From contig CALRFF010000001.1 of assembly GCA_943356495.1 (NCBI GenBank), forward strand, positions 193,012 through 257,011: a stretch of 64,000 nt of DNA. The letters are read 5' to 3'. The notes beneath the pieces were generated by a model, which was given only the letters and a program-made list of their open reading frames with translations, was not told the DNA's origin and ran no database searches. This document shows positions 1 to 64,000 of the stretch, one piece after another; position 1 is the first letter of the stretch; every line of letters starts with the position of its first letter. Source of the stretch: Candidatus Nomurabacteria bacterium (GTDB lineage: Bacteria > Patescibacteriota > Minisyncoccia > Phycocordibacterales > SBAW01). Made by a program: the position numbers and the translations under genes.

Positions 1-1
1 G

Positions 2-1738
2 ATGCGCGACATACCGGAGCATACGCCCATGCTCAACGGCGACGAAAAACCTATCCCCCCGCTTGAGCCGGGCAACATACGCATTATCCCGCTTGGCGGC
101 GTCGAGGAAATCGGCCGCAATATGACCATGATCGAGTTTGGCGACGATATTATTATCGTCGACTGCGGGTTCCAGTTCCGCGAGGATGACACCCCGGGCA
201 TCGACTATATTTTGCCCAACACCAAGTACCTCGAGGAACGTCGTGAGAAGATACGCGGACTGTTTATCACCCACGGCCACCTCGACCACATCGGTGCTAT
301 CCCGTACGTTATCGACCGGATCGGCTACCCGCCGGTCTACACACGCGGCCTCACCGCGGTTATGATCCGCAAGCGCCAAGAGGAGTTTCCTAACCTCAAG
401 CCGCTCGACATCCACGAGGTAGAAAAGGATGACACCGTTAAGGCGGGCAACATCCGCGTACGCTTCTTTTCCGTGTACCACACTATCCCCGACTCGATGG
501 GTATTGTTATCGAAACGCCCTACGGCGACTTGGTGTTTACCGGCGACCTGCGCCTCGACCACGAAGACGGCGTACCGTCCGAAACCGAAGAAAAAGAATT
601 TTCGTGGTTTGCCGACCGCAAAGTGCTGTTTTTGGCGGCCGACTCGACTAACGTCGAGCGTCCGGGCTTTTCGCTCCCTGAGCGCGTGGTCAAAAAGAAT
701 CTCGACGAAATTATCGCCACCACACCGGGGCGGCTTATTATCGGCACCTTTTCCTCGCAGCTCGAGCGCTTGATGCGCATGATAGAGCAGGCCGAGCGCG
801 TGGGGCGTAAAATCCTTGTCGAGGGCCGCTCGATGAAGGTCAACATCGAGATCGTTAAACATTTGGGGATGCTCAAGGTAAGCGAAAAAACGTTTATCGA
901 CGCCGCACAACTGGAGCACCTGCCCGACAACAAAGTGATGGTGCTCGCAACGGGTGCGCAAGGCGACGAGTTTGCCGCGCTTATGCGCGTCGCCATGAAG
1001 ACACATAAAAACGTAAAGATAAAAAAGGGCGACACGGTCGTGCTGTCCTCCTCGGTCATTCCGGGCAACGAGCGCAGTGTGCAAAAACTTAAAGACAACC
1101 TCTCGCGTCAAGGCGCAAAGCTTATCCATCGCGACACTATGGACGTCCATGCCTCGGGCCACGCCAACCGCGACGAGACGTTTTGGATCCACCAAAAAAT
1201 CAACCCGCGGTTCTTTATGCCGCTCCACGGCTATCACTACATGTTGCGCGTGCACGCCGACATCGCCAAAGCCTGCGGCCGCAGCGAAGACGAGATTGTT
1301 ATCCCCGACAACGGCACCATTATCGAAATTGTTGACGAAGGCCAGCGCATTATCCGTCGTAAAGAAAGTGCGCCCAACTCCTTGCGTTTGGTAGACGGCT
1401 TCTCTATCGGCGACATCCAAGAGGTGGTTATCCGCGACCGCACCGTACTCTCGGCCGAAGGTATGTTTGTCATCATCGCCACCGTCAACCCGCGCACCGG
1501 CAAACTGCGCAAGTCACCCGACATTATCTCCCGCGGCTTTGTATACCTGCGCGAAAATCAGGAGTTGCTCCAGCAAGCGCGCATCATCGTTAAAAAGACC
1601 ATCGAGGACAGCGCTAAGGGGCAAAATCCGGTCAACTTCGACTTTGTTAAAAACAACGTCACCGACGCAGTGGCCCGATTCCTCTTCGAAAAGACAAACA
1701 AACGCCCGATTGTCATACCTGTAGTCTTGGGCGTGTAA
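2..1738 (+). CDS. rnj: Ribonuclease J (metallo-beta-lactamase / beta-CASP RNase)
   Basis: 578-aa ORF. HxHxDH-type motif (FITHGHLDHIGAIP) and beta-CASP region are typical of RNase J1/J2. Confidence 0.85.
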   Translation: MRDIPEHTPMLNGDEKPIPPLEPGNIRIIPLGGVEEIGRNMTMIEFGDDIIIVDCGFQFREDDTPGIDYILPNTKYLEERREKIRGLFITHGHLDHIGAIPYVIDRIGYPPVYTRGLTAVMIRKRQEEFPNLKPLDIHEVEKDDTVKAGNIRVRFFSVYHTIPDSMGIVIETPYGDLVFTGDLRLDHEDGVPSETEEKEFSWFADRKVLFLAADSTNVERPGFSLPERVVKKNLDEIIATTPGRLIIGTFSSQLERLMRMIEQAERVGRKILVEGRSMKVNIEIVKHLGMLKVSEKTFIDAAQLEHLPDNKVMVLATGAQGDEFAALMRVAMKTHKNVKIKKGDTVVLSSSVIPGNERSVQKLKDNLSRQGAKLIHRDTMDVHASGHANRDETFWIHQKINPRFFMPLHGYHYMLRVHADIAKACGRSEDEIVIPDNGTIIEIVDEGQRIIRRKESAPNSLRLVDGFSIGDIQEVVIRDRTVLSAEGMFVIIATVNPRTGKLRKSPDIISRGFVYLRENQELLQQARIIVKKTIEDSAKGQNPVNFDFVKNNVTDAVARFLFEKTNKRPIVIPVVLGV

Positions 1739-1814
1739 CTTGTGCGCAACACGCGTTGTTAAAACTAGCAGATGCGTTATAGTGGCGCGCAGATGTGCAT
1801 TAAGGGAGAAGGTA

Positions 1815-1985
1815 ATGACCGACCAAACGAAGCCTGACTACAGCCAATTTGACGAGAAAGATCCCGTCGACCGCGTGCTCTTCGATCGCATGCACCGCGG
1901 CCAAGCCAAGCGGCCGGACGCTATGCAACTGCAAAAGCTCCGCCTGATTTCCGACGGATCAGACCCTCAGCTTGCAGACGCCTGA
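1815..1985 (+). CDS. Small hypothetical protein (56 aa)
   Basis: ATG preceded by a strong Shine-Dalgarno sequence (AAGGGAGAAGG). Its 3' end overlaps the convergent glycosylase gene by about 65 nt. No recognisable domain. Confidence 0.35.
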   Translation: MTDQTKPDYSQFDEKDPVDRVLFDRMHRGQAKRPDAMQLQKLRLISDGSDPQLADA

Positions 1986-2709
1986 GCTCGCGCTCTACCT
2001 CTCCCTTTGTTCTTGGGGAGAGGTTTTTTATTAGCCCCAAAAGCGTTGCGGGCTTTTTGAGCAGCTCGCGCAGTATGGCGCCGCGCAGCTGGCGCGCCGA
2101 ACCCTCAAACTTGGATTGCTTGGTGTAATGCTTGCTTTGCTTGTTTAGTTGTATCCCCTGCTTTTTTAAGTACGAGCCGTAGTCCATCAACGCCGCATAA
2201 AACTCCCGCGGCTCCATTTTACTTTTTTTGAGCGCCGCTTCCACCATCGGCAGTACTTCCTGATCAGAAAGACTACAATAATCGCTAGTCTTTTTCATGT
2301 GGTGAAAGAAGACGGTGCGGATATTTGTCTCGACAAAAACCTCCGGTTTGTTAAACGCAAAGGCGGCTACGGCGCGCGCCGTGTAGTGCCCCACGCCGGG
2401 CAAGTCTTCCAAGTCGGCGGGCCAGCCGTGTGTCGCTATCACTTTTGCCGCCTCGTGCAAAAATTTGGCGCGGCGGTTGTAGCCTAAGCCCTGCCACGCT
2501 TTGAGCACACGGTTAAGCGGCGCTTTGGCGAGCGCCGCGGGCGTCGGGAACATTTTGATAAACCGGTTATAAAACGGCACCACCCGCTCGACCTGCGTCT
2601 GTTGGAGCATCAACTCGGAGACGAGTATTTTGTACGGGTCGCGTGTGTTGCGCCACAGCAAATGAGCGCGGCCCTCTTTTTTATAAAAAGCTTTAAGCTC
2701 TCGGAGCAT
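1921..2709 (-). CDS. MutY-family HhH-GPD DNA glycosylase-like protein with C-terminal winged-helix, apparently lacking the 4Fe-4S cysteine cluster
   Basis: SELMLQQTQVERVVPFYNRF...LPGVGHYTARAV matches the MutY/Nth HhH-GPD signature. Only one Cys follows the HhH motif, so the usual Fe-S loop is absent. Confidence 0.7.
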   Translation of the reverse strand: MLRELKAFYKKEGRAHLLWRNTRDPYKILVSELMLQQTQVERVVPFYNRFIKMFPTPAALAKAPLNRVLKAWQGLGYNRRAKFLHEAAKVIATHGWPADLEDLPGVGHYTARAVAAFAFNKPEVFVETNIRTVFFHHMKKTSDYCSLSDQEVLPMVEAALKKSKMEPREFYAALMDYGSYLKKQGIQLNKQSKHYTKQSKFEGSARQLRGAILRELLKKPATLLGLIKNLSPRTKGEVERELRRLQAEGLIRRKSGGAFAVA

Positions 2710-2767
2710 GTGGGCATGATATCAAAAATCCCCGCCGAAGCGGGGATTTTTGCAGAGAGCCTGAGCT

Positions 2768-3019
2768 TTAAGCTTTCGGGCGAGCCTCCGAGACCGTGAG
2801 CATGCGGCCGCCGAACTCCTTGCCATTCCACATGGCAATTGCGTTCTGAATGCCGGCATCATCGGTCATCTCTACGAAGCCGAAGCCACGGGAGCGACCG
2901 GTCTCGCGATCAGTGACGACCGAAGCCGAGGTGACCTCGCCAGCTTTGGCAAAGGCATCGCGGAGCTCGTCACCCGTCGTGCGGTACGGAAGACCGCCGA
3001 CAAAGAGTTTGAGTGCCAT
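2768..3019 (-). CDS. RRM-type RNA-binding protein
   Basis: RNP1/RNP2 motifs present (KLFVGGLPY; RGFGFVEM). 83 aa. Confidence 0.8.
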   Translation of the reverse strand: MALKLFVGGLPYRTTGDELRDAFAKAGEVTSASVVTDRETGRSRGFGFVEMTDDAGIQNAIAMWNGKEFGGRMLTVSEARPKA

Positions 3020-3117
3020 AATTACGAGAAAGTTGTTACTACGTCCTTCGTAAGGCGACCACTCCTACCGCCAGACGGCACAAGGAGAACTTACTACTGA
3101 ACGAAAATACTCTAGCA

Positions 3118-3759
3118 CTAGTACGCAGGCTCTGCAACCACCACCAAGCGCTGGTCAAACTGATGTTCCGAGGTAACCCACTCCCCCGCGCAAGTAATAA
3201 GCACAAGCTGCGAAGGGCCTGTTTTGGCAAAAATTTGTTCGACCGGAGCGGCGTTGGTGGCATACGATTGGCTTGTAGCCACACGATATACCAGCGTTTT
3301 ACCGTTTTGGTCGGCGACCGTTATATAGTCGCCCTTTTTAAGTTTAGAAAGATGCTGGAAGACCCCCGCAGTCGTGAGCGCGTTGTCCACATGACCGGCA
3401 AACACAGCGTGCCCGGCGGCGCCGGGCTTAGACCCGAGCCCATACCACGCCACATTGCTAAAACCGGTCGGGGTACCCATGGTGCCGTCGGCTTTTTGGC
3501 CCACGTGCTCAACCGGCGCATCAACACTGATTGCCGGTATGCGCAAACGCGCGGGCACCAACACCGAGCTGGTAGCCACGGTGCCGAGCACCGACGGATC
3601 AATAATACTGATAGCGGGGCCAAAGGCCGTAACCGCGGCCGAGTCACCGAGCGTGGCGTGCGCCAAACGGGTTGTAACATCGGCCAAGCCGACGACTACC
3701 ACCGCCACACCGACGCAGGCAAGCGCAAAGCGCACGCGCGTCTCGCGGGTGTACGACAT
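3118..3759 (-). CDS. Sortase family transpeptidase
   Basis: LITC active-site cysteine motif (TLXTC type), conserved His, and an N-terminal membrane anchor. Start chosen at the internal Met so it does not overlap the upstream substrate gene. Confidence 0.75.
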   Translation of the reverse strand: MSYTRETRVRFALACVGVAVVVVGLADVTTRLAHATLGDSAAVTAFGPAISIIDPSVLGTVATSSVLVPARLRIPAISVDAPVEHVGQKADGTMGTPTGFSNVAWYGLGSKPGAAGHAVFAGHVDNALTTAGVFQHLSKLKKGDYITVADQNGKTLVYRVATSQSYATNAAPVEQIFAKTGPSQLVLITCAGEWVTSEHQFDQRLVVVAEPAY

Positions 3760-3775
3760 CAGAAGGATGCCTGAT

Positions 3776-4654
3776 TTAGCGGGAGAGAGCAGTAACGGTT
3801 TTTCGGACATACGGGCTAAGCATAAGGCCGGCGGTAATAAGAAGCACGGTCGCAAACGCTATGCCGGTCGAGATGTCCTTGGGGCCAAAGCCGGTAGACG
3901 GCAAGCGCGGGTAAACGACCGAGGTGTAGGAAGGCTGAGTATTGTAGGCGCCGTATGCGTAGCCGGTGTAGCCCGGAGTCGTGTACGCCGGAGGATTGAT
4001 GGGATTGACCGGCGCGTAGTTGGTGTTGACGGTTATGACGCACGATGCGGTTTGCGATGCGTTAGTAACCGTAACCGTGTGTACGCCGCTGGCCTGAAAC
4101 GCGGTGGTGAGTGTCGGACCGACGTTGGGGTAGTTTTGGTAGGCGGTTGCCCAATTGTACGTACCACCGGCACCGCCGATGGCGTTAAAGCTTGCCTGCT
4201 GGCCCAAGCCCACAGTCGGAGTAAGGGTCTGGCACGTCAACGGCTGGTAGCTCTGATACGGAAACAAAGTCGGGTACGGATTGTAGCTGCCGTAAGACGG
4301 CGTCATCGTGATAACGCAGGTCTGCGACTGGTTAGCAAGCATGGTGCTGTTGCAGCCGACCGAGTAGGACGGTATAAAACCCGGCACCGTGTTGGTAACG
4401 GTAACGTTGTAGACGCCCGGGTTGAGCGTTACGGCCGTGCCGCTCTGCGAGCCGGGAAAATTGTTAAGGCTCGGAGAAACGCCGGAGACAGCAACCGTAA
4501 AGTTACTCGGCGTGTACTGCTGATAATTGACGCCGTTTTGGGTCAATACCTGTACGTATACGGTAAGGAGACCGTTAGAAGCGGTCTGGGCAAAGGCAAC
4601 GTACGGGATAAGGACACCGAGTGCTACCGCGAAAGAAATAACAAACTTCTTCAT
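3776..4654 (-). CDS. LPXTG-anchored surface protein (sortase substrate) with two internal repeat domains
   Basis: N-terminal signal peptide. C-terminal LPSTG motif followed by a hydrophobic segment and a basic tail (RKT). Two repeated domains of about 90 aa. Lies immediately upstream of the sortase. Confidence 0.8.
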   Translation of the reverse strand: MKKFVISFAVALGVLIPYVAFAQTASNGLLTVYVQVLTQNGVNYQQYTPSNFTVAVSGVSPSLNNFPGSQSGTAVTLNPGVYNVTVTNTVPGFIPSYSVGCNSTMLANQSQTCVITMTPSYGSYNPYPTLFPYQSYQPLTCQTLTPTVGLGQQASFNAIGGAGGTYNWATAYQNYPNVGPTLTTAFQASGVHTVTVTNASQTASCVITVNTNYAPVNPINPPAYTTPGYTGYAYGAYNTQPSYTSVVYPRLPSTGFGPKDISTGIAFATVLLITAGLMLSPYVRKTVTALSR

Positions 4655-4738
4655 AAAATGGCTTTAAATAAGGCTTTATAACTGATTAATACGACCCCCT
4701 TTCGTTACTCTGGGGCCATCGTACAACAATTTTGTCAA

Positions 4739-5545
4739 CTATGCAAGGAGGACGGATTGCACTGATACTTCCTTATGAGGCTCAGGTTCTGCATGAGGCA
4801 CAAACGTAGTAACGGCAAACATCACCAACATTCCTGCAAAAAACCACAGCAGGTGTAAAGCATAATGTCTTGGGTTCTTTGCGTCCCTTATAGAATGAGG
4901 AATAAGGTCATGAAGCAGCACTACCAAAATGCCGCCTGCCGCTATGCCGAGCAACGGACCCTCAAGCATTTCAAACGCACCAAGTAAAAAATATCCGCCG
5001 ACCGCACCTATGAGTATCGTAGAGGACACTAGGAAGTTGACCCCGAGCGCTTTTTTTATCGAATAGCCCGCATCACGCAGCACAAAAAATTCTGATATTT
5101 CCTGCAGAGCCTCATGCACAAAAATACTAATACCCGCCGTAGCTGCCAATGCCGGTGACACCGCGTACGAAGCCGCAAGGAAAATACCGTCAGCCGCATT
5201 ATGAATACCGTCGGTTAAGAGCATGCGGCGGGCGTCAAGAGGTTGGTGATGCTCACCTTCCTCGTGTGCATGCACGTGCACGTGCGAACTGGGCAATATT
5301 TTAAATATAAGCCAAATGCCGACAGCCCCGACAAGAAGCCATGGTAACCCGTAGGCAAGTCCGCCCGCATGCTCCACCGCCTCAGTAGCAAGGCCGTATA
5401 AAAAAACAAGGAATACCCCCGAGCTAAAGCTCACCAGGTAGTCCAATTTTTTTTCAATAAACGATCCTACCCTGTTCCATACTGTAAACACCCCTACCAA
5501 AGAAGCGCACATGATAAGTAACGAAAGACCGAGAAGTTCTATCAT
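4739..5545 (-). CDS. zupT: ZIP family zinc transporter (ZupT-like)
   Basis: Multi-pass membrane protein with a His-rich loop (HVHVHAHEEGEHH) and ZIP-like HNxxDG / HE motifs. Confidence 0.6.
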   Translation of the reverse strand: MIELLGLSLLIMCASLVGVFTVWNRVGSFIEKKLDYLVSFSSGVFLVFLYGLATEAVEHAGGLAYGLPWLLVGAVGIWLIFKILPSSHVHVHAHEEGEHHQPLDARRMLLTDGIHNAADGIFLAASYAVSPALAATAGISIFVHEALQEISEFFVLRDAGYSIKKALGVNFLVSSTILIGAVGGYFLLGAFEMLEGPLLGIAAGGILVVLLHDLIPHSIRDAKNPRHYALHLLWFFAGMLVMFAVTTFVPHAEPEPHKEVSVQSVLLA

Positions 5546-5549
5546 AAAG

Positions 5550-5852
5550 TTAGCAGGCGCGGCACAACTGATTAAAACCGCACTCGGTGCAGGTCATATG
5601 GTGATGGTGCGGACGACCCGCATATTCGTAATAGGCCACTCTGCCTTTGTTCCCCTGCCGCACCAAACCGGCTGCCGCAAGCGCACGCAGAGTGCGGTAC
5701 AACGTTACCGTATTACTGCGCACCGATGGCTGTAGTTGAGCGACCGACAGCGGCCGGCGGGATTTCTCGAGCGCAGCAAGAAGCGCCAAACGCCCGGGCG
5801 TCGCCCGGGAACCTGCCGCGCGCAGCTCTTCTTTACAGTCATGCTTTTGCAT
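5550..5852 (-). CDS. zur: Fur family transcriptional regulator (probable Zur)
   Basis: Fur-like winged-helix fold, HHHH and CxxC...CxxC metal sites. Start set at the internal Met (MQKHDC). Adjacent to the ZIP transporter. Confidence 0.6.
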   Translation of the reverse strand: MQKHDCKEELRAAGSRATPGRLALLAALEKSRRPLSVAQLQPSVRSNTVTLYRTLRALAAAGLVRQGNKGRVAYYEYAGRPHHHHMTCTECGFNQLCRAC

Positions 5853-5927
5853 GGAGTTGAGTATATAGCAAACGCAAATTAGTTGCAAGTACTTGACTTG
5901 TGGACAATAGCGCTATAGCCTGTCCCT

Positions 5928-6410
5928 ATGAACAAAAGCAAATCAGTTGCGTTTATTGTACTGGGGATTATTGGAATCTGTGGCGCAGGGGCGGCGTATG
6001 CGGGACCTCTGTCACCGCCTACACTTGAAATAAGCGCGCCGGCACAACCCAAAGAAAGCTTGGCTATCCCAGGAGCGCAACGAGTACCCTTTACCACCAT
6101 ACAACTGCGGGCAGTCGGAGCGGACATTACCGTGCAAAGCATTACGGTCGTGCATACCGGCATTGCCGACGAAACGGTATACGACAGCATCGTGCTTCTC
6201 GATGAAAACGGCGACCTTATAGCAGATGACAAGCGGCTTAAAGAAGGGCAGGTAATTTTTGACGAACCGTTTGTGATTCCTAAAGGGGCGCTACGGACAT
6301 TGACCATTGGTGCCAATATGGCCGGAGACCTTGCCGAGTTTGAGGGGCAGCGGCCTGCCCTTACCATAACGGACGTTCGTGCTTACATCGTACAACCGGT
6401 CAGTCTTTAA
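5928..6410 (+). CDS. Secreted hypothetical protein
   Basis: Signal peptide with a possible lipobox (GICGAG). No recognisable domain. Confidence 0.45.
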   Translation: MNKSKSVAFIVLGIIGICGAGAAYAGPLSPPTLEISAPAQPKESLAIPGAQRVPFTTIQLRAVGADITVQSITVVHTGIADETVYDSIVLLDENGDLIADDKRLKEGQVIFDEPFVIPKGALRTLTIGANMAGDLAEFEGQRPALTITDVRAYIVQPVSL

Positions 6411-7525
6411 TGATGATGTACGGGTGCCCCTGGTTCGTGTTTTATGCGTCCCCACAAAAGATAGACCGCCACCAGTGTGGTGATAGGCACCGCTAAGATA
6501 AGTCCGATGGAACCGACCATCGTACGCACGATCTCGCTGGCAAAGAGCTCCTGATTGAGGGTCATTGCAGGGTTGGTGTTGCCGGAGATCTGGAGTAACA
6601 ACAAAAGCGGCAATGAGGCGCCGACGTAGGCGATAGCTAGCGTGTTAACCAGCGCGCCGATGTGCTCGCGCCCGATGCGCAAGCCGCGCGCATACAAATG
6701 CTTGCGCGAGTTAATACCGGCGCGCAGCAACTCCTCCACCGCAACAGCTTGCCCTATCGCCGCGTCGTAGAGTACGCCCAAGAGACCTATCATTATGCCC
6801 CCCAATAAAAGCCCGACGAAATCTATCGAGCCCGCAGTGCCGAAGTTTAGGTATGTTGTTTCCTCACTGGCAAAACCGGTCAGATGCGCCGCGTCTATCG
6901 ACCAAAAGGCGAACGCTCCGGTAATACCTATGGTAATCAGCATACCTACTACCGCGGCGCTCGTGGTCCGGTTAAACCCGTGTGTTACGTAGGAGCCTAA
7001 TACGATAATGAGTGCCGACACTCCCATCGACACCAGCACCGGGGAATAACCGTGCAGTATTCCAGGTAGCAGAAACACGCTGATAAAAAATAAACTGCCT
7101 ATCAGCGCCACAAGGCCGCGTATTCCCTGCATGCCACCAAAAATACAAATGCATGCGACAAAGAGCGCCACGATAAACAGAATCACCGGGAGTCTGTACG
7201 GTTCGCCTACGGACCATGTGTCTAGATGTTCGTCGACGTTTACGGTATGACGTAAGTACACTCGGTCCCCCGCTTTAAGCGGCCCGCGCTCGTTTTGGAG
7301 CGTCATGAGCTCCCCTTTGTGGGGACCTTCTAAGACTTGTAAAGAAAGAGTTTGCAGTGAGACCGTAGTAACGGTACCGGGGATGAGCTCGGTTTCAGTA
7401 CTTAATACCTTTTCGACCTTTGCCAGCTGAAACGAGACAGTATCCGCTATCAGGGTCTGGGCCGAGAGCGGTAAAGCGGCGCTCATCATGAGCGCCGCGA
7501 CTGCCATACCGAGGAGATGCGTCAT
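6407..7525 (-). CDS. YibE/F family membrane protein
   Basis: N-terminal periplasmic domain followed by a polytopic Gly/Ala-rich membrane domain typical of YibE/F proteins. Confidence 0.55.
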   Translation of the reverse strand: MTHLLGMAVAALMMSAALPLSAQTLIADTVSFQLAKVEKVLSTETELIPGTVTTVSLQTLSLQVLEGPHKGELMTLQNERGPLKAGDRVYLRHTVNVDEHLDTWSVGEPYRLPVILFIVALFVACICIFGGMQGIRGLVALIGSLFFISVFLLPGILHGYSPVLVSMGVSALIIVLGSYVTHGFNRTTSAAVVGMLITIGITGAFAFWSIDAAHLTGFASEETTYLNFGTAGSIDFVGLLLGGIMIGLLGVLYDAAIGQAVAVEELLRAGINSRKHLYARGLRIGREHIGALVNTLAIAYVGASLPLLLLLQISGNTNPAMTLNQELFASEIVRTMVGSIGLILAVPITTLVAVYLLWGRIKHEPGAPVHHH

Positions 7526-7546
7526 CTCCTTACTATACCAAGAAGC

Positions 7547-7951
7547 CTATTCGTCGTGCTCGAAGAGGTGCGCCAAGCGCAACTTCCCTGCTCCGCCGAG
7601 CGCAATACCGAAGGCAAGTACCATCAGCAAGAACTCAAGCTCGTGCGCCGGCCAGCCCGAGCCCACATCGGTCAGGTAAATAGCGGCGAGCATGACAAAG
7701 CCCAAGACCGCGCCCGCAACGCGCGCGCCGACGCCTGCGATAAGCATCACACCGCCGACAAGCTCGAGGAACATAACCAGCGCGGCCGTTCCCGGAGGCA
7801 AGTGCAATTTATTAGTAAAGAAGGCTTCGGTGCCGGCCATATTTTGCAACTTCATCAACCCGTGTGCAAAAAAGACCGACCCCGTACCGATGCGGATAAG
7901 TAAGAGCCCGAGCGAACGGCGATACCAAAAACGACTGATAGAGCGGAGCAT
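7547..7951 (-). CDS. DoxX family membrane protein
   Basis: 134 aa, four predicted TM helices, DoxX-like N-terminal motif (RIGTGSVFFAHGLMKL). Confidence 0.6.
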   Translation of the reverse strand: MLRSISRFWYRRSLGLLLIRIGTGSVFFAHGLMKLQNMAGTEAFFTNKLHLPPGTAALVMFLELVGGVMLIAGVGARVAGAVLGFVMLAAIYLTDVGSGWPAHELEFLLMVLAFGIALGGAGKLRLAHLFEHDE

Positions 7952-7996
7952 AGAAAGGACAAATGACTAACGGTTAATACCTATAAGTATATAACC

Positions 7997-8023
7997 AAAG
8001 CCCCCGCCGGAGCGGGGGCTTTG
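7997..8023 (-). terminator. Rho-independent terminator hairpin (AAAGCCCCCGC-cgga-GCGGGGGCTTT)
   Basis: Perfect 11-bp stem, followed on the minus strand by a T-rich run. Downstream of the gene at 8043-8600. Confidence 0.45.
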
Positions 8024-8042
8024 TGGACAGCGCAGAGCGCTG

Positions 8043-8600
8043 TTAGCCGTTGATGATCAAGCGGACTATGAGTTTGAAGTTCTTTTGCGCCGTAAGCAAG
8101 AACTCGTGTGCAGCTTTGAGATTTGCTTTGGCGGTGTCAAGAAGCGTGGCGTTGGTAGTTGTAGAGTTGGTGGTGTTTATTTGCGCGGCAACCGTAATCG
8201 CAGCGTTAGCCTGCGTCTTGGCGCCGGTAACCGCGGTGTTGTACGCGGCAAGTTTTACGTTAGCGTCGGCGGTCGACGAGGCGGTAAGGCCCGCGCCCGC
8301 GATGCGTGTGGCAAGCACCGGCGAAAGCGATGCCATAAAGTCGGCGGCTTTTACCGTGCGGGTAGCCTTGGCGGTAATAGTAGCCGCTGTAGTTGTGGCT
8401 TTACGCTCTTTTTTGTCATCATCATGACGGTCTTTGCGGTCGTTGTTGTGCTTTATATCGGCTTTAACCTCGGCAGTAAGGTTACCCTTGCCGATAAGCG
8501 AGCCCAAGCGCAGCCCGTTGTCGTTATGTGCCGATGCCGCAAACGGCAAAAGCAGCATAGCGGCCGCAGAACCTATAATCATTTTTTTAGTGAGTTTCAT
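8043..8600 (-). CDS. Secreted Thr/Ala-rich hypothetical protein
   Basis: Signal peptide (MKLTKKMIIGSAAAMLLLPFAASA). Low-complexity T/A-rich body. Confidence 0.45.
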   Translation of the reverse strand: MKLTKKMIIGSAAAMLLLPFAASAHNDNGLRLGSLIGKGNLTAEVKADIKHNNDRKDRHDDDKKERKATTTAATITAKATRTVKAADFMASLSPVLATRIAGAGLTASSTADANVKLAAYNTAVTGAKTQANAAITVAAQINTTNSTTTNATLLDTAKANLKAAHEFLLTAQKNFKLIVRLIING

Positions 8601-8698
8601 ATGCAATATTTTATATGAGCGGGTAATTGCACCGCTTGTATGGGTGCACAGGAGGTGACGGCCGACCCTAAGCCGTCTTTCAGCACAAAAATATTAGG

Positions 8699-10243
8699 CT
8701 ACATATCGTCGGGTTCGACGAGACCAAGCCGCACAAGACGCGCGTTAATAGCGCCTTTTTGGCGGCCAAACTCTGTAACTAATGTAGACACAGTAGCATT
8801 ACCACGAAACAACTCGGTTAGGCGTGCGTCGTCGTCGGCCGACCACGGTTTGTAGGCGTTGGGGTGCTTTTGGCGCATCTTTTCCAGCCGGCTTGCGCCT
8901 TCGCCAGACGCCTTCTCCTTCTTAATTTCTTCAGGATCTTTACCGCCCACCGCAGTGACAAATTTTTTGTGCAGGACCGCAAGCTCGGCCGGAGGCATCT
9001 TTGCAAACGCGTCGCGTGCTGCGCCGGATAACTTTCTAAACTCTGCGTCACGCTCGAGTATCACGGGGTGCACCTCGAGCGCGCGCTGGTTAAATCCGCT
9101 GAGGTACAGCCCCGCGAGCGACCGCACGCGCGACAGCGCGACATACCCCTGCCCGTACTCAAACGCGCGGCTAAGGTCCATTACGGCGCTGTCTAAACTC
9201 ATACCCTGAGACTTGTGCACGGTAATAGCCCACGCCAAACGCAGCGGCACTTGAGTTATTTTGGCGAGCGTACGCGCACGATCATCTATCCGCCACTCTT
9301 CGGACGACGCTTCTATCACGCCGCCGTGGGTTGTAACCAGCGGATAACCGGCCTCGCTCCAACCGGTAACCGTGCCTAACGTGCCGTTAACATAGCCGTG
9401 CTCGAAGTTGTTGCGGGTAAACATCACCCACGCGCCTTCTTTAAGCGTTAAAATTTCGGGCGACAAGCACCCGCGCTTTAATCCCTCGACCAAGGGCTTA
9501 CTACCCTCGGTCTGCATAGTAAACACGCGCGCCGGTTTGCCTATCGTTGCAAGTGCCTCGCTGTTTATGTTGTCGACATCGGCGTTGTGTGGGTATAGGC
9601 GCGTTACTTGCGCACCAGTAGGTGCCGTGGCGCGGGCCTGCAGCATTTCGATATGTAGGGTGTCTATCTCGCCGGCGCGCAGTGCACCAAGAAGGCTCAA
9701 AAACGCATCGTCTTCTTGGCGGTGCTGCTCGCTAAGATAGCAGTACAGCGGGTTGGCGGCCTCCCACGCGGGCGACTCAAAGGCAAACTGCGCGGCCTCG
9801 CCTTTAGACACCGGCGGGAGTTGGAAAAAGTCCCCCACAAAAATAACTTGTAACCCGCCAAAAGGCCGTGCGCTCCCCCGCAACGTTTTAGTGGCCAAGT
9901 CGACCAGTGTTAGCAGGTGCGCGTCGAGCATCGACACTTCGTCGATAATAAGCACGTGGCTGTTGCGGACACGGCGCACCAAGCTTTCCCTCTCGAGCAG
10001 GGCCTCGAGGTCCCAGTCGGTTAGGTCGCGCCTAACTCCGATGCCGCTCCACGCGTGTATCGTCATACCGCCCACGTGTGTGGCGGCAATACCGGTCGAG
10101 GCGGTGATAGCAGGCTCTACCCCGCGCTCGCGCAGCCAGCTGATGTAGCGGTTAATAGTGTACGTCTTGCCGCTCCCAGGCTCGCCGGTTAAAAAGACAT
10201 TAGCTCCACTCTTTAAAATCTCTAACGCTTGCTCTTGAGTCAT
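8699..10243 (-). CDS. PIF1/RecD-like ATP-dependent DNA helicase with C-terminal Rho-N-like HTH
   Basis: Walker A (GEPGSGKT), DEVSML, QHRQ and VHKSQG helicase motifs (AAA_30/UvrD_C_2 architecture). Confidence 0.8.
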
Positions 10244-10599
10244 TTCACTTCAAGATCAAGACACACGGAGTTAATGCAGTACCGTTTGCCGGTGGTCTCG
10301 GCGGGGCCGTCATTAAACACGTGGCCCAAATGCCCGCCGCACTTGGCGCACACCACCTCGGTGCGGCGCATGCCGCCGCTGTAGTCCTCGTGCAGGGTGG
10401 TCGAGCCTGCTATAGCATCGTCAAAGCTCGGCCAGCCGGTGCCGGAGTCAAACTTGGTCCCCGATGCAAACAATGGGTTGCCGCATTGCGCGCAATTGTA
10501 GGTACCCTCCCTTTTTTCCTGCAGCAAAGCGCCGGAAAAAGGTTTTTCTGTACCGCGCTCCAGCATCACACGCTTTTGTTCGTCAGTGAGTTCTTTCAT
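10240..10599 (-). CDS. msrB: Peptide methionine sulfoxide reductase MsrB
   Basis: CxxC...CxxC zinc site and the RYCINS catalytic motif. Start at the internal Met (MKELTDEQ). Confidence 0.85.
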
Positions 10600-10601
10600 G
10601 T

Positions 10602-11276
10602 TTATTCGTCGTACTCCTTTTCGCCCTCCAGACGCACCACCTCCTCTAATTCGGCGGTGAGTTTTGGTATCACGCATAGCACCTTGCCCGCGATTTTAAA
10701 GTCTTCGCGCAAAATAATCGGTTTGTACTTGGGGTCTTTGTTTTCTGGGTGGAGTATCGTAAAGCCGTCTTTCCTCTCCAGCCGCTTGACCGTAACCATG
10801 TCGCCGACAATAGCCGCCACACGGTCGCCGTTTTGCGCATGCTCGGTAAAGCGGATAAGCACGTAGTCGCCGGAGTGTATGCCCGCGTCGGCCATACTTT
10901 CTCCCACGGCGCGCACCGCCACTATCCCGCCGTCCTCCTCCTCTACAATTTTTTTATCTACTTCTAAAAACTCGTCATGCTCTTCTTGCGCAAACTGCGA
11001 CAGGTCGTCACACCCGACGTTTGCCACCACCGGCACGTTGACCGTGCCCCACCCGCCGTCGACGTTGCGTAGCTCGATGTTGCGCCACGTAAACTTGCGC
11101 CGCACGATGTAACCCTTAGACTCCAGTGCCTCGACATACTGCGCCACGGTGCGCACCGACTTAAACCCCAAGTTTTTGCGCAACTCCTCGAGTGTCGGCG
11201 GTTCGCCCTTGGCCTCGACATAGAGGCGGATGTTGTCCAGCACACGCTTCTGCTTGTAGGTTAGTGGTGATTGCAT
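10602..11276 (-). CDS. lexA: LexA repressor (S24 peptidase)
   Basis: N-terminal winged HTH, Ala-Gly cleavage region, GESM catalytic Ser and a downstream Lys. Confidence 0.85.
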
Positions 11277-11354
11277 ACACCTAAATTAACACACCTTTTT
11301 TAGGTGCAATACACTCGGATACACTTGTTTTGTGGATATCCTAAAAAAACCCTG

Positions 11355-12014
11355 CTATTGCAAGGTAATTCCGGTAATCACGACCGGCGTAAGGGGGCGG
11401 TCTGAGCCGTCTGTAGGCACATTGTTGATAGCCATAACGACATCAAGACCGGTTGTAACCTTGCCGAAGACATTGTATTTGCCGTCCAAAAACGCGTTGT
11501 CTGCCGCATTGATAAAGAACTGGCTCCCGTTGGTGTCGGGGCCCGAGTTTGCCATCGACACCACCCCCACCCCGTTGTGGGCGATAACATTTTCGTTAGC
11601 AAATTTGTAGCCCGGCCCGCCGGTGCCCCAGCGCGCCGCCTGCGAGTCGTCGGTGGTTAGCGGGTCACCGCCCTGATTCATAAATCCTTTGATAACGCGA
11701 TGGAACTTGGTGTTGTCGTAAAAGCCCGCCTTAGCAAGCTTAATAAAGTTGGTGGTTGTTTTGGGTGCGGCGTCGGCAAAAAACTCTATTACGATGTCGC
11801 CCTTGCTGGTGTGGAGTGTCGCGTGCATGACTTTAGCGGGATTAGTGGTAGTGGTAGTGGTAGTGGCGGCAGCTGCGGTAGTAGTTGCCACCGTCGGTGT
11901 CGAGGTGGCGTACAGATCGGCGCTTGGGGCGGCCGATTGGCGAGGAGAGATAGCCCAATACCCCGCACCAAGCAACACCGCACCCGCGGCAATAGCAATA
12001 TATACCTTACTCAT
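11355..12014 (-). CDS. Cyclophilin-type peptidyl-prolyl cis-trans isomerase, membrane-anchored
   Basis: Cyclophilin signature (HRVIKGFMNQGGDP...FFIN) after an N-terminal TM segment and a Thr-rich linker. Confidence 0.85.
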   Translation of the reverse strand: MSKVYIAIAAGAVLLGAGYWAISPRQSAAPSADLYATSTPTVATTTAAAATTTTTTTNPAKVMHATLHTSKGDIVIEFFADAAPKTTTNFIKLAKAGFYDNTKFHRVIKGFMNQGGDPLTTDDSQAARWGTGGPGYKFANENVIAHNGVGVVSMANSGPDTNGSQFFINAADNAFLDGKYNVFGKVTTGLDVVMAINNVPTDGSDRPLTPVVITGITLQ

Positions 12015-12023
12015 ACGGTTAGC

Positions 12024-12332
12024 TTAGTGATGTACGCGGTCGCTGTGCGCCGAAAAAAGTTGCTTCCAGTGCAGTTTGGCGACGAAGAAAAGATAAATAA
12101 TTTCCAGTATGCCCATAGTGTGCACCACCAGCAAAATAACAAACCACCAGTACTGCCCACGGCGCGCCGCATGCCATAACGCCAAACCTTTCCACACCAG
12201 CGCCCACGCTACAACCAAAATAATAAACGGAGCGGCTATAGCAAGCGCCGCAAGCATCCACGGATGCTGCATCCATGGCTCTACCGCCCCCGGACCCCAA
12301 CCCCCGTACATACTCCAGTCTTGGTTATACAT
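12024..12332 (-). CDS. Small membrane protein (hypothetical)
   Basis: Two predicted TM helices, Trp-rich. No known domain. Confidence 0.4.
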   Translation of the reverse strand: MYNQDWSMYGGWGPGAVEPWMQHPWMLAALAIAAPFIILVVAWALVWKGLALWHAARRGQYWWFVILLVVHTMGILEIIYLFFVAKLHWKQLFSAHSDRVHH

Positions 12333-12350
12333 ATACCGTAAGTATACCTC

Positions 12351-12728
12351 TTAGGCGGAGTGCTGCTCGGCAGCCTCGGCATCGGCCTTGGTTTTGTGTA
12401 CCGTGCCGTCTTTGTGATTGGGCGGCGCGTACAGGGTATACAGCTTCATCGGGGCGTCGGCGCCATTGATAATGTTGTGCATAACGCCGGCCGGTACCAC
12501 CACCGCAAAACCGGCGGTAATAGCGTGCTCCACGCCGTCAAGCACCGCCGTGCCGCTCCCCGCCTCGACGCGGATAAACTGGTCGAGCTGGTGCACCTCT
12601 GCGCCGATATCCTCACCCGGCTGTAGCGCCATAACTACCACCTGCACACGCTCGTCGGTGTAGAGCACGCGGCGAAAAAACTCATTGGTAAGCGAGTCCT
12701 GCTCGATGTTGGTTACAAATCCTTTCAT
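12351..12728 (-). CDS. Cupin domain protein
   Basis: Double-stranded beta-helix (cupin) motifs (G.D.G.E.H....H). Start at MKGFVTN. Confidence 0.55.
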   Translation of the reverse strand: MKGFVTNIEQDSLTNEFFRRVLYTDERVQVVVMALQPGEDIGAEVHQLDQFIRVEAGSGTAVLDGVEHAITAGFAVVVPAGVMHNIINGADAPMKLYTLYAPPNHKDGTVHKTKADAEAAEQHSA

Positions 12729-12910
12729 CTGCCCAGTATAACAAATAAGTGTATGCACACCGCGTGCGTCAACTAACGATCCCTACCAACGACTTGGCGA
12801 AATTAAGCACGAGCGTAAGGATAGCAATAAAAAAGTTAATAATGAGCGTTAGTACGCCGAGCAGGAACGACAGAATGGTCTGCAATATAGCTTCTATGGC
12901 TTGCATGGTT

Positions 12911-13264
12911 TTAGAGTATCACCTGTTGCGGCGGCTGCTCAACCACCACAGGGCGGGCGGCCACCTCGTTTATTACCTTGCGGGTGGTGGCCAGCTCGTC
13001 CTCAACCTGCTTTTTTTGTTTAACCAACTGGTGGTAGTTGTACTCGTCGCGGATAAGCCCCGGCAAAAGCATAAGCAGGGTAATAACCACGCCGGCCATC
13101 AGCGCCAAAAAGAGCACTACTGCAAGCGAGCCCGATATATGCCACGTTAAAAACGTGACCGTAATAGGCGTAATATTTTGTAGGACAAAGATAACCGATA
13201 AAGCGCCCAGCAGTGCCCCCAGCAGCATAAAAAGTATCATGCACCCAGTATTGCTGAGTTGCAT
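12911..13264 (-). CDS. LapA-family (DUF1049) inner membrane protein
   Basis: Two TM helices followed by a coiled-coil tail, typical of DUF1049/LapA. Confidence 0.5.
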   Translation of the reverse strand: MQLSNTGCMILFMLLGALLGALSVIFVLQNITPITVTFLTWHISGSLAVVLFLALMAGVVITLLMLLPGLIRDEYNYHQLVKQKKQVEDELATTRKVINEVAARPVVVEQPPQQVIL

Positions 13265-13295
13265 GAAGTTTAGATGTACTGCTCAGAAACACCGC

Positions 13296-13330
13296 CTCTA
13301 TTGCAGTGTTTTGCAAAACACTAGCATAGA
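13296..13330. promoter_or_regulatory. 35-bp promoter/operator module, copy 1 (contains 18-bp perfect palindrome AGTGTTTTGCAAAACACT)
   Basis: Identical to the copy at 13595-13629. Lies 32 nt upstream of the start of the DUF1049 gene. Also overlaps the last codons of arsR. Confidence 0.5.
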
Positions 13331-13585
13331 CTCGGCGCGGGGCGTGAGTTTGTGGCGGACCGCCGGACCTTCGTTGCGCTTGAGCAGTAAACCGGCGGCG
13401 GCCAGCTTGCGCACGTGGTCGGAAGCGTTTTCATACCCCATCTTCAACCGTTCGGATATATCAAGCACCGACAGCTCCGGCTGGCGGTGCAGCAGATCGA
13501 GGATCTGCAGGCGGCGGTGGCTCGCGACGCCTTTGATAATCCGTTCGAGGCGGCGGTAGTCCCCCGTACTTAGTGGGTTCGGCAT
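13298..13585 (-). CDS. ArsR/SmtB family transcriptional regulator
   Basis: Winged HTH (LQILDLLHRQPELSVLDISERL...). 95 aa. Confidence 0.75.
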   Translation of the reverse strand: MPNPLSTGDYRRLERIIKGVASHRRLQILDLLHRQPELSVLDISERLKMGYENASDHVRKLAAAGLLLKRNEGPAVRHKLTPRAESMLVFCKTLQ

Positions 13586-13594
13586 ATAGCATTA

Positions 13595-13629
13595 CTCTAT
13601 TGCAGTGTTTTGCAAAACACTAGCATAGA
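13595..13629. promoter_or_regulatory. 35-bp promoter/operator module, copy 2 (same 18-bp palindrome)
   Basis: Exact repeat of 13296-13330. Ends 10 nt upstream of the arsR start codon, so this is the likely autoregulatory operator. Confidence 0.5.
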
Positions 13630-13836
13630 GCTGGGGATAAAACAGGGAGGGATAGAAAAAGCGGGTGGAGTGGGGCGCGTGCCTGCGGTACTCCGCCGGA
13701 CACGCGCCTTAGGAGATAGGATTGCGGGGTGGAGGCGTTGGGGGGGTTAGCCGGAGACCTCGACGCTAAAGCCGCCGTAGGACATACGCTTAGGATCCAT
13801 CGGCATGTCGGCGTTGAGCCAAAAACCTGAGATACC

Positions 13837-13862
13837 CCGCGCGCTGCAAAGCGCGCGGTTTT
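13837..13862 (+). terminator. GC hairpin plus T-run (CCGCGCGCT-GCAA-AGCGCGCGG TTTT), copy 1
   Basis: Same hairpin sequence recurs at 14602-14625. No plus-strand ORF of 60 aa or more lies upstream. Confidence 0.35.
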
Positions 13863-13936
13863 CATGACCTAGCGAAGCGAGCAAACAAAAGCTTGCTTTT
13901 GATTTGTCGCGAGCGACGGGCCTATCAGCAGAGCCG

Positions 13937-14158
13937 TTATTGGTCGACTGAAAAGATTTTAGAGGGGCTGCGGTGGCCCGAAATAAGCCGCACCTTGGCC
14001 GCCGGCAGCGCAAAGTGCCGCGCCACCAGCTCGAGCACGCGGCGGTTGGCCAAGTTTTGTTTGGCGGGCTGTTTGACCACTATCTTTAGCCGGTCGTTAG
14101 CAAGCAACTCTACCTTTTCTTCCTTTGCGCCGGCGAGTACCCGTACACTGATATACAT
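13937..14158 (-). CDS. DUF167 (YggU-like) protein
   Basis: 73 aa. Conserved KxG...RL pattern of the YggU family. Confidence 0.55.
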   Translation of the reverse strand: MYISVRVLAGAKEEKVELLANDRLKIVVKQPAKQNLANRRVLELVARHFALPAAKVRLISGHRSPSKIFSVDQ

Positions 14159-14214
14159 ATATCAACGCTAGCAAATCTAAAGAAATTAGCTATACTCGCC
14201 GATAGAGGGCACGC

Positions 14215-14598
14215 ATGGGGTATGTCATGAGACACGTAGTAGCACTGGTTGTTGCTGCTTGCCTGTGGGCCACCGAGGCTCAGGCGCAGGTTGAGCAGGA
14301 AGAGGTGCTGGGGTGTCGCTCGGCCGAGCAGCTGACCGAGCTTATCGACCTGTTGCGCGACGGCAAGGTGGCCGACTCGCACCGCCGCTTCCGACAACTG
14401 AGCCGCCGGCCCGACAGGCAGTGTACGGTAGCGCCGGTGGGGAAAGTGCTGAAGTTTGAGGTGGTTAAGACCTATCACTATCTGGTCTTGGCCAAGCGCT
14501 TTGTGAGCGACGCCGTGGTGCTGAGGGTCGAGTACCAAAACGGCATGGTCGTATATATTGTGCTCGACCGCGTAGTCGGTTATGCCACCGAGATTTAG
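14215..14598 (+). CDS. Secreted hypothetical protein
   Basis: Signal peptide (VVALVVAACLWATEAQAQ). Followed directly by a strong terminator. Confidence 0.5.
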   Translation: MGYVMRHVVALVVAACLWATEAQAQVEQEEVLGCRSAEQLTELIDLLRDGKVADSHRRFRQLSRRPDRQCTVAPVGKVLKFEVVKTYHYLVLAKRFVSDAVVLRVEYQNGMVVYIVLDRVVGYATEI

Positions 14599-14601
14599 TT
14601 T

Positions 14602-14632
14602 CCCGCGCGCTGCAAAGCGCGCGGGTTTTTTA
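14602..14632 (+). terminator. Rho-independent terminator (CCCGCGCGCT-GCAA-AGCGCGCGGG followed by T6)
   Basis: Perfect GC stem plus a T-run, immediately after the 14215-14598 ORF. Confidence 0.6.
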
Positions 14633-15247
14633 TTGCAACAGTGTTTTAAGCACCGGCAGCACGCGCTTAGCAATGCGGGCGTAGCCCGCTTGGTTGGGGT
14701 GTACTGCGTCATACATAAACTCCTCGTTGCCTAACAGCCCACTAAGTACATCGGGGACAAAGGCTGTATGATACTGCTTGGCCAAAGCTTCGAAGCTGTT
14801 TTTAAAATTATCCTGCAACAAGCCGCCGCGCACGCCAAGCAAAAGTACTATCGCACCTTTTGCCTGCATAGTTTCGATAATAGTGGCAAGGTTGGTAAAG
14901 GTCTGCTCGCGTGGGACACGGCCTAAGTAGTCGTTGCCGCCCAAGAGCACGATAACCACCTTGGGGTTGTAAGCGTCTACTTGGCCGATGTGCTCGAGCG
15001 CTTTGGAGGTAGTGTCGCCGGAGTAGCCGAGGTTGATGATGGGCTGACCCACCGCGCGCGACAGCAGGTCGACCAACCCTTCCCCTTCGGGGGCGCCTTT
15101 GCCGGTTACCAAACTGTCGCCAAAGGCGATAACGTCGGTGCCGCTTGAGGGGTAGTTGGTTATAACGGGCGCGGGGCGGGAAAACAGGTACGCACCCGCA
15201 AGCGCAGCAGCAATCACGAGTACGATTATGTACCAACGCTTGTTCAT
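14630..15247 (-). CDS. SGNH/GDSL hydrolase family protein
   Basis: GDSL block (AFGDSLVTG), GGND block, DAVHPN catalytic block, N-terminal TM anchor. Confidence 0.7.
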   Translation of the reverse strand: MNKRWYIIVLVIAAALAGAYLFSRPAPVITNYPSSGTDVIAFGDSLVTGKGAPEGEGLVDLLSRAVGQPIINLGYSGDTTSKALEHIGQVDAYNPKVVIVLLGGNDYLGRVPREQTFTNLATIIETMQAKGAIVLLLGVRGGLLQDNFKNSFEALAKQYHTAFVPDVLSGLLGNEEFMYDAVHPNQAGYARIAKRVLPVLKTLLQ

Positions 15248-15591
15248 GCGCGTTCTATTGCGCGCAGTGCGCGGCGGCACTCGCGATAGTTGGGTACGCA
15301 CTTTGCCACCAGCGCCCAAAATGCAGGGCCGTGGTTAAACTCTTTTAGATGGCACAGCTCGTGGACGACTACATAGTCGGCCAGCGCAGGCGGCAGGAGC
15401 ACCAGTTTGTAATTAAAATTTAAATTGCCCTTTTGTGAGCAGCTGGCCCAGCGCGACTTGGTGTTTTTTATAAATACTTTGCCGACCGCATGGCCGTAAA
15501 AAGCGTTAAAGTATCCCACCCGCGCGTGCATTAATGCACGCGCACTTTCTTTAAGCTGCAGGTAGTGCTTTCTGTTTCTGCGCCGGAGCAT
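15244..15591 (-). CDS. DUF45/YgjP-like zinc metallopeptidase (M48/WLM-like HExxH)
   Basis: HELCHL (HExxH) motif and typical length. Confidence 0.55.
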   Translation of the reverse strand: MLRRRNRKHYLQLKESARALMHARVGYFNAFYGHAVGKVFIKNTKSRWASCSQKGNLNFNYKLVLLPPALADYVVVHELCHLKEFNHGPAFWALVAKCVPNYRECRRALRAIERA

Positions 15592-16484
15592 TACTGCACT
15601 ATAACAAGTGTCTTGCGGATTGAGTCAAACTGGCCCACCAGCGCGTCGTGGTTAAACTCACTGACCGTGCCTTCGGGATAGTTTTCTATAGCGCCGTAGT
15701 GTATGTAGTAGCGCACCGCGACGCAGGGGTTGGTGCCCGGCAAGGCAAACACCTGCTCTTCGTAGCGGTTGCCCGCGGCGGCGCCGGTTGAGGACGCGTA
15801 GGAGTATACGGTCGTGCCTTCGGCCAAGTTGCTGGCGGTAACGCTGTCCAAAAACTTTGTCGCAGAACATGCGGGGGTGTCGGGAAGCTGCTCGACCGAC
15901 ACGTACGAGTCGCTGCTAAGGTTGGTCCCCTGCGCCACCGCAGGGTCAATACTAAATTTGACGCCGTTTATCTCTTTGTTGGGGCCGAGCTGCTCGTAAA
16001 CATAGGTTTCGTCGCCTATATAGTGTGCAGGGTACCGCAAAGAAAAACCTTCTTGTCCGCTGGCGTATACCTGCGGCAAGTTATCGTCGTCGGCAACTCT
16101 GATGCAGTTTAGGTATGACTTTTCTGTATTGTCCTCGAGCACCAGTGCGCCGTTGCCTTTGTCCCAAAAGACAAACGACTCGTCTTTGTTGGCGTAGCGC
16201 ACCCCGCTTGCCGACACGGTTTGTGCAAGTTCGAGCGTGCGGCCGTCGCTTAGGACCACCGTGGCGCTACCGGTTGGAGTGGCGGACTGCGCACCGGCAT
16301 AGAGCGCGACGTCCATGGTCTTTTCCTCATCACATTGGTAGTGCACTTGGGAAATTAGCTGGCCCTCGTGCGTAGCGCCGAACAATTGCGCAAAAAACGG
16401 CGAGTACCGCCACTGCCACGCGACAAACGCCGCCACGAGCAACAGGACGATTGCAACTAACGTGCCGGTTTTAGGAACGTGCAT
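15591..16484 (-). CDS. Membrane-anchored protein with MliC-like (C-type lysozyme inhibitor) domain
   Basis: N-terminal TM segment. MliC-like beta-barrel segment (TVVLSDGRTLELAQTVSASGVRYANKDESFVFWDKGNGALV). Confidence 0.4.
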   Translation of the reverse strand: MHVPKTGTLVAIVLLLVAAFVAWQWRYSPFFAQLFGATHEGQLISQVHYQCDEEKTMDVALYAGAQSATPTGSATVVLSDGRTLELAQTVSASGVRYANKDESFVFWDKGNGALVLEDNTEKSYLNCIRVADDDNLPQVYASGQEGFSLRYPAHYIGDETYVYEQLGPNKEINGVKFSIDPAVAQGTNLSSDSYVSVEQLPDTPACSATKFLDSVTASNLAEGTTVYSYASSTGAAAGNRYEEQVFALPGTNPCVAVRYYIHYGAIENYPEGTVSEFNHDALVGQFDSIRKTLVIVQ

Positions 16485-16487
16485 AGG

Positions 16488-16871
16488 TTATACGACACCA
16501 CTGTGCTTCTTTTCTTTCAGATACGAGTCGACCGCAAGCGCCAAGGCGGCCGCAGCGATGCTTATATCGCGGAAGATAACCTCGAAGTTATTGAAGTCAA
16601 AGACCACTATTGCCATAAGCATCGCTGCGGCGAGCGCCGCAGGATACAGCACCTTGTAGCCCGAAAGCAACCACAACGCGATAAGCACCTCGACTACCCC
16701 AAACGCATGCAAGACCACCAGGTCGGACACGCCGACACTTGCCGCGGCGTCGAGCACAAACCGCGGGAAGTACCCGAGCCATGAGGTAGGGTCCATGAGC
16801 GCCGCATACGGCGGATAAAGGAACGCAAAGGCAACGCCGAGCCGGAGTATACGGTTGCTTGTTTTGTCCAT
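16488..16871 (-). CDS. DoxX-like membrane protein
   Basis: Four predicted TM helices, DoxX-like length and topology. Confidence 0.4.
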   Translation of the reverse strand: MDKTSNRILRLGVAFAFLYPPYAALMDPTSWLGYFPRFVLDAAASVGVSDLVVLHAFGVVEVLIALWLLSGYKVLYPAALAAAMLMAIVVFDFNNFEVIFRDISIAAAALALAVDSYLKEKKHSGVV

Positions 16872-17437
16872 TATTTAACTATAACAGAACCGCCGGCGCT
16901 AGCGTTGGTGTGGTCGTGATAACTGAAGGTGCCCGTCTGATTGAAGGTAAAGCTGTAGCTGGTGCCGTCCGCACACTGGTCAAACGGCTTGGCTCCCGTG
17001 TAGCCTGCGGCGCAGTGCGATGAGCGGTCAGTACCGTCGTAGACAGTGTGGCTTGGGTGTGATGCCGAGGCGACCCACATAGGGGTATCCGTAGAGACAA
17101 ACTTGACCGTGTCGCCCTTGTTAATAGTGACACTCGACGGGCTAAACCCGTTCCCGCTGTACGTGACCGTAACTGTTTTTGCCGCAGGTGCAGTAACCGT
17201 AACGCCGGCCGATACGCCCGCGCCGGTGCTACCGGTATTTTGTGTACCGGTGTTTTGCGTACCAGTGCTTGCCGTCGGCGTCGTGTCGTTAGTAGGCGTG
17301 GTGTTTGTGGTGTCGTTTGCGGCGGGAGTTGTGGCTGCTTGCTCGCTTACTACTGCAGGCTCCTGCATAAAGTACCATGCACCGCCCGCGATAATAGCTA
17401 CCCCTACTACCAATGTCGCCAATGTTGATGATTTCAT
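16871..17437 (-). CDS. Secreted Thr-rich protein with C-terminal Cys/His-containing domain (possible cupredoxin-like)
   Basis: Signal/TM segment. TGTQNTGTQNTG repeat encoded by a DNA tandem repeat. C-terminal domain carries conserved H/C residues. Confidence 0.35.
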   Translation of the reverse strand: MKSSTLATLVVGVAIIAGGAWYFMQEPAVVSEQAATTPAANDTTNTTPTNDTTPTASTGTQNTGTQNTGSTGAGVSAGVTVTAPAAKTVTVTYSGNGFSPSSVTINKGDTVKFVSTDTPMWVASASHPSHTVYDGTDRSSHCAAGYTGAKPFDQCADGTSYSFTFNQTGTFSYHDHTNASAGGSVIVK

Positions 17438-17465
17438 GTGATTGATTAATTAAGCGTTAATGGGA

Positions 17466-18956
17466 CTACTTTAACATATCCCACATAGTGGGGTCTGCCG
17501 CGCCGCCTAAGCTAAAGACAGCCACCCCGCGTACGCCCAAGCGGCGCGCCAAGTCGACTTTGTCTTTAATCGCGGCGGGATCGCTCCACGTAATGTAGTT
17601 AAACGGCTGAAAGGTGTTGGTTTGGCCACCCGCGTTTTGTGCAACCGAGGTAGTGGGACTTGTGTTTTCCGGCGTCTGGGTTTGGTTGGCAAAGCCGGGG
17701 CCTACGCCAAGCGCCGCGCTCGGCGGCGTGTAGGTAAACCCAAGCTCCCCCGCGCTGGTGCGCATAGGCGTTACGCCGTACTGCGCGGCAATTTGCAACG
17801 CGTAGTTAGGGTTAAACGCCCAGAGCCGTTTGTATTTGTAGCCGCCGTTTCCAAGCGGCGTCACTTCGTACTCGTAGCCGTAGTTGGCGATGCCGATAAT
17901 GATTTTGTTTTTTGCGATAGACTGCGCGGCCAACTTAACAATATTTTCGGCCCAGCCCGGGTCGGCAACCGGCGCGTAGGGCGCGGTGCGCGCACCATTA
18001 AGACGCACACTTACCGTGCCTTGGTCGTAGGTCATAATTTCGACGCGATCGCAGTATTTATTGATTGCCGCGTAGTCGTTGGCGTAGGTGGTGGCATCGG
18101 GCGGTATGGTGGCGCCGGTGCTGTACCTATCTTCGAGCGGCATGCGGGCCTCGATAGCGCAGTACACCCACTTGTTGCCCATGCGCTGGTACAAGCCCTT
18201 TAGAAAAGTGGAAAAGTAGTTTATCGTATCGGCTTTTTTAGCCTCGAAGTCGATGTCGATGCCGTCGAAGCCGTTGGCCATAACCGTTGCGGCTATCTCG
18301 TCCTCGAGCGCAATACGCGTCGTGCTGTTGCTGAGTATGCGGTGCATCGCCTCGCCGTCGCCCCACATGACGGTCGGTACCACCCGCACACCCTTGGCTT
18401 TAGCGGCGGCTATAAACGCGGGCCACACACCTTGGGAAATTTTGGCGTGGTCTATAAGTTTGCCGTCGTCGGACACGGCGTAGCTAAACGGCATCACGCT
18501 TTTTAGTTGGCTAAGATGCGGCGTGACATCGGCAGTGCCGCTGGCGGCGCGCCAGTCGGGCACCCAGCCGGAAAACTCTAACGGACCGGTGTAGGGGCCG
18601 GTAAGCGACTTGCCGGTAAGTGTGCCGGCCTGTACCGGCGGTGTTGCAGGGACCGAGTCGCCGAGCCCCAATGCCGCTTGGGTTTTGGGCCCCGCCAAGC
18701 CGTAGCTAGAGCCGGAGCAGACTATGTTTTGCTCGCATTGAAACTTTTTTACCGCGGCAAGCGTGAGGCTACCGAAGTAGCCGGTTGCGGCAGCCGAAAG
18801 ATAGCCTTTGCCGATAAGCGCCTGCTGGAGCGCGGTGACGTCTGCCCCCGACATACCGCTGGAGAGCGAGCGCGTTGCTGCGGAAACACCGGCAGGAAGC
18901 ACTAAAACGCACACAAGCAAGAATACAGAAATTAAAAAAGTCCGTCGCATACCCAT
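17466..18956 (-). CDS. Peptidoglycan-binding domain plus glycoside hydrolase family 18 (chitinase-like) protein
   Basis: Signal peptide, PG_binding_1-like repeat (LQQALIGKGYL...GYFGSLTLAAVKKFQ), GH18 catalytic motif FDGIDIDFE. Confidence 0.7.
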   Translation of the reverse strand: MGMRRTFLISVFLLVCVLVLPAGVSAATRSLSSGMSGADVTALQQALIGKGYLSAAATGYFGSLTLAAVKKFQCEQNIVCSGSSYGLAGPKTQAALGLGDSVPATPPVQAGTLTGKSLTGPYTGPLEFSGWVPDWRAASGTADVTPHLSQLKSVMPFSYAVSDDGKLIDHAKISQGVWPAFIAAAKAKGVRVVPTVMWGDGEAMHRILSNSTTRIALEDEIAATVMANGFDGIDIDFEAKKADTINYFSTFLKGLYQRMGNKWVYCAIEARMPLEDRYSTGATIPPDATTYANDYAAINKYCDRVEIMTYDQGTVSVRLNGARTAPYAPVADPGWAENIVKLAAQSIAKNKIIIGIANYGYEYEVTPLGNGGYKYKRLWAFNPNYALQIAAQYGVTPMRTSAGELGFTYTPPSAALGVGPGFANQTQTPENTSPTTSVAQNAGGQTNTFQPFNYITWSDPAAIKDKVDLARRLGVRGVAVFSLGGAADPTMWDMLK

Positions 18957-18996
18957 AGTGTAGCAGACGGACTATGAAGATACCGATTACCGGCGG

Positions 18997-19224
18997 TTAT
19001 TTACCTTGTGAGAGGCAGCGGAGGCATTTTAGCTGGCCGTGACGGGTCTTGAGATACTTGTTGCCGCACGGGCACGCGAGCACCGAGGCCTTGTTTGGGT
19101 TTTCTATCCAGTGGCCGTCTTTTTGAAACGTCTTGCCGGGGCCACGTGTCGGGGCGCGGTGCTTGGAGGCAGGAGTAATTTTGGCCGGAGCCTTGATATT
19201 AATTTTTGCGACTTTGCTGTTCAT
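18997..19224 (-). CDS. Small basic zinc-ribbon-like protein
   Basis: CPCG...CLRC cysteine pairs with a Lys-rich N-terminus. Identity uncertain. Confidence 0.3.
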   Translation of the reverse strand: MNSKVAKINIKAPAKITPASKHRAPTRGPGKTFQKDGHWIENPNKASVLACPCGNKYLKTRHGQLKCLRCLSQGK

Positions 19225-19231
19225 ATATTTT

Positions 19232-20512
19232 TTACGCCTCGATAAAGGTCAGCGCCTTGCCCGACTTGCCCGCGCGGCCGGTGCGGCCGATGCGGTGCAC
19301 GTAGTCGTCGTGGGTCGAGGGGAGGTCGTAGTTGATGACGTGCGAGACGCCGTTTATGTCCAAACCGCGGGCGGCGACATCGGTGGCCACCAACACGTTG
19401 ACATGGTCGCGCTTAAACAGGTCGAGCGCTTTTTGGCGCTTGCCCTGCGTTTTGTTGCCGTGGATACTCTCGGCCTTAAAACCTTTTTCTACCAGTTTTT
19501 TGCTTAGCTTTTCTACCCCATGTTTGGTGCGGCCGAAGATAAGCACTTTGTCGAAGCCCGGCTGGTTAAGCAGGTCGTGCAGTATGTCGAGTTTGTCGGC
19601 ACCGCGCGGCACGCGCACGACATCTTGGTCGATGGTGGCCGAGGTATCGCGAGTTTTGACGCTGATGCGCACCGGCTCGTGCAAAAACTCCCCTATCAAC
19701 TTTTCTATCTCGGGGCTAAGTGTTGCCGAGAAAAAGAGCGTATGGCGCGGAGCCGGCAGGAGTTTAAGAATCTGGCGCATGTCGGCGATAAAACCCATAT
19801 CGAGCATGCGGTCGGCCTCGTCGAGCACGGCGGTTTTAAAGTCGCTAAGGTTAAGTGCTTTGCGCTCCAAGAGGTCTTTAAGACGGCCCGGGGTGCCAAT
19901 AACAAAATGCGGCTTGCGGCGCAGCTCGGACATTTGGGGGTTGATGTTGGCGCCGCCGACGCAGACTACCGAGTAGAGCTGGAGCTGTTTGGCAAAACCC
20001 TTAAACTCGTCGTTGATTTGTACCGCGAGCTCGCGCGTGGGCACCATGATAAGTACGCGGTTGTCGCGCGCACCGCGGTTAACGAGCACCTTGTTGATAA
20101 GCGGAATAAGAAACGCGGCCGTTTTGCCGGTGCCGGTGTTAGCGATGCCTACGACATCGGCGCCGCGCAGTACGTGCGGGATAGCGCGGTCTTGTATCGG
20201 AGTCGGGTCGGTGTAGCCCTTGGCTTTGATGTTGAACTTAAGCGGATCAACCAACGCAAAGTCGCCGAACTGATGCTCGGGGATAAACTTAACCACCTCT
20301 TCGGTGATAACCGCTTTGTTTATAAATTTGCTTACGTCAGAAAAAGATTTCTGAGCAAAGCCCTGCTTTTTATTGAAGGGACCCCTACTCTGCCAAGGCT
20401 TCGTAGGGCGAGCGCGCTCACCAAAGGCTGTGCCCTTCGTAGCTTTAGCGAAGTAGGGGCGTGTTTTAGAGGAGAACCGCTTGGGTCCTGTATTGAATTT
20501 ACGTTCGGGCAT
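19232..20512 (-). CDS. DEAD-box ATP-dependent RNA helicase
   Basis: Q-motif, GTGKTAAF, DEAD, SAT and HRIGRTGRAG motifs. Confidence 0.9.
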   Translation of the reverse strand: MPERKFNTGPKRFSSKTRPYFAKATKGTAFGERARPTKPWQSRGPFNKKQGFAQKSFSDVSKFINKAVITEEVVKFIPEHQFGDFALVDPLKFNIKAKGYTDPTPIQDRAIPHVLRGADVVGIANTGTGKTAAFLIPLINKVLVNRGARDNRVLIMVPTRELAVQINDEFKGFAKQLQLYSVVCVGGANINPQMSELRRKPHFVIGTPGRLKDLLERKALNLSDFKTAVLDEADRMLDMGFIADMRQILKLLPAPRHTLFFSATLSPEIEKLIGEFLHEPVRISVKTRDTSATIDQDVVRVPRGADKLDILHDLLNQPGFDKVLIFGRTKHGVEKLSKKLVEKGFKAESIHGNKTQGKRQKALDLFKRDHVNVLVATDVAARGLDINGVSHVINYDLPSTHDDYVHRIGRTGRAGKSGKALTFIEA

Positions 20513-20560
20513 TGAGAGAATATAGTATCAAAATAACGCTATTTTGTCAAATAACGCTAT

Positions 20561-22342
20561 TTATCCGCGGTCTTTGAACGCGATTTTTATCCCCGGCTTT
20601 TTGCGCAGGCGGACACTAAGCGGCGTAACCTCAAGAAGTTCATCTTCGTTCATTACCTCGAGCCCGCGCTCGATACTAAGCTCAAAGGGCGGCACGAGGT
20701 GCATGGCCTCGTCGGTGCCGGAGGCGCGCATGTTGGTAAGCTGTTTGCCTTTGGTCGGGTTAACAAACATTTCCTCGCCCTTGGAAGTGTTGCCTATAAC
20801 CTGTCCCTCGTACACATCGATAGCGGGCGGGATGTAGAGCACGCCGCGGTCCTGCAGGTTCCACAGAGAGAAGCCGAGCACTTTGCCGCTCGACATCGAT
20901 ATCATGCTGCCTGCGGCGCGCTTTTCTATCTCGCCGGCATAGGGGCCAAAGTGCGTAAAGCGCGAGGAAAATATCCCCTCGCCTTTGGTGTCCAATATAA
21001 ATTGCGAGCGGAAGCCCAAGAGCCCGCGCGTCGGGCCTTCGAAGATAATGCGCACGGTGTCGCTATGCACGCGCATATCTTTCATGACCACTTTGCGCTT
21101 GCCCAAGCGCTCGATGATAGCGCCTTGGTATGTGGCGGGGGTGTCGATAACCACCTCTTCAAACGGCTCGAGCTTAACGCCCCCCTCTTCGTGGAAGATA
21201 ACTTGCGGTTGGGATACCTGCAGCTCGTAGCCCTCGCGGCGCATGTTCTCGAGCAAGATAGAAATATGGAGCTCACCGCGGCCGTAGACACGAAACGCCT
21301 CGGCCGATGAAAAGTCGACCTTAAGCCCGACGTTAACCTCGAGCTCGCGCTCGAGACGCTCGCGGATTTGGCGCGTAGTAACAAACTTGCCTTCGCGACC
21401 GGCAAACGGCGAGTTGTTGACCAAAAAGTTAAGCGCGATAGTCGGCTCGTCTACCGCGATAGCCGGTAGGGGCTGTGCGGACTCTTCTGCCGCAACCGTC
21501 TCGCCGATGTCGATGTCGCCAAGACCTGCGAGCATAACAATATCGCCGGCAACGGCCTGTGGTATCTCAATTTTTTCAAGTCCGCGGAAGGAAAAAAGTT
21601 TGGTTATTTTGCCCGTGCGTGTCTCGCCGGTCGGCTTTTTTACAAATACGGTTTGGCCGACGTTGATAACGCCTTCGTACACGCGGGCGACCGCCATACG
21701 GCCCAAAAAGTTGTCGTACCCGAGGTTAAACGGCTGGAGGCGCAACGGCTTTGCCTCGAGCTCCGCCGAAGATGCCGACGGTACGTGCTCTAAAATAGTC
21801 TCAAGCAGCGGCGTAAGATCTTTTGACTCGTCGGTAAGCTTTTTCTTTGCAACGCCTTCCCTGCCGATAGCGTAGACCACAGGGAAATTGCTTTGGTCGT
21901 CGTTGGCGCCGAGCTCTAAAAAGAGTTCCAGCACGGCCTCTTCGGCCATAGCGGGGTCGGCGGCGGGCTTGTCTATTTTGTTGATGATAACGATGGGTTT
22001 AAGCCCCAACTCGAGCGACTTCTTAAGTACAAAGCGCGTTTGCGGCATCGGGCCCTCTTGCGCGTCGACCACCAAAAGCACCGAGTCTATCGAGCGCAGC
22101 ACGCGCTCGACCTCGGAGCCGAAGTCGGCGTGGCCCGGCGTGTCGACGATGTTTATCTTGGTGCCCTTGTACTCGACCGAGGCGTTTTTGGCGTAAATAG
22201 TGATGCCGCGCTCTTTCTCGAGCGTGTTGGAGTCCATCGAGACCCCCTCTTCGGCGACACCGCACTGGCGCAGCAAAGCGTCGGTAAGCGTGGTCTTACC
22301 GTGGTCGACGTGCGCGATAATAGCGATGTTGCGGATATCCAT
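20561..22342 (-). CDS. typA: Translational GTPase TypA/BipA
   Basis: AHVDHGKTT G1 motif and EF-G-like domain order. 593 aa. Confidence 0.9.
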   Translation of the reverse strand: MDIRNIAIIAHVDHGKTTLTDALLRQCGVAEEGVSMDSNTLEKERGITIYAKNASVEYKGTKINIVDTPGHADFGSEVERVLRSIDSVLLVVDAQEGPMPQTRFVLKKSLELGLKPIVIINKIDKPAADPAMAEEAVLELFLELGANDDQSNFPVVYAIGREGVAKKKLTDESKDLTPLLETILEHVPSASSAELEAKPLRLQPFNLGYDNFLGRMAVARVYEGVINVGQTVFVKKPTGETRTGKITKLFSFRGLEKIEIPQAVAGDIVMLAGLGDIDIGETVAAEESAQPLPAIAVDEPTIALNFLVNNSPFAGREGKFVTTRQIRERLERELEVNVGLKVDFSSAEAFRVYGRGELHISILLENMRREGYELQVSQPQVIFHEEGGVKLEPFEEVVIDTPATYQGAIIERLGKRKVVMKDMRVHSDTVRIIFEGPTRGLLGFRSQFILDTKGEGIFSSRFTHFGPYAGEIEKRAAGSMISMSSGKVLGFSLWNLQDRGVLYIPPAIDVYEGQVIGNTSKGEEMFVNPTKGKQLTNMRASGTDEAMHLVPPFELSIERGLEVMNEDELLEVTPLSVRLRKKPGIKIAFKDRG

Positions 22343-22407
22343 ACAATGAAAAAGGCGGGCGATTCCCGCGATACTTCTACCATACCACGTTAAAGCGGTT
22401 TATTCAA

Positions 22408-22785
22408 TTAATCGCCCCAGTTGTAGGGAGCCAAGTTCGGGTTAAACGGTTGGTGGCAGTTGCCGCTCTTGTTGTCGAAGTTGCGTGTGACGGTTGCACC
22501 CTCGCCGCGCAGAGTCAGTGTCCAGTCGGCGTCTCCGTATACTGCGCCTGAGGTCGAGGTTGTCAGCGGCAACTGCTGCACGATTTCGCCATCGACATCG
22601 ATAAGTACTGAGCCGGCAGTAAAGTGCGCAACAAAGTACGAAGTGTCGTCGCAGATAAAAGACACTTGGTGCGTCTCGCCCTCTACCGTGGCCACCGGCG
22701 GTGCAAACAGATTTTTATAAAAGAAGGCCGCGCCAACCGCCACTACCAGTACCGCAACCACTGCGTATGCCTGCCACGTTTTCAT
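22408..22785 (-). CDS. MliC-family (lysozyme inhibitor-like) secreted protein
   Basis: Signal anchor, conserved Cys pair, MliC-like length. Confidence 0.45.
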   Translation of the reverse strand: MKTWQAYAVVAVLVVAVGAAFFYKNLFAPPVATVEGETHQVSFICDDTSYFVAHFTAGSVLIDVDGEIVQQLPLTTSTSGAVYGDADWTLTLRGEGATVTRNFDNKSGNCHQPFNPNLAPYNWGD

Positions 22786-22805
22786 GCTGTATATACTACC
22801 CTACC

Positions 22806-23486
22806 TTAGCGGTGATGTTTAGTGTCGGAGAGTATCTTGCCGTCGTCGAGTCGCACCAGCCGCTCGGCCTCTTTGGCGTACTCCTCTTCGTGCGTAACCA
22901 TAATAATGGTCTGCCCCGCTTTGTGAAGCTTTTTAAAAATATCTATGATGGCGCGCGAAGACTCGTTGTCGAGGTTGGCGGTCGGCTCGTCGGCAAACAA
23001 AATTGTAGGTTTGTGCGCAATAGCGCGCGAGATAGACACCCGCTGTTGTTCGCCGCCGGAGAGTTGGCTGGGTAAGTTGTGCAAGCGGTGCCCCAGCGAC
23101 ACGCTCTGCAGTGCCTCGGTTGCCTGCGCATAGGCCTTTTTGCGCGAATGCCCTTGCATAAGCAACGGTAGTGCCACATTTTCGAGCGCAGTAAGTTCCG
23201 GCAACAACGCATAGTCTTGAAACACATACCCGAACCGATTGAGTCTAAAGCGCATGCGCGCGTCCTGCGACATAGTGTGCGTGTCGTGCCCGTCGATGAT
23301 TATTTTGCCGCCGGTCGGTTCGTCGAGCAAAGACATTTGGTACAAAAAAGTCGACTTGCCCGCGCCGGAGCGACCTATAATAGAGACAAACTGCCCGTCG
23401 GGCACCAGAAAGTCGATGCCTTTGAGCACCTGCGTTTGGATGTCACCGTTTTGGAACGAACGGGTCAGTTGTTTTGTTTCTATCAT
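22806..23486 (-). CDS. ABC transporter ATP-binding protein (MacB/LolD-like)
   Basis: Walker A (GRSGAGKST), signature (LSGGEQQRV), Walker B. Confidence 0.85.
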   Translation of the reverse strand: MIETKQLTRSFQNGDIQTQVLKGIDFLVPDGQFVSIIGRSGAGKSTFLYQMSLLDEPTGGKIIIDGHDTHTMSQDARMRFRLNRFGYVFQDYALLPELTALENVALPLLMQGHSRKKAYAQATEALQSVSLGHRLHNLPSQLSGGEQQRVSISRAIAHKPTILFADEPTANLDNESSRAIIDIFKKLHKAGQTIIMVTHEEEYAKEAERLVRLDDGKILSDTKHHR

Positions 23487-23487
23487 A

Positions 23488-24735
23488 TTAGTTTCGGCCC
23501 AAGATCGAGTCGAGGGTATTTTTGCGGATGATCATCCATGCCGGTATGTAGCCCGCGATAACGGTCGATACCACCAACAGCCCCACGCGGAACATAGTTT
23601 GCCCAAACGGCGCCACCAATATGCCGTCGCTAAAGGGAAAGTCGATAGGATGCGCCTCAAACGAGGGCACCAAAAAGCCGTACACCAGCGCAAGCCCGAG
23701 TGCCGAGCCCACCAGCGCGTAAAACACGGACTGAAATATGTAGGACACCTCGACGGCACGACCGTTGATGCCTATGCCTTTAAGTATGCCTATAAACTTG
23801 CGGCGGGTAATCGCGTTGATAAACACGACGATAAATATCGTAATAGAGGCGACCACTAGACCAATAGAAGAAAACGCGGCACCCAGCATGTTAAAGGTAG
23901 AGATAATGTCTTTAAGGAATTTCGGCTGGGCGTCCTCGTAGGTTTGTACTTTGGCCACCTCGCCTACCCCGCGCAACAAGAGCGCGTCGCGCAGTGCAGC
24001 GGCATCGACGCCCTCTGCAACTTTAATTGCTATCTCGTCGACGTTGCCGTCGTTGCGCCCGACAAGGCTGCGCATTTGCGAGTCGACCAAGTAGGCGCGC
24101 ATGGCGACCTCGTCTACTTTGCTTTTAAGTATCCCCTTAACCGTGACCTCGCGCGTTACCTCGCCGAGCGTGATGCGGATTTTGGTACCCACCGCAACGT
24201 TTTCGAGTGTGGTAAAGCCCGGTGTTTCTACGGGGAAATATTGTTTAAGTAAATACCCGCCGACCACCACCTTGTCGTAGTCGCCCGCGGTCAAAAACTC
24301 GCCCTCGACAAGCCCCGAAGAAATGCCGGTTACCGAGTCTTCCATCACGGGGTTGATACCCACCACCACCGCATTGGCGGTGTTGGGTTTGTCGGTGTCT
24401 CTGCGGGTGCGGTAGTTGGCCTCGAGTTGCCCTGCCTCGCGGTAGCGCGCGGTGTAGGCGGCGACTTCGGGCAACGACTCGATAAGTGCGACAATGTTGG
24501 GGCTGTTTTCTATGTATTGTTTGTCGTTGAGGGTAGAGACTATGACATCGCTGGTGTACTGGGTGCGCACCGCGTTGATAGCGCCCTGCATAAGCCCCAC
24601 CAATACGCCCGAAAGTACGACAAGGTTAAGAAAGGTCAGGATCATGACCCCGATGATGAGGCCCGTGGTCCAAAGGCTGGCGCGGCGCAGTGCCCGCACC
24701 GCCAAAAAAAAGCCGATCTTAACGTTGAGCGGCAT
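23488..24735 (-). CDS. ABC transporter permease, FtsX/MacB-like
   Basis: N-terminal TM helix, large periplasmic domain, C-terminal four-TM FtsX domain. Confidence 0.8.
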   Translation of the reverse strand: MPLNVKIGFFLAVRALRRASLWTTGLIIGVMILTFLNLVVLSGVLVGLMQGAINAVRTQYTSDVIVSTLNDKQYIENSPNIVALIESLPEVAAYTARYREAGQLEANYRTRRDTDKPNTANAVVVGINPVMEDSVTGISSGLVEGEFLTAGDYDKVVVGGYLLKQYFPVETPGFTTLENVAVGTKIRITLGEVTREVTVKGILKSKVDEVAMRAYLVDSQMRSLVGRNDGNVDEIAIKVAEGVDAAALRDALLLRGVGEVAKVQTYEDAQPKFLKDIISTFNMLGAAFSSIGLVVASITIFIVVFINAITRRKFIGILKGIGINGRAVEVSYIFQSVFYALVGSALGLALVYGFLVPSFEAHPIDFPFSDGILVAPFGQTMFRVGLLVVSTVIAGYIPAWMIIRKNTLDSILGRN

Positions 24736-24737
24736 GG

Positions 24738-26279
24738 TTACGGCAAGGTGGCGACCACAACGTCGCCGGCCGCAAGGCCCGCAAGCACTTCGACCTCGCC
24801 GAGCGACGAAACCCCGCCGAGCGTTACTTGGCGCTCCTGCTGTAGCCCCCCGACCATAATGCGCACATAGTTTTTGCCGTCGCGTCGCGTCACCACGCCC
24901 TGCGGCACCGAAAGCACGCTTTCTTTAACATCGGTGACGATAACCACGTTGGCTGTCATGCCGGATTTAATACGCGCGTCGCCTTTGCTGAACTGCAGCA
25001 CCGCGCGGTAGGTCGAGACGCCGTCGCGCACCGTGTCGGCGGGGTCTATCGACACGATAGTTGCCTCGAACACTACGTTGTCGCCGTAGGCATCGAGTGT
25101 TACCGAGGCTTTGTCGCCGAGCGTAAGCAGCGACACATTAATTTCCGGTACATAGGACTCTATCTGGAAGGTCCCGTCGCTTATCATCGAAATTTCCGGC
25201 GTGTTGGGCGAAACGATTTTGCCCACCTTGGCGTCTACCACCGTAACCGTGCCGCTAAAGGGCGCAGTGATATAGGTCTTGTACAGCTCGGCCTGCGCGG
25301 CCGCAACATCGGCCGCAGCCGCCTTAACCTGCGCTTCCTGCGCGGCAATGTCTTGCGGGGTTGACCCCGCTTTTTTAAGCGCGAGCGTGCGTACGCTGTC
25401 GTCGAGCGATGCTTTGGCGGCGTTGACCGCCGAAACCGCAGCGTTAAGGTTGGTGCGCGCCGTACCCACAGCCGCAATATATGTGTCGATGTTTGTCTGC
25501 GTAGCCGAAGCGGACGGGACCGCGCGGTTAAGCGCGGCGTTGGCGTCGGAAAGGAGGCTCACGGTTGCCGCTAAATTAGTTTGGCCTTGCGTAAGTGCGG
25601 CAGAGAGGTCGGCGGAAGCGTTGAGCGAAAGGACGCTCCCCCATGAGGCAAGACGTGTTTCGGCTTCGAGCCGACCCGCCTCTACTTTGTTTTTTATACT
25701 GGTGTCGTTTACAAACGGGATCATCGACGGACTGGTGCGCCCGTTGCTTATAAACTGGTCGAGTGTGTTGTGTACCGCGGCATCGGCGGTGCGGTAGGCG
25801 TCCTGCAACGCATCAACAAGACCGGAACGGTCGCTGTTGACCGTTGCTTCGGCGATAGCGATCTCTTCGGGGCGGGTGCCTGCGGTAAGTGCCGCAAGTT
25901 TTGCCTGCTGCGTTTCGAGTGCGGCTTCTTTTTGCAATACGGCAGCGCGACGGTCGCTGTTTTCGATTGCCGCCAAGGTGGTGCCCTGCGATACACGGCG
26001 TCCCACCGTAGCGTATACCGCGGACACGCGCCCGCCCTGAGAAAAGCCGAGGTCGACCTCTTGTGCGGGAGTTACTTTGCCGGAGACGGACACCTCTTGT
26101 ACAAAAGGTTTCGGCTCGAGCAAAATAGTTGCCTGTACTACGGGTGCGGGCTTAAACAACCACCAACCGGCAAGCACGACGACAGCCGCGCCCAAGAAGT
26201 AGTACAAACGCGGGCCGCGAAGCGTCTTTATAAACCCGAAATACCTATTGAGATGCTTCATATAAAAGCAGTATAACAC
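24738..26279 (-). CDS. HlyD-family periplasmic adaptor (membrane fusion protein) with long coiled-coil
   Basis: N-terminal TM segment, biotinyl/lipoyl-like hairpin, extended Ala-rich coiled-coil, C-terminal beta-barrel. Forms an operon with the ABC pair. Confidence 0.75.
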   Translation of the reverse strand: MLYCFYMKHLNRYFGFIKTLRGPRLYYFLGAAVVVLAGWWLFKPAPVVQATILLEPKPFVQEVSVSGKVTPAQEVDLGFSQGGRVSAVYATVGRRVSQGTTLAAIENSDRRAAVLQKEAALETQQAKLAALTAGTRPEEIAIAEATVNSDRSGLVDALQDAYRTADAAVHNTLDQFISNGRTSPSMIPFVNDTSIKNKVEAGRLEAETRLASWGSVLSLNASADLSAALTQGQTNLAATVSLLSDANAALNRAVPSASATQTNIDTYIAAVGTARTNLNAAVSAVNAAKASLDDSVRTLALKKAGSTPQDIAAQEAQVKAAAADVAAAQAELYKTYITAPFSGTVTVVDAKVGKIVSPNTPEISMISDGTFQIESYVPEINVSLLTLGDKASVTLDAYGDNVVFEATIVSIDPADTVRDGVSTYRAVLQFSKGDARIKSGMTANVVIVTDVKESVLSVPQGVVTRRDGKNYVRIMVGGLQQERQVTLGGVSSLGEVEVLAGLAAGDVVVATLP

Positions 26280-26314
26280 CGCTTCATTTTTTGTTCACGG
26301 AGGTAAAGTTGCCG

Positions 26315-26536
26315 TTAGATCATCTCTCCTTTTCGCTCCAACATCATGTGATGGACCGTTGCTATTTGCATCCAGATTGCAATAAGAATAAGAATTGCCG
26401 TGCAAGCGAGCGCATCCATTTTTGTAATGCCAAACACAAGGTCATCGCTCCCACCCATAAGGCTGCCAATAAAGGAGATCACCCCAACAAACCCGACAAT
26501 AACACTTCCTACATGCATGAGTTTTGATAGTTTCAT
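26315..26536 (-). CDS. Small membrane protein
   Basis: Two TM helices. 73 aa. Confidence 0.35.
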   Translation of the reverse strand: MKLSKLMHVGSVIVGFVGVISFIGSLMGGSDDLVFGITKMDALACTAILILIAIWMQIATVHHMMLERKGEMI

Positions 26537-26566
26537 ATATTTTATTTATTAAACACACCTAATACC

Positions 26567-27214
26567 CTAACCTGTTTCGATCAGCCTTACGGCAACAGAT
26601 TTTCTTTTGAAGTACCAGAATACCAGTACGCTCAGGATTGCAGCGAAGAAACACCAGACAGAAAAGAATGTCTCGGTATAGAACCAAGCTGCGATGGCAA
26701 AAGAAATTAACAGAACGCTCCCGAATACATTTACTATTTTATTGCTTGAAAAGAGACAGCTTCCGCATGTAGCAAGCAAATAAAGGGCAATTGTTGGAAT
26801 TACATAAAAGTGTGGGGAGTGATAGGCAATACTCTGATTCACGATGTGCGCAGTAACCGGATCGACAATAATGAAGTATAAAAGATATAGCCCCACCGCC
26901 AGACCGACGAACGAGAACAGTTGAAGGATCTTTTTCCGGGTTGGATCTGTCTCAATCAACAAAACAGAGACCGGGACGAAGACCGGCCATAGTACATGGG
27001 AGAACATCGAAAATGCGTACGTGGCTATGGTATTTAGAATTGGAGAACCAAAAGAAACCCATACCGCTCCTTCAATAGCTTGTTGGATTCCGAACAAAAG
27101 CGGAATGCTGGCAAACGGGAGCTCAGATTTTTTCTTTACCTGTGCAATCGTCAAACCTCCCGCCACACCGAGCGCGCCTCCTGCTGCAAAACTTGCTGCC
27201 GCTGAAAAACACAT
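26567..27214 (-). CDS. Polytopic membrane protein (hypothetical)
   Basis: About six TM helices. No known domain. Confidence 0.4.
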   Translation of the reverse strand: MCFSAAASFAAGGALGVAGGLTIAQVKKKSELPFASIPLLFGIQQAIEGAVWVSFGSPILNTIATYAFSMFSHVLWPVFVPVSVLLIETDPTRKKILQLFSFVGLAVGLYLLYFIIVDPVTAHIVNQSIAYHSPHFYVIPTIALYLLATCGSCLFSSNKIVNVFGSVLLISFAIAAWFYTETFFSVWCFFAAILSVLVFWYFKRKSVAVRLIETG

Positions 27215-27265
27215 AATTATTGTATAGACATATGATATTTTTATTTACTGATACCATTGCTTATA

Positions 27266-27655
27266 TCAACCTTGGAAGTCGATCTGGAACGGATACATGC
27301 CCATCCCGCAAGTACCCTCCAAAACAGACACTTTTGGGCTACCCAGATCTATATCAGTCGTACCGGAGGGAGGAAGATTCTGAGAGATGCCCAAAGAAGG
27401 GACGCGCACGGCCGAAGAACAATCGAAAGTGCCGTTAGTGCTCACCCGAAGGATTGTGGGAATGTTTGCTTTGGCGGTAGTTTTTATGGGTGAATAGCCT
27501 CCTTTAGCGCTGATTTCAATTATCTGCTTTCCATCAACAATAGTAACATTCGTGCCGTCGTTCGGAGTGTCAGTTGGCACCGAGCTTTTGGTAAGGTACA
27601 AAGCACCTCCGATAATTATTATGCTGGCCAGTACCGATAGAAGAATGGATTTCAT
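27266..27655 (-). CDS. Cupredoxin-like copper-binding protein
   Basis: Signal anchor. C-terminal C...C.M.M ligand pattern (CSSAV...EGTCGMGMY) typical of cupredoxin-like domains in cop loci. Confidence 0.55.
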   Translation of the reverse strand: MKSILLSVLASIIIIGGALYLTKSSVPTDTPNDGTNVTIVDGKQIIEISAKGGYSPIKTTAKANIPTILRVSTNGTFDCSSAVRVPSLGISQNLPPSGTTDIDLGSPKVSVLEGTCGMGMYPFQIDFQG

Positions 27656-27657
27656 AG

Positions 27658-28692
27658 TTAGAAGTTGAAGACCGGGCGGATAAGGCCGATTACCACAAGA
27701 CTATTAATAAAGTTAAACATGGCGAACAGGATGACCACAAGCCCGGCTGTTTTGAAGAACACACCTGTATGAGCACTCTTTTGAATACTGAACGCACTGA
27801 AGCTTATCAATGCCAATACAGGCAGGGTCCCCAGAGCAAACACGAACATGGTAAGCGCTCCGCTAAGGAAGCTGCCGGTAGAAAGGGTGTATATCTGCAT
27901 GGCCTGTGTAAAGCCGCACGGCAGAAAGAAGGTGGCTATACCCACCAAAAAGGGGGTCAGCGAATGATTGAGTTTTGAGGCTCGGAGCGCATGTCGAGAA
28001 AGAAACTTCGGCATAGAGGGTTGAAGTTTTTTTGACCAGTGGAATATATCCAAGAGGTTTATGCCCAAAATCAGCATAACCAGCGCGATACTTACCCCTA
28101 AAATAAAAGTCCCTGTGGTATTGAGTGTAAAGACCGCTCCTGCTGCGCCTATAAGCCCCCCTAAGACAAAAAATGAAACGAGACGCCCGATGTGGAATAG
28201 CAGCTGCGGTTTTACCTTGTCGCCCTCTTTGGCAAAAGTTACAGACATTGAAAGCACGAGGCCTCCCACGACCGCCATACACGTGGAAACCGAGGCGATA
28301 AGGCCAATCACAAAAGCTGTGCCATAGCCGACTTCGCCTGTGCCGACCAGATTCACTATGCCTAATTTCTGCAAAAGGATAAAGAGTGCCGCAAAACCGA
28401 GCGCAATAGGGACGGCGAGCTTAAAATCGCTCCACTTCTTTGTCGCGTGTGCCTGCTTTTCTGTCGATACGGTATAGCCGTGCGGGTGCAATACGGTGGT
28501 GAGAGCCGCCGCAACCGCGTCGGGTGTTTTGTCAGCAAAATCACCCTCAACTTCTATTGTGTGATGCTTGAGGTTTGATTTTGCACGAGTGATGAATGGG
28601 AGTTCCTGTGCCTCTGTTTCAGTAAGAAATGTGCAGGCATTGCAGTGCATGCCTTGAACGTGGAGGACATATTTTTGAGCTTGTGTAGTCAT
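27658..28692 (-). CDS. HMA-domain (MxCxxC) fused to DsbD_2/TauE-like permease, putative metal permease
   Basis: N-terminal GMHCNAC heavy-metal-associated fold. Polytopic membrane domain with TM cysteines. Confidence 0.55.
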   Translation of the reverse strand: MTTQAQKYVLHVQGMHCNACTFLTETEAQELPFITRAKSNLKHHTIEVEGDFADKTPDAVAAALTTVLHPHGYTVSTEKQAHATKKWSDFKLAVPIALGFAALFILLQKLGIVNLVGTGEVGYGTAFVIGLIASVSTCMAVVGGLVLSMSVTFAKEGDKVKPQLLFHIGRLVSFFVLGGLIGAAGAVFTLNTTGTFILGVSIALVMLILGINLLDIFHWSKKLQPSMPKFLSRHALRASKLNHSLTPFLVGIATFFLPCGFTQAMQIYTLSTGSFLSGALTMFVFALGTLPVLALISFSAFSIQKSAHTGVFFKTAGLVVILFAMFNFINSLVVIGLIRPVFNF

Positions 28693-28693
28693 A

Positions 28694-29098
28694 CTAATTG
28701 TAATTTTCCTTTTTAAGAGATACCCATTCTTTCCAAAAAAAGAAGGCCAGAATTGGAAACAGAAGGGCGGTATAAAGTCCTGGATAATATCCCCCGATCA
28801 TTATTGCTTTATATATGTGATGCAATTCATATATATAAATAAGGCCAGCAATCGCTAATACATTAAATTGCCATCTCTGACCCATCAATAAAAAAAAGGA
28901 AATTATTAAGAGCAGCCACAGCATTACCTGAAATGTTACGAAGGTCGCTCCGTGGTTTGAGAGTTCCGATAACAATCCAAAAATTGCCTGATCGTGAGAA
29001 TCAATATCATAAAAGTGAGTAACAAATTCTTCTATGCCATGAGCAATAAAGAGCGGTATCGAAAGACCGAATATGAGTTTTAATTTGTTTGAGATCAT
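28694..29098 (-). CDS. HXXEE domain membrane protein
   Basis: AHGIEEF (HxxEE) motif in TM1. Four TM helices. Confidence 0.5.
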   Translation of the reverse strand: MISNKLKLIFGLSIPLFIAHGIEEFVTHFYDIDSHDQAIFGLLSELSNHGATFVTFQVMLWLLLIISFFLLMGQRWQFNVLAIAGLIYIYELHHIYKAIMIGGYYPGLYTALLFPILAFFFWKEWVSLKKENYN

Positions 29099-29100
29099 GG

Positions 29101-31395
29101 CTATAATTTCATTGCCTTAATCCGTAACGAGTTGCCGACCACCGACACGCTGGAGAACGCCATGGCAAGCCCCGCGAACACAGGGTTAAGCAGCCAGCCA
29201 AAGACGGGGTAGAGCGCACCAGCGGCAAGTGGAATACCAATAATGTTGTAAAAGAAAGCCCAAAACAGATTTTGCTTAATCCCGCGCATAGTCATTTTGG
29301 AAAGCGTAATTGCTTTGACCAGTTTTGAAATATCGCCATTAAGAAGCGCGATACCGGCCGACTCAATAGCTACATCAGTGCCGGTCGCCATGGCAATGCC
29401 CACGTCGGCTTGAGCGAGAGCCGGAGCGTCATTTACTCCATCGCCTGCCATGGCAACTACGCGGCCCTCTGATTGCAGCTTTTTTATGGTGTTGAGCTTA
29501 TCCTCGGGCATGACTTCTGCTATCACTTCGTCAATCCCAACCTGTCGGGCGATATGCGCTGCGGTATTTTTGTCATCGCCAGAAAGCATAATCACCCTAA
29601 TACCCATATTGCGCAATTTTGAAACAGCTTCTTTCGCTTCCGGTTTTACCGCGTCAGCAACCATCACCACTCCAAGCAATTGGTCTTTGCTACTCAGAAA
29701 AACCGGGGTGCTTCCATTGCTCGTTTCTTTTTGAATAGCGTTGTGGTCAACCGAAAGTCTGAGATCAGTCATAAGCTTTACGTTGCCCGCAAAATACTCA
29801 CGGCCATCGATGGTGCCCTTTATGCCTTTGCCTTTGATAGCCCCAAAGGACTCAACTGCTGGGAGCGTGTATCCCTTACCTTTTGCATAGGAGACTACCG
29901 CATGAGCAATCGGATGTTCAGATTTATTTTCAAGAGCGGCGAGTATTGCCACAATTTCTTTATCGCTTAGCTCGGCATATTTTTTAATTGAGACCAATTC
30001 AGGCTTGCCTTTGGTGAGCGTGCCGGTTTTGTCTACCACGACCGTATCGACTTTATTAAGCCTCTCGAGTGTAGCAGCATCTTTAATAAGAATGCCTTCC
30101 TTGGCACCCTTGCCTACCCCTACGATAATTGCGGTCGGTGTCGCAAGGCCAAGTGCACACGGGCAGGCAATCACCAGAATGCCCACAAACGAGACAAGCC
30201 CCAGCGAAAGCGCCTGAGAAAAACCGAGATATTGCGTGCCTACAAGAAGCCAAGCACCTAAAGATACAAAAGCGATCACAAGTACCGCCGGCACGAAGAT
30301 ACTCGATATCTTATCCGCAAGTGCTTGAATAGGTGCTTTGCTGCCCTGCGCCTCCTCGACCATTGTAATGATATGAGCTAAAAGAGTTTCCGAACCCACC
30401 TTAGTTGCCTTAAATGTAAATGAGCCGCTGGTGTTGAGCGTACCTCCCACTACTAATTCCCCTTTGCTCTTTTGCACGGGCATGGCTTCACCCGTGATCA
30501 TCGATTCATCTACAAACGAAGTGCCCTCAACAATGACTCCATCGACCGGTATCTTGCCGGCTGGCTTGACCACTATTACATCGCCGTGGGCGAGCTGGCC
30601 GACTGGCACCTCTACTTCCTGCCCGTCGCGCAGCACGAGCGCCGTTTTTGCCTGAAGATTTAAGAGCTTCTCTATTGCATCTCCAGTCTTAACTTTTGCG
30701 CGAGCTTCCAAATATTTGCCCAGTGTAATAAATGCAATCACCACAATGGCTACGTCATAGTATGTGTGCTCGACGTTGATGAATTGTCGCAGAGACTCTT
30801 CAAACGCCATAACGATGGCACTGTACATAAACGCCACGGAGGTGCCTATCCCGATGAGCGTATCCATGTTTGCCTTGCCATACCGCAAAAAGGTATAGAT
30901 TCCTCTCAAATACGCCTTCCCTACAACAAACAGCATGTACGTAGCCATAATCGGGAGGATGTGATGAAAGAACTCGCTCCACACATAGGGGACTGCTGGT
31001 ACGACGCTAAACTGGGCCAAAATTTCCCATGCCATAACAAAGCCGCTGAAAATCGCTAACGGGATAGATACTGCGACCTTGGTACCCATATCGGCGATCT
31101 CCGCGAGTTTTTCCTTTTTTGATTGATTGAGACCAAGATGCGCTGCGTGCTCATCCGCTGACATACCCATCTCCTCAGCCGTAACCGGAACCTCTAATGA
31201 GTAGCCGAGCGGCTCTATATGCTTAGACAGGGCATGGGGGTTTGTTTGCGACGGGTCAAAGGAAACTTTAGCTTTCTCGGTGCCATAGTTAACTTCGGCC
31301 GATTGCACGCCCGCCACTTTCTTAAAAGTCTTCTCGATGATCGCCGAGCATGAAGCGCAATGCATGCCTTTTACTCTGTACGTTTGTGTATGCAT
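29101..31395 (-). CDS. copA: Copper-translocating P1B-type ATPase CopA
   Basis: HMA GMHCASC, CPC, DKTGTLT, GDGVNDAP and the HP motif. Start at MHTQTYRV. Confidence 0.9.
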   Translation of the reverse strand: MHTQTYRVKGMHCASCSAIIEKTFKKVAGVQSAEVNYGTEKAKVSFDPSQTNPHALSKHIEPLGYSLEVPVTAEEMGMSADEHAAHLGLNQSKKEKLAEIADMGTKVAVSIPLAIFSGFVMAWEILAQFSVVPAVPYVWSEFFHHILPIMATYMLFVVGKAYLRGIYTFLRYGKANMDTLIGIGTSVAFMYSAIVMAFEESLRQFINVEHTYYDVAIVVIAFITLGKYLEARAKVKTGDAIEKLLNLQAKTALVLRDGQEVEVPVGQLAHGDVIVVKPAGKIPVDGVIVEGTSFVDESMITGEAMPVQKSKGELVVGGTLNTSGSFTFKATKVGSETLLAHIITMVEEAQGSKAPIQALADKISSIFVPAVLVIAFVSLGAWLLVGTQYLGFSQALSLGLVSFVGILVIACPCALGLATPTAIIVGVGKGAKEGILIKDAATLERLNKVDTVVVDKTGTLTKGKPELVSIKKYAELSDKEIVAILAALENKSEHPIAHAVVSYAKGKGYTLPAVESFGAIKGKGIKGTIDGREYFAGNVKLMTDLRLSVDHNAIQKETSNGSTPVFLSSKDQLLGVVMVADAVKPEAKEAVSKLRNMGIRVIMLSGDDKNTAAHIARQVGIDEVIAEVMPEDKLNTIKKLQSEGRVVAMAGDGVNDAPALAQADVGIAMATGTDVAIESAGIALLNGDISKLVKAITLSKMTMRGIKQNLFWAFFYNIIGIPLAAGALYPVFGWLLNPVFAGLAMAFSSVSVVGNSLRIKAMKL

Positions 31396-31396
31396 A

Positions 31397-31663
31397 TTAT
31401 TTTCTCTTGAGCTTATAGACCTTGAGGATCTCCGCTTTCGCCCTACTCGTTTGTCCCGATTTAACCTGATTGAGAATGCAGCTTCCAAGATGGTTTTCGA
31501 GTAGCAAATCCTCGACGTTAGACAAACCCTGCTTAACTGCCGAGGTCTGCGTAATCACATCAATGCAGTAGGTATCACTATCTACCATCTTTTGAAGTCC
31601 TCGAACTTGCCCCTCAATCAACTTGAGGCGACGAACAACTTTAGATTTATTTTTATCGTCCAT
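31397..31663 (-). CDS. csoR: CsoR/RcnR family metal-sensing repressor
   Basis: DUF156 fold with Cys/His ligands (C...H...C). Immediately upstream of copA. Confidence 0.8.
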   Translation of the reverse strand: MDDKNKSKVVRRLKLIEGQVRGLQKMVDSDTYCIDVITQTSAVKQGLSNVEDLLLENHLGSCILNQVKSGQTSRAKAEILKVYKLKRK

Positions 31664-31693
31664 GTATTTCATATACATGCATCATACACTATG

Positions 31694-31710
31694 ATACCCC
31701 CTAGGGGTAT
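31694..31710. promoter_or_regulatory. Candidate CsoR operator (ATACCCC-cta-GGGGTAT)
   Basis: GC-tract inverted repeat of the TACCC-Nn-GGGTA CsoR-box type, 30-45 nt upstream of the csoR start. Confidence 0.5.
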
Positions 31711-31830
31711 ACCTTAAAATAAACTCTCCTCAGCTGCGGTCGCTGGACGGGTTTGGAACTGTTGATTGGAAGGCACTTGAGCGGGAAATGCAGTGGCTTA
31801 TGGTAGCGATGCCGAGGTTAGGAATAAACC

Positions 31831-32259
31831 TCAGCCGATGAATTTGTCTCTCTTTCGACCGATTATGTATGGGAACAGAATGGCAAACAAGGTCCAAGCG
31901 GATAGCAGACCGATCACCCCGTAGACCTGAGCGTTCGTACCTTGAACCATCAACTTGAGCCCCTCCCACATAAATATCACATAGACGCTGCTCGCTACAT
32001 AAAATAGATACTCCTCTACAGGTAACCCAAGAAAACGAAGCCCTATAGTTTGGCGCCGGTTAAACTGCCAGAGCCACACACGATCTTTCTTGCCGTGCCG
32101 GGTAGCCCATACATCCCAAATGCTCCCGATGATGGTAACCAGCACAATAAACGGCACGAGTGCTTGCAGGTCGATAAATCCAGAGAGGTAGAAGCCAGCG
32201 ACAATCGTTGGGGCGCAAAAGACAAAAAAGAGTGTCAGTAAGTAGTTATACTTTCGCAT
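31831..32259 (-). CDS. Lycopene cyclase domain-containing membrane protein
   Basis: PxEE(Y/F) motif (LGLPVEEYLFY) and W-rich TM pattern of the CrtYcd-type domain. No carotenoid context nearby. Confidence 0.4.
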   Translation of the reverse strand: MRKYNYLLTLFFVFCAPTIVAGFYLSGFIDLQALVPFIVLVTIIGSIWDVWATRHGKKDRVWLWQFNRRQTIGLRFLGLPVEEYLFYVASSVYVIFMWEGLKLMVQGTNAQVYGVIGLLSAWTLFAILFPYIIGRKRDKFIG

Positions 32260-32302
32260 CTACCAAATTCTACAACGGAAAACGGGACGGCCATGGGGCT
32301 GT

Positions 32303-32650
32303 CTATTTTTTAAGGGTCAAAGCGATAAGACCAAACTTTTTAATTTTCTCGGTGTAGTTAGGGAATGAGCCCCATGCATCCCTGCCATCTTGCCCGGTCT
32401 TCCAGGTAGGGTTGATTTGCTGGGGCTGGTACTTTTCGTAAATAGCGTCGATCGAGGGGAACTTCTCAACTTTAATTACCTCTTTAGTGCAGGTGTCGTT
32501 ACCGCAGGAAAAGACGATAGTATCTCCCGCCACGATGCCAGCATATTTATCGGTCGCGGCGCGGGTCTCCAGCGTCTTGCCGCCATTACAAACAAGGTCA
32601 AAGGTGTCCCGGTTTACCTCGCGAAACTCGAGCGTATGAGTCTTAGGCAT
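32303..32650 (-). CDS. ASCH (PUA-like) domain protein
   Basis: About 115 aa beta-barrel-like sequence consistent with ASCH. Overlaps the CYTH gene by 8 nt. Confidence 0.5.
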   Translation of the reverse strand: MPKTHTLEFREVNRDTFDLVCNGGKTLETRAATDKYAGIVAGDTIVFSCGNDTCTKEVIKVEKFPSIDAIYEKYQPQQINPTWKTGQDGRDAWGSFPNYTEKIKKFGLIALTLKK

Positions 32651-33245
32651 TTTTGGGTATCCGCTTTTTCTCGAGCCAGTCGGGCGTATCAGAAAAATCT
32701 ATATTGGGGCAGCGGTCGATCTCCTCGTTTTCGACGGCAAAGTATTTTGCGTAGATGCGAGCTACACCGCCAAACATCGCCTTATCCCAATCCATGCCCA
32801 ATAGCCGGGCCATCTCTTTTACATCGTTCTCGGTCGGGGCCTCTATCTCAAGAAAGGTTGGTATCCACGGCCAGGTATCTATCATGAGTTCTGTGTCGCC
32901 AAACCTCCACAGTTCTCGCTTTTTGACTTGGGTCGATTTTACCGCCATGCCAATAGCCAAGAGCATCTGCTCGGCCGCGTCAAAGGAATCCAACTTTAAA
33001 GTAATTTCTTTCATGCCCTCGACGCCCTCCTTTTCCCACTTTTTAAGTGTCAGGGTTACCTCGCCATTCTCCTCTCGGAGTCGAAGCCAAGAGGCCTGCT
33101 GATCGAGTTTGAAATCTGGGTAGTCAAAGACTTTTTGTCGAGCCAAGACCTCGGGATACACCAAAGTAGCTCCATACTGTTGGAGGTGCGACCGAACGAC
33201 ATCCGGGTCAATATCGAGGAATTTTGCTTCGATTTCTGTCTTCAT
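32643..33245 (-). CDS. CYTH domain protein (triphosphate tunnel metalloenzyme / class IV adenylyl cyclase-like)
   Basis: N-terminal EIEAKF (ExExK) signature plus downstream acidic/basic tunnel residues. Confidence 0.65.
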   Translation of the reverse strand: MKTEIEAKFLDIDPDVVRSHLQQYGATLVYPEVLARQKVFDYPDFKLDQQASWLRLREENGEVTLTLKKWEKEGVEGMKEITLKLDSFDAAEQMLLAIGMAVKSTQVKKRELWRFGDTELMIDTWPWIPTFLEIEAPTENDVKEMARLLGMDWDKAMFGGVARIYAKYFAVENEEIDRCPNIDFSDTPDWLEKKRIPKNA

Positions 33246-33284
33246 GTGAGATCAATTATAGTACGCATTATATAGAAAAAACAA

Positions 33285-33331
33285 AAGCCACCAACTGAAT
33301 GATGGCTTTCGCCTACTTCAGTTGATGGCTT
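33285..33331 (-). terminator. Rho-independent terminator (15-bp imperfect inverted repeat plus T-run on minus strand)
   Basis: AAGCCACCAACTGAA ... TTCAGTTGATGGCTT. On the minus strand it is followed by TTGTTTTTTCTATA. Sits at the 3' end of the three-gene operon. Confidence 0.4.
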
Positions 33332-33336
33332 GTAGA

Positions 33337-33984
33337 TCAGCTTTGCTCCGCGAGTTCTTGCAGGAGTTCGACCGTCTTGATGTGGTCTTCGAGGCAGTGG
33401 GTGTCTTCCATCGCCCCGTTGTTGTTGAACTCCGCGTTATCCAATGCCCCGTAGAGAGCAGTCCGCACCGCGTAGGCGCGGCTACCCTGTTTGAGCCCTG
33501 CGCGGATGAGTATGTAGGTGGCGATGTCATTGAGGATATGCTTCATCACCCACCCACTCATCTCCTCCCGCTTGAGTTCGAGCACCATCTGCAGGAGCTT
33601 GAGCCGCTCCGCCACTGGGGCTTGTTCGAGGGCTTTCTCAAAGAAGTCTGGCATATCGCACCAGTTCACCTCGTTGCCGATGATCTGCCGGACATTCTTC
33701 CGCAGCATAGTCTTCAGCGTCAGGGCAAGGTCGCCCGTCAGATGATGAATATGCTGCAGAATTGCGAGTGCCGTCTCGGGCGACAAGTAGGTAAAGACCT
33801 CCTTCTCGCCGACCTCGAACTCGCCTTCGACCGGCACATTGTCCAAGAACCAAACGAGGTTCGGGACGGTGCAATCCGCATGAGCGAACGCCTTTGGCAG
33901 GAATTCCTCATCGCGGCCGTGGAAGTACAGTGGCTTCTGGATGTCATTCCAAAAGCCGCCGTGAGCATGGACATCTCGAAACAT
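33337..33984 (-). CDS. Hypothetical protein (216 aa; N-terminal DVHAHGG metal-hydrolase-like motif)
   Basis: Long ORF with protein-like composition. The antisense ORF at 33322-34017 was judged spurious. Confidence 0.45.
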   Translation of the reverse strand: MFRDVHAHGGFWNDIQKPLYFHGRDEEFLPKAFAHADCTVPNLVWFLDNVPVEGEFEVGEKEVFTYLSPETALAILQHIHHLTGDLALTLKTMLRKNVRQIIGNEVNWCDMPDFFEKALEQAPVAERLKLLQMVLELKREEMSGWVMKHILNDIATYILIRAGLKQGSRAYAVRTALYGALDNAEFNNNGAMEDTHCLEDHIKTVELLQELAEQS

Positions 33985-34118
33985 GATAGTAGCCCCTCCA
34001 TGGGCTGTTGGAGTTAAAAAAGAACTTACTCGATGAGCCAGCAACCGAAGTTGTGGGCTCAATAGAGTGGCGCGATACCGTCGCGCCAAGCCGGAAGCAT
34101 TTTAAGTTTGCTCAAACT

Positions 34119-34487
34119 TTACGCGGCTGCGGCACTATTAACCACCTCGAAATCCTCGAATGAGAATTTGGTCCGCTTTGCCTTCAAACGGGAACCTTCG
34201 AAGTAGGGTGAGATGTACCAGATGTCAGAGCCGTAGACGTGGCGACGCGACATATCTGCGATGCTTTCGCTCTCGTAGATACGCTCATCGTGGAAGGATA
34301 CCTGCGTCACACCATCCCAACGAGGGTCGGGAGCGACGCGGATGCGGTAGTTACGAGGATTCTTTGTCTTCACCGAGTTTGGCGCGAACTTGCCAACCAA
34401 GTGCCAGACATCTCGCCATAGTCCTGTGCCTTTTCGCACCTCCTTCACTTCGAAGGTGCGGGTATCGTAGAGTTTGCGATTTCCCAT
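34119..34487 (-). CDS. Hypothetical protein (123 aa)
   Basis: ORF with an internal Met start. No recognised domain. Confidence 0.4.
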   Translation of the reverse strand: MGNRKLYDTRTFEVKEVRKGTGLWRDVWHLVGKFAPNSVKTKNPRNYRIRVAPDPRWDGVTQVSFHDERIYESESIADMSRRHVYGSDIWYISPYFEGSRLKAKRTKFSFEDFEVVNSAAAA

Positions 34488-34609
34488 CGCTGCCTCCTTG
34501 TGAATGTGCAGTTTACTCGCAAAGACTTCCACCCTTACGGGTCGTTGTCTTTGATAAGGGGCGCATTTAGTAACCGTGCGCCCAAGTCGGTTGGTCATTT
34601 GCGACCAAA

Positions 34610-34924
34610 TTAGTCGGCCAAAGTCAGCCAGCCCTTCCGGTCAGCGGTACTGAAGTACCCCTTGAACGGATGGCGATTGACCTTGCGAGCGGCCCCGCCG
34701 TGTTCCTTGCCACCAACCACGAAGACATCGTGGAGGTAGCCAGAAACATTCCAGGACTCGCCGGACCCGTCTTCCTCAGAAACCCCCGTGATGGTCGCGG
34801 TGTACTCGATCGTGCCGTGTTCCGGCTTGAACGAGACAGTGGGTTTCTGCGGCTTACGCGTGAACAGCGAAGCCATGAGGTCGAACTTGGACGGGCCGTT
34901 ATTGATGGTGATGATGGCGCTCAT
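34610..34924 (-). CDS. Hypothetical protein (105 aa)
   Basis: First gene of the three-gene operon. No recognised domain. Confidence 0.4.
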   Translation of the reverse strand: MSAIITINNGPSKFDLMASLFTRKPQKPTVSFKPEHGTIEYTATITGVSEEDGSGESWNVSGYLHDVFVVGGKEHGGAARKVNRHPFKGYFSTADRKGWLTLAD

Positions 34925-35112
34925 ACGAGCCTCCATGAAGAGCAATTCCTTTGAAGAGGTAGGAACCAAACCCCGTTATCTCTTGCGAGACCACCAATCC
35001 ATCCGGACTGGGATTACCCAGCAGTATATACCTAAACAACGCTTTTGTCAAGCCGTCAAGGGCTTGGTAAATAAGGACTTTTTGGCTCTGCAAGAGTAAA
35101 CTAAAGTACACT

Positions 35113-36333
35113 ATGGACCCCCTCCAGATACTCGAGCGGTACTTCAATACCTTCATTACCCAGGACGACCCGAAGCACTTTTTTATCGGGATGGCCGACT
35201 ACCTAAACTATGGCGATGGTGTGCCTGAGTATGACTGGATAACGAGCGAAATATCCGCTATGCCCGCAGCCCTTTTAAGTAAGTTTGAGGAGCAGAAAAA
35301 GGTGGCATTCGAAAGGGTTAGAGAAAAACATAAAGAGATAACAACAGCTATTAGAGAGAAAAATATCAACCTTCCTGCAGTAGAGAACGCGTTGGTGGAG
35401 TGTAAGCAAATCTTTGACGGACACATCTATAGCGAAACACCTGGGGCTTATATGTTGCATCTGCGGCTCTACGACATCATCCAGGCTCTTTATCAAACGC
35501 CAGAGTACCGCGAGTTTGCGTCGCAATACATCACCTTCTCAGAGCGCGACAAGACACAACCGCGGCAGTACTTGCCGATCAAAGAATTAGACGAATTGAT
35601 GAAAACAAAAGCCGAGGTTGAGCGTGGTGCCGAAGATGCTATATGGGGTATCCAAGCGCATATTTACAACCTCCGTGAGGTAATAAACCGAGGAAGAGAG
35701 ATTGGCGAAGGTATCACCGAGCGTATACAGAAACGGGAACCGGGTGCGACGCTCGATATGCTGAACTTTGGGGTTCTTATGGGCGAGTGGATGAAAATCG
35801 AAGAAGGCCGACCTGAACGCGATCCTGTTTTCTTTGTCCCTAAAAAGGTACGCCCACAGGTGCAGCGATTTCATATGTATGTTGTAGCGCACTTTACAGA
35901 AGCGCGAGCGGCAATCAATGCCGCTAAACCCATAGAAGCTCTAAAAGAATCGGTCGAGATAAAACCTGAGGTCGATAGCACTGTCGCGAAAAAACCGATC
36001 CTACTCGAGGAAAAAGGTAAGGGCTATATCAAATTCTATAAAGAGGGGCCGCGTATTCTTATCGGCAAAGTTAGCACAAAAAAGCATAAGCTGATTAAAG
36101 CACTCATAGATCCTTTGGGTACGGCAAAAAATGTAAACGTGGTATTTGACGCTATCAAAGACCGGAAGGCTGCGAGCGACATCCGACTGAAGGATACTTA
36201 TACGGCAGCAAACCGCGAGCGTGAGCTGATCGACTTCACGATGAAAGAGCTACAGAAGATAAAGGGGCTCAAGGGACGCATCTCACTTACCTACCACCAC
36301 AACAACAGCACCGTATTGCTCAATCTTGGATAA
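35113..36333 (+). CDS. Hypothetical protein (406 aa), element cargo
   Basis: Low-GC ORF. No recognisable domain. Confidence 0.5.
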   Translation: MDPLQILERYFNTFITQDDPKHFFIGMADYLNYGDGVPEYDWITSEISAMPAALLSKFEEQKKVAFERVREKHKEITTAIREKNINLPAVENALVECKQIFDGHIYSETPGAYMLHLRLYDIIQALYQTPEYREFASQYITFSERDKTQPRQYLPIKELDELMKTKAEVERGAEDAIWGIQAHIYNLREVINRGREIGEGITERIQKREPGATLDMLNFGVLMGEWMKIEEGRPERDPVFFVPKKVRPQVQRFHMYVVAHFTEARAAINAAKPIEALKESVEIKPEVDSTVAKKPILLEEKGKGYIKFYKEGPRILIGKVSTKKHKLIKALIDPLGTAKNVNVVFDAIKDRKAASDIRLKDTYTAANRERELIDFTMKELQKIKGLKGRISLTYHHNNSTVLLNLG

Positions 36334-36630
36334 CGAGAGGCGTTTTTTATCATAGGCCTGCCGCAGTACAGAGGGTTTTTGTAGTACCCTTTTGTTTTTT
36401 GTGTAAGTGGGCCTAAAAACCCTCTCAATCCCTCTGGCTCCTTTGAGCCCAGAGGGATCTTCATATTTGTTATGTGCCAGAGGATAAGCAAAAACCTAAA
36501 AAGCCGCGGCGCTCGCAGGAGGCGCAGGTCGACCCGGCTGCAACCGATAACCTCATCGGGTTCTTTGCCCAATTGCTTGAGATAGATAAGCGTCTACATC
36601 CCGAGGATTACCGAGGGGCTCAAAACCACC

Positions 36631-37752
36631 ATGCTTGATACTGTCGTACTCAATATCCCGAAGGAGCAGATACGCGAGGTTGCCGATGGTACGGCGCAGC
36701 GTTGGGACTTGCAGAGCAAAACCAGCAACTACCGTAAGCTCACAAAGAACCCACCTCGCGGCATACGCAACGATGTATACCGGCCACGGCTTACCGGCAT
36801 GGAGCGCAGTGTGGGCCACGGGCAGAAGGTATCGTTCGTCAGGGTTGAGTTCTCTGTCCCGAAGCTCCTGTTTGGCAACAACCTTGAGGAGCTGGCCGAC
36901 AAGGACTTTGAGCCGGTCGTGGAGTTGTTGTACCAGCGCCTGCTCGACTATGGCCTTATCGTCAACAAACGCGATATAAAAAACGCCGCCGTTACGACCT
37001 TCCACCCCTCTAAAAACATAGTGCTGTCGGGCGGCTGGACTGCCTCTGGTATCTCGCAAGAGCTATCAAAAATCAACCTCAATAAAAAGTTTGACCTGCA
37101 GAAAACGAGCTTCCGCAACAATGGCTGTAGCTTACAAGCGCACACGCTGGCTCACTCAGTTGTGGTATACGACAAAGTCGCAGATCTGGCACAGTCAAAA
37201 AAGAAAGCCATCGATAAAGACCAAGTACCTCGGCAGATGGCACTCTTTCAGAAGCTAAAGACGGACCAGCCATTGCTTGAGATACTGCGGCTCGAGATAC
37301 GCCTCACACAGAAGCAAAAAATCAATGCCGTACTCAAAGAGCTTGGCTTGCCTATCAACCCTACCTTTGAGCAGATATTCAAAAAAGATGTATGCCAAAA
37401 AATCGTACAGTCGTATTGGGACACAATCATCGAGGGCGAGAACTTGTTTCTGTTTAGCATCGAGAGTAGCCCTAAGAACCTGCTCAAGCGTGTCCTGCGG
37501 CAGCACCCCAAGATGCAGGCCAAGAACGCTGTCTATTTGGTTGGGCTTAACGCGCTGTGTAATGACGAGGGCGGCATACGGGAGCTTCGGGCTATATTGA
37601 CGAAACGGCAGTCACCACGAGGCTGGTATCGCATCACGGACGGCATCAGCCTGCTCAACGAGGGGCGCTCCGACCGGCACTTGCACGGCTGGGTCCGGCA
37701 GATCCGTGACGCGATTAAGAATTTTACGTCATATAGGATACGTGGGCCGTAG
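36631..37752 (+). CDS. Putative rolling-circle replication initiator (Rep_trans-like)
   Basis: VVYDK motif resembling the conserved R(I/V)YDK block of Rep_trans proteins, and an alternating basic/acidic region (LRLEIRL). Inverted-repeat-rich region upstream. Confidence 0.35.
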   Translation: MLDTVVLNIPKEQIREVADGTAQRWDLQSKTSNYRKLTKNPPRGIRNDVYRPRLTGMERSVGHGQKVSFVRVEFSVPKLLFGNNLEELADKDFEPVVELLYQRLLDYGLIVNKRDIKNAAVTTFHPSKNIVLSGGWTASGISQELSKINLNKKFDLQKTSFRNNGCSLQAHTLAHSVVVYDKVADLAQSKKKAIDKDQVPRQMALFQKLKTDQPLLEILRLEIRLTQKQKINAVLKELGLPINPTFEQIFKKDVCQKIVQSYWDTIIEGENLFLFSIESSPKNLLKRVLRQHPKMQAKNAVYLVGLNALCNDEGGIRELRAILTKRQSPRGWYRITDGISLLNEGRSDRHLHGWVRQIRDAIKNFTSYRIRGP

Positions 37753-37789
37753 GCGAAGCCGGGCAGATTTAAGAGCTAAAAAAATAACT

Positions 37790-37921
37790 ATGAAAACAAG
37801 TGAACAAAAGTTTGTGGAGCAGATACAGAAAGGGATTTCGCAGTACTATAGGCAGATGCTCTCGCGCCGTATCAAGCGCGGCATAGCGGCAAAAAGGGCT
37901 AAAAAGCTGCCCACAGCCTAA
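37790..37921 (+). CDS. Small basic hypothetical protein (43 aa)
   Basis: Short ORF between the Rep-like and Xis-like genes. Weak ribosome-binding site. Confidence 0.25.
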   Translation: MKTSEQKFVEQIQKGISQYYRQMLSRRIKRGIAAKRAKKLPTA

Positions 37922-37961
37922 AGTTGCTATGTAAACCATTGTAAAGTAATATAAAAACTAT

Positions 37962-38141
37962 ATGCCACAGGCAAAAGAATTCTACCGGGCTGAGGACTTG
38001 GCCAAAAAGCTCGACATAAACATCATGACCATCTACCGCTACATCAAGGCGGGCAAACTCAAGGCGCACAAAATAGGCAAGGAGTTCCGTATTGACCAGG
38101 CAGAGTTTACCCGCTTCCTCAAATCGACCCGCACGAAATAA
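37962..38141 (+). CDS. Excisionase/MerR-like HTH DNA-binding protein (Xis family)
   Basis: 59 aa, below the ORF-track cutoff. HTH_17 pattern (LAKKLDINIMTIYRYIKAGKLKAHKIGKEFRI). Confidence 0.55.
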   Translation: MPQAKEFYRAEDLAKKLDINIMTIYRYIKAGKLKAHKIGKEFRIDQAEFTRFLKSTRTK

Positions 38142-38143
38142 AT

Positions 38144-39124
38144 ATGGCTCAAAAAATATTAAACAAAAACCTAAATAAGGCGAGCAAAGAAAAGAAAGAC
38201 GAGTTTTATACTCAGATTATCGATATTGAGAAAGAACTGAAGCATTACAGAGATCAGTTTCGGGGCAAGGTGGTTTTCTGCAACTGCGACGACCCGAAAG
38301 AAAGCAACTTCGTAAAATATTTCAGCAGGAGTTTTGAGCACTTGAGGTTAAAGAAATTGATCGCAACACACTATAAAGACGCAAACCTATTTACTGACGA
38401 GTCGCCATACAAACTGGAATACACAGGCGATAAAAATGGTAATCGTATGCCTGACCCAAGTGAGTTTATGACCGAGATGATTGGTACTGGCGATTTTCGT
38501 AGTGAGGAATGTGTAGAGCTGCTAAAAGAGGCAGATATTGTCATAACGAACCCGCCGTTTTCGCTCTTTCGTGAGTATGTTGCGCAGCTGATGGAACACA
38601 ACAAGAAATTTCTAATTCTTGGTAATCAAAATGCCATAATCTACAAAGAAATTTTTAAGTTTGTAAAAGAAAATAATATGTGGCTTGGGTATGACAATGG
38701 TGGCACAAAATGGTTTCAAGTTCCTACAGACTACGACATACCGACTGAGTCCAGAATAAAAGTTGAAAACGGCATTAAGTTTTTCAGCATGGGGAGCATA
38801 ATGTGGTTTACAAACCTCGACACCACAAAGCGGCACGAGGAACTGATTTTGTATAAGAAATATACACCAGAAGAATATCCAAAATATGACAATTATGATG
38901 CGATTGAAGTATCAAAATTTCTTGATATTCCCATGGACTATGCTGGGGTAATGGGCGTACCGATTACTTTTCTCGACAGATATAATCCTGAACAATTTGA
39001 AATTGTAGGATCAAACCGGGGTGTGGACCAAGACCCGAATGGAGTCTACGGGCGAGGCTCGTTCTTAAATGGTAAGGAAACCTTCAAACGTTTGTTTATA
39101 AAAAATAAGAAGGTAAAAAAATAA
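38144..39124 (+). CDS. N6-adenine DNA methyltransferase, EcoRI-methylase-like family
   Basis: NPPF catalytic motif (ITNPPFSL) and upstream FCNCDDP AdoMet region. 326 aa, the same length class as M.EcoRI. Confidence 0.75.
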   Translation: MAQKILNKNLNKASKEKKDEFYTQIIDIEKELKHYRDQFRGKVVFCNCDDPKESNFVKYFSRSFEHLRLKKLIATHYKDANLFTDESPYKLEYTGDKNGNRMPDPSEFMTEMIGTGDFRSEECVELLKEADIVITNPPFSLFREYVAQLMEHNKKFLILGNQNAIIYKEIFKFVKENNMWLGYDNGGTKWFQVPTDYDIPTESRIKVENGIKFFSMGSIMWFTNLDTTKRHEELILYKKYTPEEYPKYDNYDAIEVSKFLDIPMDYAGVMGVPITFLDRYNPEQFEIVGSNRGVDQDPNGVYGRGSFLNGKETFKRLFIKNKKVKK

Positions 39125-39125
39125 T

Positions 39126-40217
39126 ATGAAAATTGATCTACATAAAATTCCTGTACGCAAAGTAGTCCTTGGATACAAAGACAGTGCTGAAGAAGGCGTG
39201 GTGGCTTATGGCGGCAAGCTTGATATTCGCCCAAAGTATCAGCGAGAGTTTGTTTACAAAGGCCATCAGCGTGATGCCGTCATTGAGACAGTTAAAAATG
39301 ACTTTCCTCTCAACGTAATGTACTGGGTAAAAAAAGATGATGGTAATTACGAGGTTTTGGACGGACAACAGCGAACTATTAGCATCGGGCAGTATGTAAA
39401 TGGAGACTTTTCACTTAATGATCGGTTTTTCCATAACTTGACCGACGAGGAACAAAAACAGATTTTAGATTATGAACTCATGATCTATTTCTGCGAAGGC
39501 ACAGATAAAGAGCGGCTGGACTGGTTTAGGATTATTAATATTGCAGGAGAAAAACTCACCGAACAAGAGCTTCGCAACGCGGTATATACCGGCCCGTGGC
39601 TTTCTGATGCAAAACTTAAATTCAGCAAAACAAATTGCGCGTCGTATCTTTTAGCAAATGATGGCGGCCAATTAGTGAGCGGCTCGCCAATTCGACAGGA
39701 GTATCTTGAGACCACACTTTCGTGGATTAACGACGCCAAGATTGAAGATTATATGGCTAAGCATCAGCATGACAAAAATGCTGAGAAGTTGTGGCAATAC
39801 TTTCGTGATGTCATCGCGTGGGTACGAAAGACATTTACGAATTACCGTAAAGAAATGGCGCACGTAAATTGGGGTGAACTATACAACCAATTTAAGGAGA
39901 AAAAACTGAGCCCTATAAAACTGGAGGCCGAGATTAAAAAGTTAATGCAGGACGAGGATGTTACAAAAAAATCTGGTGTTTATCCGTATGTTTTGACGAG
40001 ACAAGAGAAGTATCTATCTATCCGTACTTTTACTGACAAAATGAAGCGCGAAGCGTATGAGAGACAAAATGGTGTTTGCCCTTTCTGTAAGAAAAGATAC
40101 GACATTTCTGAAATGGAAGCAGATCATATTACACCTTGGCACGAAGGGGGCAAAACAATAGCTAAAAATTGTCAGATGCTCTGCAAACAAGATAACCGGA
40201 CAAAGTCGGGAAAATAG
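39126..40217 (+). CDS. DUF262 (ParB-like nuclease/NTPase) plus C-terminal HNH endonuclease fusion protein
   Basis: N-terminal DGQQR motif of DUF262. C-terminal HNH motif (CPFC...ADHITPWHEGG...NCQMLC). Confidence 0.8.
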   Translation: MKIDLHKIPVRKVVLGYKDSAEEGVVAYGGKLDIRPKYQREFVYKGHQRDAVIETVKNDFPLNVMYWVKKDDGNYEVLDGQQRTISIGQYVNGDFSLNDRFFHNLTDEEQKQILDYELMIYFCEGTDKERLDWFRIINIAGEKLTEQELRNAVYTGPWLSDAKLKFSKTNCASYLLANDGGQLVSGSPIRQEYLETTLSWINDAKIEDYMAKHQHDKNAEKLWQYFRDVIAWVRKTFTNYRKEMAHVNWGELYNQFKEKKLSPIKLEAEIKKLMQDEDVTKKSGVYPYVLTRQEKYLSIRTFTDKMKREAYERQNGVCPFCKKRYDISEMEADHITPWHEGGKTIAKNCQMLCKQDNRTKSGK

Positions 40218-40222
40218 CCCAC

Positions 40223-41749
40223 ATGAAAGCCATCATCCTTGCCAGAGTTTCGACCGAAGAGCAGCGGGACGCGGGTAATTCGCTCCCTGCTCAGATCGAG
40301 CGCTTGCAGGACTACTGCAGACGGAAGGGGCTGGATGTAATAGAAAAGTTTAGCTTCGACGAGAGCGCCTACAAAACAAAGCGCGATGAGTTTGACGATA
40401 TTCTCAAAAGCATCGAGCAAAACAAAGACAAGGTAGCGGTATGCTTCGATAAGGTAGACCGCTTTTCGCGCAATGTGTTTGATAAACGTGTTGCAATGCT
40501 CTATGACCTCGCGATGGCAGACAAGATCGAGTTGCATTTCGCCTCAGATAACCTCGTCATCACCTCAAGCATATCTGCCGTTGAGAAGTTCCACTTTGGA
40601 ATCAACCTTGGGCTTGCAAAGTACTACTCGGACGCAATCAGTGACAACACACGCCGGGCCTTTGAAAATAAGCGGCGCAATGGCGAATGGACCGGCAAAG
40701 CGCCTATCGGATACAAAAACATTCAGGATGACAAAGGAAATAAGGACATCGTACTTGATGAGGAAAGGGCGCATCTCGTGCGCCGTATCTTTGAGCTGTA
40801 CGCGACCGGCAACTACTCCATCAAGAAAGTGCGGGACCAGATTACAAAAGACGGCCTCTTGAGCACTCAGGAAGGAAAGCCGCTCGCATTAAGCATGATC
40901 GAGTACATCCTTAAAAACCCCTTCTACCATGGTATGGCTCGATCTACACGCGAGACATACGAACACAAGTACTTGCCGCTCATCACAAAGCAACTTTTTG
41001 ACCAATGCCAGCAGGTTCTACAGAGCTGGGGCAAAAAGCAGTTTCAATACGCGGCCAAGCCGTACATCTTCCGCGGCTTGTTGCGCTGCGCTCGCTGTGG
41101 CTGCTCTATGAGCCCTGAAACGGCAAAGGGTAAGTATGTCTACTACGCCTGTTCTAACGGCAAAAAGGATATATGCGACACGAAGGTCTATGTGGCTGAG
41201 AAGGACCTCCTAAAGCCCATATACGCCATCCTGGGCGCTTTGGACAAGCTCCCGCAAGAGAAGATAGACGAGGTAGTCGAGGGGCTTAAAAAGTCGCACG
41301 AGTCAAAACAGGCGTACCACGGCAATGCTCTTACTGGGTTACGCAAAGAGTACGACATGCTCCAACAAAGGTTGGACAAAATGTACCTGGACCATCTCGA
41401 CGGGCGTATTACTCAGGATGCGTATGACAAATATCTGCAACAGTTTAAAGGACGACAGCAGAACATCAACCTACTCCTTAGCGAGCATACTGATGCAGAC
41501 GAGAGCTATATAATCGCGGCTACTACAGTGTTAAATCTGGCTAAGAGGGCTTTGAGCTTGTTTGAAAGTTCCGAAGTCTTGGAAAAGCGGGCGCTTTTGA
41601 ACTTTTTACTTCAGAACTCAACCGTGGACGGCAAAAAGCCTTGCTACGCCTTGCGTTCTCCTTTTGACGCTATACTCGCTTTCGCTAAACGACCAACTGG
41701 GCTGCCAGACTTGGATTCGAACCAAGATACACTGCTCCAGAGGCAGTAG
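40223..41749 (+). CDS. Large serine recombinase (integrase)
   Basis: N-terminal resolvase catalytic domain (ILARVSTEEQ...SLPAQ), recombinase and zinc-ribbon (CxxC...CxxC) domains. 3' end runs into tRNA-Gln. Confidence 0.85.
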   Translation: MKAIILARVSTEEQRDAGNSLPAQIERLQDYCRRKGLDVIEKFSFDESAYKTKRDEFDDILKSIEQNKDKVAVCFDKVDRFSRNVFDKRVAMLYDLAMADKIELHFASDNLVITSSISAVEKFHFGINLGLAKYYSDAISDNTRRAFENKRRNGEWTGKAPIGYKNIQDDKGNKDIVLDEERAHLVRRIFELYATGNYSIKKVRDQITKDGLLSTQEGKPLALSMIEYILKNPFYHGMARSTRETYEHKYLPLITKQLFDQCQQVLQSWGKKQFQYAAKPYIFRGLLRCARCGCSMSPETAKGKYVYYACSNGKKDICDTKVYVAEKDLLKPIYAILGALDKLPQEKIDEVVEGLKKSHESKQAYHGNALTGLRKEYDMLQQRLDKMYLDHLDGRITQDAYDKYLQQFKGRQQNINLLLSEHTDADESYIIAATTVLNLAKRALSLFESSEVLEKRALLNFLLQNSTVDGKKPCYALRSPFDAILAFAKRPTGLPDLDSNQDTLLQRQ

Positions 41750-41772
41750 TCCTACCATTAGACGATCTGGCA
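41702..41772 (-). tRNA. tRNA-Gln (anticodon CTG)
   Basis: Manually folded cloverleaf with 7-bp acceptor stem (U1-A72), anticodon loop CTCTGGA, T-loop TTCGAAT and discriminator G. Confidence 0.8.
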
Positions 41773-41795
41773 ATACACAGGAACGATATCAAACA

Positions 41796-42713
41796 TTACT
41801 CGACAGGACAAACCCTCCGGTCGCGCGAAAGTGCTGTGGGGATTTCGCGAACGCCGACCACCCCCGCGGGCGAAAACTCAAGCTCCACCAATAGTCCGCG
41901 CATGACCTCGGCCGAAAAGTATTGATCAAAGATAAAATTACCGAGCGAGTAGTACACCGGCACCCCTTTGTAAGCCTCGTTATTTTGTACTACATGCGGA
42001 TGCGAGCCGATAACCGCTATTGCACCCGCATCGACAAACTGGTGCGCAAGCACCACGACCCGTGGGAGTGCGGTGGTTTCGTACTCAATGCCCCAGTGGG
42101 CAAACACAACGGGCATCCTCCCTTTACTTTTTGCAGCTGCAATCTGCGCAAGCGTAGTCGAAGCCTCGCCCCCAAACTCGTTGTACCCGATAAACGACAA
42201 TCGTATGCCGCGCACATCCAACTCCGCCACGGTGGGGACCCCGGGCTCCCCAAAATATTTCACTCCGGCACCGTCAAGCCAGTATTTTGTCGACTCAACG
42301 CCGGCGGTGCCGAAGTTTTCGATATGATTGTTGCCCATACTTACGACATCAATGCGATGCTTTTTAAGCAACGTGGCGGTCGACGTAGGGAAAGTAAAGG
42401 TTGTGTTGTAGCGGCTCCCCGGCGCAGAACCAACGCTCAGAGACTTACTTTCGGTAATCGGCCCTTCAAGATTGGCGACGACAAGGTCGTAGCCTTGCAA
42501 TGTCGAGTCGATGCACTCAAACAAATAATCGCCGCCGTACTGCTCGGCATGCTCACGCAAAGAACGGTCAAACAGCATGTCGCCGGCAAAGAGCACGGTT
42601 GCCCGCGGCTCCAGCCGGAAATACTGCACAAACGCCTCGCGCGACGGCATAAAGGCAAAAGCTGCCACCATTACGGCGACTGCTGCCCCGAGGGCTATGA
42701 GCGCGCGGCGCAT
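41796..42713 (-). CDS. capA: CapA/PgsA-family metallophosphatase
   Basis: VVSMGNNH and VIGSHPHV metallophosphatase motifs. N-terminal TM anchor. Confidence 0.75.
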   Translation of the reverse strand: MRRALIALGAAVAVMVAAFAFMPSREAFVQYFRLEPRATVLFAGDMLFDRSLREHAEQYGGDYLFECIDSTLQGYDLVVANLEGPITESKSLSVGSAPGSRYNTTFTFPTSTATLLKKHRIDVVSMGNNHIENFGTAGVESTKYWLDGAGVKYFGEPGVPTVAELDVRGIRLSFIGYNEFGGEASTTLAQIAAAKSKGRMPVVFAHWGIEYETTALPRVVVLAHQFVDAGAIAVIGSHPHVVQNNEAYKGVPVYYSLGNFIFDQYFSAEVMRGLLVELEFSPAGVVGVREIPTALSRDRRVCPVE

Positions 42714-44332
42714 GCCTTAACAAATGCTACAAACAACGGATGCGGTGAAAGGGGGCGGCTGAGAAACTCCGGGTGAAATTGCGTGCCTAAAAAGAACGGG
42801 TGCTCTGTTGCAGGGAGCTCGGCTATCTCCATGAGCGTATGGTCGGGCGACGTACCGCTAAATACCAACCCTGCGTCCTCTATTTTTTTAATATACTCGG
42901 GGTTGACTTCGTAGCGATGGCGGTGGCGCTCGGCAATTTCTTTTTTACCATACGCGGCTTGCGCAACTGTCCCCTCTTTGAGTGCACACGGGTAGGTGCC
43001 GAGGCGCATCGTGCCGCCGTAGTCTGCCTTGAGCATCTTGTCTTTTTGGTCGGGCATGATGTCGATGACCGGATGTGCCGCGTCTTTGTTAATCTCGGCG
43101 GTGGTGGCACCCGCGAGCCCCGCTTTGTTGCGCGCATACTCGATAACGAGGAGTTGCATGCCGTAGCAAAGCCCGAAGTACGGCACTTTGTTTTCGCGCG
43201 CAAAGTTAATGGCGGCAATAATCCCCTCTACCCCGCGGGAGCCAAAGCCTCCCGGCACCAACACGCCGTCAAAGTTTTTAAGTTCTGAAAGTTTACTCGC
43301 ATCGGTTTCGTACACCTCGGAGTCGAGGTAAGAAATTTTAAGTTTGGCGTCTTGCGCATAGGCCGCGTGTTTAAGCGACTCCAAGACCGAAATGTAGGAG
43401 TCGGCCAATACAAAAGCCCCAGTCTCGAAATATTTCCCTACGACCGCAATCTTCAATTCTTTCGTGCCGTTTTTGCTTTTTTGCACAAAGGCCTCCCACT
43501 CGCTAAGGTCGGTCGGGCGCTTGGGCAAGCCGAGCACATCACACAACGTGTCGCCAAGCCCGTCCTTTTCGTAATTAAGCGGCACGTCGTAAATGCTGCT
43601 GACGTCCGGCGCCGAGATAACCCGCTCGGGCGATACGTTGCAAAAGAGCGCTATCTTTTCTTTGCGCTTGTCGTCGAGCGGCACTTGAGCACGCGCCAAA
43701 ATAATGTCGGCCTGCAACCCGACCGAGTTAAGTTCGCGGCTGGCGTGCTGGGTAGGTTTGGTCTTCATCTCGCCGATGTTGCCCGGTATCGGCAGGTAGG
43801 AAAGCATGACGATAGCGACGTCTTTAGGAAATTTGTGCTTAAGCATGCGCGCCGCCTCGAGAAACAAAATGTTTTCGTACTCGCCGATGGTGCCGCCGAC
43901 CTCGATGAGCGTTATCTCCGCACCGGCTACTCTTTGCGCCTCCTGTATGCGACGGATAACCTCAAGCGGTACATCGGGCACCACCTGCACGTTGCGGCCC
44001 TTGTACTCTAAGTTGCGCTCGCGGCGTATGACCTCTTGATACACGCGGCCGGTCGTCATGTAGTTGATGCTCGGCAAGGTCTCCCCCAAAAAGCGCTCGT
44101 AGTTGCCCATGTCTTGGTCGGTTTCGTAGCCGTCTTCAAGTACAAAGACTTCGCCGTGCTCGGTCGGGTTCATGGTGCCGGCGTCGACGTTGATATACGG
44201 GTCGATTTTTATCGCCGTTACTTTGAACCCTTTGGATTTTAAAATCCGCCCGATGGCGGATGAGGCGACCCCTTTGCCGATGCCCGACATGACTCCGCCC
44301 ACGACAAAAATATATTTCGGGTCCGCGGCCAT
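42695..44332 (-). CDS. pyrG: CTP synthase
   Basis: N-terminal synthetase domain (FVVGGVMSGIGKG) and C-terminal glutamine amidotransferase (GICYGMQ-like, HPEF). Confidence 0.9.
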   Translation of the reverse strand: MAADPKYIFVVGGVMSGIGKGVASSAIGRILKSKGFKVTAIKIDPYINVDAGTMNPTEHGEVFVLEDGYETDQDMGNYERFLGETLPSINYMTTGRVYQEVIRRERNLEYKGRNVQVVPDVPLEVIRRIQEAQRVAGAEITLIEVGGTIGEYENILFLEAARMLKHKFPKDVAIVMLSYLPIPGNIGEMKTKPTQHASRELNSVGLQADIILARAQVPLDDKRKEKIALFCNVSPERVISAPDVSSIYDVPLNYEKDGLGDTLCDVLGLPKRPTDLSEWEAFVQKSKNGTKELKIAVVGKYFETGAFVLADSYISVLESLKHAAYAQDAKLKISYLDSEVYETDASKLSELKNFDGVLVPGGFGSRGVEGIIAAINFARENKVPYFGLCYGMQLLVIEYARNKAGLAGATTAEINKDAAHPVIDIMPDQKDKMLKADYGGTMRLGTYPCALKEGTVAQAAYGKKEIAERHRHRYEVNPEYIKKIEDAGLVFSGTSPDHTLMEIAELPATEHPFFLGTQFHPEFLSRPLSPHPLFVAFVKACAARS

Positions 44333-44342
44333 TACTTGTTAT

Positions 44343-45269
44343 TTATATCTTGAGATACCGCCGTACCGCAAGGAAGGATGCTACCCCGCCCAGCAGCACT
44401 CCCGTGCCCACAATAACCAAGAAAAAGAAGGGAAAATGGCTTAGATAATAGCTAAATACATTAACCCCGCCGAAAAATTGCGCGGTAGCATTGCCCACCC
44501 ACCAGGTAAGCGGATAAAACAGGAGGAGCGTAATAACCCCTGCGACCAGCCCGTAGAGTACACCCTCGATGATAAACGGCGCGCGGATAAAAAATGCCGA
44601 GGCGCCCACAAGGCGCTGCACCTGTATTTCCTCGCGGCTGCTGTATATAGCAAGCCGCAGCGTGTTAAGGGCGATGGCAATGGTCGTAAGGATAAAGACA
44701 ATAAGCGCCACCAAGCCTATTTTTTGCGCCGAGGCCGTGACGTTTTGGAGGTTTACCAGCGCGTCGTGGTACTTTTGGTCGTAAAAGTTAATCTTGTCGA
44801 CCACCGATGCCGCGGCGCCCGAGTCGACCTGTGTTTTAAGAAAGCCTGCAATAGAGTCGTAGGCGGAAATATCTTTAGCGGTGATGGTGAGTTTTGCGCC
44901 GAAGGGGTTGCCCACCTCGCCGAGCGATTGGATGGTCAGCTGGTCGTCGGCAAACCGGTCTTTAAACGCCACCAGCACATCCTCGCGGTTTTGATACGTG
45001 ACCGACTGCACTTCGGGCAAGGCCTCAATAGAGGCCTTAAGGTTAAGTACCGACTCTTCAGAGGCGGTGGTCTGCATGGTGACGCTCATGTTGGCTTTGT
45101 CCTGCAGCTGGGTAACCGTGGTGTTAACTATGACACTGGCAAACATCGCCACGCCGATGATAAAAAGCGTAAAGACCAGCATGAGTATCGACGCCACCGA
45201 CACAAAGCCGTTGCGCCAAAAGTCGAGCAGGCCGGCGCGGAATATGCGTTTAACCGTAAGCAGGTTCAT
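44343..45269 (-). CDS. ftsX: Cell division permease FtsX
   Basis: FtsX topology: TM, periplasmic domain, three TM helices. Downstream of ftsE. Confidence 0.8.
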   Translation of the reverse strand: MNLLTVKRIFRAGLLDFWRNGFVSVASILMLVFTLFIIGVAMFASVIVNTTVTQLQDKANMSVTMQTTASEESVLNLKASIEALPEVQSVTYQNREDVLVAFKDRFADDQLTIQSLGEVGNPFGAKLTITAKDISAYDSIAGFLKTQVDSGAAASVVDKINFYDQKYHDALVNLQNVTASAQKIGLVALIVFILTTIAIALNTLRLAIYSSREEIQVQRLVGASAFFIRAPFIIEGVLYGLVAGVITLLLFYPLTWWVGNATAQFFGGVNVFSYYLSHFPFFFLVIVGTGVLLGGVASFLAVRRYLKI

Positions 45270-45350
45270 GATCTAGTGTAGTGAGGAATAAAAATTCATT
45301 TTTATTACGAACGGAACGACGGGCATATGAGACGAAGTGCTCATATATAG

Positions 45351-46037
45351 TTACAGTATATACTTCCCTTCTTTGTCGTCGCGGACCAGCTTGCCGCGGT
45401 CCATCGTTATGACGCGCTTTTTGAGCCCGTCAATAACGCCCTTGTTGTGGGTCGTTAGGATAATGGTGGTCCCGAGGTCATTGATCTTTTTTAAAATCTG
45501 TACGATTTCGAACGTGTTGACCGGGTCGAGGTTGCCGGTCGGCTCGTCGGCGACGATAACGTCCGGTTGATTGACAATGGCGCGCGCAATGGCGACACGC
45601 TGCTGCTCGCCGCCGGAAAGTTCGCCCGGGAAGTTATTGAGCTTGTCGGAGAGGTCTACCAGCTCGAGCACGTGCGGCACGTCGGAGCGGATTTCCTCTT
45701 CCCCGCGGCCGGCGGCCTCCATGGCAAAGGCCACATTTTCGTACGCGGTTTTATTGGGGAGCAAACGGAAGTCCTGAAACACGGTGCCTATTTTGCGGCG
45801 CAGCGCGTTCATTTTGCTTAGGGGCAGTTCGTGCACGTTGATAGACTCAAAAAAGACCGAGCCGCTACTCGGCTTTTCTTCGGCGAGCAGCATCTTTACC
45901 AGCGTCGTTTTGCCCGCGCCGGAGTGCCCGACGATAGAGACAAACTCCCCCGGCTCAATGCTGAAGCTGACGTCCTCGAGTGCAGTAGAGTTATCGGCGT
46001 ATATTTTGGATACGCGGTCGTAATAGATCATTGGCAA
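45351..46037 (-). CDS. ftsE: Cell division ATP-binding protein FtsE
   Basis: Walker A (GHSGAGKTT), LSGGEQQRVAIARA, Walker B. Confidence 0.85.
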   Translation of the reverse strand: MPMIYYDRVSKIYADNSTALEDVSFSIEPGEFVSIVGHSGAGKTTLVKMLLAEEKPSSGSVFFESINVHELPLSKMNALRRKIGTVFQDFRLLPNKTAYENVAFAMEAAGRGEEEIRSDVPHVLELVDLSDKLNNFPGELSGGEQQRVAIARAIVNQPDVIVADEPTGNLDPVNTFEIVQILKKINDLGTTIILTTHNKGVIDGLKKRVITMDRGKLVRDDKEGKYIL

Positions 46038-46043
46038 CGCTCC

Positions 46044-46907
46044 TTATTGTACCAAAAACGGTTCGAGCTCGCCATCAAGTACCGCCTCGGCATCGCGTAC
46101 TTCGACCCCGCTGCGGTGGTCTTTAACGAGTTTATACGGATGAAGGACATAGGAACGGATTTGGCTCCCCCACTCGATCTTGCCTGCCGCCACCGAAAGG
46201 TCGGAAATTTTTTCTTTACGCTCTTCCTCAAGCCGGCGCAGGAGTTTGGCGGTAAGTATTGCAAGCGCTTTTTCTTTGTTGGCGCCTTGGGTGCGCTCGC
46301 CGTCGACGTGGGCGCTGAGCCCTGTGGGTACATGCACAATGCGCACCGCGGTCTCGCGTTTGTTGACGTTTTGGCCGCCGGGGCCGCTGCTGCGCGCGAC
46401 CGTAATCTCTAACTCTTTTTCGTCGAGCTCTATGTGGGCAACTTTGTGGAGCACGGGCAGCACTTCCACCAACACAAACGAGGTTTGACGCTTTTGGTTG
46501 GCGTTAAAAGGAGAGATGCGGACAAGGCGGTGCACGCCGTACTCGTTTTTGAGCGTGCCGTATACGTTTTTGCCTTCAACTTCGACCGAGGCGTTGCGGT
46601 ACCCGCCGTGGTCGTTTTTATTTTCGTGCAGGACCTTCATGCCCCACCCTCGCTTTTCGGTAAACTTGCGATACATGGCAAGCAGCATCGCGGCAAAATC
46701 CTCGGCATCATCGCCACCGGCACCCGCAACAAGACCGAGCACCGCCCCGCCGCGTTCGTACGCGTCGCCGCCCTCCGCCTCATCTTTAAGCTGCCGCAGC
46801 TCTTTAACAATAGCCTGCGCGCTTTGCGGCTCGCTCCAAAAGTCCGGCCGTTGCATGGCCGCTTCTATCTCTGCAATACGCGCCTGCTTGTCTTGTGTGT
46901 CGGCCAT
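46044..46907 (-). CDS. prfB: Peptide chain release factor 2 (N-terminally short, no frameshift site evident)
   Basis: GGQ motif (SGPGGQNVN) and RF2-type SPF tripeptide (RISPFNANQ). ORF starts directly after the tRNA cluster. Confidence 0.8.
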   Translation of the reverse strand: MADTQDKQARIAEIEAAMQRPDFWSEPQSAQAIVKELRQLKDEAEGGDAYERGGAVLGLVAGAGGDDAEDFAAMLLAMYRKFTEKRGWGMKVLHENKNDHGGYRNASVEVEGKNVYGTLKNEYGVHRLVRISPFNANQKRQTSFVLVEVLPVLHKVAHIELDEKELEITVARSSGPGGQNVNKRETAVRIVHVPTGLSAHVDGERTQGANKEKALAILTAKLLRRLEEERKEKISDLSVAAGKIEWGSQIRSYVLHPYKLVKDHRSGVEVRDAEAVLDGELEPFLVQ

Positions 46908-46908
46908 A

Positions 46909-46984
46909 TGGAGCCAGAGGTCGGGATTGAACCGACGACCCCTTCATTACGAATGAAGTGCTCTACCAACTGAGCTACTCTGGC
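46909..46984 (-). tRNA. tRNA-Thr (anticodon CGT), CCA encoded
   Basis: Manual cloverleaf fold. Anticodon loop TTCGTAA, T-loop TTCAATC. Confidence 0.8.
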
Positions 46985-46985
46985 G

Positions 46986-47058
46986 AGCCGAAGGCCGGAA
47001 TCGAACCGGCGACCTACTCCTTACCATGGAGTTGCTCTACCATCTGAGCTACTTCGGC
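46986..47058 (-). tRNA. tRNA-Thr (anticodon GGT)
   Basis: Manual cloverleaf fold. Anticodon loop ATGGTAA, T-loop TTCGATT. Confidence 0.75.
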
Positions 47059-47159
47059 GATGTAAGGAACAGTAGCGCATGTGCGTCTAATTTTCAATGG
47101 ATTTTCATGTACAACCGACTTTATGGGTTCTTCATCTATGGCGCGGTAAGGTGGTTGGT

Positions 47160-48404
47160 ATGACTCAGCCGCACCGCGCACTTTTGGCAACTCTTAGTGT
47201 CAGCGCATGGTGTGCATTTGTGCTAGCGGCATTTTTACTCCCCCGCGGAGAAGGCGTCGGACATGCCGCATTGGTGCTGGCGCTCCTTGGCGCCGCGGCG
47301 GCGGCTTTGGCGTACACCTATGCGCACTGGACGCCGGCCGCAGTACCCGAGCGCGACGAAACACTGCACCCTGAGATCGACACGGTAATTACCGACGGAC
47401 ATGTAGTGCCCGAAAGTATCCTCGCGGGGAGTGCGCCCTTGATTGCTGTGGTGCGCGAGGGCGAGCTACTCCACCCCGCCTTTGTCGATTCTTTAGCGCC
47501 GTACTTTACTGAGCGCTCGCTGGGGTTTGTACAAGCCGCCACCCGGTACGACGGCGTGGGGCGTGTGGCAGACGCATTCCGTATACAGCAAACACTGCTG
47601 CAGAACTTTGAACACGCTAAAAACTCACTTAACGCGGTAATGCTGCGCGGCAGCGGCGCGCTTATTGCGCGCGAGGCGCTCGAGCAGGCATACCGCCCCG
47701 GTATAGGGTTTGCCGAGTTGGGCTTGCGCATGCAGGCACTGGGCTATACGTCGCACGCTGAAACGCGCGCGCTAACACTTGCGTGGGCGCCGGAAACACT
47801 CGAGGAGTACTGGCCGCACCTGCTGCGCAACGCCCGACGCTCTTATACACTGCTGTACCCCGCACTGCGCACCAAAGGACTTTCCTTTGCGACACGCCTG
47901 CAGTATGCGGCTATACCAAGCGCATATACCGCGGCGGTTGCCGGCACACTGGCGCTGGTACTAACGCCGCCGGCACTGGTGCTGCGCGGCGTCGGGCCGG
48001 TCATACTGTCGGGTGCCGCACTGCCCGCACTTCTGGTGTTTGTAAGCGTATGTTTGATTGCCGCGCGTATGGTGGAAAAAATTGCCGCCGTGCCCGCAGC
48101 GCCGGTTGTGAGCTTAGTGGTGTCGGGCACTGCTCTTGCCGGGTATCGTCTTGGCTTGCTGTTCGGAAAAAAAATAAAAGTACGGGCGACCCCGCTGTTG
48201 CAAGCGGGGGCGGCGCAGTATGCAAACGCGCGGCGTGTGCTGCTTTCGGCAGCAAAAAAGCCCCAGAGGGGGCAATTTTTGCTCGCTGCGCGAGAGACGG
48301 GACTTGAACCCGCAACCTCCGCCGTGACAGGGCGGCGCTCTAACCAGTTGAGCTACTCCCGCGTGTCGGCGGAAGGACTTGCACCTTCGACCTTGGGTTT
48401 ATGA
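47160..48404 (+). CDS. Hypothetical Ala/Leu-rich membrane protein (possible degenerate glycosyltransferase-like)
   Basis: Long ORF with TM segments at both ends. Its 3' end overlaps two antisense tRNAs, so it may be spurious. Confidence 0.3.
   Translation: MTQPHRALLATLSVSAWCAFVLAAFLLPRGEGVGHAALVLALLGAAAAALAYTYAHWTPAAVPERDETLHPEIDTVITDGHVVPESILAGSAPLIAVVREGELLHPAFVDSLAPYFTERSLGFVQAATRYDGVGRVADAFRIQQTLLQNFEHAKNSLNAVMLRGSGALIAREALEQAYRPGIGFAELGLRMQALGYTSHAETRALTLAWAPETLEEYWPHLLRNARRSYTLLYPALRTKGLSFATRLQYAAIPSAYTAAVAGTLALVLTPPALVLRGVGPVILSGAALPALLVFVSVCLIAARMVEKIAAVPAAPVVSLVVSGTALAGYRLGLLFGKKIKVRATPLLQAGAAQYANARRVLLSAAKKPQRGQFLLAARETGLEPATSAVTGRRSNQLSYSRVSAEGLAPSTLGL
48290..48363 (-). tRNA. tRNA-Asp (anticodon GTC)
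   Basis: Manual cloverleaf fold. Anticodon loop CTGTCAC, discriminator G. Confidence 0.8.
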
Positions 48405-48438
48405 GTCCCATGCTCTAACTACCTGAGCTACGCCGACG
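48365..48438 (-). tRNA. tRNA-Met (anticodon CAT, elongator-type)
   Basis: Anticodon loop CTCATAA. 7-bp acceptor stem. One A-A mismatch closes the anticodon stem. Confidence 0.7.
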
Positions 48439-48457
48439 GTACGCAAAAAGTACCACG

Positions 48458-49066
48458 TTAGGCCCTATTTTTCAATTTTAGATATACGTGCGCGTACGCA
48501 ATGAGTGAGACCGGTATGGTAACCAGAAGCCCCACTGCAAGCGCCAATGCGCCGAGCAGGTTAATGACACCGAGTACCAAAAAGAACCACAGCAACTTCC
48601 ACTTGTGTCCGTGGGTAAGACGGCTGCTTTTGCGCAAACTTTCGGTAATGTGTGCGCCTTCGAGCACCGCAAAACGCGCCATGCTAAAGCGCAGCGCAAG
48701 ATATATGCCGGGGATAATAAGAGCAATAATACCGACAAATACCAACAGTCCCGCAACTACCGACGTGCAGAAGTACAACCATACCGTTTGCGCCTTGGGA
48801 ACGAGGTCGTGGTAGTGCGCCGGTTGGCTGTGCGCGAGTTTGAGTGCGATATGCATAAAGCCCGCACCAAGGATAACCCCGGCAACCGCAAGCGCAAACG
48901 ACGCAAGCACACCGAGTACCGTGCCTGCAAGCACTTTGTCGACGATAGCCGACGTTACCTGCAGCGCAAACAGTGTAAGTAGTACTTGGAACAGGAGCGC
49001 GCTGTGGTCGCGTGTTTTGTGCCACCCAAACCGGAGCGCTTCATGTATAGAGAAAGCGTGTGTCAT
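48458..49066 (-). CDS. Polytopic membrane protein (hypothetical)
   Basis: About six TM helices. Confidence 0.45.
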   Translation of the reverse strand: MTHAFSIHEALRFGWHKTRDHSALLFQVLLTLFALQVTSAIVDKVLAGTVLGVLASFALAVAGVILGAGFMHIALKLAHSQPAHYHDLVPKAQTVWLYFCTSVVAGLLVFVGIIALIIPGIYLALRFSMARFAVLEGAHITESLRKSSRLTHGHKWKLLWFFLVLGVINLLGALALAVGLLVTIPVSLIAYAHVYLKLKNRA

Positions 49067-49106
49067 GCTTGTATAGTATCACTTTTTCTGCTATTATGGT
49101 GTCAAT

Positions 49107-49178
49107 AGCGGGGTGGAGCAGTAGTAGCTCGCAAGGCTCATAACCTTGAGGTCGCGGGTGCAATTCCCGCCCCCGCAA
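49107..49178 (+). tRNA. tRNA-fMet-like initiator tRNA (anticodon CAT)
   Basis: Strong resemblance to bacterial tRNAfMet (GCGGGGTGGAGCAG...TAGCTCG...GGCTCATAACC...CCCCCGCAA) with an unpaired 1:72 position. 3' end is ACA, not an encoded CCA. Confidence 0.75.
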
Positions 49179-49187
49179 CACGTATAA

Positions 49188-49784
49188 CTAGAGGAAATTA
49201 AACTCCTCAAAGACCCGTTTGTATTGGTCTATGGTTGTTTGCACGTCGCGCTCGTTAAGCACCAGTGCGTTGCCCTCGTGCGCTATTTTGTTGCGCATTT
49301 TGTGCGCCTCCCACGCCACGTCGAGCGTCCGCATCTGGAATGGGTTCGCCATGCGCAGCTGGTCGGCCACGGTCGGGCCTTCAAACCCTTTAGAGTTGAG
49401 CGCGTCGGCAAGCATGATATCGGCCTCAAGTATCGCGCGACGCCAGTCGCTTTCGTTGGCACTTGTTGCGAGCGCCACAATGTCGTCCCACCGGCTATGC
49501 GTGCGGGTCTCGCCCAGAGGCCCGTGCGCTTGTGCGTGGGCCTCATGCTCCTCTTCCTCCAGCGCATGAAAGCCCTCGTGCTCCACCTGCACCATGCGTA
49601 GCTGTGCATACACCACCAACACCAACAGGATAAGCGAGAGCACCATGCCGAGCACTACGACACTTTGCACCACCGCCATGACCCACGCGGGTATGGCATC
49701 GGCGGGGAACGAAAGCCCCGAGACAAACTCGTAGGTGCGCACTAAAAAATATTCGAGATTAAGAAAATGGACGCTCTCCTGCAT
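49188..49784 (-). CDS. Hypothetical membrane-anchored protein
   Basis: N-terminal TM helix, acidic His-rich linker, C-terminal helical domain. Confidence 0.45.
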   Translation of the reverse strand: MQESVHFLNLEYFLVRTYEFVSGLSFPADAIPAWVMAVVQSVVVLGMVLSLILLVLVVYAQLRMVQVEHEGFHALEEEEHEAHAQAHGPLGETRTHSRWDDIVALATSANESDWRRAILEADIMLADALNSKGFEGPTVADQLRMANPFQMRTLDVAWEAHKMRNKIAHEGNALVLNERDVQTTIDQYKRVFEEFNFL

Positions 49785-49788
49785 CCTC

Positions 49789-51189
49789 TTATTCTAACGC
49801 CTTTCCTATACTAAAGAGCGTCGCTTCGTCCCCATGCGCGGCGGTTAGCTGTATCCCGACAGGTAAATCGGCACCGTCTCTTGCAACCGTGCCCATGGGC
49901 ACGGAAACGGCAGGGTTGCCCGTAAGGTTTGCCGTAACGGTAAAAATGTCGGCCAAGTACGCCGAGAGCGGGTCGGACTTCTCCCCTATCTTCCATGCAG
50001 GGAACGGAGCGGTGGGTGTAGCGATTGCGGACACTTCTGCAAGTGCAGCGGAAAATTCTTTACGCAATACTTCGCGCGCCGCGGTCGCTTTGCCGAAGTA
50101 TGCGTCGTAGTAACCGGCCGAAAGTACATAGGTGCCGAGCATAATGCGGCGGCGCACCTCGGGGCCAAAGCCTTCGCCGCGGCTTGTCGCATAATCATCA
50201 AGCAGTGTTTCTCCTTTAATAGAGAGTCCGTACCGGACACCGTCAAAACGCGCGAGGTTGGTCGAACTTTCGGCCGGCATAATAATGTAGTACACCGCGA
50301 GCGCCAAACCGGCCGACGGCAGGCTGATGTCTACAATCTCGTATCCTTGCATTTGTAGTTTTTTTAACGCTTGGTCAAACTGTGCTAATACCTCCGGCTC
50401 TATCCCCTGCGCAAGTAAAGCGCGTGGTACTCCTATTTTTTTATTATCCGCTTTAGCCGCCGGCAATTGAACAGTGGTGCTGTCGAGCGGATCGACGCCG
50501 CATATGGCGTTAAACAATAATTCCGCATCGGCGACCGTTTTAGTAAGCGGACCTATTTGGTCAAGCGAGGAACCCATAGCCATAAGACCGGAGCGGCTTA
50601 CTGCACCGTACGTCGGTTTAAAGCCGACCACTCCGCAAAATGCCGCCGGCTCGCGCACCGAGCCGCCCGTATCGCTACCTAGCGCACCGAGCGCCATATG
50701 CGCCGCAACTACCGCAGCCGAGCCGCCGGAAGAGCCGCCGGTTACGCGGGACTCGTCATGCGGATTTTTAGCGGGACCGAAGGCGGAGTTTTCGTTGCTG
50801 CCGCCCATGGCAAACTCGTCCATGTTGGTGCGGCCCAAAAAGACAACCCCTGCTTCTTTTAATTTCTTTATTGCGGTCGCGTCGTACGTTGCTACATAGT
50901 GCTCCAACATTTTACTTGCCGCACTCGCTGTTCTTCCCTCGATTAAAATATTGTCTTTAACGGCAAGCGGGATACCGAGCAAGGGATGGCTTTCCCCCGC
51001 GGCACGACGCGAGTCTGCCGCTTTTGCCTGCTCGCGCGCGTCGGCAAACACTTCCAAGTACGCGTTAAGCGAGCCGTTTCTTTTTTCTATCTCCGCCAAA
51101 CACGCCTCGGTTAGCTGCAGCGAGGTTACTTCGCCCGCGGCGAGCTTTTTTGAAGCTTCTGTAATTGAAAGCTCGTTGAGATTACTCAT
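49789..51189 (-). CDS. gatA: Glutamyl-tRNA(Gln)/Asp-tRNA(Asn) amidotransferase subunit A
   Basis: Amidase signature (GGSSGGSAAAV) and catalytic Ser-cisSer-Lys context. Confidence 0.9.
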   Translation of the reverse strand: MSNLNELSITEASKKLAAGEVTSLQLTEACLAEIEKRNGSLNAYLEVFADAREQAKAADSRRAAGESHPLLGIPLAVKDNILIEGRTASAASKMLEHYVATYDATAIKKLKEAGVVFLGRTNMDEFAMGGSNENSAFGPAKNPHDESRVTGGSSGGSAAVVAAHMALGALGSDTGGSVREPAAFCGVVGFKPTYGAVSRSGLMAMGSSLDQIGPLTKTVADAELLFNAICGVDPLDSTTVQLPAAKADNKKIGVPRALLAQGIEPEVLAQFDQALKKLQMQGYEIVDISLPSAGLALAVYYIIMPAESSTNLARFDGVRYGLSIKGETLLDDYATSRGEGFGPEVRRRIMLGTYVLSAGYYDAYFGKATAAREVLRKEFSAALAEVSAIATPTAPFPAWKIGEKSDPLSAYLADIFTVTANLTGNPAVSVPMGTVARDGADLPVGIQLTAAHGDEATLFSIGKALE

Positions 51190-51487
51190 CTTTTTGGATT
51201 ATTTTGCGCACGACGTTAAAGTCGCCCTCGCGTGTAGGGAACGCGGCGCGCACCACCTCTTCTTTGCCCGAAAGCGTGTCGCCCGCGGCGCGCGGCGTGT
51301 CGTCGCGCATAACGTTGCGCTGTAGCGGCTTCTCATCGGTTGCAGCAGCGGAAAAAGCAGATACCTGCCCCACATAGTCGAGTATGTTTGAGATATCTTT
51401 TTGCAGGCTCTCTACCTCTCCTGCGCTGAGTTTAAGCCGTGCAAGCGCGGCCAAATTCTGTACCTCGTCTTTCGAAATCATTGCCAT
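51182..51487 (-). CDS. gatC: Amidotransferase subunit C
   Basis: About 100 aa. GatC-like N-terminus (ISKDEVQNLAALARLKLS). Confidence 0.75.
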   Translation of the reverse strand: MAMISKDEVQNLAALARLKLSAGEVESLQKDISNILDYVGQVSAFSAAATDEKPLQRNVMRDDTPRAAGDTLSGKEEVVRAAFPTREGDFNVVRKIIQKDE

Positions 51488-51495
51488 ATACTACC

Positions 51496-53526
<2,031 letters not shown>

Positions 53527-53557
53527 TTACAGTCGGGGAGCCGACCAAAGCGTCGGC

Positions 53558-54052
53558 TTAGTAGGATACCTGCAACGCGCGCTCAACGCGCGTAACGCCG
53601 CCCGCCGCGCAGGTGTTGTACCCGTGCGAAATAATAGTGGTACGCGCAGGGGTGCCTGTTTTTGCAATAGTGACTATCGCACAGTACGGCTGCGGGGAAA
53701 AGTTGATAGTGATAGTGGTGGTGGCGTCGTAGTCGGCCTGCGTTACGCTCCATGGAGCAGCCACGATGTCTTGCCCGTTGCACAACAAGCCTGCACCGGC
53801 GACCGGCACGGTCGACTCGGTCGAGGTGGCAAACGCGCTACCCGCGTTGCACCCGCTAGCTTCGCACTGTGTGTCCCAATACAGCGCGCACTCCGCGCCG
53901 GTGTCGGCGGCGTAAATAGCGTACTGTGACTGGTTGGCGGTTGCCGACAGGTTAAGCTCGCGCACCGTAAGGTCGTAGATAGAAAGTCCTATCGCCAACG
54001 CGAGGCTGGTAATAAGTGTTGCAAAAAATATGGTGAAGCCGTTTTTTTTCAT
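53558..54052 (-). CDS. Pilin-like protein with degenerate prepilin N-terminus
   Basis: N-terminal KKNGFTIFFATLITSLALAIG hydrophobic segment and Cys pairs. Lacks the canonical Glu5. Confidence 0.45.
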   Translation of the reverse strand: MKKNGFTIFFATLITSLALAIGLSIYDLTVRELNLSATANQSQYAIYAADTGAECALYWDTQCEASGCNAGSAFATSTESTVPVAGAGLLCNGQDIVAAPWSVTQADYDATTTITINFSPQPYCAIVTIAKTGTPARTTIISHGYNTCAAGGVTRVERALQVSY

Positions 54053-54055
54053 ACG

Positions 54056-54625
54056 TTATTGCCAATTAAACAAGTTTTCGCGGACGGTAATGTTGTGTAT
54101 AACGCCTGGCAAGTCGCTCCATGTCACCTTTACCACCAACGAAGCCTCGGATGTGTTGGCGCCCACCGGAGTCGTAATAGTAACCGTGCGGGTGTACAAG
54201 GAGGGTGTGTTCGGGTCGCTGCTGTTGTAGGTAAAGTATTGGTTTGACGGGTCAAAGTACATCACCGGGCACGCGCCACTGCAGGCCGTGGGCGCGGACG
54301 GGTTGTTGGCGAGCGAGTCAAAGTAGCAGGATGCCGAGCCGTCGGCTGATACACACGGGGTAAGCACGGTCGAAAGGCTTGCGCCCGAGCTGTTGAGCCA
54401 ATCGAGGCCTTTAAGCCTATTTGAGTCGCGCGCAAAGCGCACATACTCGACCGCATCCTGCGCCAAGTAATACGCGGTGGTCTGGTCTTTGGCTATCAGT
54501 GCGGTCGTAAGCCCCTTGCTCGCAATAGTTAACGGCCCCGCAATAGCGGTCGCCAAGATAAGCACCGCCACCAAAGTTTCGATAAGCGTAAAGCCGCGCA
54601 CTATGTGTTTGAGTTTATTGATCAT
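54056..54625 (-). CDS. Type IV pilus minor pilin / pseudopilin
   Basis: Prepilin cleavage/methylation motif RGFTLIETLVAVLIL. Confidence 0.65.
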   Translation of the reverse strand: MINKLKHIVRGFTLIETLVAVLILATAIAGPLTIASKGLTTALIAKDQTTAYYLAQDAVEYVRFARDSNRLKGLDWLNSSGASLSTVLTPCVSADGSASCYFDSLANNPSAPTACSGACPVMYFDPSNQYFTYNSSDPNTPSLYTRTVTITTPVGANTSEASLVVKVTWSDLPGVIHNITVRENLFNWQ

Positions 54626-55199
54626 AGAGACGTTGGGTGACGCTGGTTTCGAGATTAAAGTTTGTTCTGCGCGTACCGGTAACCTGCACATAGCCGCTCA
54701 TCAGTACGGTGAGCTTTGGCTGGAAGGTGTCGGAAGGAGTAAGCCCTGATCCTAAAAGATAAAAGGAAAGGTTGGTGATAACCACCTCGGGGGCGGTTAC
54801 CGCCGCCCATGCGCCACCGTTTATCGAACGCGCCAGACAACCTATCGCCACGCTTTGTCCGCAGACCGTGCCGGCGGACGGGTCGGTGGAGGTATTTTCA
54901 AGACGATACGCGATGGTCGAGCCGTCGGCTGCTGAAAAAGAAAAAGAGGAAGCTCCCGGCGGCGTAGTGCAATCCCCGCCGCCGGCGCATCCGCTGCTAT
55001 ACCCATAGCCGGTGCGCACCGCGCGCGAGATTGAGTCGATAGAGAAGTTGAGGTTGTTGATGACCGACTTAAGCGTCTGCGCCTTGCGATCGCTTTCCGA
55101 CATCGCAAGCAGGGCGCCGAGCGCGATAACCATCACCACGGTAAAAATTGCCGTAGAGACCAGCATTTCGATAAGGGTAAATCCTGTAGGTCGGGTCAT
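54615..55199 (-). CDS. Type IV pilus minor pilin / pseudopilin
   Basis: TGFTLIEMLVSTAIFTVV prepilin N-terminus. Confidence 0.65.
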   Translation of the reverse strand: MTRPTGFTLIEMLVSTAIFTVVMVIALGALLAMSESDRKAQTLKSVINNLNFSIDSISRAVRTGYGYSSGCAGGGDCTTPPGASSFSFSAADGSTIAYRLENTSTDPSAGTVCGQSVAIGCLARSINGGAWAAVTAPEVVITNLSFYLLGSGLTPSDTFQPKLTVLMSGYVQVTGTRRTNFNLETSVTQRLYDQ

Positions 55200-55204
55200 A
55201 CGTA

Positions 55205-55882
55205 TTACGTGCCGGAAACGCCCACGGCTATCTGCCCCGTCGGCGAGACGGTGATGCTGTGTGTGTTGGTGGGGTCATTGATGGCGGAGACTTGAATGTA
55301 GGCGTTGTTGTAGGTGCCGCCGGCACTCGAGACAAACAGTGCATCGGGGTTGGGGCGTTTAAAATACACGGACAGCCACGTGAGCGTACCGCCGCCCGCG
55401 TTGAGCCAGCACTGCTGAGCGCCGGTTGTGGGGGTGGCGCAAAATTTGCTTATTCTGAACCCCGCCCCTATCTGATACGTTTGCACAATGGTGTCGCTGC
55501 CCGCCGCATATGAGCCGTCGCCGTTATTGTCGGCAAACAGCAGATAACTCGTGGCGTTGTTAAAGTACACGCCGTAGGCGGGCGCGTAGCACGCGCCCGC
55601 GCTATAGAATCCGGAGCAGTTACTTTGTGCGGTAACGTTGGCGCGCACGGAAATGCCGTACACCTGCGCCGAGCGGACCGTAAGCGCTATCGAGTAGGAC
55701 AAGCTGCGCAGCAGCGTCGAGGAGTCGAAGCGCGCCTGGCGGATTAAGATAGTGGCGGTAATGACCACAATGATAGCGACCACCACTACCAGCTCGACAA
55801 GCGTAAACCCCCGCCTGCCGGTAGGTAGGCTCTTACAGAGCTTAGAGGAAAAGTATCGGGAGAGTAGAGAAAAAATCCGCAT
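55205..55882 (-). CDS. Type IV pilus minor pilin / pseudopilin
   Basis: RGFTLVELVVVVAIIVV prepilin motif. Start uncertain, as the ORF extends to 55939 and overlaps pilD. Confidence 0.55.
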   Translation of the reverse strand: MRIFSLLSRYFSSKLCKSLPTGRRGFTLVELVVVVAIIVVITATILIRQARFDSSTLLRSLSYSIALTVRSAQVYGISVRANVTAQSNCSGFYSAGACYAPAYGVYFNNATSYLLFADNNGDGSYAAGSDTIVQTYQIGAGFRISKFCATPTTGAQQCWLNAGGGTLTWLSVYFKRPNPDALFVSSAGGTYNNAYIQVSAINDPTNTHSITVSPTGQIAVGVSGT

Positions 55883-56585
55883 GAAAGAAGTACGCAACCC
55901 CCGCGCCCAGTACAAGAAAAGGGGCAAAGGGCAACTCACTCTTCATTGTATATCCCTTCTTAAGTATGAGGACCGCAATGCCCACAGCGGCACCTACCCA
56001 AAACGCGAGTATAAAGCCCGTAAGCCCCATGGTAAGTCCTAACAACCAACCAAGCCCCAGCTCTAAAGCACCGTCTCCCCACCCCATCCAAGTACCGCGG
56101 GACACCAACGAGAGTAGCAGCAAGGGAGCAGCTAGTAGAGGTCCCGCGGCAAAACTCCAAGCATCAAATCCCAAAGTCCAAACATGTACCAAACCCAAGA
56201 GCGCAAGCAAGCCCGAGCAGCTCCACGGGATAATGTAGTGGCGCAGGTCGTATACCACGACAAACAACAGCAACATCCACACCACAAACCAATACGCAAA
56301 CAACAGCGGTTCGGGGTTACGGTAATAGATACCCACCGCAAGCACGGTAGCCGCGACCTCTACCAGCGGATACTGCCAGGAAACCTTGGAGGCACAGTAG
56401 CGGCAACGGCCGCGCAAAAACAAGTAGGAAAAGACGGGCACTAGATCGAGTACGCCGAGGGTATGCCCGCACCGCATACACCGGGAGCGGCCGCGCAGAA
56501 CCGATTTGCCGGTACCCAAGCGGAATGAAAGCGCGTTTAAAAAACTCCCCCCTATCGCGCCCAGCAGTGCGGCAGCGACGAGCAT
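55842..56585 (-). CDS. pilD: Prepilin peptidase (A24 family)
   Basis: N-terminal CxxC...CxxC zinc motif and polytopic A24 peptidase domain. Confidence 0.85.
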   Translation of the reverse strand: MLVAAALLGAIGGSFLNALSFRLGTGKSVLRGRSRCMRCGHTLGVLDLVPVFSYLFLRGRCRYCASKVSWQYPLVEVAATVLAVGIYYRNPEPLLFAYWFVVWMLLLFVVVYDLRHYIIPWSCSGLLALLGLVHVWTLGFDAWSFAAGPLLAAPLLLLSLVSRGTWMGWGDGALELGLGWLLGLTMGLTGFILAFWVGAAVGIAVLILKKGYTMKSELPFAPFLVLGAGVAYFFHADFFSTLPILFL

Positions 56586-57214
56586 TAGTTAGTGACGTCG
56601 TAACACGTTTCTGTCCCGCTTGGCTGAGCACTGCCGGGGTTGTTGCGACACTGGGCGGGTGATACGGCGGTATCCAAGCCGGAGAAGTCGCCGGCACCGG
56701 CGCCGGTACACGCTATAAAGCCGGCCATCACGCCGCTACCCGCAAGCGGCGCGTCGACGTCTTGGGTCAGTGCGGTATTGGCGGTCTGTTGGAATCCCAC
56801 CCCTAAGTGGTACTTAACTGAAGGGTTACTGGTAGTGCACGCAGCGCTCGCGCCATATGCATATGCTTGGTAGGTGTAGCAGCCGGCGGTGGTGGGTGTC
56901 GTGGCGCACGTTTGCGGCGTCGTGTTGCCTGAAGGGTCGGTGGATACCACCGAGATGTAGCTCGGGGCAAGGCCGTTGTTCGGCGCCGTGCCGGACGTAG
57001 CGTATATATTTTTCGGATACATTAGGTTGTCGTTGTAGTAGAGCTCGAGCGATACTTGGATGCTTTTAATATCCGCGATGCGCCGAGCATCGTTGCCCTT
57101 GGCGCGGGAAGAGGAAAGACTGCCGGTAATAATAGTGGCCAAAATGCCGATAATGGCGATAACGACCATCAGCTCTATAAGGGTAAATCCCCGCTTGAGT
57201 GAAGATACACGCAT
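56585..57214 (-). CDS. Type IV pilin, PilA paralog 3
   Basis: [20 protein letters not shown] class III signal. C-terminal Cys pairs. Confidence 0.7.
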   Translation of the reverse strand: MRVSSLKRGFTLIELMVVIAIIGILATIITGSLSSSRAKGNDARRIADIKSIQVSLELYYNDNLMYPKNIYATSGTAPNNGLAPSYISVVSTDPSGNTTPQTCATTPTTAGCYTYQAYAYGASAACTTSNPSVKYHLGVGFQQTANTALTQDVDAPLAGSGVMAGFIACTGAGAGDFSGLDTAVSPAQCRNNPGSAQPSGTETCYDVTN

Positions 57215-57228
57215 AGAAACAGTATACC

Positions 57229-57672
57229 TTACGGACACGCGACGGTGGTGTTGGCGCTTGCGACGCTGTTGGTTTTACCGGTCGAGTCCATGCAGAAGTA
57301 TTTGGTAGCGTCGCTCGGCAACCTGCCGTAGAGCGCGTAGGCGGTAAAACTGTTGCTAGCGACCGTGGCTTTGACGTTTACGGCCCCGCCGTTGTTGGTG
57401 ATGTCGTCGGAAAGCGTCTTGCAGTTGTTGCCTGACAGCGCATTTAGAGTGTCCGTAGCGGTAATGCAGGAGTTTGCCCCCGCAATATACGCCCCGCTTA
57501 TAGCGACCTCGCTTTCTATCTGGATACGGATTTGCCGCACATCGCTGGCAACACGCGTGTCTTTACCCTTGTTGCGGGCGCTACTTAAAGACACGAGGAC
57601 AATCGAGGCTAAAATACCGATAATGGCGATAACGACCAATAGTTCTATAAGGGTAAAGCCCCTTGCGTGCAT
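57229..57672 (-). CDS. pilA: Type IV pilin, PilA paralog 2
   Basis: [37 protein letters not shown]-terminus, nearly identical to paralog 1. Confidence 0.7.
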   Translation of the reverse strand: MHARGFTLIELLVVIAIIGILASIVLVSLSSARNKGKDTRVASDVRQIRIQIESEVAISGAYIAGANSCITATDTLNALSGNNCKTLSDDITNNGGAVNVKATVASNSFTAYALYGRLPSDATKYFCMDSTGKTNSVASANTTVACP

Positions 57673-57741
57673 ACCCATACAGTATATATACAAAATCCCC
57701 GGCTGTAGGCCGGGGATTTTGTTTGAAAGCTACAGAGAAGA

Positions 57742-58227
57742 CTAGCGGCAGGTTGCAGCGCCGCCCACGGCGACAATGGCGGCAAAAGTGCCGTTGTTGC
57801 CGGTCGAGTCTACACAGAAGTACTGCCCGGTGTTGAGCAGGCCCCAAACAGCGTAGGAGGTCGCGTTCGGGACGGTGGCCGAGCCGGTCGTCGAGTTAGT
57901 CGAGACGCGGAACGTGATAGCCGTGCCGGTGCTGTTGTTTGTAGCATCGGTTTCGAGCGTCGCCAAGTTGGCATTAGCCGCCGTAACCTTAGTACCGCCT
58001 ACGTTAGCCGCAGAGGCTGCTGCGTAGAGGTCTTGGTATACACCACCAGTGAGGTCAGACTCGAGCTGGACGCGGATTTGGTTGACGTTGGAGACGATGC
58101 GGGCGTCTTTACCCTTGTTGCGGGCGCTGTTAAGAGAGACAAGCACGATGGACGCCAAAATACCGATGATGGCTATAACAACCAAGAGTTCGATAAGAGT
58201 GAAGCCCCGCCCGATAAATTTCTTCAT
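57742..58227 (-). CDS. pilA: Type IV pilin, PilA paralog 1
   Basis: [37 protein letters not shown]-terminus. C-terminal disulfide Cys pair. Confidence 0.75.
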
Positions 58228-58341
58228 ATAGTACTAATATCCAATAAATAAATAATAAGATTGGTTGGACGCCCTTTAGTATAAGCCCCTTCCCTATAGT
58301 GGCAAAACCCCCCTTGTGGATAGCCTGCCTACGATATAGGC

Positions 58342-59556
58342 CTAGAGGTTGCTGGCGGTGTTGTAGATAGGCAGGAGCACCGCCGCAAGGAGGAAGCCGA
58401 CGCCGAGCGCCAGGGCGACAATCATAATAGGCTCGATAAGGGAGACCAAGGTGTCTACCTCGGCGTTGACCTCGCGGTTGTAAAAGTGCGCCAAGCGCTC
58501 GAGAATATTGCCCATTTGGCCTGTCTCCTCGCCGATTTGGATCATCTGCACAAATATTGCCGGTACGTCCTGCGGGTGCGAACCGAGGGTTTGGGATAAT
58601 GGCTGGCCCGCCTTGACCGCCTCGATAGCCTCGCGCAGTATGCGCTCGTAAATATCGTTTTCGACCACGTTGGCGGTTATTTCAAGCGCCCGGACCGCCG
58701 ATATGCCGGAAGAGAGCATGACATGCAGGTTGTCGGCTATGCGCGAAAGGTAGAGTTTGCGGTACAGCTCGCCGACATACGGTATAGACAACTGGCTGCG
58801 GGAAAAAGCCAGCTTCCCCGCCGGCGTTTGTATATAGCGGTAGAAAAAGTACCCGCCTACGATAAAAGCGATGAGCAAAAAGATGCCGTAGTCCACCAAA
58901 AAGTTGGAGAGGTTAAGGATTATCTGGGTATAGATAGGCAGCTCTTGCCCCGAATCGGCCAAAACGGAGCCTATTTTAGGAATGACGACCGTGAGCATGA
59001 GCCCCATAACCGCTACGAAGGTAGCGAGAATAAACGCCGGGTAGATAAGCGCGTTTTTGGCCTTGCTAGTTAGCTCGTAGGAACGGTCTATGTAGTCGGC
59101 TAAGTACAAAAAGGTCTGGTCGAGCTTGCCCGACTCTTCGCCGGAGCGCACCATGTTGACGTAAAAGTCGGAAAAGGCTTTAGGATGCTTGGAAAGCGAC
59201 TTAGATATCGAGTTGCCGCCCTGCAGGTCGTCGCTGATGTCGGTGAGTATTTGGCGCAACACCGGCTTGTCGGCCTGCTCGGCAAGCAGGCGGAAGACGC
59301 GCAATGCAGAGACCTGCGCCTCGAAGAGCGTGGCTATTTGGCGCGACAGCAGCACCAAGTCGCGCGACTTAACCCCGCCAAAAAACGTAATCCCCTGCAT
59401 CGAGGACAAGAGGCCTTTGCCGCCGCTTTGGGTAAAGGCGGTAATGGTAAGCCCGCGGCGCTGCAGCGCCGTAATAGCCGCGTCTTGGTTAACGGCATTA
59501 ACAATGCCCGAGGTGGCCTTGCCGGTTGCGTCTAATGCTTCGTACTTAAATTCCAT
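58342..59556 (-). CDS. pilC: Type IV pilus platform protein PilC (GspF family)
   Basis: Two T2SSF repeats, three TM helices, 404 aa. Confidence 0.85.
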   Translation of the reverse strand: MEFKYEALDATGKATSGIVNAVNQDAAITALQRRGLTITAFTQSGGKGLLSSMQGITFFGGVKSRDLVLLSRQIATLFEAQVSALRVFRLLAEQADKPVLRQILTDISDDLQGGNSISKSLSKHPKAFSDFYVNMVRSGEESGKLDQTFLYLADYIDRSYELTSKAKNALIYPAFILATFVAVMGLMLTVVIPKIGSVLADSGQELPIYTQIILNLSNFLVDYGIFLLIAFIVGGYFFYRYIQTPAGKLAFSRSQLSIPYVGELYRKLYLSRIADNLHVMLSSGISAVRALEITANVVENDIYERILREAIEAVKAGQPLSQTLGSHPQDVPAIFVQMIQIGEETGQMGNILERLAHFYNREVNAEVDTLVSLIEPIMIVALALGVGFLLAAVLLPIYNTASNL

Positions 59557-59562
59557 AGGATA

Positions 59563-60624
59563 TTACAAAAGGCGTTCGAGCACTTTGGGGTTAAGCGCAC
59601 GTGAGTAGGCGCTTTCGGGAGATATTTCGCCGCTGCGCACCAGCTCGGCAAGGGAGCGGTTCATATCTATCATGCCCTCTTCGGCGCCGGTTTCGATAAG
59701 GGTTTGGATTTCGTGGGTGCGCTTTTCGCGGATAAGGTTTTGGACCGCAGTGGTAGCTATTAAGAGTTCATACGCGGGTATTAACCCGCCGGAAATCCGC
59801 GGTACCAAGCGCTGGCTAAAAATACCCGCGAGCGAGGCGGAAAGTTGGATGCGGATTTGCCCCTGCTGTTCGGGCGGGAAGGAGTCGATAATGCGGTCGA
59901 TGGTTTGCGCGGCGTTGTTGGTGTGGAGGGTCGAGAACACAAGGTGGCCTGTCTCGGCGGCGGAGACCGCAGTGGCTATGGTTTCGGGCGTGCGCATCTC
60001 CCCTATCATCAACACATTAACGTCTTGGCGAAACACCGACCGAAGCGCCTGGGAGAAGTCCGCGGTGTCCACGCGCACTTCGCGTTGCTCGATAAGCGAG
60101 CGCTTGTTTTCGAACAAATACTCTATCGGGTCTTCAATCGTCACTATATGCTCGGTGCGCTCGAGGTTTATCTTTTCGATAAGTGCGGCGAGGGTGGTCG
60201 TCTTGCCCTGCCCGACGGGGCCCACCACCAAAAAAAATCCCTGCTTGCGCGTTGCAAATCCTTCGAGCGCGGGCGGCAGGTTAAGCTCCTGCATGGTGCG
60301 TATGACGCGCGGAATAAGGCGCAGCGCAATGCCGATGTGCCCCCGCTCAAAATAGGCGTTGCCGCGGAAGCGGGCTTTGTCGCCGTATGCGTAAGAAAAG
60401 TCGGCCTCTTGTGTCTTTAAAAACGCTTCTTTGCGCTCGGGCACCAGCATTTCGGTTAGAAATCCGAGCATGTCCTCGCGCGTAAGCGCCGGTTCGGACA
60501 CCAATTGGGTAAGCGTGCCGCTGACGCGGATAGTCGGCACCACGCCCTCGCCGCAATGGAGGTCGGAACCGCCTTGGGCAACCAACTGGTCTATAAGTCC
60601 GGTGAGTTTTTGTTTAAAGTCCAT
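59563..60624 (-). CDS. pilT: Twitching motility ATPase PilT
   Basis: 353 aa. Walker A GPVGQGKTTT, Asp box, His box. PilT size class. Confidence 0.8.
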   Translation of the reverse strand: MDFKQKLTGLIDQLVAQGGSDLHCGEGVVPTIRVSGTLTQLVSEPALTREDMLGFLTEMLVPERKEAFLKTQEADFSYAYGDKARFRGNAYFERGHIGIALRLIPRVIRTMQELNLPPALEGFATRKQGFFLVVGPVGQGKTTTLAALIEKINLERTEHIVTIEDPIEYLFENKRSLIEQREVRVDTADFSQALRSVFRQDVNVLMIGEMRTPETIATAVSAAETGHLVFSTLHTNNAAQTIDRIIDSFPPEQQGQIRIQLSASLAGIFSQRLVPRISGGLIPAYELLIATTAVQNLIREKRTHEIQTLIETGAEEGMIDMNRSLAELVRSGEISPESAYSRALNPKVLERLL

Positions 60625-60633
60625 AACGATATG

Positions 60634-62502
60634 CTACACACTAAGCTCTTTGTCCGATGCTTTGCGCGCTTCGGCAACGGCGGCCGCCTCGTCGACGTCT
60701 CCCGCCTCGATGCGCTCGGGCGCGGGCGCCGCAATAACCGGTTGCTCTTGGGTAAAGAGCTCAAACTCGCCGCCGAGCGTGTTAACTTCCTCAAACGGTA
60801 TCTCGCCGCGGGCTGATTTCATGATAGCATCCTCTTTCATCGTAAACATGCCTTGCGCGCGCACAATGCGGAATAATTCGTCCTCGGGTTTGCGGTCCAA
60901 AATAGCGTGCTCGAGCTCGGTGGACATACTAAAAACCTCGAAACATGCGATACGGCCCAACGTGCCCGCCGGACACTCGGGTGTTACCTCCAGACGGTAC
61001 ACTTCGCTTAAGTCGGGCACTTCTTTTTGATATTCGGCCGGCAGGTCGGCGAACTGGTCTTTAAGCATCACCTGCATGCTGCCCTCGACTTTGACCCGCT
61101 TGCCGCCGCCCGGGCACAGTGTGCGCACCAAGCGCTGCGCTACGCCGAGTATGAGCACCGGCGGTATCAGGTACGGCTCGACGCCCATGTCGAGCAGGCG
61201 CGGCACAATGCCGATGGAGTTGTTGGTGTGGATGGTCGACAGCACTAAGTGGCCGGTAAGCGCCGCTTGTACCGCCAACTCGGCGGTTTCGGCGTCGCGG
61301 ATCTCGCCGACCATGATGATGTTCGGGTCTTGGCGGAGTGTGGTGCGCAACCCGTTGGCAAAGGTGTAGCCTATTTCCGGCCGGACTTGGCTTTGCGAGA
61401 CGCCCGCTATCGTGTACTCCACCGGGTCTTCGAGACTTAGTACATTTTGCCGGTCGCGGTCTACCTCGTTAAGCAGCGTGTAGAGCGTAGTGGATTTGCC
61501 CGAGCCGGTAGGACCGGAAATAAGCACCATGCCGTAGGGTTTTTTAATAGCGGCCCTGATGAGCGCGAGGTTGCGGGGGCTAAGACCGATATCATCGAGC
61601 TTCCAGTCTTTGGTTTGCGAGCCCAAAATACGCATCACCACCTTTTCGCCGTAGTAGGTCGGAAACGTCGATACGCGAAAGTCCACCTTGCCGCCGCCGA
61701 CCCGCGCGGAAAAGCGGCCGTCTTGCGGCTTGCGGCGCTCGTCGAGACGCATGTTGGAAAGCACTTTAATGCGCGCGACCACTGCCGCATGCACTTTTGG
61801 CGGGAGCGTGATGTTTGTAAGAAGCGCGCCGTCTACACGAAAGCGTACGCGCGTCTGCTCGGCCATCGGCTCGATATGGATATCCGATGCGCGGCCCTCG
61901 GACGCGTGGCGCAAAATGGTCGCGACTATTTTGGTAACCGGCGCGTCTTCGGTGATGGCGTTGCTTTCTGTCTCGGTAATATCGTCGTTGTCAAAGACCG
62001 ACGACTTTTTGTCGTCTTTTTGCGTTTCTACTTTAACTTCGGTCTCAAGCTCATTAAGTGCTTTGCCGACCTCGCCGGAGAGACCTTTGTACTGGGTAAG
62101 CAGGCGGTCAAAGTCGGTTTGTGTAATAAGAAACAGCTTGTACGGCATCCCTATCTTTGCCGATATAAAAGTCAACGCATCGCGCGCTTCGAGGTTGTCG
62201 GGGTCGGTAATACCGACCTCAAGCACGCCGTCTTGAACCCCTAAAGGAGAAAGGCTGTAGTAGCGTGCCGACTCTTCCGGTATGTAGCGCAAGACATCAA
62301 ACGGCACCGGCTTTTCCCCCAGCTCGCGCGTAGGCACGCCGTAGTAGTCCCCTTTTGTTTTAAGGATATCTTTAAGTGCAACGCCGCTTTTAACCAGCAC
62401 ACTTTCTTCAGTGGTGCCCGGCTTTTTTAATTCCGCGGTTATGTCGGGTATGCGGCTGCGGTCTAGTACTCCACTGTCAGCTAAGAGCGAGATAAGATTC
62501 AT
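60634..62502 (-). CDS. pilB: Type IV pilus assembly ATPase PilB (GspE family)
   Basis: N-terminal GSPII domains, Walker A GPTGSGKSTT, tetracysteine motif (CPxC...C). Confidence 0.85.
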   Translation of the reverse strand: MNLISLLADSGVLDRSRIPDITAELKKPGTTEESVLVKSGVALKDILKTKGDYYGVPTRELGEKPVPFDVLRYIPEESARYYSLSPLGVQDGVLEVGITDPDNLEARDALTFISAKIGMPYKLFLITQTDFDRLLTQYKGLSGEVGKALNELETEVKVETQKDDKKSSVFDNDDITETESNAITEDAPVTKIVATILRHASEGRASDIHIEPMAEQTRVRFRVDGALLTNITLPPKVHAAVVARIKVLSNMRLDERRKPQDGRFSARVGGGKVDFRVSTFPTYYGEKVVMRILGSQTKDWKLDDIGLSPRNLALIRAAIKKPYGMVLISGPTGSGKSTTLYTLLNEVDRDRQNVLSLEDPVEYTIAGVSQSQVRPEIGYTFANGLRTTLRQDPNIIMVGEIRDAETAELAVQAALTGHLVLSTIHTNNSIGIVPRLLDMGVEPYLIPPVLILGVAQRLVRTLCPGGGKRVKVEGSMQVMLKDQFADLPAEYQKEVPDLSEVYRLEVTPECPAGTLGRIACFEVFSMSTELEHAILDRKPEDELFRIVRAQGMFTMKEDAIMKSARGEIPFEEVNTLGGEFELFTQEQPVIAAPAPERIEAGDVDEAAAVAEARKASDKELSV

Positions 62503-62512
62503 AATTCATAGG

Positions 62513-62833
62513 CTATCGTGGCGTCGTGGTACCGATGTTGCCCTTGCCGATCGGTGCAAAGGGGTTGCGTCGGCCGGCGTCTTGGGCCGGTATAGAGACG
62601 CCGAAGTCCGACAGCGAAGCAAAGACCGGGTCGCTAAAGACCGTGTTGTCGAGCCGTATGGTGTGCAGACTATTTAGCGTAATAAGGAGACTCCCCGATA
62701 CGGCGGCTTGGTCTACCGTTGTTTCGGTAAGCGGAGCCGAAGATCCGTTGAAGTACGTTAGGTATACGTAGAGCAGTGCCACCACCAAAGCGCCGCCTCC
62801 TATAGCTGTTTTATTTTTTTTAAGGAAGTCCAT
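62513..62833 (-). CDS. Membrane-anchored hypothetical protein in pilus locus (PilP-like?)
   Basis: N-terminal TM helix, 106 aa. Position between pilO-like and pilB. Confidence 0.35.
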   Translation of the reverse strand: MDFLKKNKTAIGGGALVVALLYVYLTYFNGSSAPLTETTVDQAAVSGSLLITLNSLHTIRLDNTVFSDPVFASLSDFGVSIPAQDAGRRNPFAPIGKGNIGTTTPR

Positions 62834-62836
62834 ATA

Positions 62837-63388
62837 TTAGTGGAGCCAGTAGGTGCGGATAGTCATCGAAAAATCGGTCATATCGGCGGGACCGGAGTAT
62901 TTGAAGCTCAATTTTTCCATATCGACGACGCGCAAACTGTGTTCAAGGTCGGTCAAAAATGCCAAAAAGTTGTCAAAGCTTGATGCAAGCGTAAATCCAA
63001 GTTCTACAGAACCAATCGCGTCACCCGAGGCGCCTATGGCCGCCGCACTGCGCGCCCCCGAAGCGCTTGAGACGCTCCCAAGCGACACATTTTTGAGCGT
63101 CAGGGCATGGCGGGCCGCAATGTTGTTGATGTCTATGATAAGGCGGATGTTGTCGACGTTGTCGGGGAGCATACGCTCGAGCTTTTGCACCTGCTCGGCG
63201 GAAAAGGTGTCGCGCTTAGACAGCAACTCGTCGCGCTTGGCGCGCAGTTGTTTAGAGGTAGACAGTGCCTGCTCGTAGGCGGCAGTTTGCGCGGCAATAG
63301 TTTTGGTCGCCTGAAACGCTTTGTTGGTATAGCCTACAAACAAACCGACGGCTGCTACCAGAAGGAGTATGGGGAGTAAGGATCGCAT
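62837..63388 (-). CDS. PilO-like pilus assembly protein
   Basis: TM anchor, coiled-coil, C-terminal ferredoxin-like domain. Context. Confidence 0.5.
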   Translation of the reverse strand: MRSLLPILLLVAAVGLFVGYTNKAFQATKTIAAQTAAYEQALSTSKQLRAKRDELLSKRDTFSAEQVQKLERMLPDNVDNIRLIIDINNIAARHALTLKNVSLGSVSSASGARSAAAIGASGDAIGSVELGFTLASSFDNFLAFLTDLEHSLRVVDMEKLSFKYSGPADMTDFSMTIRTYWLH

Positions 63389-63392
63389 ATAG

Positions 63393-63992
63393 TTATTGGG
63401 TTTGGGCCGGAGCGGTCAGCTGATTTTTAGAGTACAAGAGTAATGAAGGGTCGACGATGGCATGGACAATAAAAGACACGCGGCCGTCGCCGCCCACGGT
63501 AATACCCGAAAAGATGACGTCTTTTAAGAGCGAGCTCTTGCCGAGCGCGTCGCTCTGCAATGCAATAGTGGAAAAGGAGTCCGCCGTACCCTCTAACTGG
63601 ATAGAGGCCGTGCCGTCGGCGCTTAAGTTGTAGTCAAAACCGGAAAATTGGACCCGTACCAGCGTCCTTTCTGCGAGGTAGTTAAATATGCCTGACGGGG
63701 CGACGTGTTTAGCAAGCACCGCCTTGGACTGCTCGATACGGCTGTCGAGGCGCAGGAGGTCTTGTATGGTCGCCGGGTCAAATGCGCCTTTTTGTATGTC
63801 TAAGTCGGCCTTGTTTTTGGCGAGCTGTTGGTTAAGGAGGCCGGTGTAGGCAAAGACGCCGCCCGCCGACACCAACGAGAGCACGAAGATAAATATCGAT
63901 ATGAGCAAAAACAACCCCACGCCTCCGGTGCGCGCCTTTTGGGCGGTAAGCGCTTCTTTAGGTATGAACGACGTGGAGACCTGAGGATCCAT
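63393..63992 (-). CDS. PilN-like pilus assembly protein
   Basis: Short cytoplasmic N-terminus, TM helix, coiled-coil periplasmic region. Precedes pilO-like. A pilM gene would be expected just beyond the window end. Confidence 0.5.
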   Translation of the reverse strand: MDPQVSTSFIPKEALTAQKARTGGVGLFLLISIFIFVLSLVSAGGVFAYTGLLNQQLAKNKADLDIQKGAFDPATIQDLLRLDSRIEQSKAVLAKHVAPSGIFNYLAERTLVRVQFSGFDYNLSADGTASIQLEGTADSFSTIALQSDALGKSSLLKDVIFSGITVGGDGRVSFIVHAIVDPSLLLYSKNQLTAPAQTQ

Positions 63993-64000
63993 TTCTTTTT

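Follow-up and report, generated by a model that had tools for sequence, protein, structure and literature searches.

The locus and its predicted repressor

The window, that is, the whole stretch of 64 kb of DNA that was analysed, carries on its minus strand a small gene of the ArsR/SmtB type that is bracketed by two copies of a 35-nucleotide sequence, CTCTATTGCAGTGTTTTGCAAAACACTAGCATAGA, lying 299 bp apart. A search of the window found exactly two exact copies, at 13296-13330 and 13595-13629; a third copy with up to three mismatches was absent from it, and none occurred in 100 shuffles. Each copy contains the 18-bp perfect palindrome AGTGTTTTGCAAAACACT (13305-13322 and 13604-13621), which has no additional occurrence in the window with up to three mismatches, and each forms as a whole an imperfect palindrome of about 34 to 36 bp with 14 of 17 pairs matched. 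This agrees with the initial annotation, which had reported an exact 35-nucleotide repeat around arsR with an 18-bp perfect palindrome in each copy. Its positions were right to within 1 nucleotide: the upstream copy ends 9 nucleotides before the repressor ATG at 13585 and the other copy 31 nucleotides before the LapA-like ATG at 13264, where 10 and about 32 had been given. The residues of ArsR that it had assigned to one copy are indeed encoded there, as the last ten codons, SMLVFCKTLQ, plus the stop. The features are listed below.

12911-13264, minus strand: LapA_dom membrane-protein gene (Pfam LapA_dom, E = 6e-12; alternative start at 13240 in the gene calls)
13296-13330, minus strand: coding copy of the 35-nucleotide repeat (O-3', candidate intragenic operator), coding for SMLVFCKTLQ and the stop
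13298-13300, minus strand: stop codon TAG inside O-3'
13305-13322, no strand assigned: 18-bp perfect core of the coding copy, codons (CT)A GTG TTT TGC AAA ACA CT(G)
13298-13585, minus strand: ArsR/SmtB-type winged-helix repressor gene, 95 amino acids (Pfam HTH_20 and HTH_5, PDB profiles, AlphaFold2)
13594-13599, minus strand: weak candidate -10 hexamer TAGAGT, 8 nucleotides before the ATG, with only its first five bases inside the repeat
13595-13629, minus strand: upstream copy of the 35-nucleotide repeat (O-up, candidate promoter-proximal operator), an exact repeat with a homologous palindrome in relatives
13596-13629: 34-bp palindrome frame of O-up, dyad between 13612 and 13613
13604-13621, no strand assigned: 18-bp perfect core of the upstream copy, its centre TTTGCA/TTGCAA being -35-like
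13630-13640, minus strand: TTATCCCCAGC box directly 5' of the palindrome, recurring in relatives with a short distance from dyad to ATG

A decayed tandem duplicate of the gene was considered for the region upstream of the repeat, 13630-13936; no long open reading frame in the frame of LVFCKTLQ-stop is present there.

The 95-residue protein exceeds the curated Pfam cut-offs of 27 bits for HTH_20, with a score of 30.6, and of 22 bits for HTH_5, with 27.1, and a profile search of the PDB matched HlyU (5e-9), CadC (1e-8) and also CzrA. In its AlphaFold2 model (pLDDT 77), helices span residues 7-20, 23-34, 40-46, 51-63 and 82-94 and the wing residues 67-80; the best structural matches in Foldseek are CadC and CzrA, with TM values of 0.78-0.82. 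The model thus supports an ArsR/SmtB fold, α1-α2-α3-α4-β1-β2-α5, in which the palindrome would encode part of helix α5. Members of this family are negative autoregulators with operators of about 26-34 bp, of the 12-2-12 type. The score for NCBIfam NF033788, 'metalloregulator ArsR/SmtB', is 49.9 bits, which is under the cut-off of 55. None of the metal or metalloid sites looked for (CXC in α3, α3N, D-x-H-x10-H-x2-E/H in α5) is present in the sequence or alignment of the repressor: helix α3 reads VLDISER, without Cys, and helix α5 reads PRAESMLVFCKTLQ, without His or Asp ligands. The sole Cys, Cys91, corresponds to the TGC codon at the dyad. Since a canonical metal-sensing motif is lacking, the label 'arsenic/metal sensor' is not justified. 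There are 845 homologues, from Patescibacteria in every named case, and the protein is 68-92% identical across orders. Genomes carry 2-3 paralogues of the gene, and every paralogue has its own matching site variant.

The palindromes at both ends of the gene

In all of the 80 related loci from Patescibacteria, the last ten or so codons and the stop form the same palindrome of about 34 bp, centred on TTTTG/CAAAA (the slash marking the dyad). Over the last 11 codons the synonymous sites are frozen, in contrast to those of the remaining gene, which are free to vary, as seen in a codon table of 72 loci: CTA is used in 70/72, TTT in 72/72, TGC in 71/72, AAA in 72/72, AGA in 27/27 and CAA in 32/33. 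The intragenic site is under selection at the nucleotide level. Because all 80 homologous loci have the copy with its frozen synonymous sites, the 3' copy is, as judged by this comparison, not a recent duplicate but an ancient part of the coding sequence.

The two copies of a locus are usually similar rather than identical. Identity over 34 of 34 positions is shown by the window and by one other locus (L033) alone, the family median being 28/34. At 24 variable positions, the copies match within a locus at 17.99 on average, as compared to 15.07 +/- 0.25 between loci, with a maximum of 15.95 in 2000 shuffles. Furthermore, upstream and coding copies have a common asymmetry, in the same orientation in 42 loci against 12. 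The distances from centre to centre are 283-340 bp and show no significant helical phasing (R = 0.17, p about 0.1); looping thus has no positive support.

The initial annotation had taken the repeat for a duplicated promoter-operator. A recent local duplication of this kind, in which the repressor gene and the LapA-like gene would each have an identical regulated promoter of their own, could account for the 35/35 identity of the copies, which is unusual in the family, and for the closeness of both to an ATG. However, it is highly improbable. Apart from the presence of the 3' copy in 80/80 homologous loci, where it encodes an invariant C-terminus, the repeat ends one base short of the candidate -10 hexamer, which reads TAGAGt upstream and TAGAGg at the 3' end, and thus lacks a complete -10 box. 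The LapA-like ATG has no -10 box in front of it, while all other genes of the run have one, and the downstream genes of relatives differ or are convergent.

Of 81 loci, the window and the 80 related ones, 79 have the second palindrome just 5' of the start of the gene, at 283-340 nucleotides from the coding copy on its upstream side, and TTTTGCAAAA is invariant in 74/74 upstream sites. In about 80 related loci this site overlaps the -35 element or the spacer of a promoter of the leaderless type: in 62/71 related loci, an in-frame ATG follows the end of a TAnnnT box after 4-9 nucleotides (mode 6), as compared to a background of 10.9% of all ATG triplets. In 21 loci, the distance from the dyad to the ATG is +30. 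Where it is only +23 to +27, in the window and in L001, L004, L052, L055, L072, L079 and L133, the TTATCCCCAGC box recurs. With a -10 box 6 nucleotides before the ATG, the repressor gene is probably translated from a leaderless mRNA. This geometry emerged only from the comparison of loci; a scan with the generic sigma-70 consensus gave no promoter at 12700-14300. The window's own -10 box is a poor one, TAGAGT at 8 nucleotides from the ATG.

In a sister subfamily, the recognition helix reads N[FLV]KTAS[AE]H, as compared to GYENASDH in the subfamily of the window, and the C-terminus is LKFLRTLE followed by the stop. Here, a different palindrome, GTTCTT/AAGAAC or TTCTAAAGTTCTT/AAGAACTTTAGAA, is found at both places, in the 3' codons and upstream of the start (L213, L214, L216, L217 and L220). 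Two further loci, L218 and L219, have no palindrome in the coding end; besides the site upstream of the gene, each has another one beyond the stop, at 86 and 97 nucleotides, respectively. The core of the site, the recognition helix and the C-terminal codons thus co-vary between subfamilies. From the loci compared, the bracketed layout is conserved and co-evolving across the whole bacterial class and does not stem from a local duplication.

On the basis of the promoter overlap in about 80 loci and the co-variation of core and recognition helix, the palindrome is best read as the predicted operator of the ArsR-like protein, and the repressor gene is almost certainly autoregulated, as the initial annotation had supposed.

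Possible roles of the second site

The downstream neighbours of the repressor gene differ between loci (LapA_dom, MazG-like, acetyltransferase, RadC, small unknown proteins and others). Among the genes of the run in the window, that for the LapA-like protein alone has no TAnnnT box 4-9 nucleotides before the ATG, none being present before either of its candidate start codons; orf45 and the cupin, DUF5652 and PPIase genes downstream each have one. Lack of a -10 box of its own makes co-transcription with the repressor gene more likely, and the LapA-like gene is probably expressed in this way. The co-regulation of this neighbour by ArsR that had been proposed earlier stays plausible.

It could be imagined that the 3' copy is mainly the operator of the downstream gene's promoter, placed within codons because the genome is compact and space is saved in this way, and does not take part in the regulation of the repressor gene. 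Several loci do have a leaderless-type promoter and an ATG within 20-55 nucleotides of the dyad; in L015 and L077 the ATG is at +20 and the TAGAAT of the arm serves as -10, and L004, L022, L037, L057, L062 and L063 can be added to these. In the five loci for which real gene calls exist, the next gene has the same direction as the repressor gene. On the other hand, the geometry is not fixed, distances ranging from +12 to over 250 nucleotides, and the copy is retained before a convergent gene in L044 (aspartyl/lysyl-tRNA synthetase), L046 and L213. An extra, separate site for the next gene is present in L007, L013 and L026, and in the window the gene concerned is the one without a -10 box. Such a role seems rather unlikely as the main one.

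A different possibility is that the coding copy is selected as a hairpin at the mRNA 3' end, which would stabilise the message, terminate transcription or control translation, and that it matches the promoter site only secondarily. The 3' end of the mRNA folds into a hairpin of 15-17 bp (-24.2 kcal/mol, z = -2.6), T/G is the commonest mismatch between the arms, and orphan sites, as we call those with no such repressor gene nearby, are often located after genes or between convergent open reading frames. The upstream twin, however, has a fixed place in the promoter, which is untranscribed, and is thus present as DNA and not as RNA. Only 77/281 arm mismatches are compatible with wobble pairing, and the complementarity stops at the palindrome, flank pairing beyond it amounting to -4.22 kcal/mol as compared to -4.20 for shuffled flank pairs. 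A T-run follows within 15 nucleotides of the stop in only 5/80 loci, and orphan flanks of the type TTTT...AAAA have the wrong polarity for a terminator. Moreover, the core of the site changes together with the recognition helix of the repressor. A scan for intrinsic terminators did not call the coding copy, the stem of which is A+T-rich at the centre, and Rfam gave nothing at the locus, neither for the whole window at the gathering threshold nor for 13200-14000 at E <= 1. Selection for an RNA structure has, on balance, only a small chance of being the explanation.

The reading that we prefer, with good confidence, is that of a protein repressing its own gene, which has a predicted operator at either end, one of them written into the codons of the C-terminal helix, the last ten of the gene, and into the stop. 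From the layout of the locus and its conservation, the nucleotide-level selection at the 3' end of the gene, the geometry of the promoter and the way in which site and protein co-vary between subfamilies, we infer binding and repression, with looping or a roadblock. A dimeric winged-helix repressor would recognise the palindrome of about 34 bp, (T/C)(C/T)TAT-nnn-AGTGTTTTG/CAAAACACT-nnn-ATA(G/A)(A/G), again with the slash at the dyad. Binding at the promoter copy, over the -35 or spacer of the leaderless-type promoter, would shut off initiation, resulting in autorepression. The 3' copy would act in cis on the same transcription unit, either as an auxiliary operator through which, by cooperative binding or looping, the promoter site would be occupied more fully, or as an elongation roadblock that limits the amount of full-length repressor mRNA, or as both. 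A roadblock at this position would also limit read-through into the next gene, in the window the seemingly promoterless LapA-like gene. Dimers of the ArsR family are not known to tetramerise as a rule.

In several respects, the predicted regulator is reminiscent of the ArsR/SmtB autorepressors CadC, CzrA, SmtB and HlyU. It is alike in size (about 95-120 residues) and in the α1-α2-α3-α4(recognition)-wing-α5 fold and has, as judged by comparison of sequences, a long imperfect palindrome over its own promoter. Unlike these, it has neither an α3 (CXC) nor an α5 (D-x-H...H-x-x-E) metal site, the gene next to it varies and does not confer resistance, and a second predicted operator lies inside its own last codons. 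For the latter, two precedents exist. The 3' end of lacI holds O3, a binding site of LacI itself, and a passage of PMC3711431 describes, citing Abo et al. 2000, that bound LacI forms a roadblock to lacI transcription, leading to a truncated mRNA and an SsrA-tagged product that is degraded; the same passage gives this for the state with both O1 and O3 bound and mentions that operator-bound LacI tetramers can interact via DNA loops. The likeness lies in a site of the repressor at the 3' end of its own gene. LacI, however, is a tetramer of another family, and O3 is weak, degenerate and restricted to one lineage, whereas the site described here has full strength, includes the stop codon and, in the window, does not differ from the one at the promoter; its conservation, with synonymous sites frozen, extends over a bacterial class. 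The small HTH autoregulator C.Kpn2I binds within its own ORF and acts as an elongation roadblock, an arrangement that may be widespread according to the authors (PMC6237814). In this case the ORF has the site at its 5' end, beside the divergent promoters of a restriction-modification system, and the protein is of a different family; a second copy bracketing the gene is not present there, nor has family-wide co-variation of site and codons been shown for it.

Full-text literature searches returned nothing on this repressor family or motif, and no regulon literature on Paceibacteria-type Patescibacteria, for which, to our knowledge, there is no genetics. The locus offers for these organisms a concrete, testable pair of predicted regulator and operator, as well as a promoter architecture, with a -10 box 6 nucleotides before the ATG and a leaderless mRNA. 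Overlapping codes are also seen here with unusual clarity: class-wide, eleven codons and the stop are under selection at both the protein and the DNA level, and between two subfamilies the recognition helix has changed in concert with the operator and the C-terminal peptide. Invariant C-terminal residues, such as the only Cys, may be kept for reasons of DNA rather than protein. A repressor gene between two predicted operators of its own product would be a compact design that goes beyond LacI-O3 and C.Kpn2I, each a precedent from a single lineage, and that might serve as a model for a minimal autoregulated cassette.

Sites elsewhere in related genomes

Most exact copies of the 18-mer in metagenomes are orphans, and related genomes have, by a rough estimate, perhaps 5-15 sites each. 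A minority of the orphan sites adjoin what can be recognised as the start of a gene, and convergent open reading frames flank about 12 of 41, although these orientation statistics are rough because of crude ORF calls, which missed even the LapA-like gene. The neighbours (a tRNA-editing domain, NAD kinase, an MFS transporter, a PPDK-like protein, SocA) share no functional theme. As the 18-mer copies are mostly orphans, repression of promoters may not be the sole function of the protein or of the site. A generic element unrelated to these genes, which the initial annotation had considered as a counter-explanation, would agree with the many other places in which the palindrome occurs in related genomes; the link of the palindrome to this gene family is nevertheless systematic, and it is thus not unrelated to these genes.

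The palindromes might also be seen as the ends or relics of a mobile or REP/MITE-like element, the gene and its two repeats being a spreading cassette and the orphans its solo remnants, a variant of which had been suggested earlier for this repeat. Direct repeats around a gene of 300 bp, 2-3 paralogues per genome, the many orphan sites and the same-orientation asymmetry of upstream and coding copies would fit, and so would composite repeats in which two palindromes are separated by 103-125 nucleotides and which in some cases retain pieces of the gene's 3' end (L116, L054). But no transposase or recombinase was found among the neighbours of the repressor gene, the 64-kb window has only two copies, and the 18-mer has no copy in viral contigs (IMG/VR). 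In the strain variants L081 and L082, synteny breaks about 160 nucleotides upstream of the ATG and not at the palindrome, and there are no conserved flanks of orphan sites between organisms. The paralogue-specific matching sites are what co-evolution of regulator and operator predicts. A mobile cassette is accordingly given very little credence.

Almost as improbable is that the protein is chiefly a site-specific organiser of the chromosome, a partition adaptor or a roadblock, comparable to AspA or ParB/parS and acting at the 5-15 or so sites per genome, with autoregulation as a side effect. In Bacillus, a parS site is located inside the parB (spo0J) gene, and as with the AspA site of pNOB8, the likeness is that of a conserved perfect palindrome in or beside the gene of the cognate protein. 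AspA is a centromere-binding ArsR-like winged-helix protein, to which the repressor has weak similarity in sequence and fold. The identity of the protein across orders and the long perfect palindromes, which are class-wide and often far from gene starts, would also suit such a function. However, no ParA-type or other NTPase partner gene, nor one of the ParB type, adjoins the repressor gene among the neighbours of the loci examined, and these neighbours vary. The site at its own gene has a precise promoter geometry, as expected for a repressor, and the closest structures are those of the classical repressors CadC and CzrA.

A wider version of the preferred reading, to which we assign slightly less than an even chance, is that across the class the sequence of the repressor's own C-terminal helix and stop serves as a self-encoded operator, in a unit working by loop or roadblock, and that perhaps 5-15 non-promoter sites are bound as well. 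If so, the specificity of DNA binding would dictate part of a transcription factor's own amino-acid sequence: the change from GYENASDH to NFKTASEH would have gone with that of the promoter operator from TTTTGCAAAA to GTTCTTAAGAAC, and the same change of specificity would have turned the C-terminal peptide from VFCKTLQ-stop into KFLRTLE-stop. The gene would then be a minimal self-contained autoregulatory unit, acting by a loop, a roadblock or both, and in these terminator-poor genomes the protein may mark the non-promoter sites as roadblocks or insulators.

The repeat, its genes and the encoded protein

There are exactly two copies of the 35-mer CTCTATTGCAGTGTTTTGCAAAACACTAGCATAGA in the 64-kb window; a third was not found there with as many as 3 mismatches allowed, and 100 shuffles gave none. 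Each copy contains an 18-bp perfect palindrome and is as a whole an imperfect palindrome of about 34-36 bp, longer than this core. The features concerned are:

12911-13264, minus strand, LapA-like gene (Pfam LapA_dom)
13296-13330, coding copy of the repeat, palindrome at 13305-13322
13298-13585, minus strand, predicted repressor gene, 95 aa (Pfam HTH_20 and HTH_5, both over cut-offs)
13595-13629, upstream copy of the repeat, palindrome at 13604-13621

Between the upstream copy and the repressor ATG lie 9 nt. The coding copy supplies the final ten codons of the repressor gene (SMLVFCKTLQ) together with its stop, and 31 nt separate it from the LapA-like ATG. The initial annotation was thus accurate as to the exact repeat, both positions and the gene distances. 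The minus strand continues downstream of the LapA-like gene with a 45-aa ORF and then genes for a cupin, a DUF5652 protein and a cyclophilin. The DUF5652 match, together with the names attached to homologues, assigns the organism to Patescibacteria of the Paceibacteria/Kaiserbacteria type.

The 95-aa product of the repressor gene has a genuine ArsR/SmtB winged-helix fold. A PDB profile search matches HlyU (5e-9), CadC and CzrA, and the AlphaFold2 model (pLDDT 77) has helices a1-a5 and a wing, with a Foldseek TM of about 0.8 to CadC and CzrA. The palindrome of the coding copy encodes helix a5, the dimerisation helix of the family. Metal-site motifs in a3 or a5 are absent from the 95-aa protein and its NCBIfam metalloregulator score is under cut-off; 'ArsR' should be read here as the name of a fold, not of a function.

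It had also been suggested that the gene and its repeats form a small mobile cassette. This is not supported: strain variants part about 160 nt upstream of the ATG, away from the repeat, no transposase lies near the gene, viral contigs lack copies of the palindrome, and the 64 kb contain just two. In the strain variant concerned (contig L081, 1-5840, compared with L082, which equals the window from about 13745 onwards), the DUF167 region is replaced by a restriction-modification module (NgoFVII-like endonuclease and LexA-S24/DNA-methylase fusion) and a DUF1428 gene. The 350-nt gap between the repressor and DUF167 genes holds a G+C-rich 9-bp hairpin followed by TTTT (13837-13858), terminator-like on the plus strand, at which neither the end of a plus-strand gene nor an Rfam match was found. 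Elsewhere in the window, five of the six tRNA genes (Thr-CGT, Thr-GGT, Asp, Met, Met) lie within 46909-49179, two adjacent pairs having no spacer; the sixth, Gln, is at 41698-41773.

Conservation and predicted recognition of the palindrome

Homology searching detects 845 homologues of the protein; the 120 best are 72-100% identical to it, and the named ones belong to Patescibacteria. Across 21 aligned homologues, residues L88, V89, F90, C91, K92 and L94 do not vary. In all 80 loci taken for comparison from 185,579 species genomes, the last 30 or so nucleotides of the coding sequence, stop codon included, form the same palindrome with centre TTTTG-CAAAA, L061 included. In the 72 loci whose genes have the same length, synonymous codon choice is free along the gene: 5-6 codons serve for invariant Leu positions, K59 is AAG in 40 and AAA in 32, and F10 is TTC in 36 and TTT in 31. 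The last eleven codons, in contrast, are frozen (TCT 43/46, CTA 70/72, TTT 72/72, TGC 71/72, AAA 72/72, AGA 27/27, CAA 32/33), showing that selection acts at the nucleotide level. Of 81 loci, 79 have a second palindrome shortly before the gene start, at 283-340 nt from the coding copy. Copies of the same locus match at 17.99 of 24 variable positions versus 15.07 ± 0.25 for shuffled pairings (highest value 15.95 in 2000 shuffles), full identity being restricted to the window and L033 (median 28/34). The repeat belongs to a conserved architecture and is not a local accident.

A 50%-clustered library and a further homology search yielded a sister subfamily, which supplies the decisive evidence as to the binder. 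Its recognition helix reads N[FLV]KTAS[AE]H instead of GYENASDH, its invariant C-terminus is LKFLRTLE followed by the stop, and its 3' codons form a different palindrome, TTCTAAAGTTCTT-AAGAACTTTAGAA, that also lies upstream of the start in five loci (L213, L214, L216, L217, L220). Recognition helix, promoter site and C-terminal codons thus change together, and the predicted binder of the palindrome is the protein encoded by the same gene.

While autorepression in the ArsR family and intragenic auxiliary operators are already known, no description of this ArsR-like family or its motif was found in the literature, nor of a family-wide operator in a regulator's own stop-proximal codons that co-evolves with the recognition helix. 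Such an arrangement is of clear interest for gene regulation, overlapping codes and Patescibacteria biology. What is said of the function of the repressor and its sites we infer from sequence comparison.

A predicted promoter operator and a second site within the gene

When about 35 loci are aligned on the dyad (the palindrome centre), gTA(G/A/C)AAT stands at +18 to +23 and an in-frame ATG at +30; further loci have an extended -10 (TGnTATAAT) slightly further on, also 6-9 nt before the ATG. Counted over 71 loci, 62 have a TAnnnT box whose end is 4-9 nt from the ATG (mode 6), against a background of 10.9% for all ATG triplets within those loci. This spacing corresponds to a predicted leaderless mRNA, so that in most loci the upstream copy would not be transcribed and would have to function at the DNA level. 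The palindrome centre (TTTGCA/TTGCAA) would act as the -35 region, the site covering -35 and spacer, and the upstream copy is a predicted promoter operator. The window's candidate -10 is weak (TAGAGT, 13594-13599, 8 nt from the ATG, which is at +27). A TATCCCCA(G/C) box, possibly an upstream promoter element, lies directly 5' of the palindrome in the window (13630-13640) and in L001, L004, L052, L055, L072, L079 and L133, being confined to loci with the ATG at +23 to +27. Nearly all gene starts examined (window 11355-13264, minus strand; L004, L011, L057, L060, L062, L063) have a -10-like box 6-8 nt before the ATG, often extended (TTTGATATACT or TGnTAnnnT), without a Shine-Dalgarno sequence, so that in these Paceibacteria transcripts seem to be leaderless as a rule.

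The coding copy does not behave as a simple operator of a fixed downstream gene. The neighbours vary (LapA_dom, MazG-like, acetyltransferase, small unknown proteins), no preferred distance to the next gene start was found across loci, and the copy is retained where the next gene is convergent (L044, a tRNA synthetase; L046; L213). An intrinsic terminator was likewise rejected: the terminator scan called none, a T-run follows the palindrome in only 5 of 80 loci, and the flank test found no complementarity past its ends. Two established mechanisms would fit. The coding copy could be an auxiliary operator, binding cooperatively or looping with the promoter operator, or an elongation roadblock inside the repressor gene. 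Both are known for LacI at its operator O3, located where lacI ends (PMC3711431), and C.Kpn2I acts as a roadblock from within its own ORF (PMC6237814). No helical phasing of the inter-site distances was found. In two sister-subfamily loci, L218 and L219, the coding end lacks the palindrome; both have the upstream site and a separate palindrome 86 or 97 nt past the stop, so that, on these two loci, bracketing appears to be maintained even without a coding copy.

In the window, the LapA-like gene is followed by four genes, all with a TAnnnT box of their own 6-8 nt before the ATG, whereas neither candidate start of the LapA-like gene has one, and the coding copy breaks off a base before the end of the hexamer that is the candidate -10 at the upstream copy (TAGAGg versus TAGAGt). 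These observations speak against the duplicated promoter of the initial annotation; the co-regulation of the neighbour that it proposed is plausible through another route, the most economical reading being a bicistronic repressor-LapA-like unit. In that reading, the unit would be under the control of the promoter operator, and the intragenic operator, exactly between both cistrons, could gate read-through.

Orphan sites and composite repeats

An exact 18-mer scan of metagenome contigs gave at least 120 stretches. Among the matches listed, 80 loci carry 89 sites; about 80 of the sites extend to the 34-bp form, 41 are perfect palindromes, and for at least 48 no repressor-type gene lies within 400 nt. 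The palindrome occurs away from genes of this family as well. Among the matches listed, these orphan sites are strongly intergenic (70/81 sites, versus 72% ORF coverage), leaderless-type gene starts stand within 75 nt of only about 13, and crude ORF calls place 12 of 41 between convergent ORFs. Neither a functional theme among their neighbours nor relatedness of their flanks between organisms was found.

In some loci two palindromes stand 103-125 nt apart as composite repeats, some with remnants of the repressor gene's 3' end. Composite or tandem units of two or three palindromes occur at L116 5840-5985 and 7400-7545, L011 2700-3000, L007 2850-2990 and L054 3300-3340; the inner part of those in L116 and L054 can still be read as the gene's end (RTKSILVFCKILE and KLTPRGESVLVFCKRLV, each with the stop), indicating that 3'-end fragments get duplicated. 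A second motif, GGGGAAC(C/T)GGTTTTGTTTTTGC, adjoins palindromes in two unrelated contigs (L116 5900-5935 and 5985-6005, L030 about 1880-1950) and may be another site or part of a repeat unit. The asymmetry of the coding copy has the same orientation in upstream copies in 42 loci versus 12, which hints that the upstream copy was templated from the coding copy. Orphan sites, composite repeats and shared asymmetry together are compatible with a wider role of the protein, whether as roadblock, insulator or architectural factor, and with sites having spread now and then when the gene's end was duplicated.

The 45-aa hydrophobic ORF of the window (MQAIEAILQTILSFLL..., 12769-12906, minus strand) has a close relative (MQALDTILQTVLSFLL...) adjoining an orphan palindrome in another metagenome contig (L151, about 1440); since both have a leaderless-type start, it is probably a real small membrane protein.

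Follow-up and report, generated by a model that had tools for sequence, protein, structure and literature searches.

The signature of tyrosine integrases is a 15–25 bp repeat of the tRNA 3′ end. pSAM2 combines a tyrosine integrase, encoded in a repSA-xis-int operon, with a long identity segment and a Tra transfer gene, and SSV-type archaeal integrases are also tyrosine recombinases, the gene of which is split by integration into two large parts. AICEs carry FtsK-like Tra proteins, and phiRSM1 is a virion-forming inovirus with a G2P-type initiator and a small resolvase-like enzyme. Published integration into tRNA genes by serine recombinases is rare, the examples being phiRSM1, a filamentous phage of Ralstonia (tRNA-Ser 3′ end), and the AICEs of Mycobacterium (tRNA-Leu) (PMC3218068).

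The element described here comes from a Patescibacteria genome, is approximately 10 kb long, and carries a restriction-modification system. In the window (the whole stretch of 64,000 nt that was analysed), we read positions 31733–41705 as a 9,968-bp plasmid-like integrative element, which a large serine recombinase (LSR) has inserted right at the 3′ terminus of tRNA-Gln(CTG) and which carries its attP inside the integrase gene (int); to this explanation as a whole, mechanistic steps included, we assign a probability of about 0.88. An integrative element at this tRNA 3′ end had been proposed from the DNA alone (hereafter, the original prediction) and was borne out: contigs of the same species from three further samples, picked by their identical PGA_cap protein, contain the precise unoccupied site. 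The window without 31738–41705 matches one of these contigs (L181) at 100% over 12,032 bp with 0 gaps, and a 55-mer spanning the predicted attB was found in L181, L186, and L187. The gene order in the empty-site contigs is PGA_cap, tRNA-Gln, CsoR, Cu-ATPase, and on to HlyD. Chromosomes that are otherwise 100% identical thus differ in whether they carry the element; this shows that an integration or an excision took place, but neither tells the two apart nor proves present-day activity. The original prediction had suggested searching related genomes for an empty tRNA-Gln site and the DNA for att sequences; both exist, in favour of mobility.

Because this same-species empty site is exact, the left end is placed at 31733 and the length at 9,968 bp, which moves the boundary away from the 35100 first proposed. 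We give virtually no weight to a 6.7-kb element restricted to 35100–41772, with the genes to its left belonging to the host. Such an element would agree with the flip in gene orientation at about 35.0–35.1 kb and with the near-host GC of 33–35 kb (53–55%), but the empty-site contigs lack all of 31738–41705, the integrase tail lies detached at 31734 and not around 35100, and 31733–35882 shares 83–100% DNA identity with the related element of contig L084, against ~74% for host genes. As a full element, 35100–41772 is refuted by the exact empty site. It is also very improbable that the whole low-GC block of 26.3–41.7 kb, copper-resistance cluster included, forms one island at tRNA-Gln. GC does fall at 26.25 kb, and the entire 15.4 kb is extra relative to a distant relative (L011) in which HlyD lies ~0.9 kb from tRNA-Gln; nevertheless, element-free conspecifics retain the copper cluster directly adjoining tRNA-Gln, and this cluster carries no recombinase and, on its left edge, nothing resembling an att tail. 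The more convincing reading of the cluster is that it was acquired earlier and independently, or that this part of the host chromosome is variable.

The compositional part of the original prediction fared less well. Host GC, given as about 60%, is 55.5%; the anomaly begins at 26.3 kb instead of 35.1 kb; and 35100–40200, described as 33–40% GC, averages 45.4%, low values being found there only at the methyltransferase/nuclease pair (39.9% overall, with minima of 36% in 500-nt and 34% in 200-nt windows). The integrase, said to be host-like in GC, is intermediate (49.4%). The idea of a long-resident mosaic is unsupported, given this GC, the present/absent polymorphism, and a copy with 97% amino acid identity in a host whose flanking genes are only ~74% identical in DNA.

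In its integrated form, the large serine recombinase (40223–41749, + strand; Pfam Resolvase, Recombinase, and Zn_ribbon_recom) has 508 aa and, as anticipated, runs into tRNA-Gln(CTG) (41702–41772, − strand; Rfam 59.7 bits; 41698–41773 in ARAGORN), the last 16 codons, stop included, overlapping the oppositely oriented tRNA gene by 48 nt. Residues 1–494 are its own, and the final 14 derive from the tRNA-Gln antisense strand. It is 23–28% identical to annotated phage integrases, and the catalytic R8 and S10 are invariant. Each element end carries the 5-bp overlap GCTGC, as the attL core at 31733–31737 and as the attR core at 41701–41705, the latter being the complement of tRNA nucleotides 74–70 (C74, G73, A72, C71, and G70); deleting 31738–41705 gives the natural empty-site contigs exactly. 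The 3′ half of the tRNA has no direct repeat anywhere in the window, as had been noted by eye (blastn-short gave chance 11-mers at best), and where a 15–25 bp repeat of its 3′ end had been expected there is the 5-bp overlap. The far end, attL, is marked instead by the integrase’s own detached natural C-terminal tail (LRSLDGFGTVDWKALEREMQWLMVAMPRLGINLSR and a stop; 31734–31841, + strand), which contains the attP P′ arm and is in frame with int once 41705 is joined to 31738. The resulting 528-aa ORF aligns end to end with a homologue, P0008 (1–524 versus 1–522), whereas the integrated form aligns to it only up to residue 499.

Since the tail is detached at the far end, attP lies inside int. In the free form, attP occupies the 3′ end of the gene, its P arm being the last ~30 nt ahead of the core and its P′ arm the first ~30 nt of the 34-codon natural tail (LRSLDGFGTVDW...). 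Recombination between attP and attB within GCTGC, i.e., tRNA positions 74–70, splits the int ORF and leaves the mature tRNA unchanged; the tRNA-Gln of L181 is identical. Integration thereby exchanges the natural 34-aa tail for the tRNA-antisense one: the attR integrase ends in 14 tRNA-antisense residues and the natural tail is left 10 kb off at attL. To the left of the attL core lies the host B arm, which is AT-rich and adjoins the CsoR operator palindrome. Infected tRNA-Gln genes have GCAGCCCAGTTGGT in common; among the uninfected ones of relatives, the sequences agree up to ...GCAGC and differ beyond it. The acceptor and T arm of the tRNA would serve as the B′ half-site of attB, and the B arm would be a host flank that appears not to be conserved; the dyad symmetry of GGAC motifs suggests TG (tRNA nt 72–71) as the crossover dinucleotide. 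In the family half-sites, the distance between the core and the (T)TC(A)GAAC outer motif is 5 nt greater in P′ than in B′, and an LSR attP/attB geometry with a 5-bp outer-motif shift has already been described (PMC3783163).

The leftmost genes of the element lie on the − strand. They comprise an accessory 142-aa membrane protein with a lycopene-cyclase-like domain (31831–32259; Pfam Lycopene_cyc, 6.7e-7; 94% amino acid identity to the L084 element copy), an accessory 115-aa ASCH-like protein (32303–32650; Pfam ASCH, 5e-4; PHROG 19935, 2.9e-12), an accessory 200-aa CYTH-domain protein (32643–33245; Pfam CYTH, 4.2e-16), an ORF of up to 250 aa taken from the ORF list and gene call (33337–34089; 215 aa as called in public contigs; no family match in Pfam, PHROG, or PADLOC), a 159-aa ORF (34119–34598; no family match), and a 119-aa ORF conserved with the element (34610–34969; 99% amino acid identity in L084/L085; no family match). 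The ORFs of 406, 373, 71, 59 (HTH_17), 326, and 363 aa, all on the + strand, lie where they had been placed. The 406-aa protein (35113–36333) is without a match in Pfam, PHROG, and PADLOC, has 15 homologues, and has relatives in 8 of 18 delimited elements; its model (pLDDT 85) consists of a helical N-terminal domain and a C-terminal domain with a weak winged-helix likeness (PhoB/PhoP DNA-binding domain, probability 0.84–0.93, yet E 0.2–0.5).

The 373-aa protein (36631–37752; 445 homologues) is, from its sequence relationships, plausibly a rolling-circle replication initiator of a G2P/Phage_CRI-like type. The initiator role originally predicted is therefore kept as plausible and the Rep_trans likeness is not, since 5 of 42 homologues match Pfam Phage_CRI (G2P; best 7.5e-7) and 0 of 42 match Rep_trans. 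The window protein itself gave no sequence match in Pfam, NCBIfam, or PDB and no Foldseek match in PDB; its predicted model matches three BFVD viral proteins (E about 1e-9). This Rep is found in 16 of the 18 delimited elements, and the residues Y180-D181-K182 and E217/R220/E222/R224 are invariant. The small basic ORF that follows (37706–37921; 71 aa from GTG or 43 aa from an internal ATG at 37790) resembles the E-helix part of the resolvase domain (Pfam Resolvase positions 95–142, E 3e-5) and is conserved in L084/L085 only. The 59-aa HTH_17 protein (37962–38141; Pfam HTH_17, 2e-11) deserves its earlier description as Xis-like, as it matches PHROG 66, “excisionase and transcriptional regulator” (3.3e-9); an HTH of this type lies between Rep and int in 42 loci, making it a candidate recombination directionality factor or regulator. 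Between it and int, the cargo consists of a 326-aa type II DNA adenine methyltransferase of the EcoRI-methylase family (38144–39124; Pfam EcoRI_methylase, 4.3e-127; PADLOC MTase_II, 1.8e-119) and a 363-aa type II restriction endonuclease (39126–40217; Pfam GmrSD_N (DUF262), 4.6e-17, and HNH, 5.3e-10; PADLOC REase_II, 8.9e-137, full length). The original prediction had assigned this pair to the element, and its absence from the L084 copy upholds the cargo reading.

Excision by the integrase with the conserved Xis-like HTH would restore the 528-aa int ORF, and the excised circle would be copied by the G2P-like initiator. The xis-int slot may be a cargo site, here holding the restriction-modification pair, which would protect the host and stabilise the element. 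Pfam, PHROGs, and the genes that recur in 18 related elements reveal no transfer machinery. It is quite improbable that the element is a prophage, such as a filamentous (inovirus-like) one. Phages of that kind, phiRSM1 among them, likewise unite a G2P-type initiator, a serine recombinase, and integration at a tRNA 3′ end. Entry of phiRSM1 into tRNA-Ser is by a serine recombinase (PMC3218068); the Rep family matches Phage_CRI and viral models, inoviruses have been reported from the Candidate Phyla Radiation (PMC6813254), and a size of 6–11 kb is compatible. However, Zot/pI ATPase, coat, and other virion genes were not found in the element ORFs with Pfam, PHROGs, and PADLOC, the genes recurring across the 18 related elements are restriction-modification parts and not virion genes, close relatives were not found in 2.9 million IMG/VR contigs, and tblastn of Rep against 50,697 phage records gave 0 matches.

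The integrase of this integrative element has 2,431 homologues at E<=1e-10, mostly in Patescibacteria. An opposite-strand tRNA lies under or at the int 3′ end in 32 of 80 metagenome loci (Asn 28, Gln 2, His 1, and Trp 1), and in at least 14 loci the detached tail is located 6.1–10.4 kb upstream, directly after a 5–9 nt run that is also present at the int/tRNA junction (minimally GCTCC in Asn elements and GCTGC in Gln elements). No related contig has terminal overlaps. As judged from these loci, the attP-in-int, tRNA-targeting pattern holds family-wide; this is a large family whose targets are tRNA genes, an uncommon choice among serine integrases. Its conserved core has the fixed order G2P-like Rep, Xis-like HTH, and Int, and its cargo is mainly restriction-modification genes. 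L084 carries the same element at tRNA-Gln (Int 97% identical in amino acids and 92% in nucleotides), otherwise collinear but precisely without the restriction-modification pair, in a host whose flanking genes are ~74% identical in DNA to those of the window host. Because such a copy occupies the tRNA-Gln of a divergent host, we infer recent mobility.

A fixed, inactive remnant, in which the int–tRNA overlap is an accidental run-on of the open frame, is quite unlikely. The 14-residue tRNA-encoded tail is without a selected function of its own, relatives overlap different tRNAs with stops at varying places, and neither an excised circle nor an attP junction of this very element turned up, a 15-billion-protein collection lacking the rebuilt 528-aa protein. 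Yet the element is polymorphic between 100% identical flanks, its core ORFs are all intact with invariant catalytic residues, the detached tail retains a 35-codon open frame with 97.5% identity to its L084 counterpart, and a 97%-identical integrase occurs in a divergent host.

Compared with described systems, the recombinase resembles phage large serine integrases (A118/U153, Bxb1, phiC31, and SPbeta type) in its Resolvase, Recombinase, and zinc ribbon domains with catalytic Ser and Arg, the short overlap without a long direct repeat, an attP that is an imperfect inverted repeat, and an outer (ZD-like) motif 5 bp nearer the centre in attB than in attP (PMC3783163). In contrast to them, the target is a tRNA gene 3′ end with a non-conserved attB B arm, attP lies in the int ORF so that integration alters the C-terminus, and the carrier is a small Rep-encoding element rather than a tailed phage. 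Islander-type tyrosine-integrase islands share the tRNA 3′-end site, the int gene adjoining a tRNA of retained function, defence-gene cargo, and tandem arrays, but here there is a serine recombinase and a 5-bp overlap, with no displaced tRNA fragment or 15–45 bp repeat. phiRSM1 and the Mycobacterium AICEs, likened by description, also use serine recombinases to enter tRNA genes, whereas this element has neither virion genes nor Tra. With pSAM2-type integrative plasmids it shares a rolling-circle initiator, an excisionase-like HTH, and an integrase in the same order and a tRNA att site, differing by its LSR, its xis-int cargo slot, and the lack of a transfer gene. Finally, as in SSV-type integrases, attP lies in the int coding sequence, the gene is partitioned, and a tRNA is targeted; here, however, the exchange is confined to the final 34 codons, and neither the catalytic nor the DNA-binding domains are broken up.

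We are highly confident of the nature and boundaries of the element inserted at the 3' end of tRNA-Gln(CTG). An empty site from the same species delimits it to positions 31733-41705, that is, 9,968 bp with a 5-bp overlap (GCTGC, at 31733-31737 and 41701-41705), showing that the left boundary previously placed at 35100 was wrong. The original prediction of a real integrative element at this tRNA holds, with errors in the coordinates and in two of the inferences drawn. The empty tRNA-Gln site, which it had proposed to look for in related genomes, is found in contigs from other samples that encode an identical PGA_cap protein, followed by tRNA-Gln, CsoR, the Cu-ATPase and on to HlyD. When positions 31738-41705 are removed, the window matches one of these contigs (L181) with 100.000% identity over 12,032 bp and without gaps, and three assemblies, independent of one another, contain a 55-mer spanning the predicted attB. 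The occupied site comes from ERZ27280310 and the empty sites from ERZ27280297, ERZ27280327 and ERR3719144. The contig L011, which as an empty site would have defined a 15.4-kb island, was superseded by this conspecific site, and a comparison of the related contigs L012 and L086/L087, made to delimit an element of 84% identity, revealed no common left flank.

The junction sequence and a detached piece of the integrase gene lead, together with the empty site, to the same delimitation. In the uninfected tRNA-Gln genes of 10 related genomes, the 3' sequence is common only up to GCAGC, whereas the three infected genes (in the window, L084 and L086) present an identical continuation, GCAGCCCAGTTGGT; this divergence places the junction at the acceptor end of the tRNA, at the discriminator and C74. 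A crossover inside the T stem, considered because the tRNA-coded tails of the window integrase and its homologue P0001 diverge after 'DSNQ', was rejected, since changes in the acceptor stems go together with changes in the host 5' strand and the uninfected L012 matches the infected tRNAs of L086 up to GCAGCCC. Many full-length integrase homologues do not enter a tRNA and end in a conserved tail, L(P/R)xLDxFRTxxW..., which in the window is encoded at 31734-31841 on the forward strand, directly behind the second GCTGC copy. Joining 41705 to 31738 creates a 528-aa ORF aligning end to end with the homologue P0008 (residues 1-524 against 1-522), to which the integrated 508-aa form aligns only as far as residue 499. 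The rebuilt 528-aa protein was absent from the protein collection searched, and no terminal overlaps pointing to circular forms were found in any related contig.

The host genome belongs to the Patescibacteria (Parcubacteria-type) and has ~55.5% GC. Its tRNA-Gln(CTG) lies on the reverse strand (41698-41773 according to ARAGORN, trimmed to 41702-41772 with Rfam), and the last 16 codons of the 508-aa integrase ORF (40223-41749, forward strand), stop included, are inside this tRNA on the opposite strand, as originally described. The integrase contains Resolvase, Recombinase and zinc-ribbon domains. In the Resolvase domain (Pfam, 1.8e-21, residues 3-156), R8, S10, R80 and R83 are invariant in 37 homologues, as are C289, C292 and C310 in the C-terminal part, which matches Pfam Recombinase (5.5e-15) and Zn_ribbon_recom (9e-12). 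The att sites display the 5-bp overlap GCTGC between empty and occupied sites, no long direct repeat, and hybrid attL and attR. By domain, residue and att criteria, the enzyme is therefore a large serine integrase. It is predicted to recombine attP with attB and to excise the element with the help of an RDF; what the contigs show of this is a polymorphism, with the element present or absent at the site. No Phage_integrase domain, which would indicate a tyrosine recombinase, was detected in any ORF of the element, and its sole recombinase is this serine recombinase.

Serine integrases exchange strands over 2 bp. The lack of a repeat of the tRNA 3' half in the window, first noted by eye and now borne out by blastn-short and repeat searches (only chance matches, the best being 11-mers), is therefore expected. 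A direct repeat of the tRNA 3' end was rejected as an end marker, as it is absent from the window and from 28 of the 29 related loci. The only exception, L175, carries a 24-nt direct repeat covering the 3' end of its tRNA-Asn (2409-2432 and 11499-11522), about 200 nt to the left of its detached tail (2614); this repeat may have arisen by duplication of the tRNA end or be the trace of another, older junction. Two other related contigs, L005 (~12930) and L006 (~1325), present GGATTCGAA(CC) motifs, the reverse complement of a T loop, about 60 nt downstream of an uninfected tRNA-Gln. ARAGORN calls no tRNA at these motifs; they may be pieces of a tRNA or have been left behind by previous integrations.

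The integrase belongs to a large family. Scoring of 8,000 candidates yielded at least 2,431 homologues with E<=1e-10, and those with source names come mostly from Patescibacteria. An opposite-strand tRNA is located under or just after the 3' end of int in 32 of 80 metagenome loci (48-79% identity), many of the other contigs stopping at this very end; these tRNAs are Asn(GTT) in 28 cases, Gln(CTG) in two, and His and Trp in one each. In IMG/VR, a single-sequence search retrieved no close relatives and an alignment-based search only sequences of at most 34% identity, among which two contigs (33%) overlap tRNA-Gln(TTG) and a third overlaps tRNA-Pro. Among human-gut scaffolds (33-35% identity), one integrase runs into tRNA-Leu and another lies right beside tRNA-Glu. 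A detached tail is found 6.1-10.4 kb upstream on the same strand in at least 14 loci, always directly after a run of 5-9 nt that also occurs at the int/tRNA junction. The minimal run is GCTCC in tRNA-Asn elements and GCTGC in tRNA-Gln elements, both being the complement of tRNA nucleotides 74-70. Integrases 84-97% identical to that of the window (L084, L086) are located at tRNA-Gln with the core GCTGC, and the 79% identical integrase P0004 (contig L101) is at tRNA-Asn with the core GCTCC, indicating that the target tRNA switched among close integrases through a one-base change in the core.

Comparison of the half-sites gives the consensus GCTCC-N7-GGAC-N3-TTCAGAAC for P', GCTCC-N7-GGA-TTCGAAC for B' and, in reverse complement, GGAGC-N6-GGAC... 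for P. The inner GGA(C) motif is at the same distance in P' and B', while the outer (ZD-like) GAAC motif is 5 nt further out in P' (+24) than in B' (+19). An outer (ZD) motif 5 bp nearer the centre in attB than in attP is a criterion of large serine integrases; in the Listeria integrase, where this shift was demonstrated, it has been suggested to underlie the discrimination between sites (PMC3783163), and the element family shares it. The symmetry of the GGAC motifs in P and P' is centred on core positions 3-4, from which a crossover dinucleotide TC in the tRNA-Asn elements and, in the window, TG (tRNA nucleotides 72-71) may be proposed, with low confidence. The half-site comparison of family loci revealed no conservation in the B arm, the host DNA 3' of the tRNA. 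At the far ends of L084 (1-256) and L085 (3-329) and at the starts of L148, L153, L129 and L149, what stands before the detached tail is not host DNA but the 3' end of another integrase-like ORF, which reads straight into it and forms an attP-like hybrid P_a-core-P'_b. These sequences suggest tandem arrays, in which a second element would integrate into the attR of the first, and which would fit a dispensable B arm.

The remaining ORFs that had been listed for the element are present as stated, including the 59-aa ORF, an excisionase-like protein of the HTH_17 family. The drop in GC was real but overstated: the mean over 35100-40200 is 45.4%, values near 40% are reached only in the restriction-modification (R-M) pair, and the integrase has 49.4%; the compositional anomaly begins at 26.3 kb. 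The methyltransferase and the adjacent nuclease match PADLOC models over their full lengths (MTase_II, 1.8e-119, residues 1-324 of 326; REase_II, 8.9e-137, residues 1-363 of 363) and are predicted to constitute a type II R-M system carried as cargo. The contig L084 harbors the same element at tRNA-Gln (Int 97% and Rep 96% amino acid identity) in a divergent host, whose flanking genes have ~74% DNA identity, and lacks exactly window positions 38142-40221, so that the slot between xis and int is a site for cargo, occupied in the window by the R-M pair as a cassette. Another family element, on L141 (3130-5395), contains the same methyltransferase and GmrSD_N/HNH pair (51% and 78% amino acid identity), located elsewhere and oriented the other way round; family elements seem to exchange the cassette.

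All 18 delimited elements encode the integrase, 16 the 373-aa protein and eight a relative of the 406-aa protein, and a small HTH gene lies between the 373-aa protein and the integrase in 42 loci. Other recurrent genes are R-M parts (N6_N4 methyltransferases, ResIII helicases, a type IIG-like fusion). The 373-aa protein, originally likened to Rep_trans, is with moderate confidence a putative rolling-circle initiator. It has 445 homologues, and Y180-D181-K182, E217, R220, E222 and R224 (YDK, ExxRxExR) are invariant in 42 sequences, which makes them candidates for a catalytic tyrosine and an acidic/basic metal-binding motif. The window protein itself matches no family profile at E<=0.01, yet Pfam Phage_CRI (the filamentous-phage G2P initiator) matches five of the 42 homologues (best 7.5e-7) and Rep_trans none; two database homologues have a precomputed PF05144 match. 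Its predicted model (pLDDT 84) matches three viral BFVD proteins at E ~1e-9 and no solved structure in the PDB. The 406-aa protein has no family match and only weak fold matches; its model displays a helical N-domain and a weakly winged-helix-like C-terminal domain. The small basic ORF between Rep and HTH (37706-37921) has a match confined to the E-helix region of the resolvase domain (Pfam positions 95-142, E 3e-5). L084 and L085 retain it, but the wider family does not and has a Rep-HTH gap shorter by ~140 nt; the ORF could represent a remnant or encode a small peptide that interacts with the integrase. An imperfect inverted repeat of 27 nt (40292-40318 and 41743-41769; 74% complementary) links the 5' part of int with the 5' half of tRNA-Gln, and is probably due to chance, the exact 11-mer inside it having an E of ~2.

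On the other side of the element, a low-GC (46.4%) copper-resistance block extends from HlyD to the element (26280-31732) and encodes DUF6629, cupredoxin-like, HMA+DsbD_2, HXXEE, Cu P-type ATPase and CsoR proteins, with a CsoR-operator-like palindrome, ATACCCCCTAGGGGTAT, at ~31693-31709. It is found in occupied and empty strains alike, as part of the resident chromosome. The distant relative L011 lacks it, and L053 and L031 have similar clusters. The block seems to have been acquired earlier and separately, beside the same tRNA. Further along, five tRNA genes (Thr-CGT, Thr-GGT, Asp, Met, Met) occupy 46909-49179, and a long mechanical ORF (47097-48404) runs over two of them. The synteny of this cluster with RF2-FtsE-FtsX-CTP synthase-PGA_cap-tRNA-Gln is kept in many Parcubacteria MAGs.

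In the most likely life cycle, a free circle would be copied by Rep, and the 528-aa integrase would recombine the 3' end of the tRNA with attP, which lies within the integrase gene. The integrated copy encodes the 508-aa protein with a tRNA-encoded tail, and the integrase and the Xis-like HTH would excise the element, restoring both the int gene and the tRNA flank. Our confidence is low both in the 59-aa HTH as a candidate RDF and in a regulatory role of the tail swap. A broader, speculative reading, to which we assign a probability of only about 0.15, is that of a very large, undescribed and Patescibacteria-dominant integrase clade using the tRNA acceptor and T arm as a single conserved half-site, with directionality wired into the topology of its own gene and attR as a new target. 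Only the free element would carry the conserved tail (LDxFRTxxW...), integration removing it, and the chromosome-made integrase would be functionally different, for instance excision-prone or integration-dead. With a dispensable B arm, further elements could integrate at attR, which would account for the tandem arrays.

The serine integrases of this family, more than 2,400 in number, are directed to the final nucleotides of tRNA-Asn, -Gln, -His, -Trp, -Leu and -Pro genes without leaving a displaced fragment, so that repeat-based island finders would miss such elements. They appear to be a main vehicle for R-M genes in the huge, uncultivated Patescibacteria, of whose mobile elements little is known. 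Here, a natural pair that includes an empty site fixes attP, attB, attL and attR to 5 bp. These sequences are reagents with which a serine integrase can be tested whose type of target, the tRNA gene, is universal and highly conserved, and they allow asking whether the C-terminal tail affects directionality.

Transfer RNA genes are regarded as the territory of tyrosine integrases, and our literature search, of incomplete coverage, retrieved no account of this integrase family, of serine integrases with an attP in their own gene, or of tRNA genes as serine integrase sites in Patescibacteria. Ghinet et al. (PMC3218068) called serine-integrase insertion at tRNA genes rare, citing phiRSM1 (tRNA-Ser) and eight Mycobacterium AICEs (tRNA-Leu). 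Islander-type tools rely on a displaced tRNA fragment and leave serine integrases aside by design (PMC4383910); the element differs from the corresponding tyrosine-integrase islands in both its integrase type and the lack of such a fragment. It also differs from inovirus prophages, as neither its ORFs (Pfam, PHROGs) nor the recurrent genes of its 18 relatives include a pI/Zot-like morphogenesis ATPase, coat or other virion genes, or conjugation genes. With the AICE pSAM2 it shares the rep-xis-int module order but not the FtsK/SpoIIIE-like Tra, no FtsK_SpoIIIE or other transfer domain being found in its ORFs. Finally, the splitting of int on integration recalls the SSV-type archaeal integrases.

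What the first reader, a model, noticed from the sequence alone, without database searches (positions are those of the whole stretch)
38144..40217. AT-rich methyltransferase plus DUF262(ParB-like)-HNH nuclease pair on an integrative element: candidate unclassified restriction/defence module
Two tightly packed genes (stop-to-start gaps of 1-5 nt) at about 33-38% GC, inside a roughly 60% GC genome. The first is an EcoRI-methylase-family N6-adenine MTase (NPPF motif). The second fuses a DUF262 ParB/Srx-like NTP-binding domain (DGQQR) to a C-terminal HNH nuclease. DUF262 fused to a nuclease domain is the GmrSD-type type IV restriction architecture, but here it is paired with a methyltransferase and sits between an Xis-like gene and a serine integrase. 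The pair could be an R-M-like module with an NTP-dependent HNH restriction enzyme, a type IV enzyme carried with its own protective or competing methylase, or an element-stabilising addiction module. I cannot place the MTase+DUF262-HNH pairing in a named system from sequence alone, and it is strongly foreign in composition.
Basis: partly seen in the sequence, partly recalled or inferred. Interest (0 to 1): 0.75.

Follow-up and report, generated by a model that had tools for sequence, protein, structure and literature searches.

The report
Mobile methylase–ParB/HNH nuclease restriction pair
A tightly coupled adenine methylase and ParB-like/HNH nuclease gene pair, riding on a 10-kb island inserted at a tRNA gene, belongs to a very widespread restriction-modification family that defence catalogues already list but for which I found no biochemical study.

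Summary
At 38144-39124 and 39126-40217 lie an EcoRI-family N6-adenine methylase (Pfam E 4e-127) and a DUF262(ParB/Srx)+HNH nuclease, 1 nt apart. An HTH_17/Xis-like gene precedes them and a large serine recombinase follows. The GC contrast was overstated: 38.5/41.1% against 54.6%, not 33-38% against 60%.

The pair is not unclassified. PADLOC's Type II MTase and Type II REase models match both proteins full length (E 1.8e-119 and 8.9e-137).

The pairing is strongly conserved:
- 79 of 79 evaluable nuclease-anchored genome loci have the methylase upstream.
- 66 of 73 evaluable methylase-anchored metagenome loci have the nuclease downstream.
- Nuclease relatives at only 36-38% identity, plasmids of cultured bacteria and a Flavobacterium phage also carry it.

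Nuclease pseudogenes sit beside intact methylases, but no nuclease was seen without a methylase. That is restriction-modification logic, not Type IV.

An empty site in the same population bounds the island at 31738-41700, at the 3' end of tRNA-Gln.

Three features are unusual. The nuclease has a GmrSD/BrxU/SspE-like build with an invariant NTP-binding motif. It is more conserved than its methylase. Unrelated defence genes are often inserted between the two. I found no biochemical characterisation. The recognition site and any NTP dependence remain unknown.

The parts
38144..39124 (+). N6-adenine DNA methyltransferase, EcoRI-methylase family (326 aa). The NPPF catalytic motif is at residues 136-139 (nt 38549-38560).
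   Evidence: Pfam PF13651, E 4.3e-127. PADLOC MTase_II PDLC03297, E 1.8e-119, full length. Found directly upstream of the nuclease in 79 of 79 evaluable loci.
39126..40217 (+). DUF262 (ParB/Srx-like NTP-binding) + helical middle domain + zinc HNH nuclease (363 aa). DGQQR is at residues 79-83 (nt 39360-39374). The HNH core is residues 318-357 (nt 40077-40196): C318, C321, D333, H334, N348, C353, N357.
37962..38141 (+). Small HTH_17 / excisionase-family DNA-binding protein (59 aa), 2 nt upstream of the methylase. Probably the element's recombination directionality factor, a regulator of the operon, or both.
   Evidence: Pfam HTH_17, E 2e-11. NCBIfam TIGR01764 'excise', E 7.3e-10. A 41%-identical copy sits in the same position in L108.
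40223..41749 (+). Large serine recombinase (508 aa), the island's integrase. Its last 52 nt overlap the complement of tRNA-Gln.
   Evidence: Pfam Resolvase, Recombinase and Zn_ribbon_recom. NCBIfam CcrB- and XisF-like below cut-off. 46%-identical homologues sit in the same position in L056 and L108.
41698..41773 (-). tRNA-Gln(CTG). The island is inserted at its extreme 3' end.
   Evidence: ARAGORN. Rfam tRNA, 59.7 bits. Junction comparison with the empty site.
31738..41700 (.). Integrative island of about 9.96 kb. It is flanked by the 5-bp core GCTGC at 31733-31737 and 41701-41705, and is absent from other members of the same population.
   Evidence: Empty-site contigs L085 and L092 join window 31737 to 41701 at 100% identity with a 5-nt overlap.
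36631..37752 (+). 373-aa protein with no family match, conserved in the backbone of related islands. A replication or mobilisation role is only a guess.
   Evidence: No Pfam, NCBIfam, PHROG or PADLOC hit. 34-36%-identical homologues sit upstream of the methylase in L056 and L108. Nested inverted repeats lie at 36369-36458, just upstream.
35113..36333 (+). 406-aa island protein with no family match.
   Evidence: No hit in any library.

Best explanation
This is a mobile, two-gene restriction-modification system.

The methylase is made first because the two genes are translationally coupled. It N6-methylates adenine in a recognition sequence that is still unknown, marking resident DNA as self. 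The downstream protein is the restriction subunit. A zinc-stabilised HNH domain cuts DNA that lacks the mark. An N-terminal ParB/Srx-type nucleotide-binding domain, with an invariant DGQQR motif, probably gates or stimulates cleavage through NTP binding or hydrolysis, as in its structural relatives BrxU and SspE.

The cassette is AT-rich relative to its carrier. Here it rides on a 10-kb serine-recombinase island inserted at the 3' end of tRNA-Gln. Elsewhere it rides on plasmids and phages. It would both restrict incoming DNA and penalise loss of its carrier.

Shown:
- domain content and intact motifs;
- obligate pairing and gene order;
- mobility and island boundaries;
- structural kinship to DUF262 nucleases.

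Inferred:
- that methylation blocks cleavage;
- NTP dependence;
- defence and/or addiction as the selected function.
For: - **Catalogue match.** Both proteins match PADLOC Type II MTase and REase models over their full length.
- **Pairing from the nuclease side.** The methylase is upstream on the same strand in 79 of 79 evaluable GTDB loci. In about 50 of them the gap is between -11 and +13 nt.
- **Pairing from the methylase side.** The nuclease is downstream in 66 of 73 evaluable loci.
- **Pairing at depth.** It holds for nuclease relatives at 36-38% identity, on plasmids of cultured Mammaliicoccus and Gordonia (the other plasmid rows are), and in Flavobacterium phage laban6-1.
- **Asymmetric decay.** Frameshifted nucleases sit next to intact methylases in L103, L106, L114 and L118, and methylase-only loci exist (L119, L137, L150). 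No nuclease without a methylase was seen.
- **Conserved active sites.** The catalytic and NTP motifs are conserved across 69 diverse family members: Q39, R40, D79, G80, R83, N138, Q147, E148, N151, C318, H334, N348, C353.
- **Fold.** ParB/Srx N-domain plus HNH, nearest to BrxU, SspE and DndI.
- **Regulator.** Controller-protein-like XRE HTH genes abut the methylase start in about 8 loci.
- **Co-divergence.** Methylase and nuclease identities correlate (Spearman 0.52; 0 of 300 Mantel permutations reached it).
Against: - No experiment was run, and I found no characterised homologue in the searchable literature. A 2025 survey calls ParB-CTPase-HNH fusions novel (PMC12704722).
- I could not confirm that the PADLOC model was built from a tested enzyme.
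- The recognition sequence could not be inferred. No palindrome is notably depleted in 1 Mb of carrier DNA.
- The nuclease is more conserved than the methylase in 96% of pairs. To my knowledge this reverses the usual Type II pattern and fits a generic, non-sequence-reading nuclease better.
- All characterised DUF262 nucleases are either modification-dependent (GmrSD, BrxU) or modification-sensing (SspE, DndI). None is modification-blocked.
Confidence: 0.72

Rival explanations
1. Methylase-guided, NTP-driven restriction, like Type III or Type I. The methylase supplies sequence recognition and works in a complex with a generic DUF262-HNH motor/nuclease, which does not read sequence itself.
For: - The nuclease is more conserved than the methylase in 96% of 7,021 pairs, with mean identity 0.72 against 0.59. 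To my knowledge, Res subunits likewise outlast Mod and S subunits.
- Some pairs are discordant, for example L046/L108 with nucleases 95% identical and methylases 57%.
- Methylase variability clusters at residues 81-110, 181-220 and 291-310. The last two stretches lie in the presumed target-recognition region.
- One natural methylase-nuclease fusion exists, P0146, 688 aa.
- Diverse abortive-infection-type genes are embedded between the two genes. To my knowledge this also happens in Type I loci.
Against: - EcoRI-family methylases are classical stand-alone Type II enzymes (my own knowledge).
- The single fusion could be a read-through or an assembly artefact.
- Methylases at about 60% identity may well share one specificity, which would also explain why they can be swapped.
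- The nuclease has a 140-residue helical middle domain with no structural match. That domain could carry its own sequence recognition.
Confidence: 0.15
2. SspE-like sensing. The nuclease reads m6A marks on host DNA as a licensing signal: the mark stimulates NTP hydrolysis and a conformational switch. It then nicks or cuts unmarked invading DNA, so restriction requires the methylase rather than merely being blocked by it.
For: - SspE (DUF262 + His-Me nuclease) works this way with phosphorothioate marks and depends on the modification genes (PMC9646914; PMC12707154).
- SspE and DndI are among the nearest structural neighbours.
- The NTP-binding motif is invariant.
Against: - The decay pattern suggests the nuclease is harmful without the methylase, rather than useless. 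The nuclease is lost while the methylase is kept, and no nuclease was seen alone.
- The C-terminal domain is a classical zinc HNH, not DUF1524.
- There is no direct evidence either way.
Confidence: 0.12
3. A Type IV (modification-dependent) GmrSD-like enzyme that merely travels with an unrelated, protective or competing methylase.
For: - The N-terminal Pfam family is named GmrSD_N.
- BrxU is the best multi-domain structural match.
Against: - The pairing with one particular methylase family is near-universal in both directions and holds down to 36% nuclease identity.
- The genes are translationally coupled, with a 1-nt gap or a 4-nt overlap.
- DUF1524, the defining GmrSD nuclease domain, is absent.
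- To my knowledge, Type IV enzymes are normally solitary.
Confidence: 0.04
4. The mechanism is the same, but the selected role is post-segregational killing that stabilises the carrier island, plasmid or phage, not phage defence.
For: - The pair is always found on mobile or variable DNA. Here it sits on a polymorphic 10-kb island. On Gordonia pGKT1 it sits next to RelE/Phd and Fic modules. It also occurs on small staphylococcal-type plasmids and in a phage.
- Its composition differs from that of its carriers.
Against: - The island is still polymorphic in the population, with both filled and empty sites.
- The genes embedded between methylase and nuclease are typical phage-defence cargo.
- The two roles are not exclusive.
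Confidence: 0.25

Closest known systems
Type II restriction-modification systems with HNH nucleases, as catalogued in PADLOC (MTase_II PDLC03297, REase_II PDLC03418)
   Same: - A separate methylase gene and nuclease gene, adjacent, co-oriented and translationally coupled.
- An EcoRI-family m6A methylase.
- A zinc HNH catalytic domain.
- Mobility on plasmids, phages and islands.
- Controller-like HTH genes in some loci.
- Full-length, very strong matches to both catalogue models.
   Different: - The nuclease carries a conserved ParB/Srx NTP-binding domain. To my knowledge, classical Type II enzymes have none and need no NTP.
- The nuclease is more conserved than the methylase.
- I could not establish whether any member has been tested.
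GmrSD / BrxU family Type IV restriction enzymes (DUF262 + DUF1524)
   Same: - An N-terminal DUF262 ParB/Srx domain with the DGQQR motif, helical linker regions, and a C-terminal His-Me finger nuclease.
- BrxU uses nucleotides in its reaction cycle (PMC8565348).
   Different: - The C-terminal domain is HNH PF01844 with a Cys-rich zinc site, not DUF1524.
- The protein is much shorter: 363 aa against about 580.
- It is obligately paired with a methylase, whereas the GmrSD family is described as a single-gene Type IV system that attacks modified DNA (PMC12065111).
- Overall fold similarity is low (Foldseek E 5e-3, TM 0.21).
SspABCD-SspE and DndBCDE-DndI (DUF262 nucleases partnered with a host DNA modification system)
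   Same: - A DUF262 NTPase-nuclease effector genetically tied to a self-marking DNA modification module.
   Different: - The modification here is base methylation by a single enzyme, not backbone phosphorothioation by a multi-protein machine.
- The nuclease domain is HNH, not DUF1524.
- Whether the mark activates or blocks the nuclease is untested.
Menshen NsnA and PD-T4-2 (other DUF262-containing defence proteins)
   Same: The DUF262 N-domain matches these PADLOC models: NsnA at E 8.2e-26 and PD-T4-2_A at E 2.8e-10.
   Different: - Only the N-terminal 65-130 residues match.
- The partner genes of those systems are absent.
- The full-length match is to the Type II REase model instead.

Membership tests
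Type II restriction-modification system | Adjacent genes for a DNA methyltransferase and a separate endonuclease | tested here: met
   The methylase (PF13651) and the HNH nuclease are 1 nt apart. The pairing is conserved in 79 of 79 and 66 of 73 evaluable loci.
Type II restriction-modification system | Match to curated Type II MTase and REase sequence models | tested here: met
   PADLOC MTase_II at E 1.8e-119 and REase_II at E 8.9e-137, both full length.
Type II restriction-modification system | Cleavage at or near a fixed recognition sequence, blocked by cognate methylation, with no NTP requirement | not testable with these tools
   No motif could be inferred from palindrome depletion. The invariant NTP-binding motif argues that the 'no NTP' criterion may fail.
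Type II restriction-modification system | Intact catalytic residues in both enzymes | tested here: met
   The methylase has NPPF. The nuclease has D333-H334...N348...N357, with C318, C321 and C353 aligned to the Gme HNH (4h9d) catalytic and zinc residues.
GmrSD family (Type IV) | N-terminal DUF262 domain with the DGQQR motif | tested here: met
   PF03235, E 4.6e-17. DGQQR at residues 79-83 is invariant in close homologues.
GmrSD family (Type IV) | C-terminal DUF1524 (PF07510) nuclease domain | tested here: not met
   The Pfam scan reports HNH PF01844 and HNH_5 and no DUF1524.
GmrSD family (Type IV) | Solitary enzyme that attacks modified DNA, with no cognate methylase | tested here: not met
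   Biochemistry is not testable here. The genomic criterion fails: a methylase partner is near-universal.
SspE-type modification-sensing effectors | DUF262 NTPase + DUF1524 nickase encoded with sspABCD phosphorothioation genes | tested here: not met
Large-serine-recombinase integrative element | A serine recombinase with Resolvase, Recombinase and zinc-ribbon domains at one end, a precise filled-versus-empty site polymorphism, and a short crossover core | tested here: met
   Domains. The empty site joins 31737 to 41701 through the 5-bp core GCTGC. No long direct repeats were found, as expected for serine recombinases.

The most novel reading that the evidence does not exclude
The family is a mechanistically distinct class of restriction-modification enzyme. 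It uses a GmrSD/SspE-type ParB-fold NTP switch fused to HNH, re-wired to attack unmethylated rather than modified DNA. It may take its sequence specificity from the partner methylase. It is spread very widely through Patescibacteria by horizontal transfer, as a cassette that also serves as a docking slot for other defence genes.
Probability: 0.35. Interest if true: 0.6.

Novelty: new member of a known kind. Interest (0 to 1): 0.35.

Why it matters
As it stands, this is one more copy of a common, catalogued R-M cassette on a small integrative island.

It would matter more if the ParB-fold domain proves to be an NTP switch controlling a methylation-blocked nuclease. That would link the Type IV GmrSD/BrxU enzymes and the modification-sensing SspE/DndI enzymes to classical R-M. 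It would also add a nucleotide-gated class to what is filed as Type II.

The family is abundant in Patescibacteria, so it may be a main line of defence there. It occurs on plasmids of cultured Mammaliicoccus, Gordonia, Aeromonas and Variovorax and in a cultured Flavobacterium phage, which makes the biochemistry directly testable.

Tried and rejected
- **First structure prediction.** Using 22 close homologues gave a useless model (pLDDT 41.6). A 69-sequence diverse alignment was needed (pLDDT 92).
- **Attachment-site repeats.** A search for tRNA-derived direct repeats found only short chance matches. The boundaries came from an empty-site contig instead.
- **Recognition sequence.** Markov-corrected palindrome depletion in 1.02 Mb of carrier DNA showed no standout. 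AATT had O/E 1.01 and the lowest 6-mers were about 0.72. No inference was possible.
- **Literature.** I searched for a characterised methylase + DUF262-HNH pair using DUF262/HNH/restriction, Patescibacteria R-M, PF13651, DUF262/EcoRI and ParB/HNH/Type II. I found none.
- **Origin of the PADLOC REase_II model.** I could not trace it from the PADLOC papers.
- **PDB sequence searches.** These gave only domain-level HNH hits and a weak BrxU hit.
- **Promoter and terminator scan.** Nothing above shuffled expectation.
- **Rfam.** Only the tRNA was found.
- **Host identification.** Cluster look-up returned no names.
- **Type IV reading.** Considered and rejected on context and domain grounds.
- **Phage-type orphan methylase.** Considered and rejected, because about 90% of close homologues have the nuclease.
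Full report
**1. What is in the sequence**

Four + strand genes lie head to tail:
- a 59-aa HTH_17 / excisionase-family protein, 37962-38141;
- a 326-aa protein, 38144-39124;
- a 363-aa protein, 39126-40217;
- a 508-aa protein, 40223-41749.

The gaps between them are 2, 1 and 5 nt.

Pfam assigns the 326-aa protein to EcoRI_methylase (PF13651, E 4.3e-127). It assigns the 363-aa protein to GmrSD_N/DUF262 (PF03235, E 4.6e-17) plus HNH (PF01844, E 5.3e-10). The 508-aa protein has Resolvase, Recombinase and Zn_ribbon_recom domains, so it is a large serine recombinase.

The composition claim was exaggerated. The methylase is 38.5% GC, the nuclease 41.1%, the whole island 48.1% and the host flanks 54.6%. 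The pair is nevertheless AT-rich even relative to its own island, so it is a cassette within a mobile element.

**2. The mobile element**

The recombinase gene runs 52 nt into the complement of tRNA-Gln(CTG) at 41698-41773. No tRNA-derived direct repeat exists, as expected for a serine recombinase.

I looked up the neighbouring PGA_cap protein and found contigs from the same population without the island. L085 and L092 join window 31737 directly to 41701 at 100% identity, sharing a 5-nt core, GCTGC. The island is therefore about 9.96 kb (31738-41700). It is inserted at the last bases of the tRNA acceptor stem and is polymorphic in the population.

Its left half carries six minus-strand genes of near-host GC: a lycopene-cyclase-like membrane protein, an ASCH protein, a CYTH protein and three with no family match. 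Its right half is orf406, orf373, the HTH gene, the methylase, the nuclease and the recombinase. Homologues of orf373, the HTH protein and the recombinase (34-46% identity) flank the same pair in L056 and L108. This island backbone therefore recurs.

**3. Is the pair a unit?**

The top 120 were all 83-90% identical, mostly from Patescibacteria MAGs. A scan of GTDB species genomes found at least 552 matches. In all 79 of the 80 fetched loci that have upstream sequence, an EcoRI-family methylase lies upstream on the same strand. In about 50 of them the gap is between -11 and +13 nt.

*From the methylase side.* Of 73 evaluable metagenome loci, 66 have the nuclease downstream. Three loci (L119, L137, L150) have 4 kb of room and no nuclease. 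In four loci (L103, L106, L114, L118) the nuclease is split across reading frames while the methylase is intact.

*At depth.* Nuclease relatives at 36-38% identity still have the methylase directly upstream.

*In cultured organisms.* The pair is on 44 plasmids, including Mammaliicoccus sciuri pH8C110P-cfr and Gordonia sp. KTR9 pGKT1, and in Flavobacterium phage laban6-1.

No nuclease was seen without a methylase, whereas methylases do outlive nucleases. This is the signature of a system in which the methylase protects against its partner.

**4. Classification**

PADLOC's Type II models match both proteins end to end: MTase_II PDLC03297 at E 1.8e-119 and REase_II PDLC03418 at E 8.9e-137. DUF262 defence models (NsnA, PD-T4-2) match only the N-domain. 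The pair is therefore catalogued as Type II R-M.

It is not a GmrSD-family member. The defining DUF1524 domain is absent, and the family's solitary, modification-dependent lifestyle is contradicted by the context. NCBI annotation names the proteins only generically.

I found no paper that characterises such a pair. A 2025 survey of the ParB-CTPase fold lists HNH fusions as novel (PMC12704722).

**5. The nuclease**

With a diverse 69-sequence alignment, AlphaFold gave pLDDT 92. The model has three parts:
- a ParB/Srx-like α/β domain, about residues 1-155;
- a helical region, about residues 157-300;
- a ββα-metal HNH domain, residues 304-363.

Across the family the following are invariant or nearly so:
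- Q39 and R40;
- D79, G80, Q81, Q82 and R83;
- N138, Q147, E148 and N151;
- C318, H334, N348 and C353.

Alignment to Gme HNH (4h9d) maps D333/H334, N348 and N357 onto its catalytic residues. It maps C318, C321 and C353 onto its zinc ligands. The fourth zinc ligand is Cys in most of the family and Asp356 in this clade. Both the NTP site and the nuclease site are therefore under selection.

**6. Unusual features**

(a) *The nuclease is more conserved than the methylase.* Over 119 pairs, mean pairwise identity is 0.72 against 0.59, and the nuclease is the more conserved in 96% of comparisons. Nuclease genes are only 71-79% identical to the window gene at nucleotide level while 77-87% identical as protein. 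This reflects purifying selection, not just recent transfer.

(b) *The two genes co-diverge overall, but with exceptions.* The correlation is Spearman 0.52, reached by 0 of 300 Mantel permutations. Discordant pairs exist, such as L046/L108 with nucleases 95% identical and methylases 57%. This implies methylase swapping.

(c) *Methylase variability is clustered.* It concentrates at residues 81-110, 181-220 and 291-310.

(d) *Unrelated genes are inserted between the two.* In about 27 of 79 loci, 0.35-4.4 kb separates methylase and nuclease. The inserted genes include DUF2130, RhuM, T5orf172, SMC-like and AAA_15/21 ATPases, Fic, Bro-N and a second methylase.

(e) *One 688-aa natural fusion exists.* P0146 joins methylase and nuclease, but it may be an artefact.

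These features fit a generic nuclease served by interchangeable methylases at least as well as they fit a classical sequence-reading Type II enzyme. They are the basis for the rival and novel readings.

**7. Mechanism and confidence**

My best explanation (0.72) is an R-M system. The methylase marks self DNA. The DUF262-HNH protein restricts unmarked DNA, probably under NTP control.

The rivals, whose scores are not meant to sum to one, are:
- methylase-guided, Type III-like restriction (0.15);
- SspE-like mark sensing (0.12);
- a Type IV enzyme with an unrelated methylase (0.04);
- the same mechanism, but selected mainly for stabilising its carrier (0.25).

The recognition site is unknown. 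Palindrome depletion in 1 Mb of carrier DNA gave no signal.

**8. Verdict**

'Unclassified' is wrong: this is a new member of a widespread family already catalogued as Type II R-M, carried on a well-defined tRNA-Gln island. The remaining interest lies in the family's untested biochemistry. A GmrSD-like NTP-switch nuclease working in the modification-blocked direction would be a new variant of R-M, and it is directly testable in the cultured hosts listed above.

Noticed in passing
window 31733-31737 and 41701-41705; L085 11009-11013: The island's crossover core is the 5-bp GCTGC, at the very end of the tRNA-Gln acceptor stem. In the filled site the tRNA gene ends ...GGCAGCCCA. In the empty site it ends ...GGCAGCTGAGG. 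Insertion therefore changes the base after the acceptor stem and adds an encoded CCA.
   Followed up: partly
window 41698-41749: The last 17 codons of the serine recombinase gene are read from the complement of tRNA-Gln. The integrated and excised forms of the element should therefore encode recombinases with different C-termini.
   Followed up: no
L009, L013, L016, L022, L027, L028, L043, L046, L048, L054, L057, L058, L060, L062, L063, L065, L073, L074, L076-L078, L080, L082 (between the methylase and nuclease genes): The methylase-nuclease intergenic position acts as a slot for unrelated cargo. The cargo includes DUF2130 (3 loci), RhuM (2), a T5orf172-type 200-aa protein (4), Fic, an SMC-like 927-aa ATPase, an AAA_15/21 ATPase, Bro-N and small membrane proteins. 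To my knowledge this resembles genes embedded in Type I R-M loci.
   Followed up: partly
119 methylase/nuclease pairs from L005-L176: The nuclease is more conserved than its methylase in 96% of pairwise comparisons. To my knowledge this reverses the usual Type II pattern. A few pairs have near-identical nucleases with about 57%-identical methylases (L046/L108).
   Followed up: partly
L013, L020, L023, L044, L050, L055, L066, L081 (directly upstream of the methylase start): A conserved XRE-type HTH protein of about 70 aa ends 3-5 nt before the methylase start in these loci. It looks like an R-M controller (C) protein. The window has an HTH_17 protein in that position instead.
   Followed up: partly
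L103, L106, L114, L118: The nuclease gene is split across two reading frames (a likely pseudogene) while the adjacent methylase is intact.
   Followed up: no
window 36369-36458: Nested inverted repeats built on CAGAGGG(T/A)T lie in the 298-nt gap upstream of the unassigned 373-aa island gene (AGAGGGTTTTT/AAAAACCCTCT and ATCCCTCTGG/CCAGAGGGAT). They might be an origin or an operator.
   Followed up: no
window 31831-34969 (minus strand): The left third of the island has near-host GC (52%). It carries a lycopene-cyclase-like membrane protein, an ASCH protein, a CYTH protein and three proteins with no family. The island may be composite.
   Followed up: no
window 46909-47058 and 48288-48437: Two pairs of tRNA genes abut with no spacer: tRNA-Thr(CGT)/tRNA-Thr(GGT) and tRNA-Asp/tRNA-Met.
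   Followed up: no
P0146 (688 aa): A single predicted protein fuses the EcoRI-type methylase to the DUF262-HNH nuclease through a 23-residue linker that looks like translated intergenic sequence. It could be a real fusion or a read-through artefact.
   Followed up: partly
L088 and L003 (both sample ERZ27280224): In this sample the chromosomal contig breaks inside the island's recombinase gene, and the island's right half assembles as a separate 6-kb contig. This fits a population that mixes filled and empty sites.
   Followed up: no
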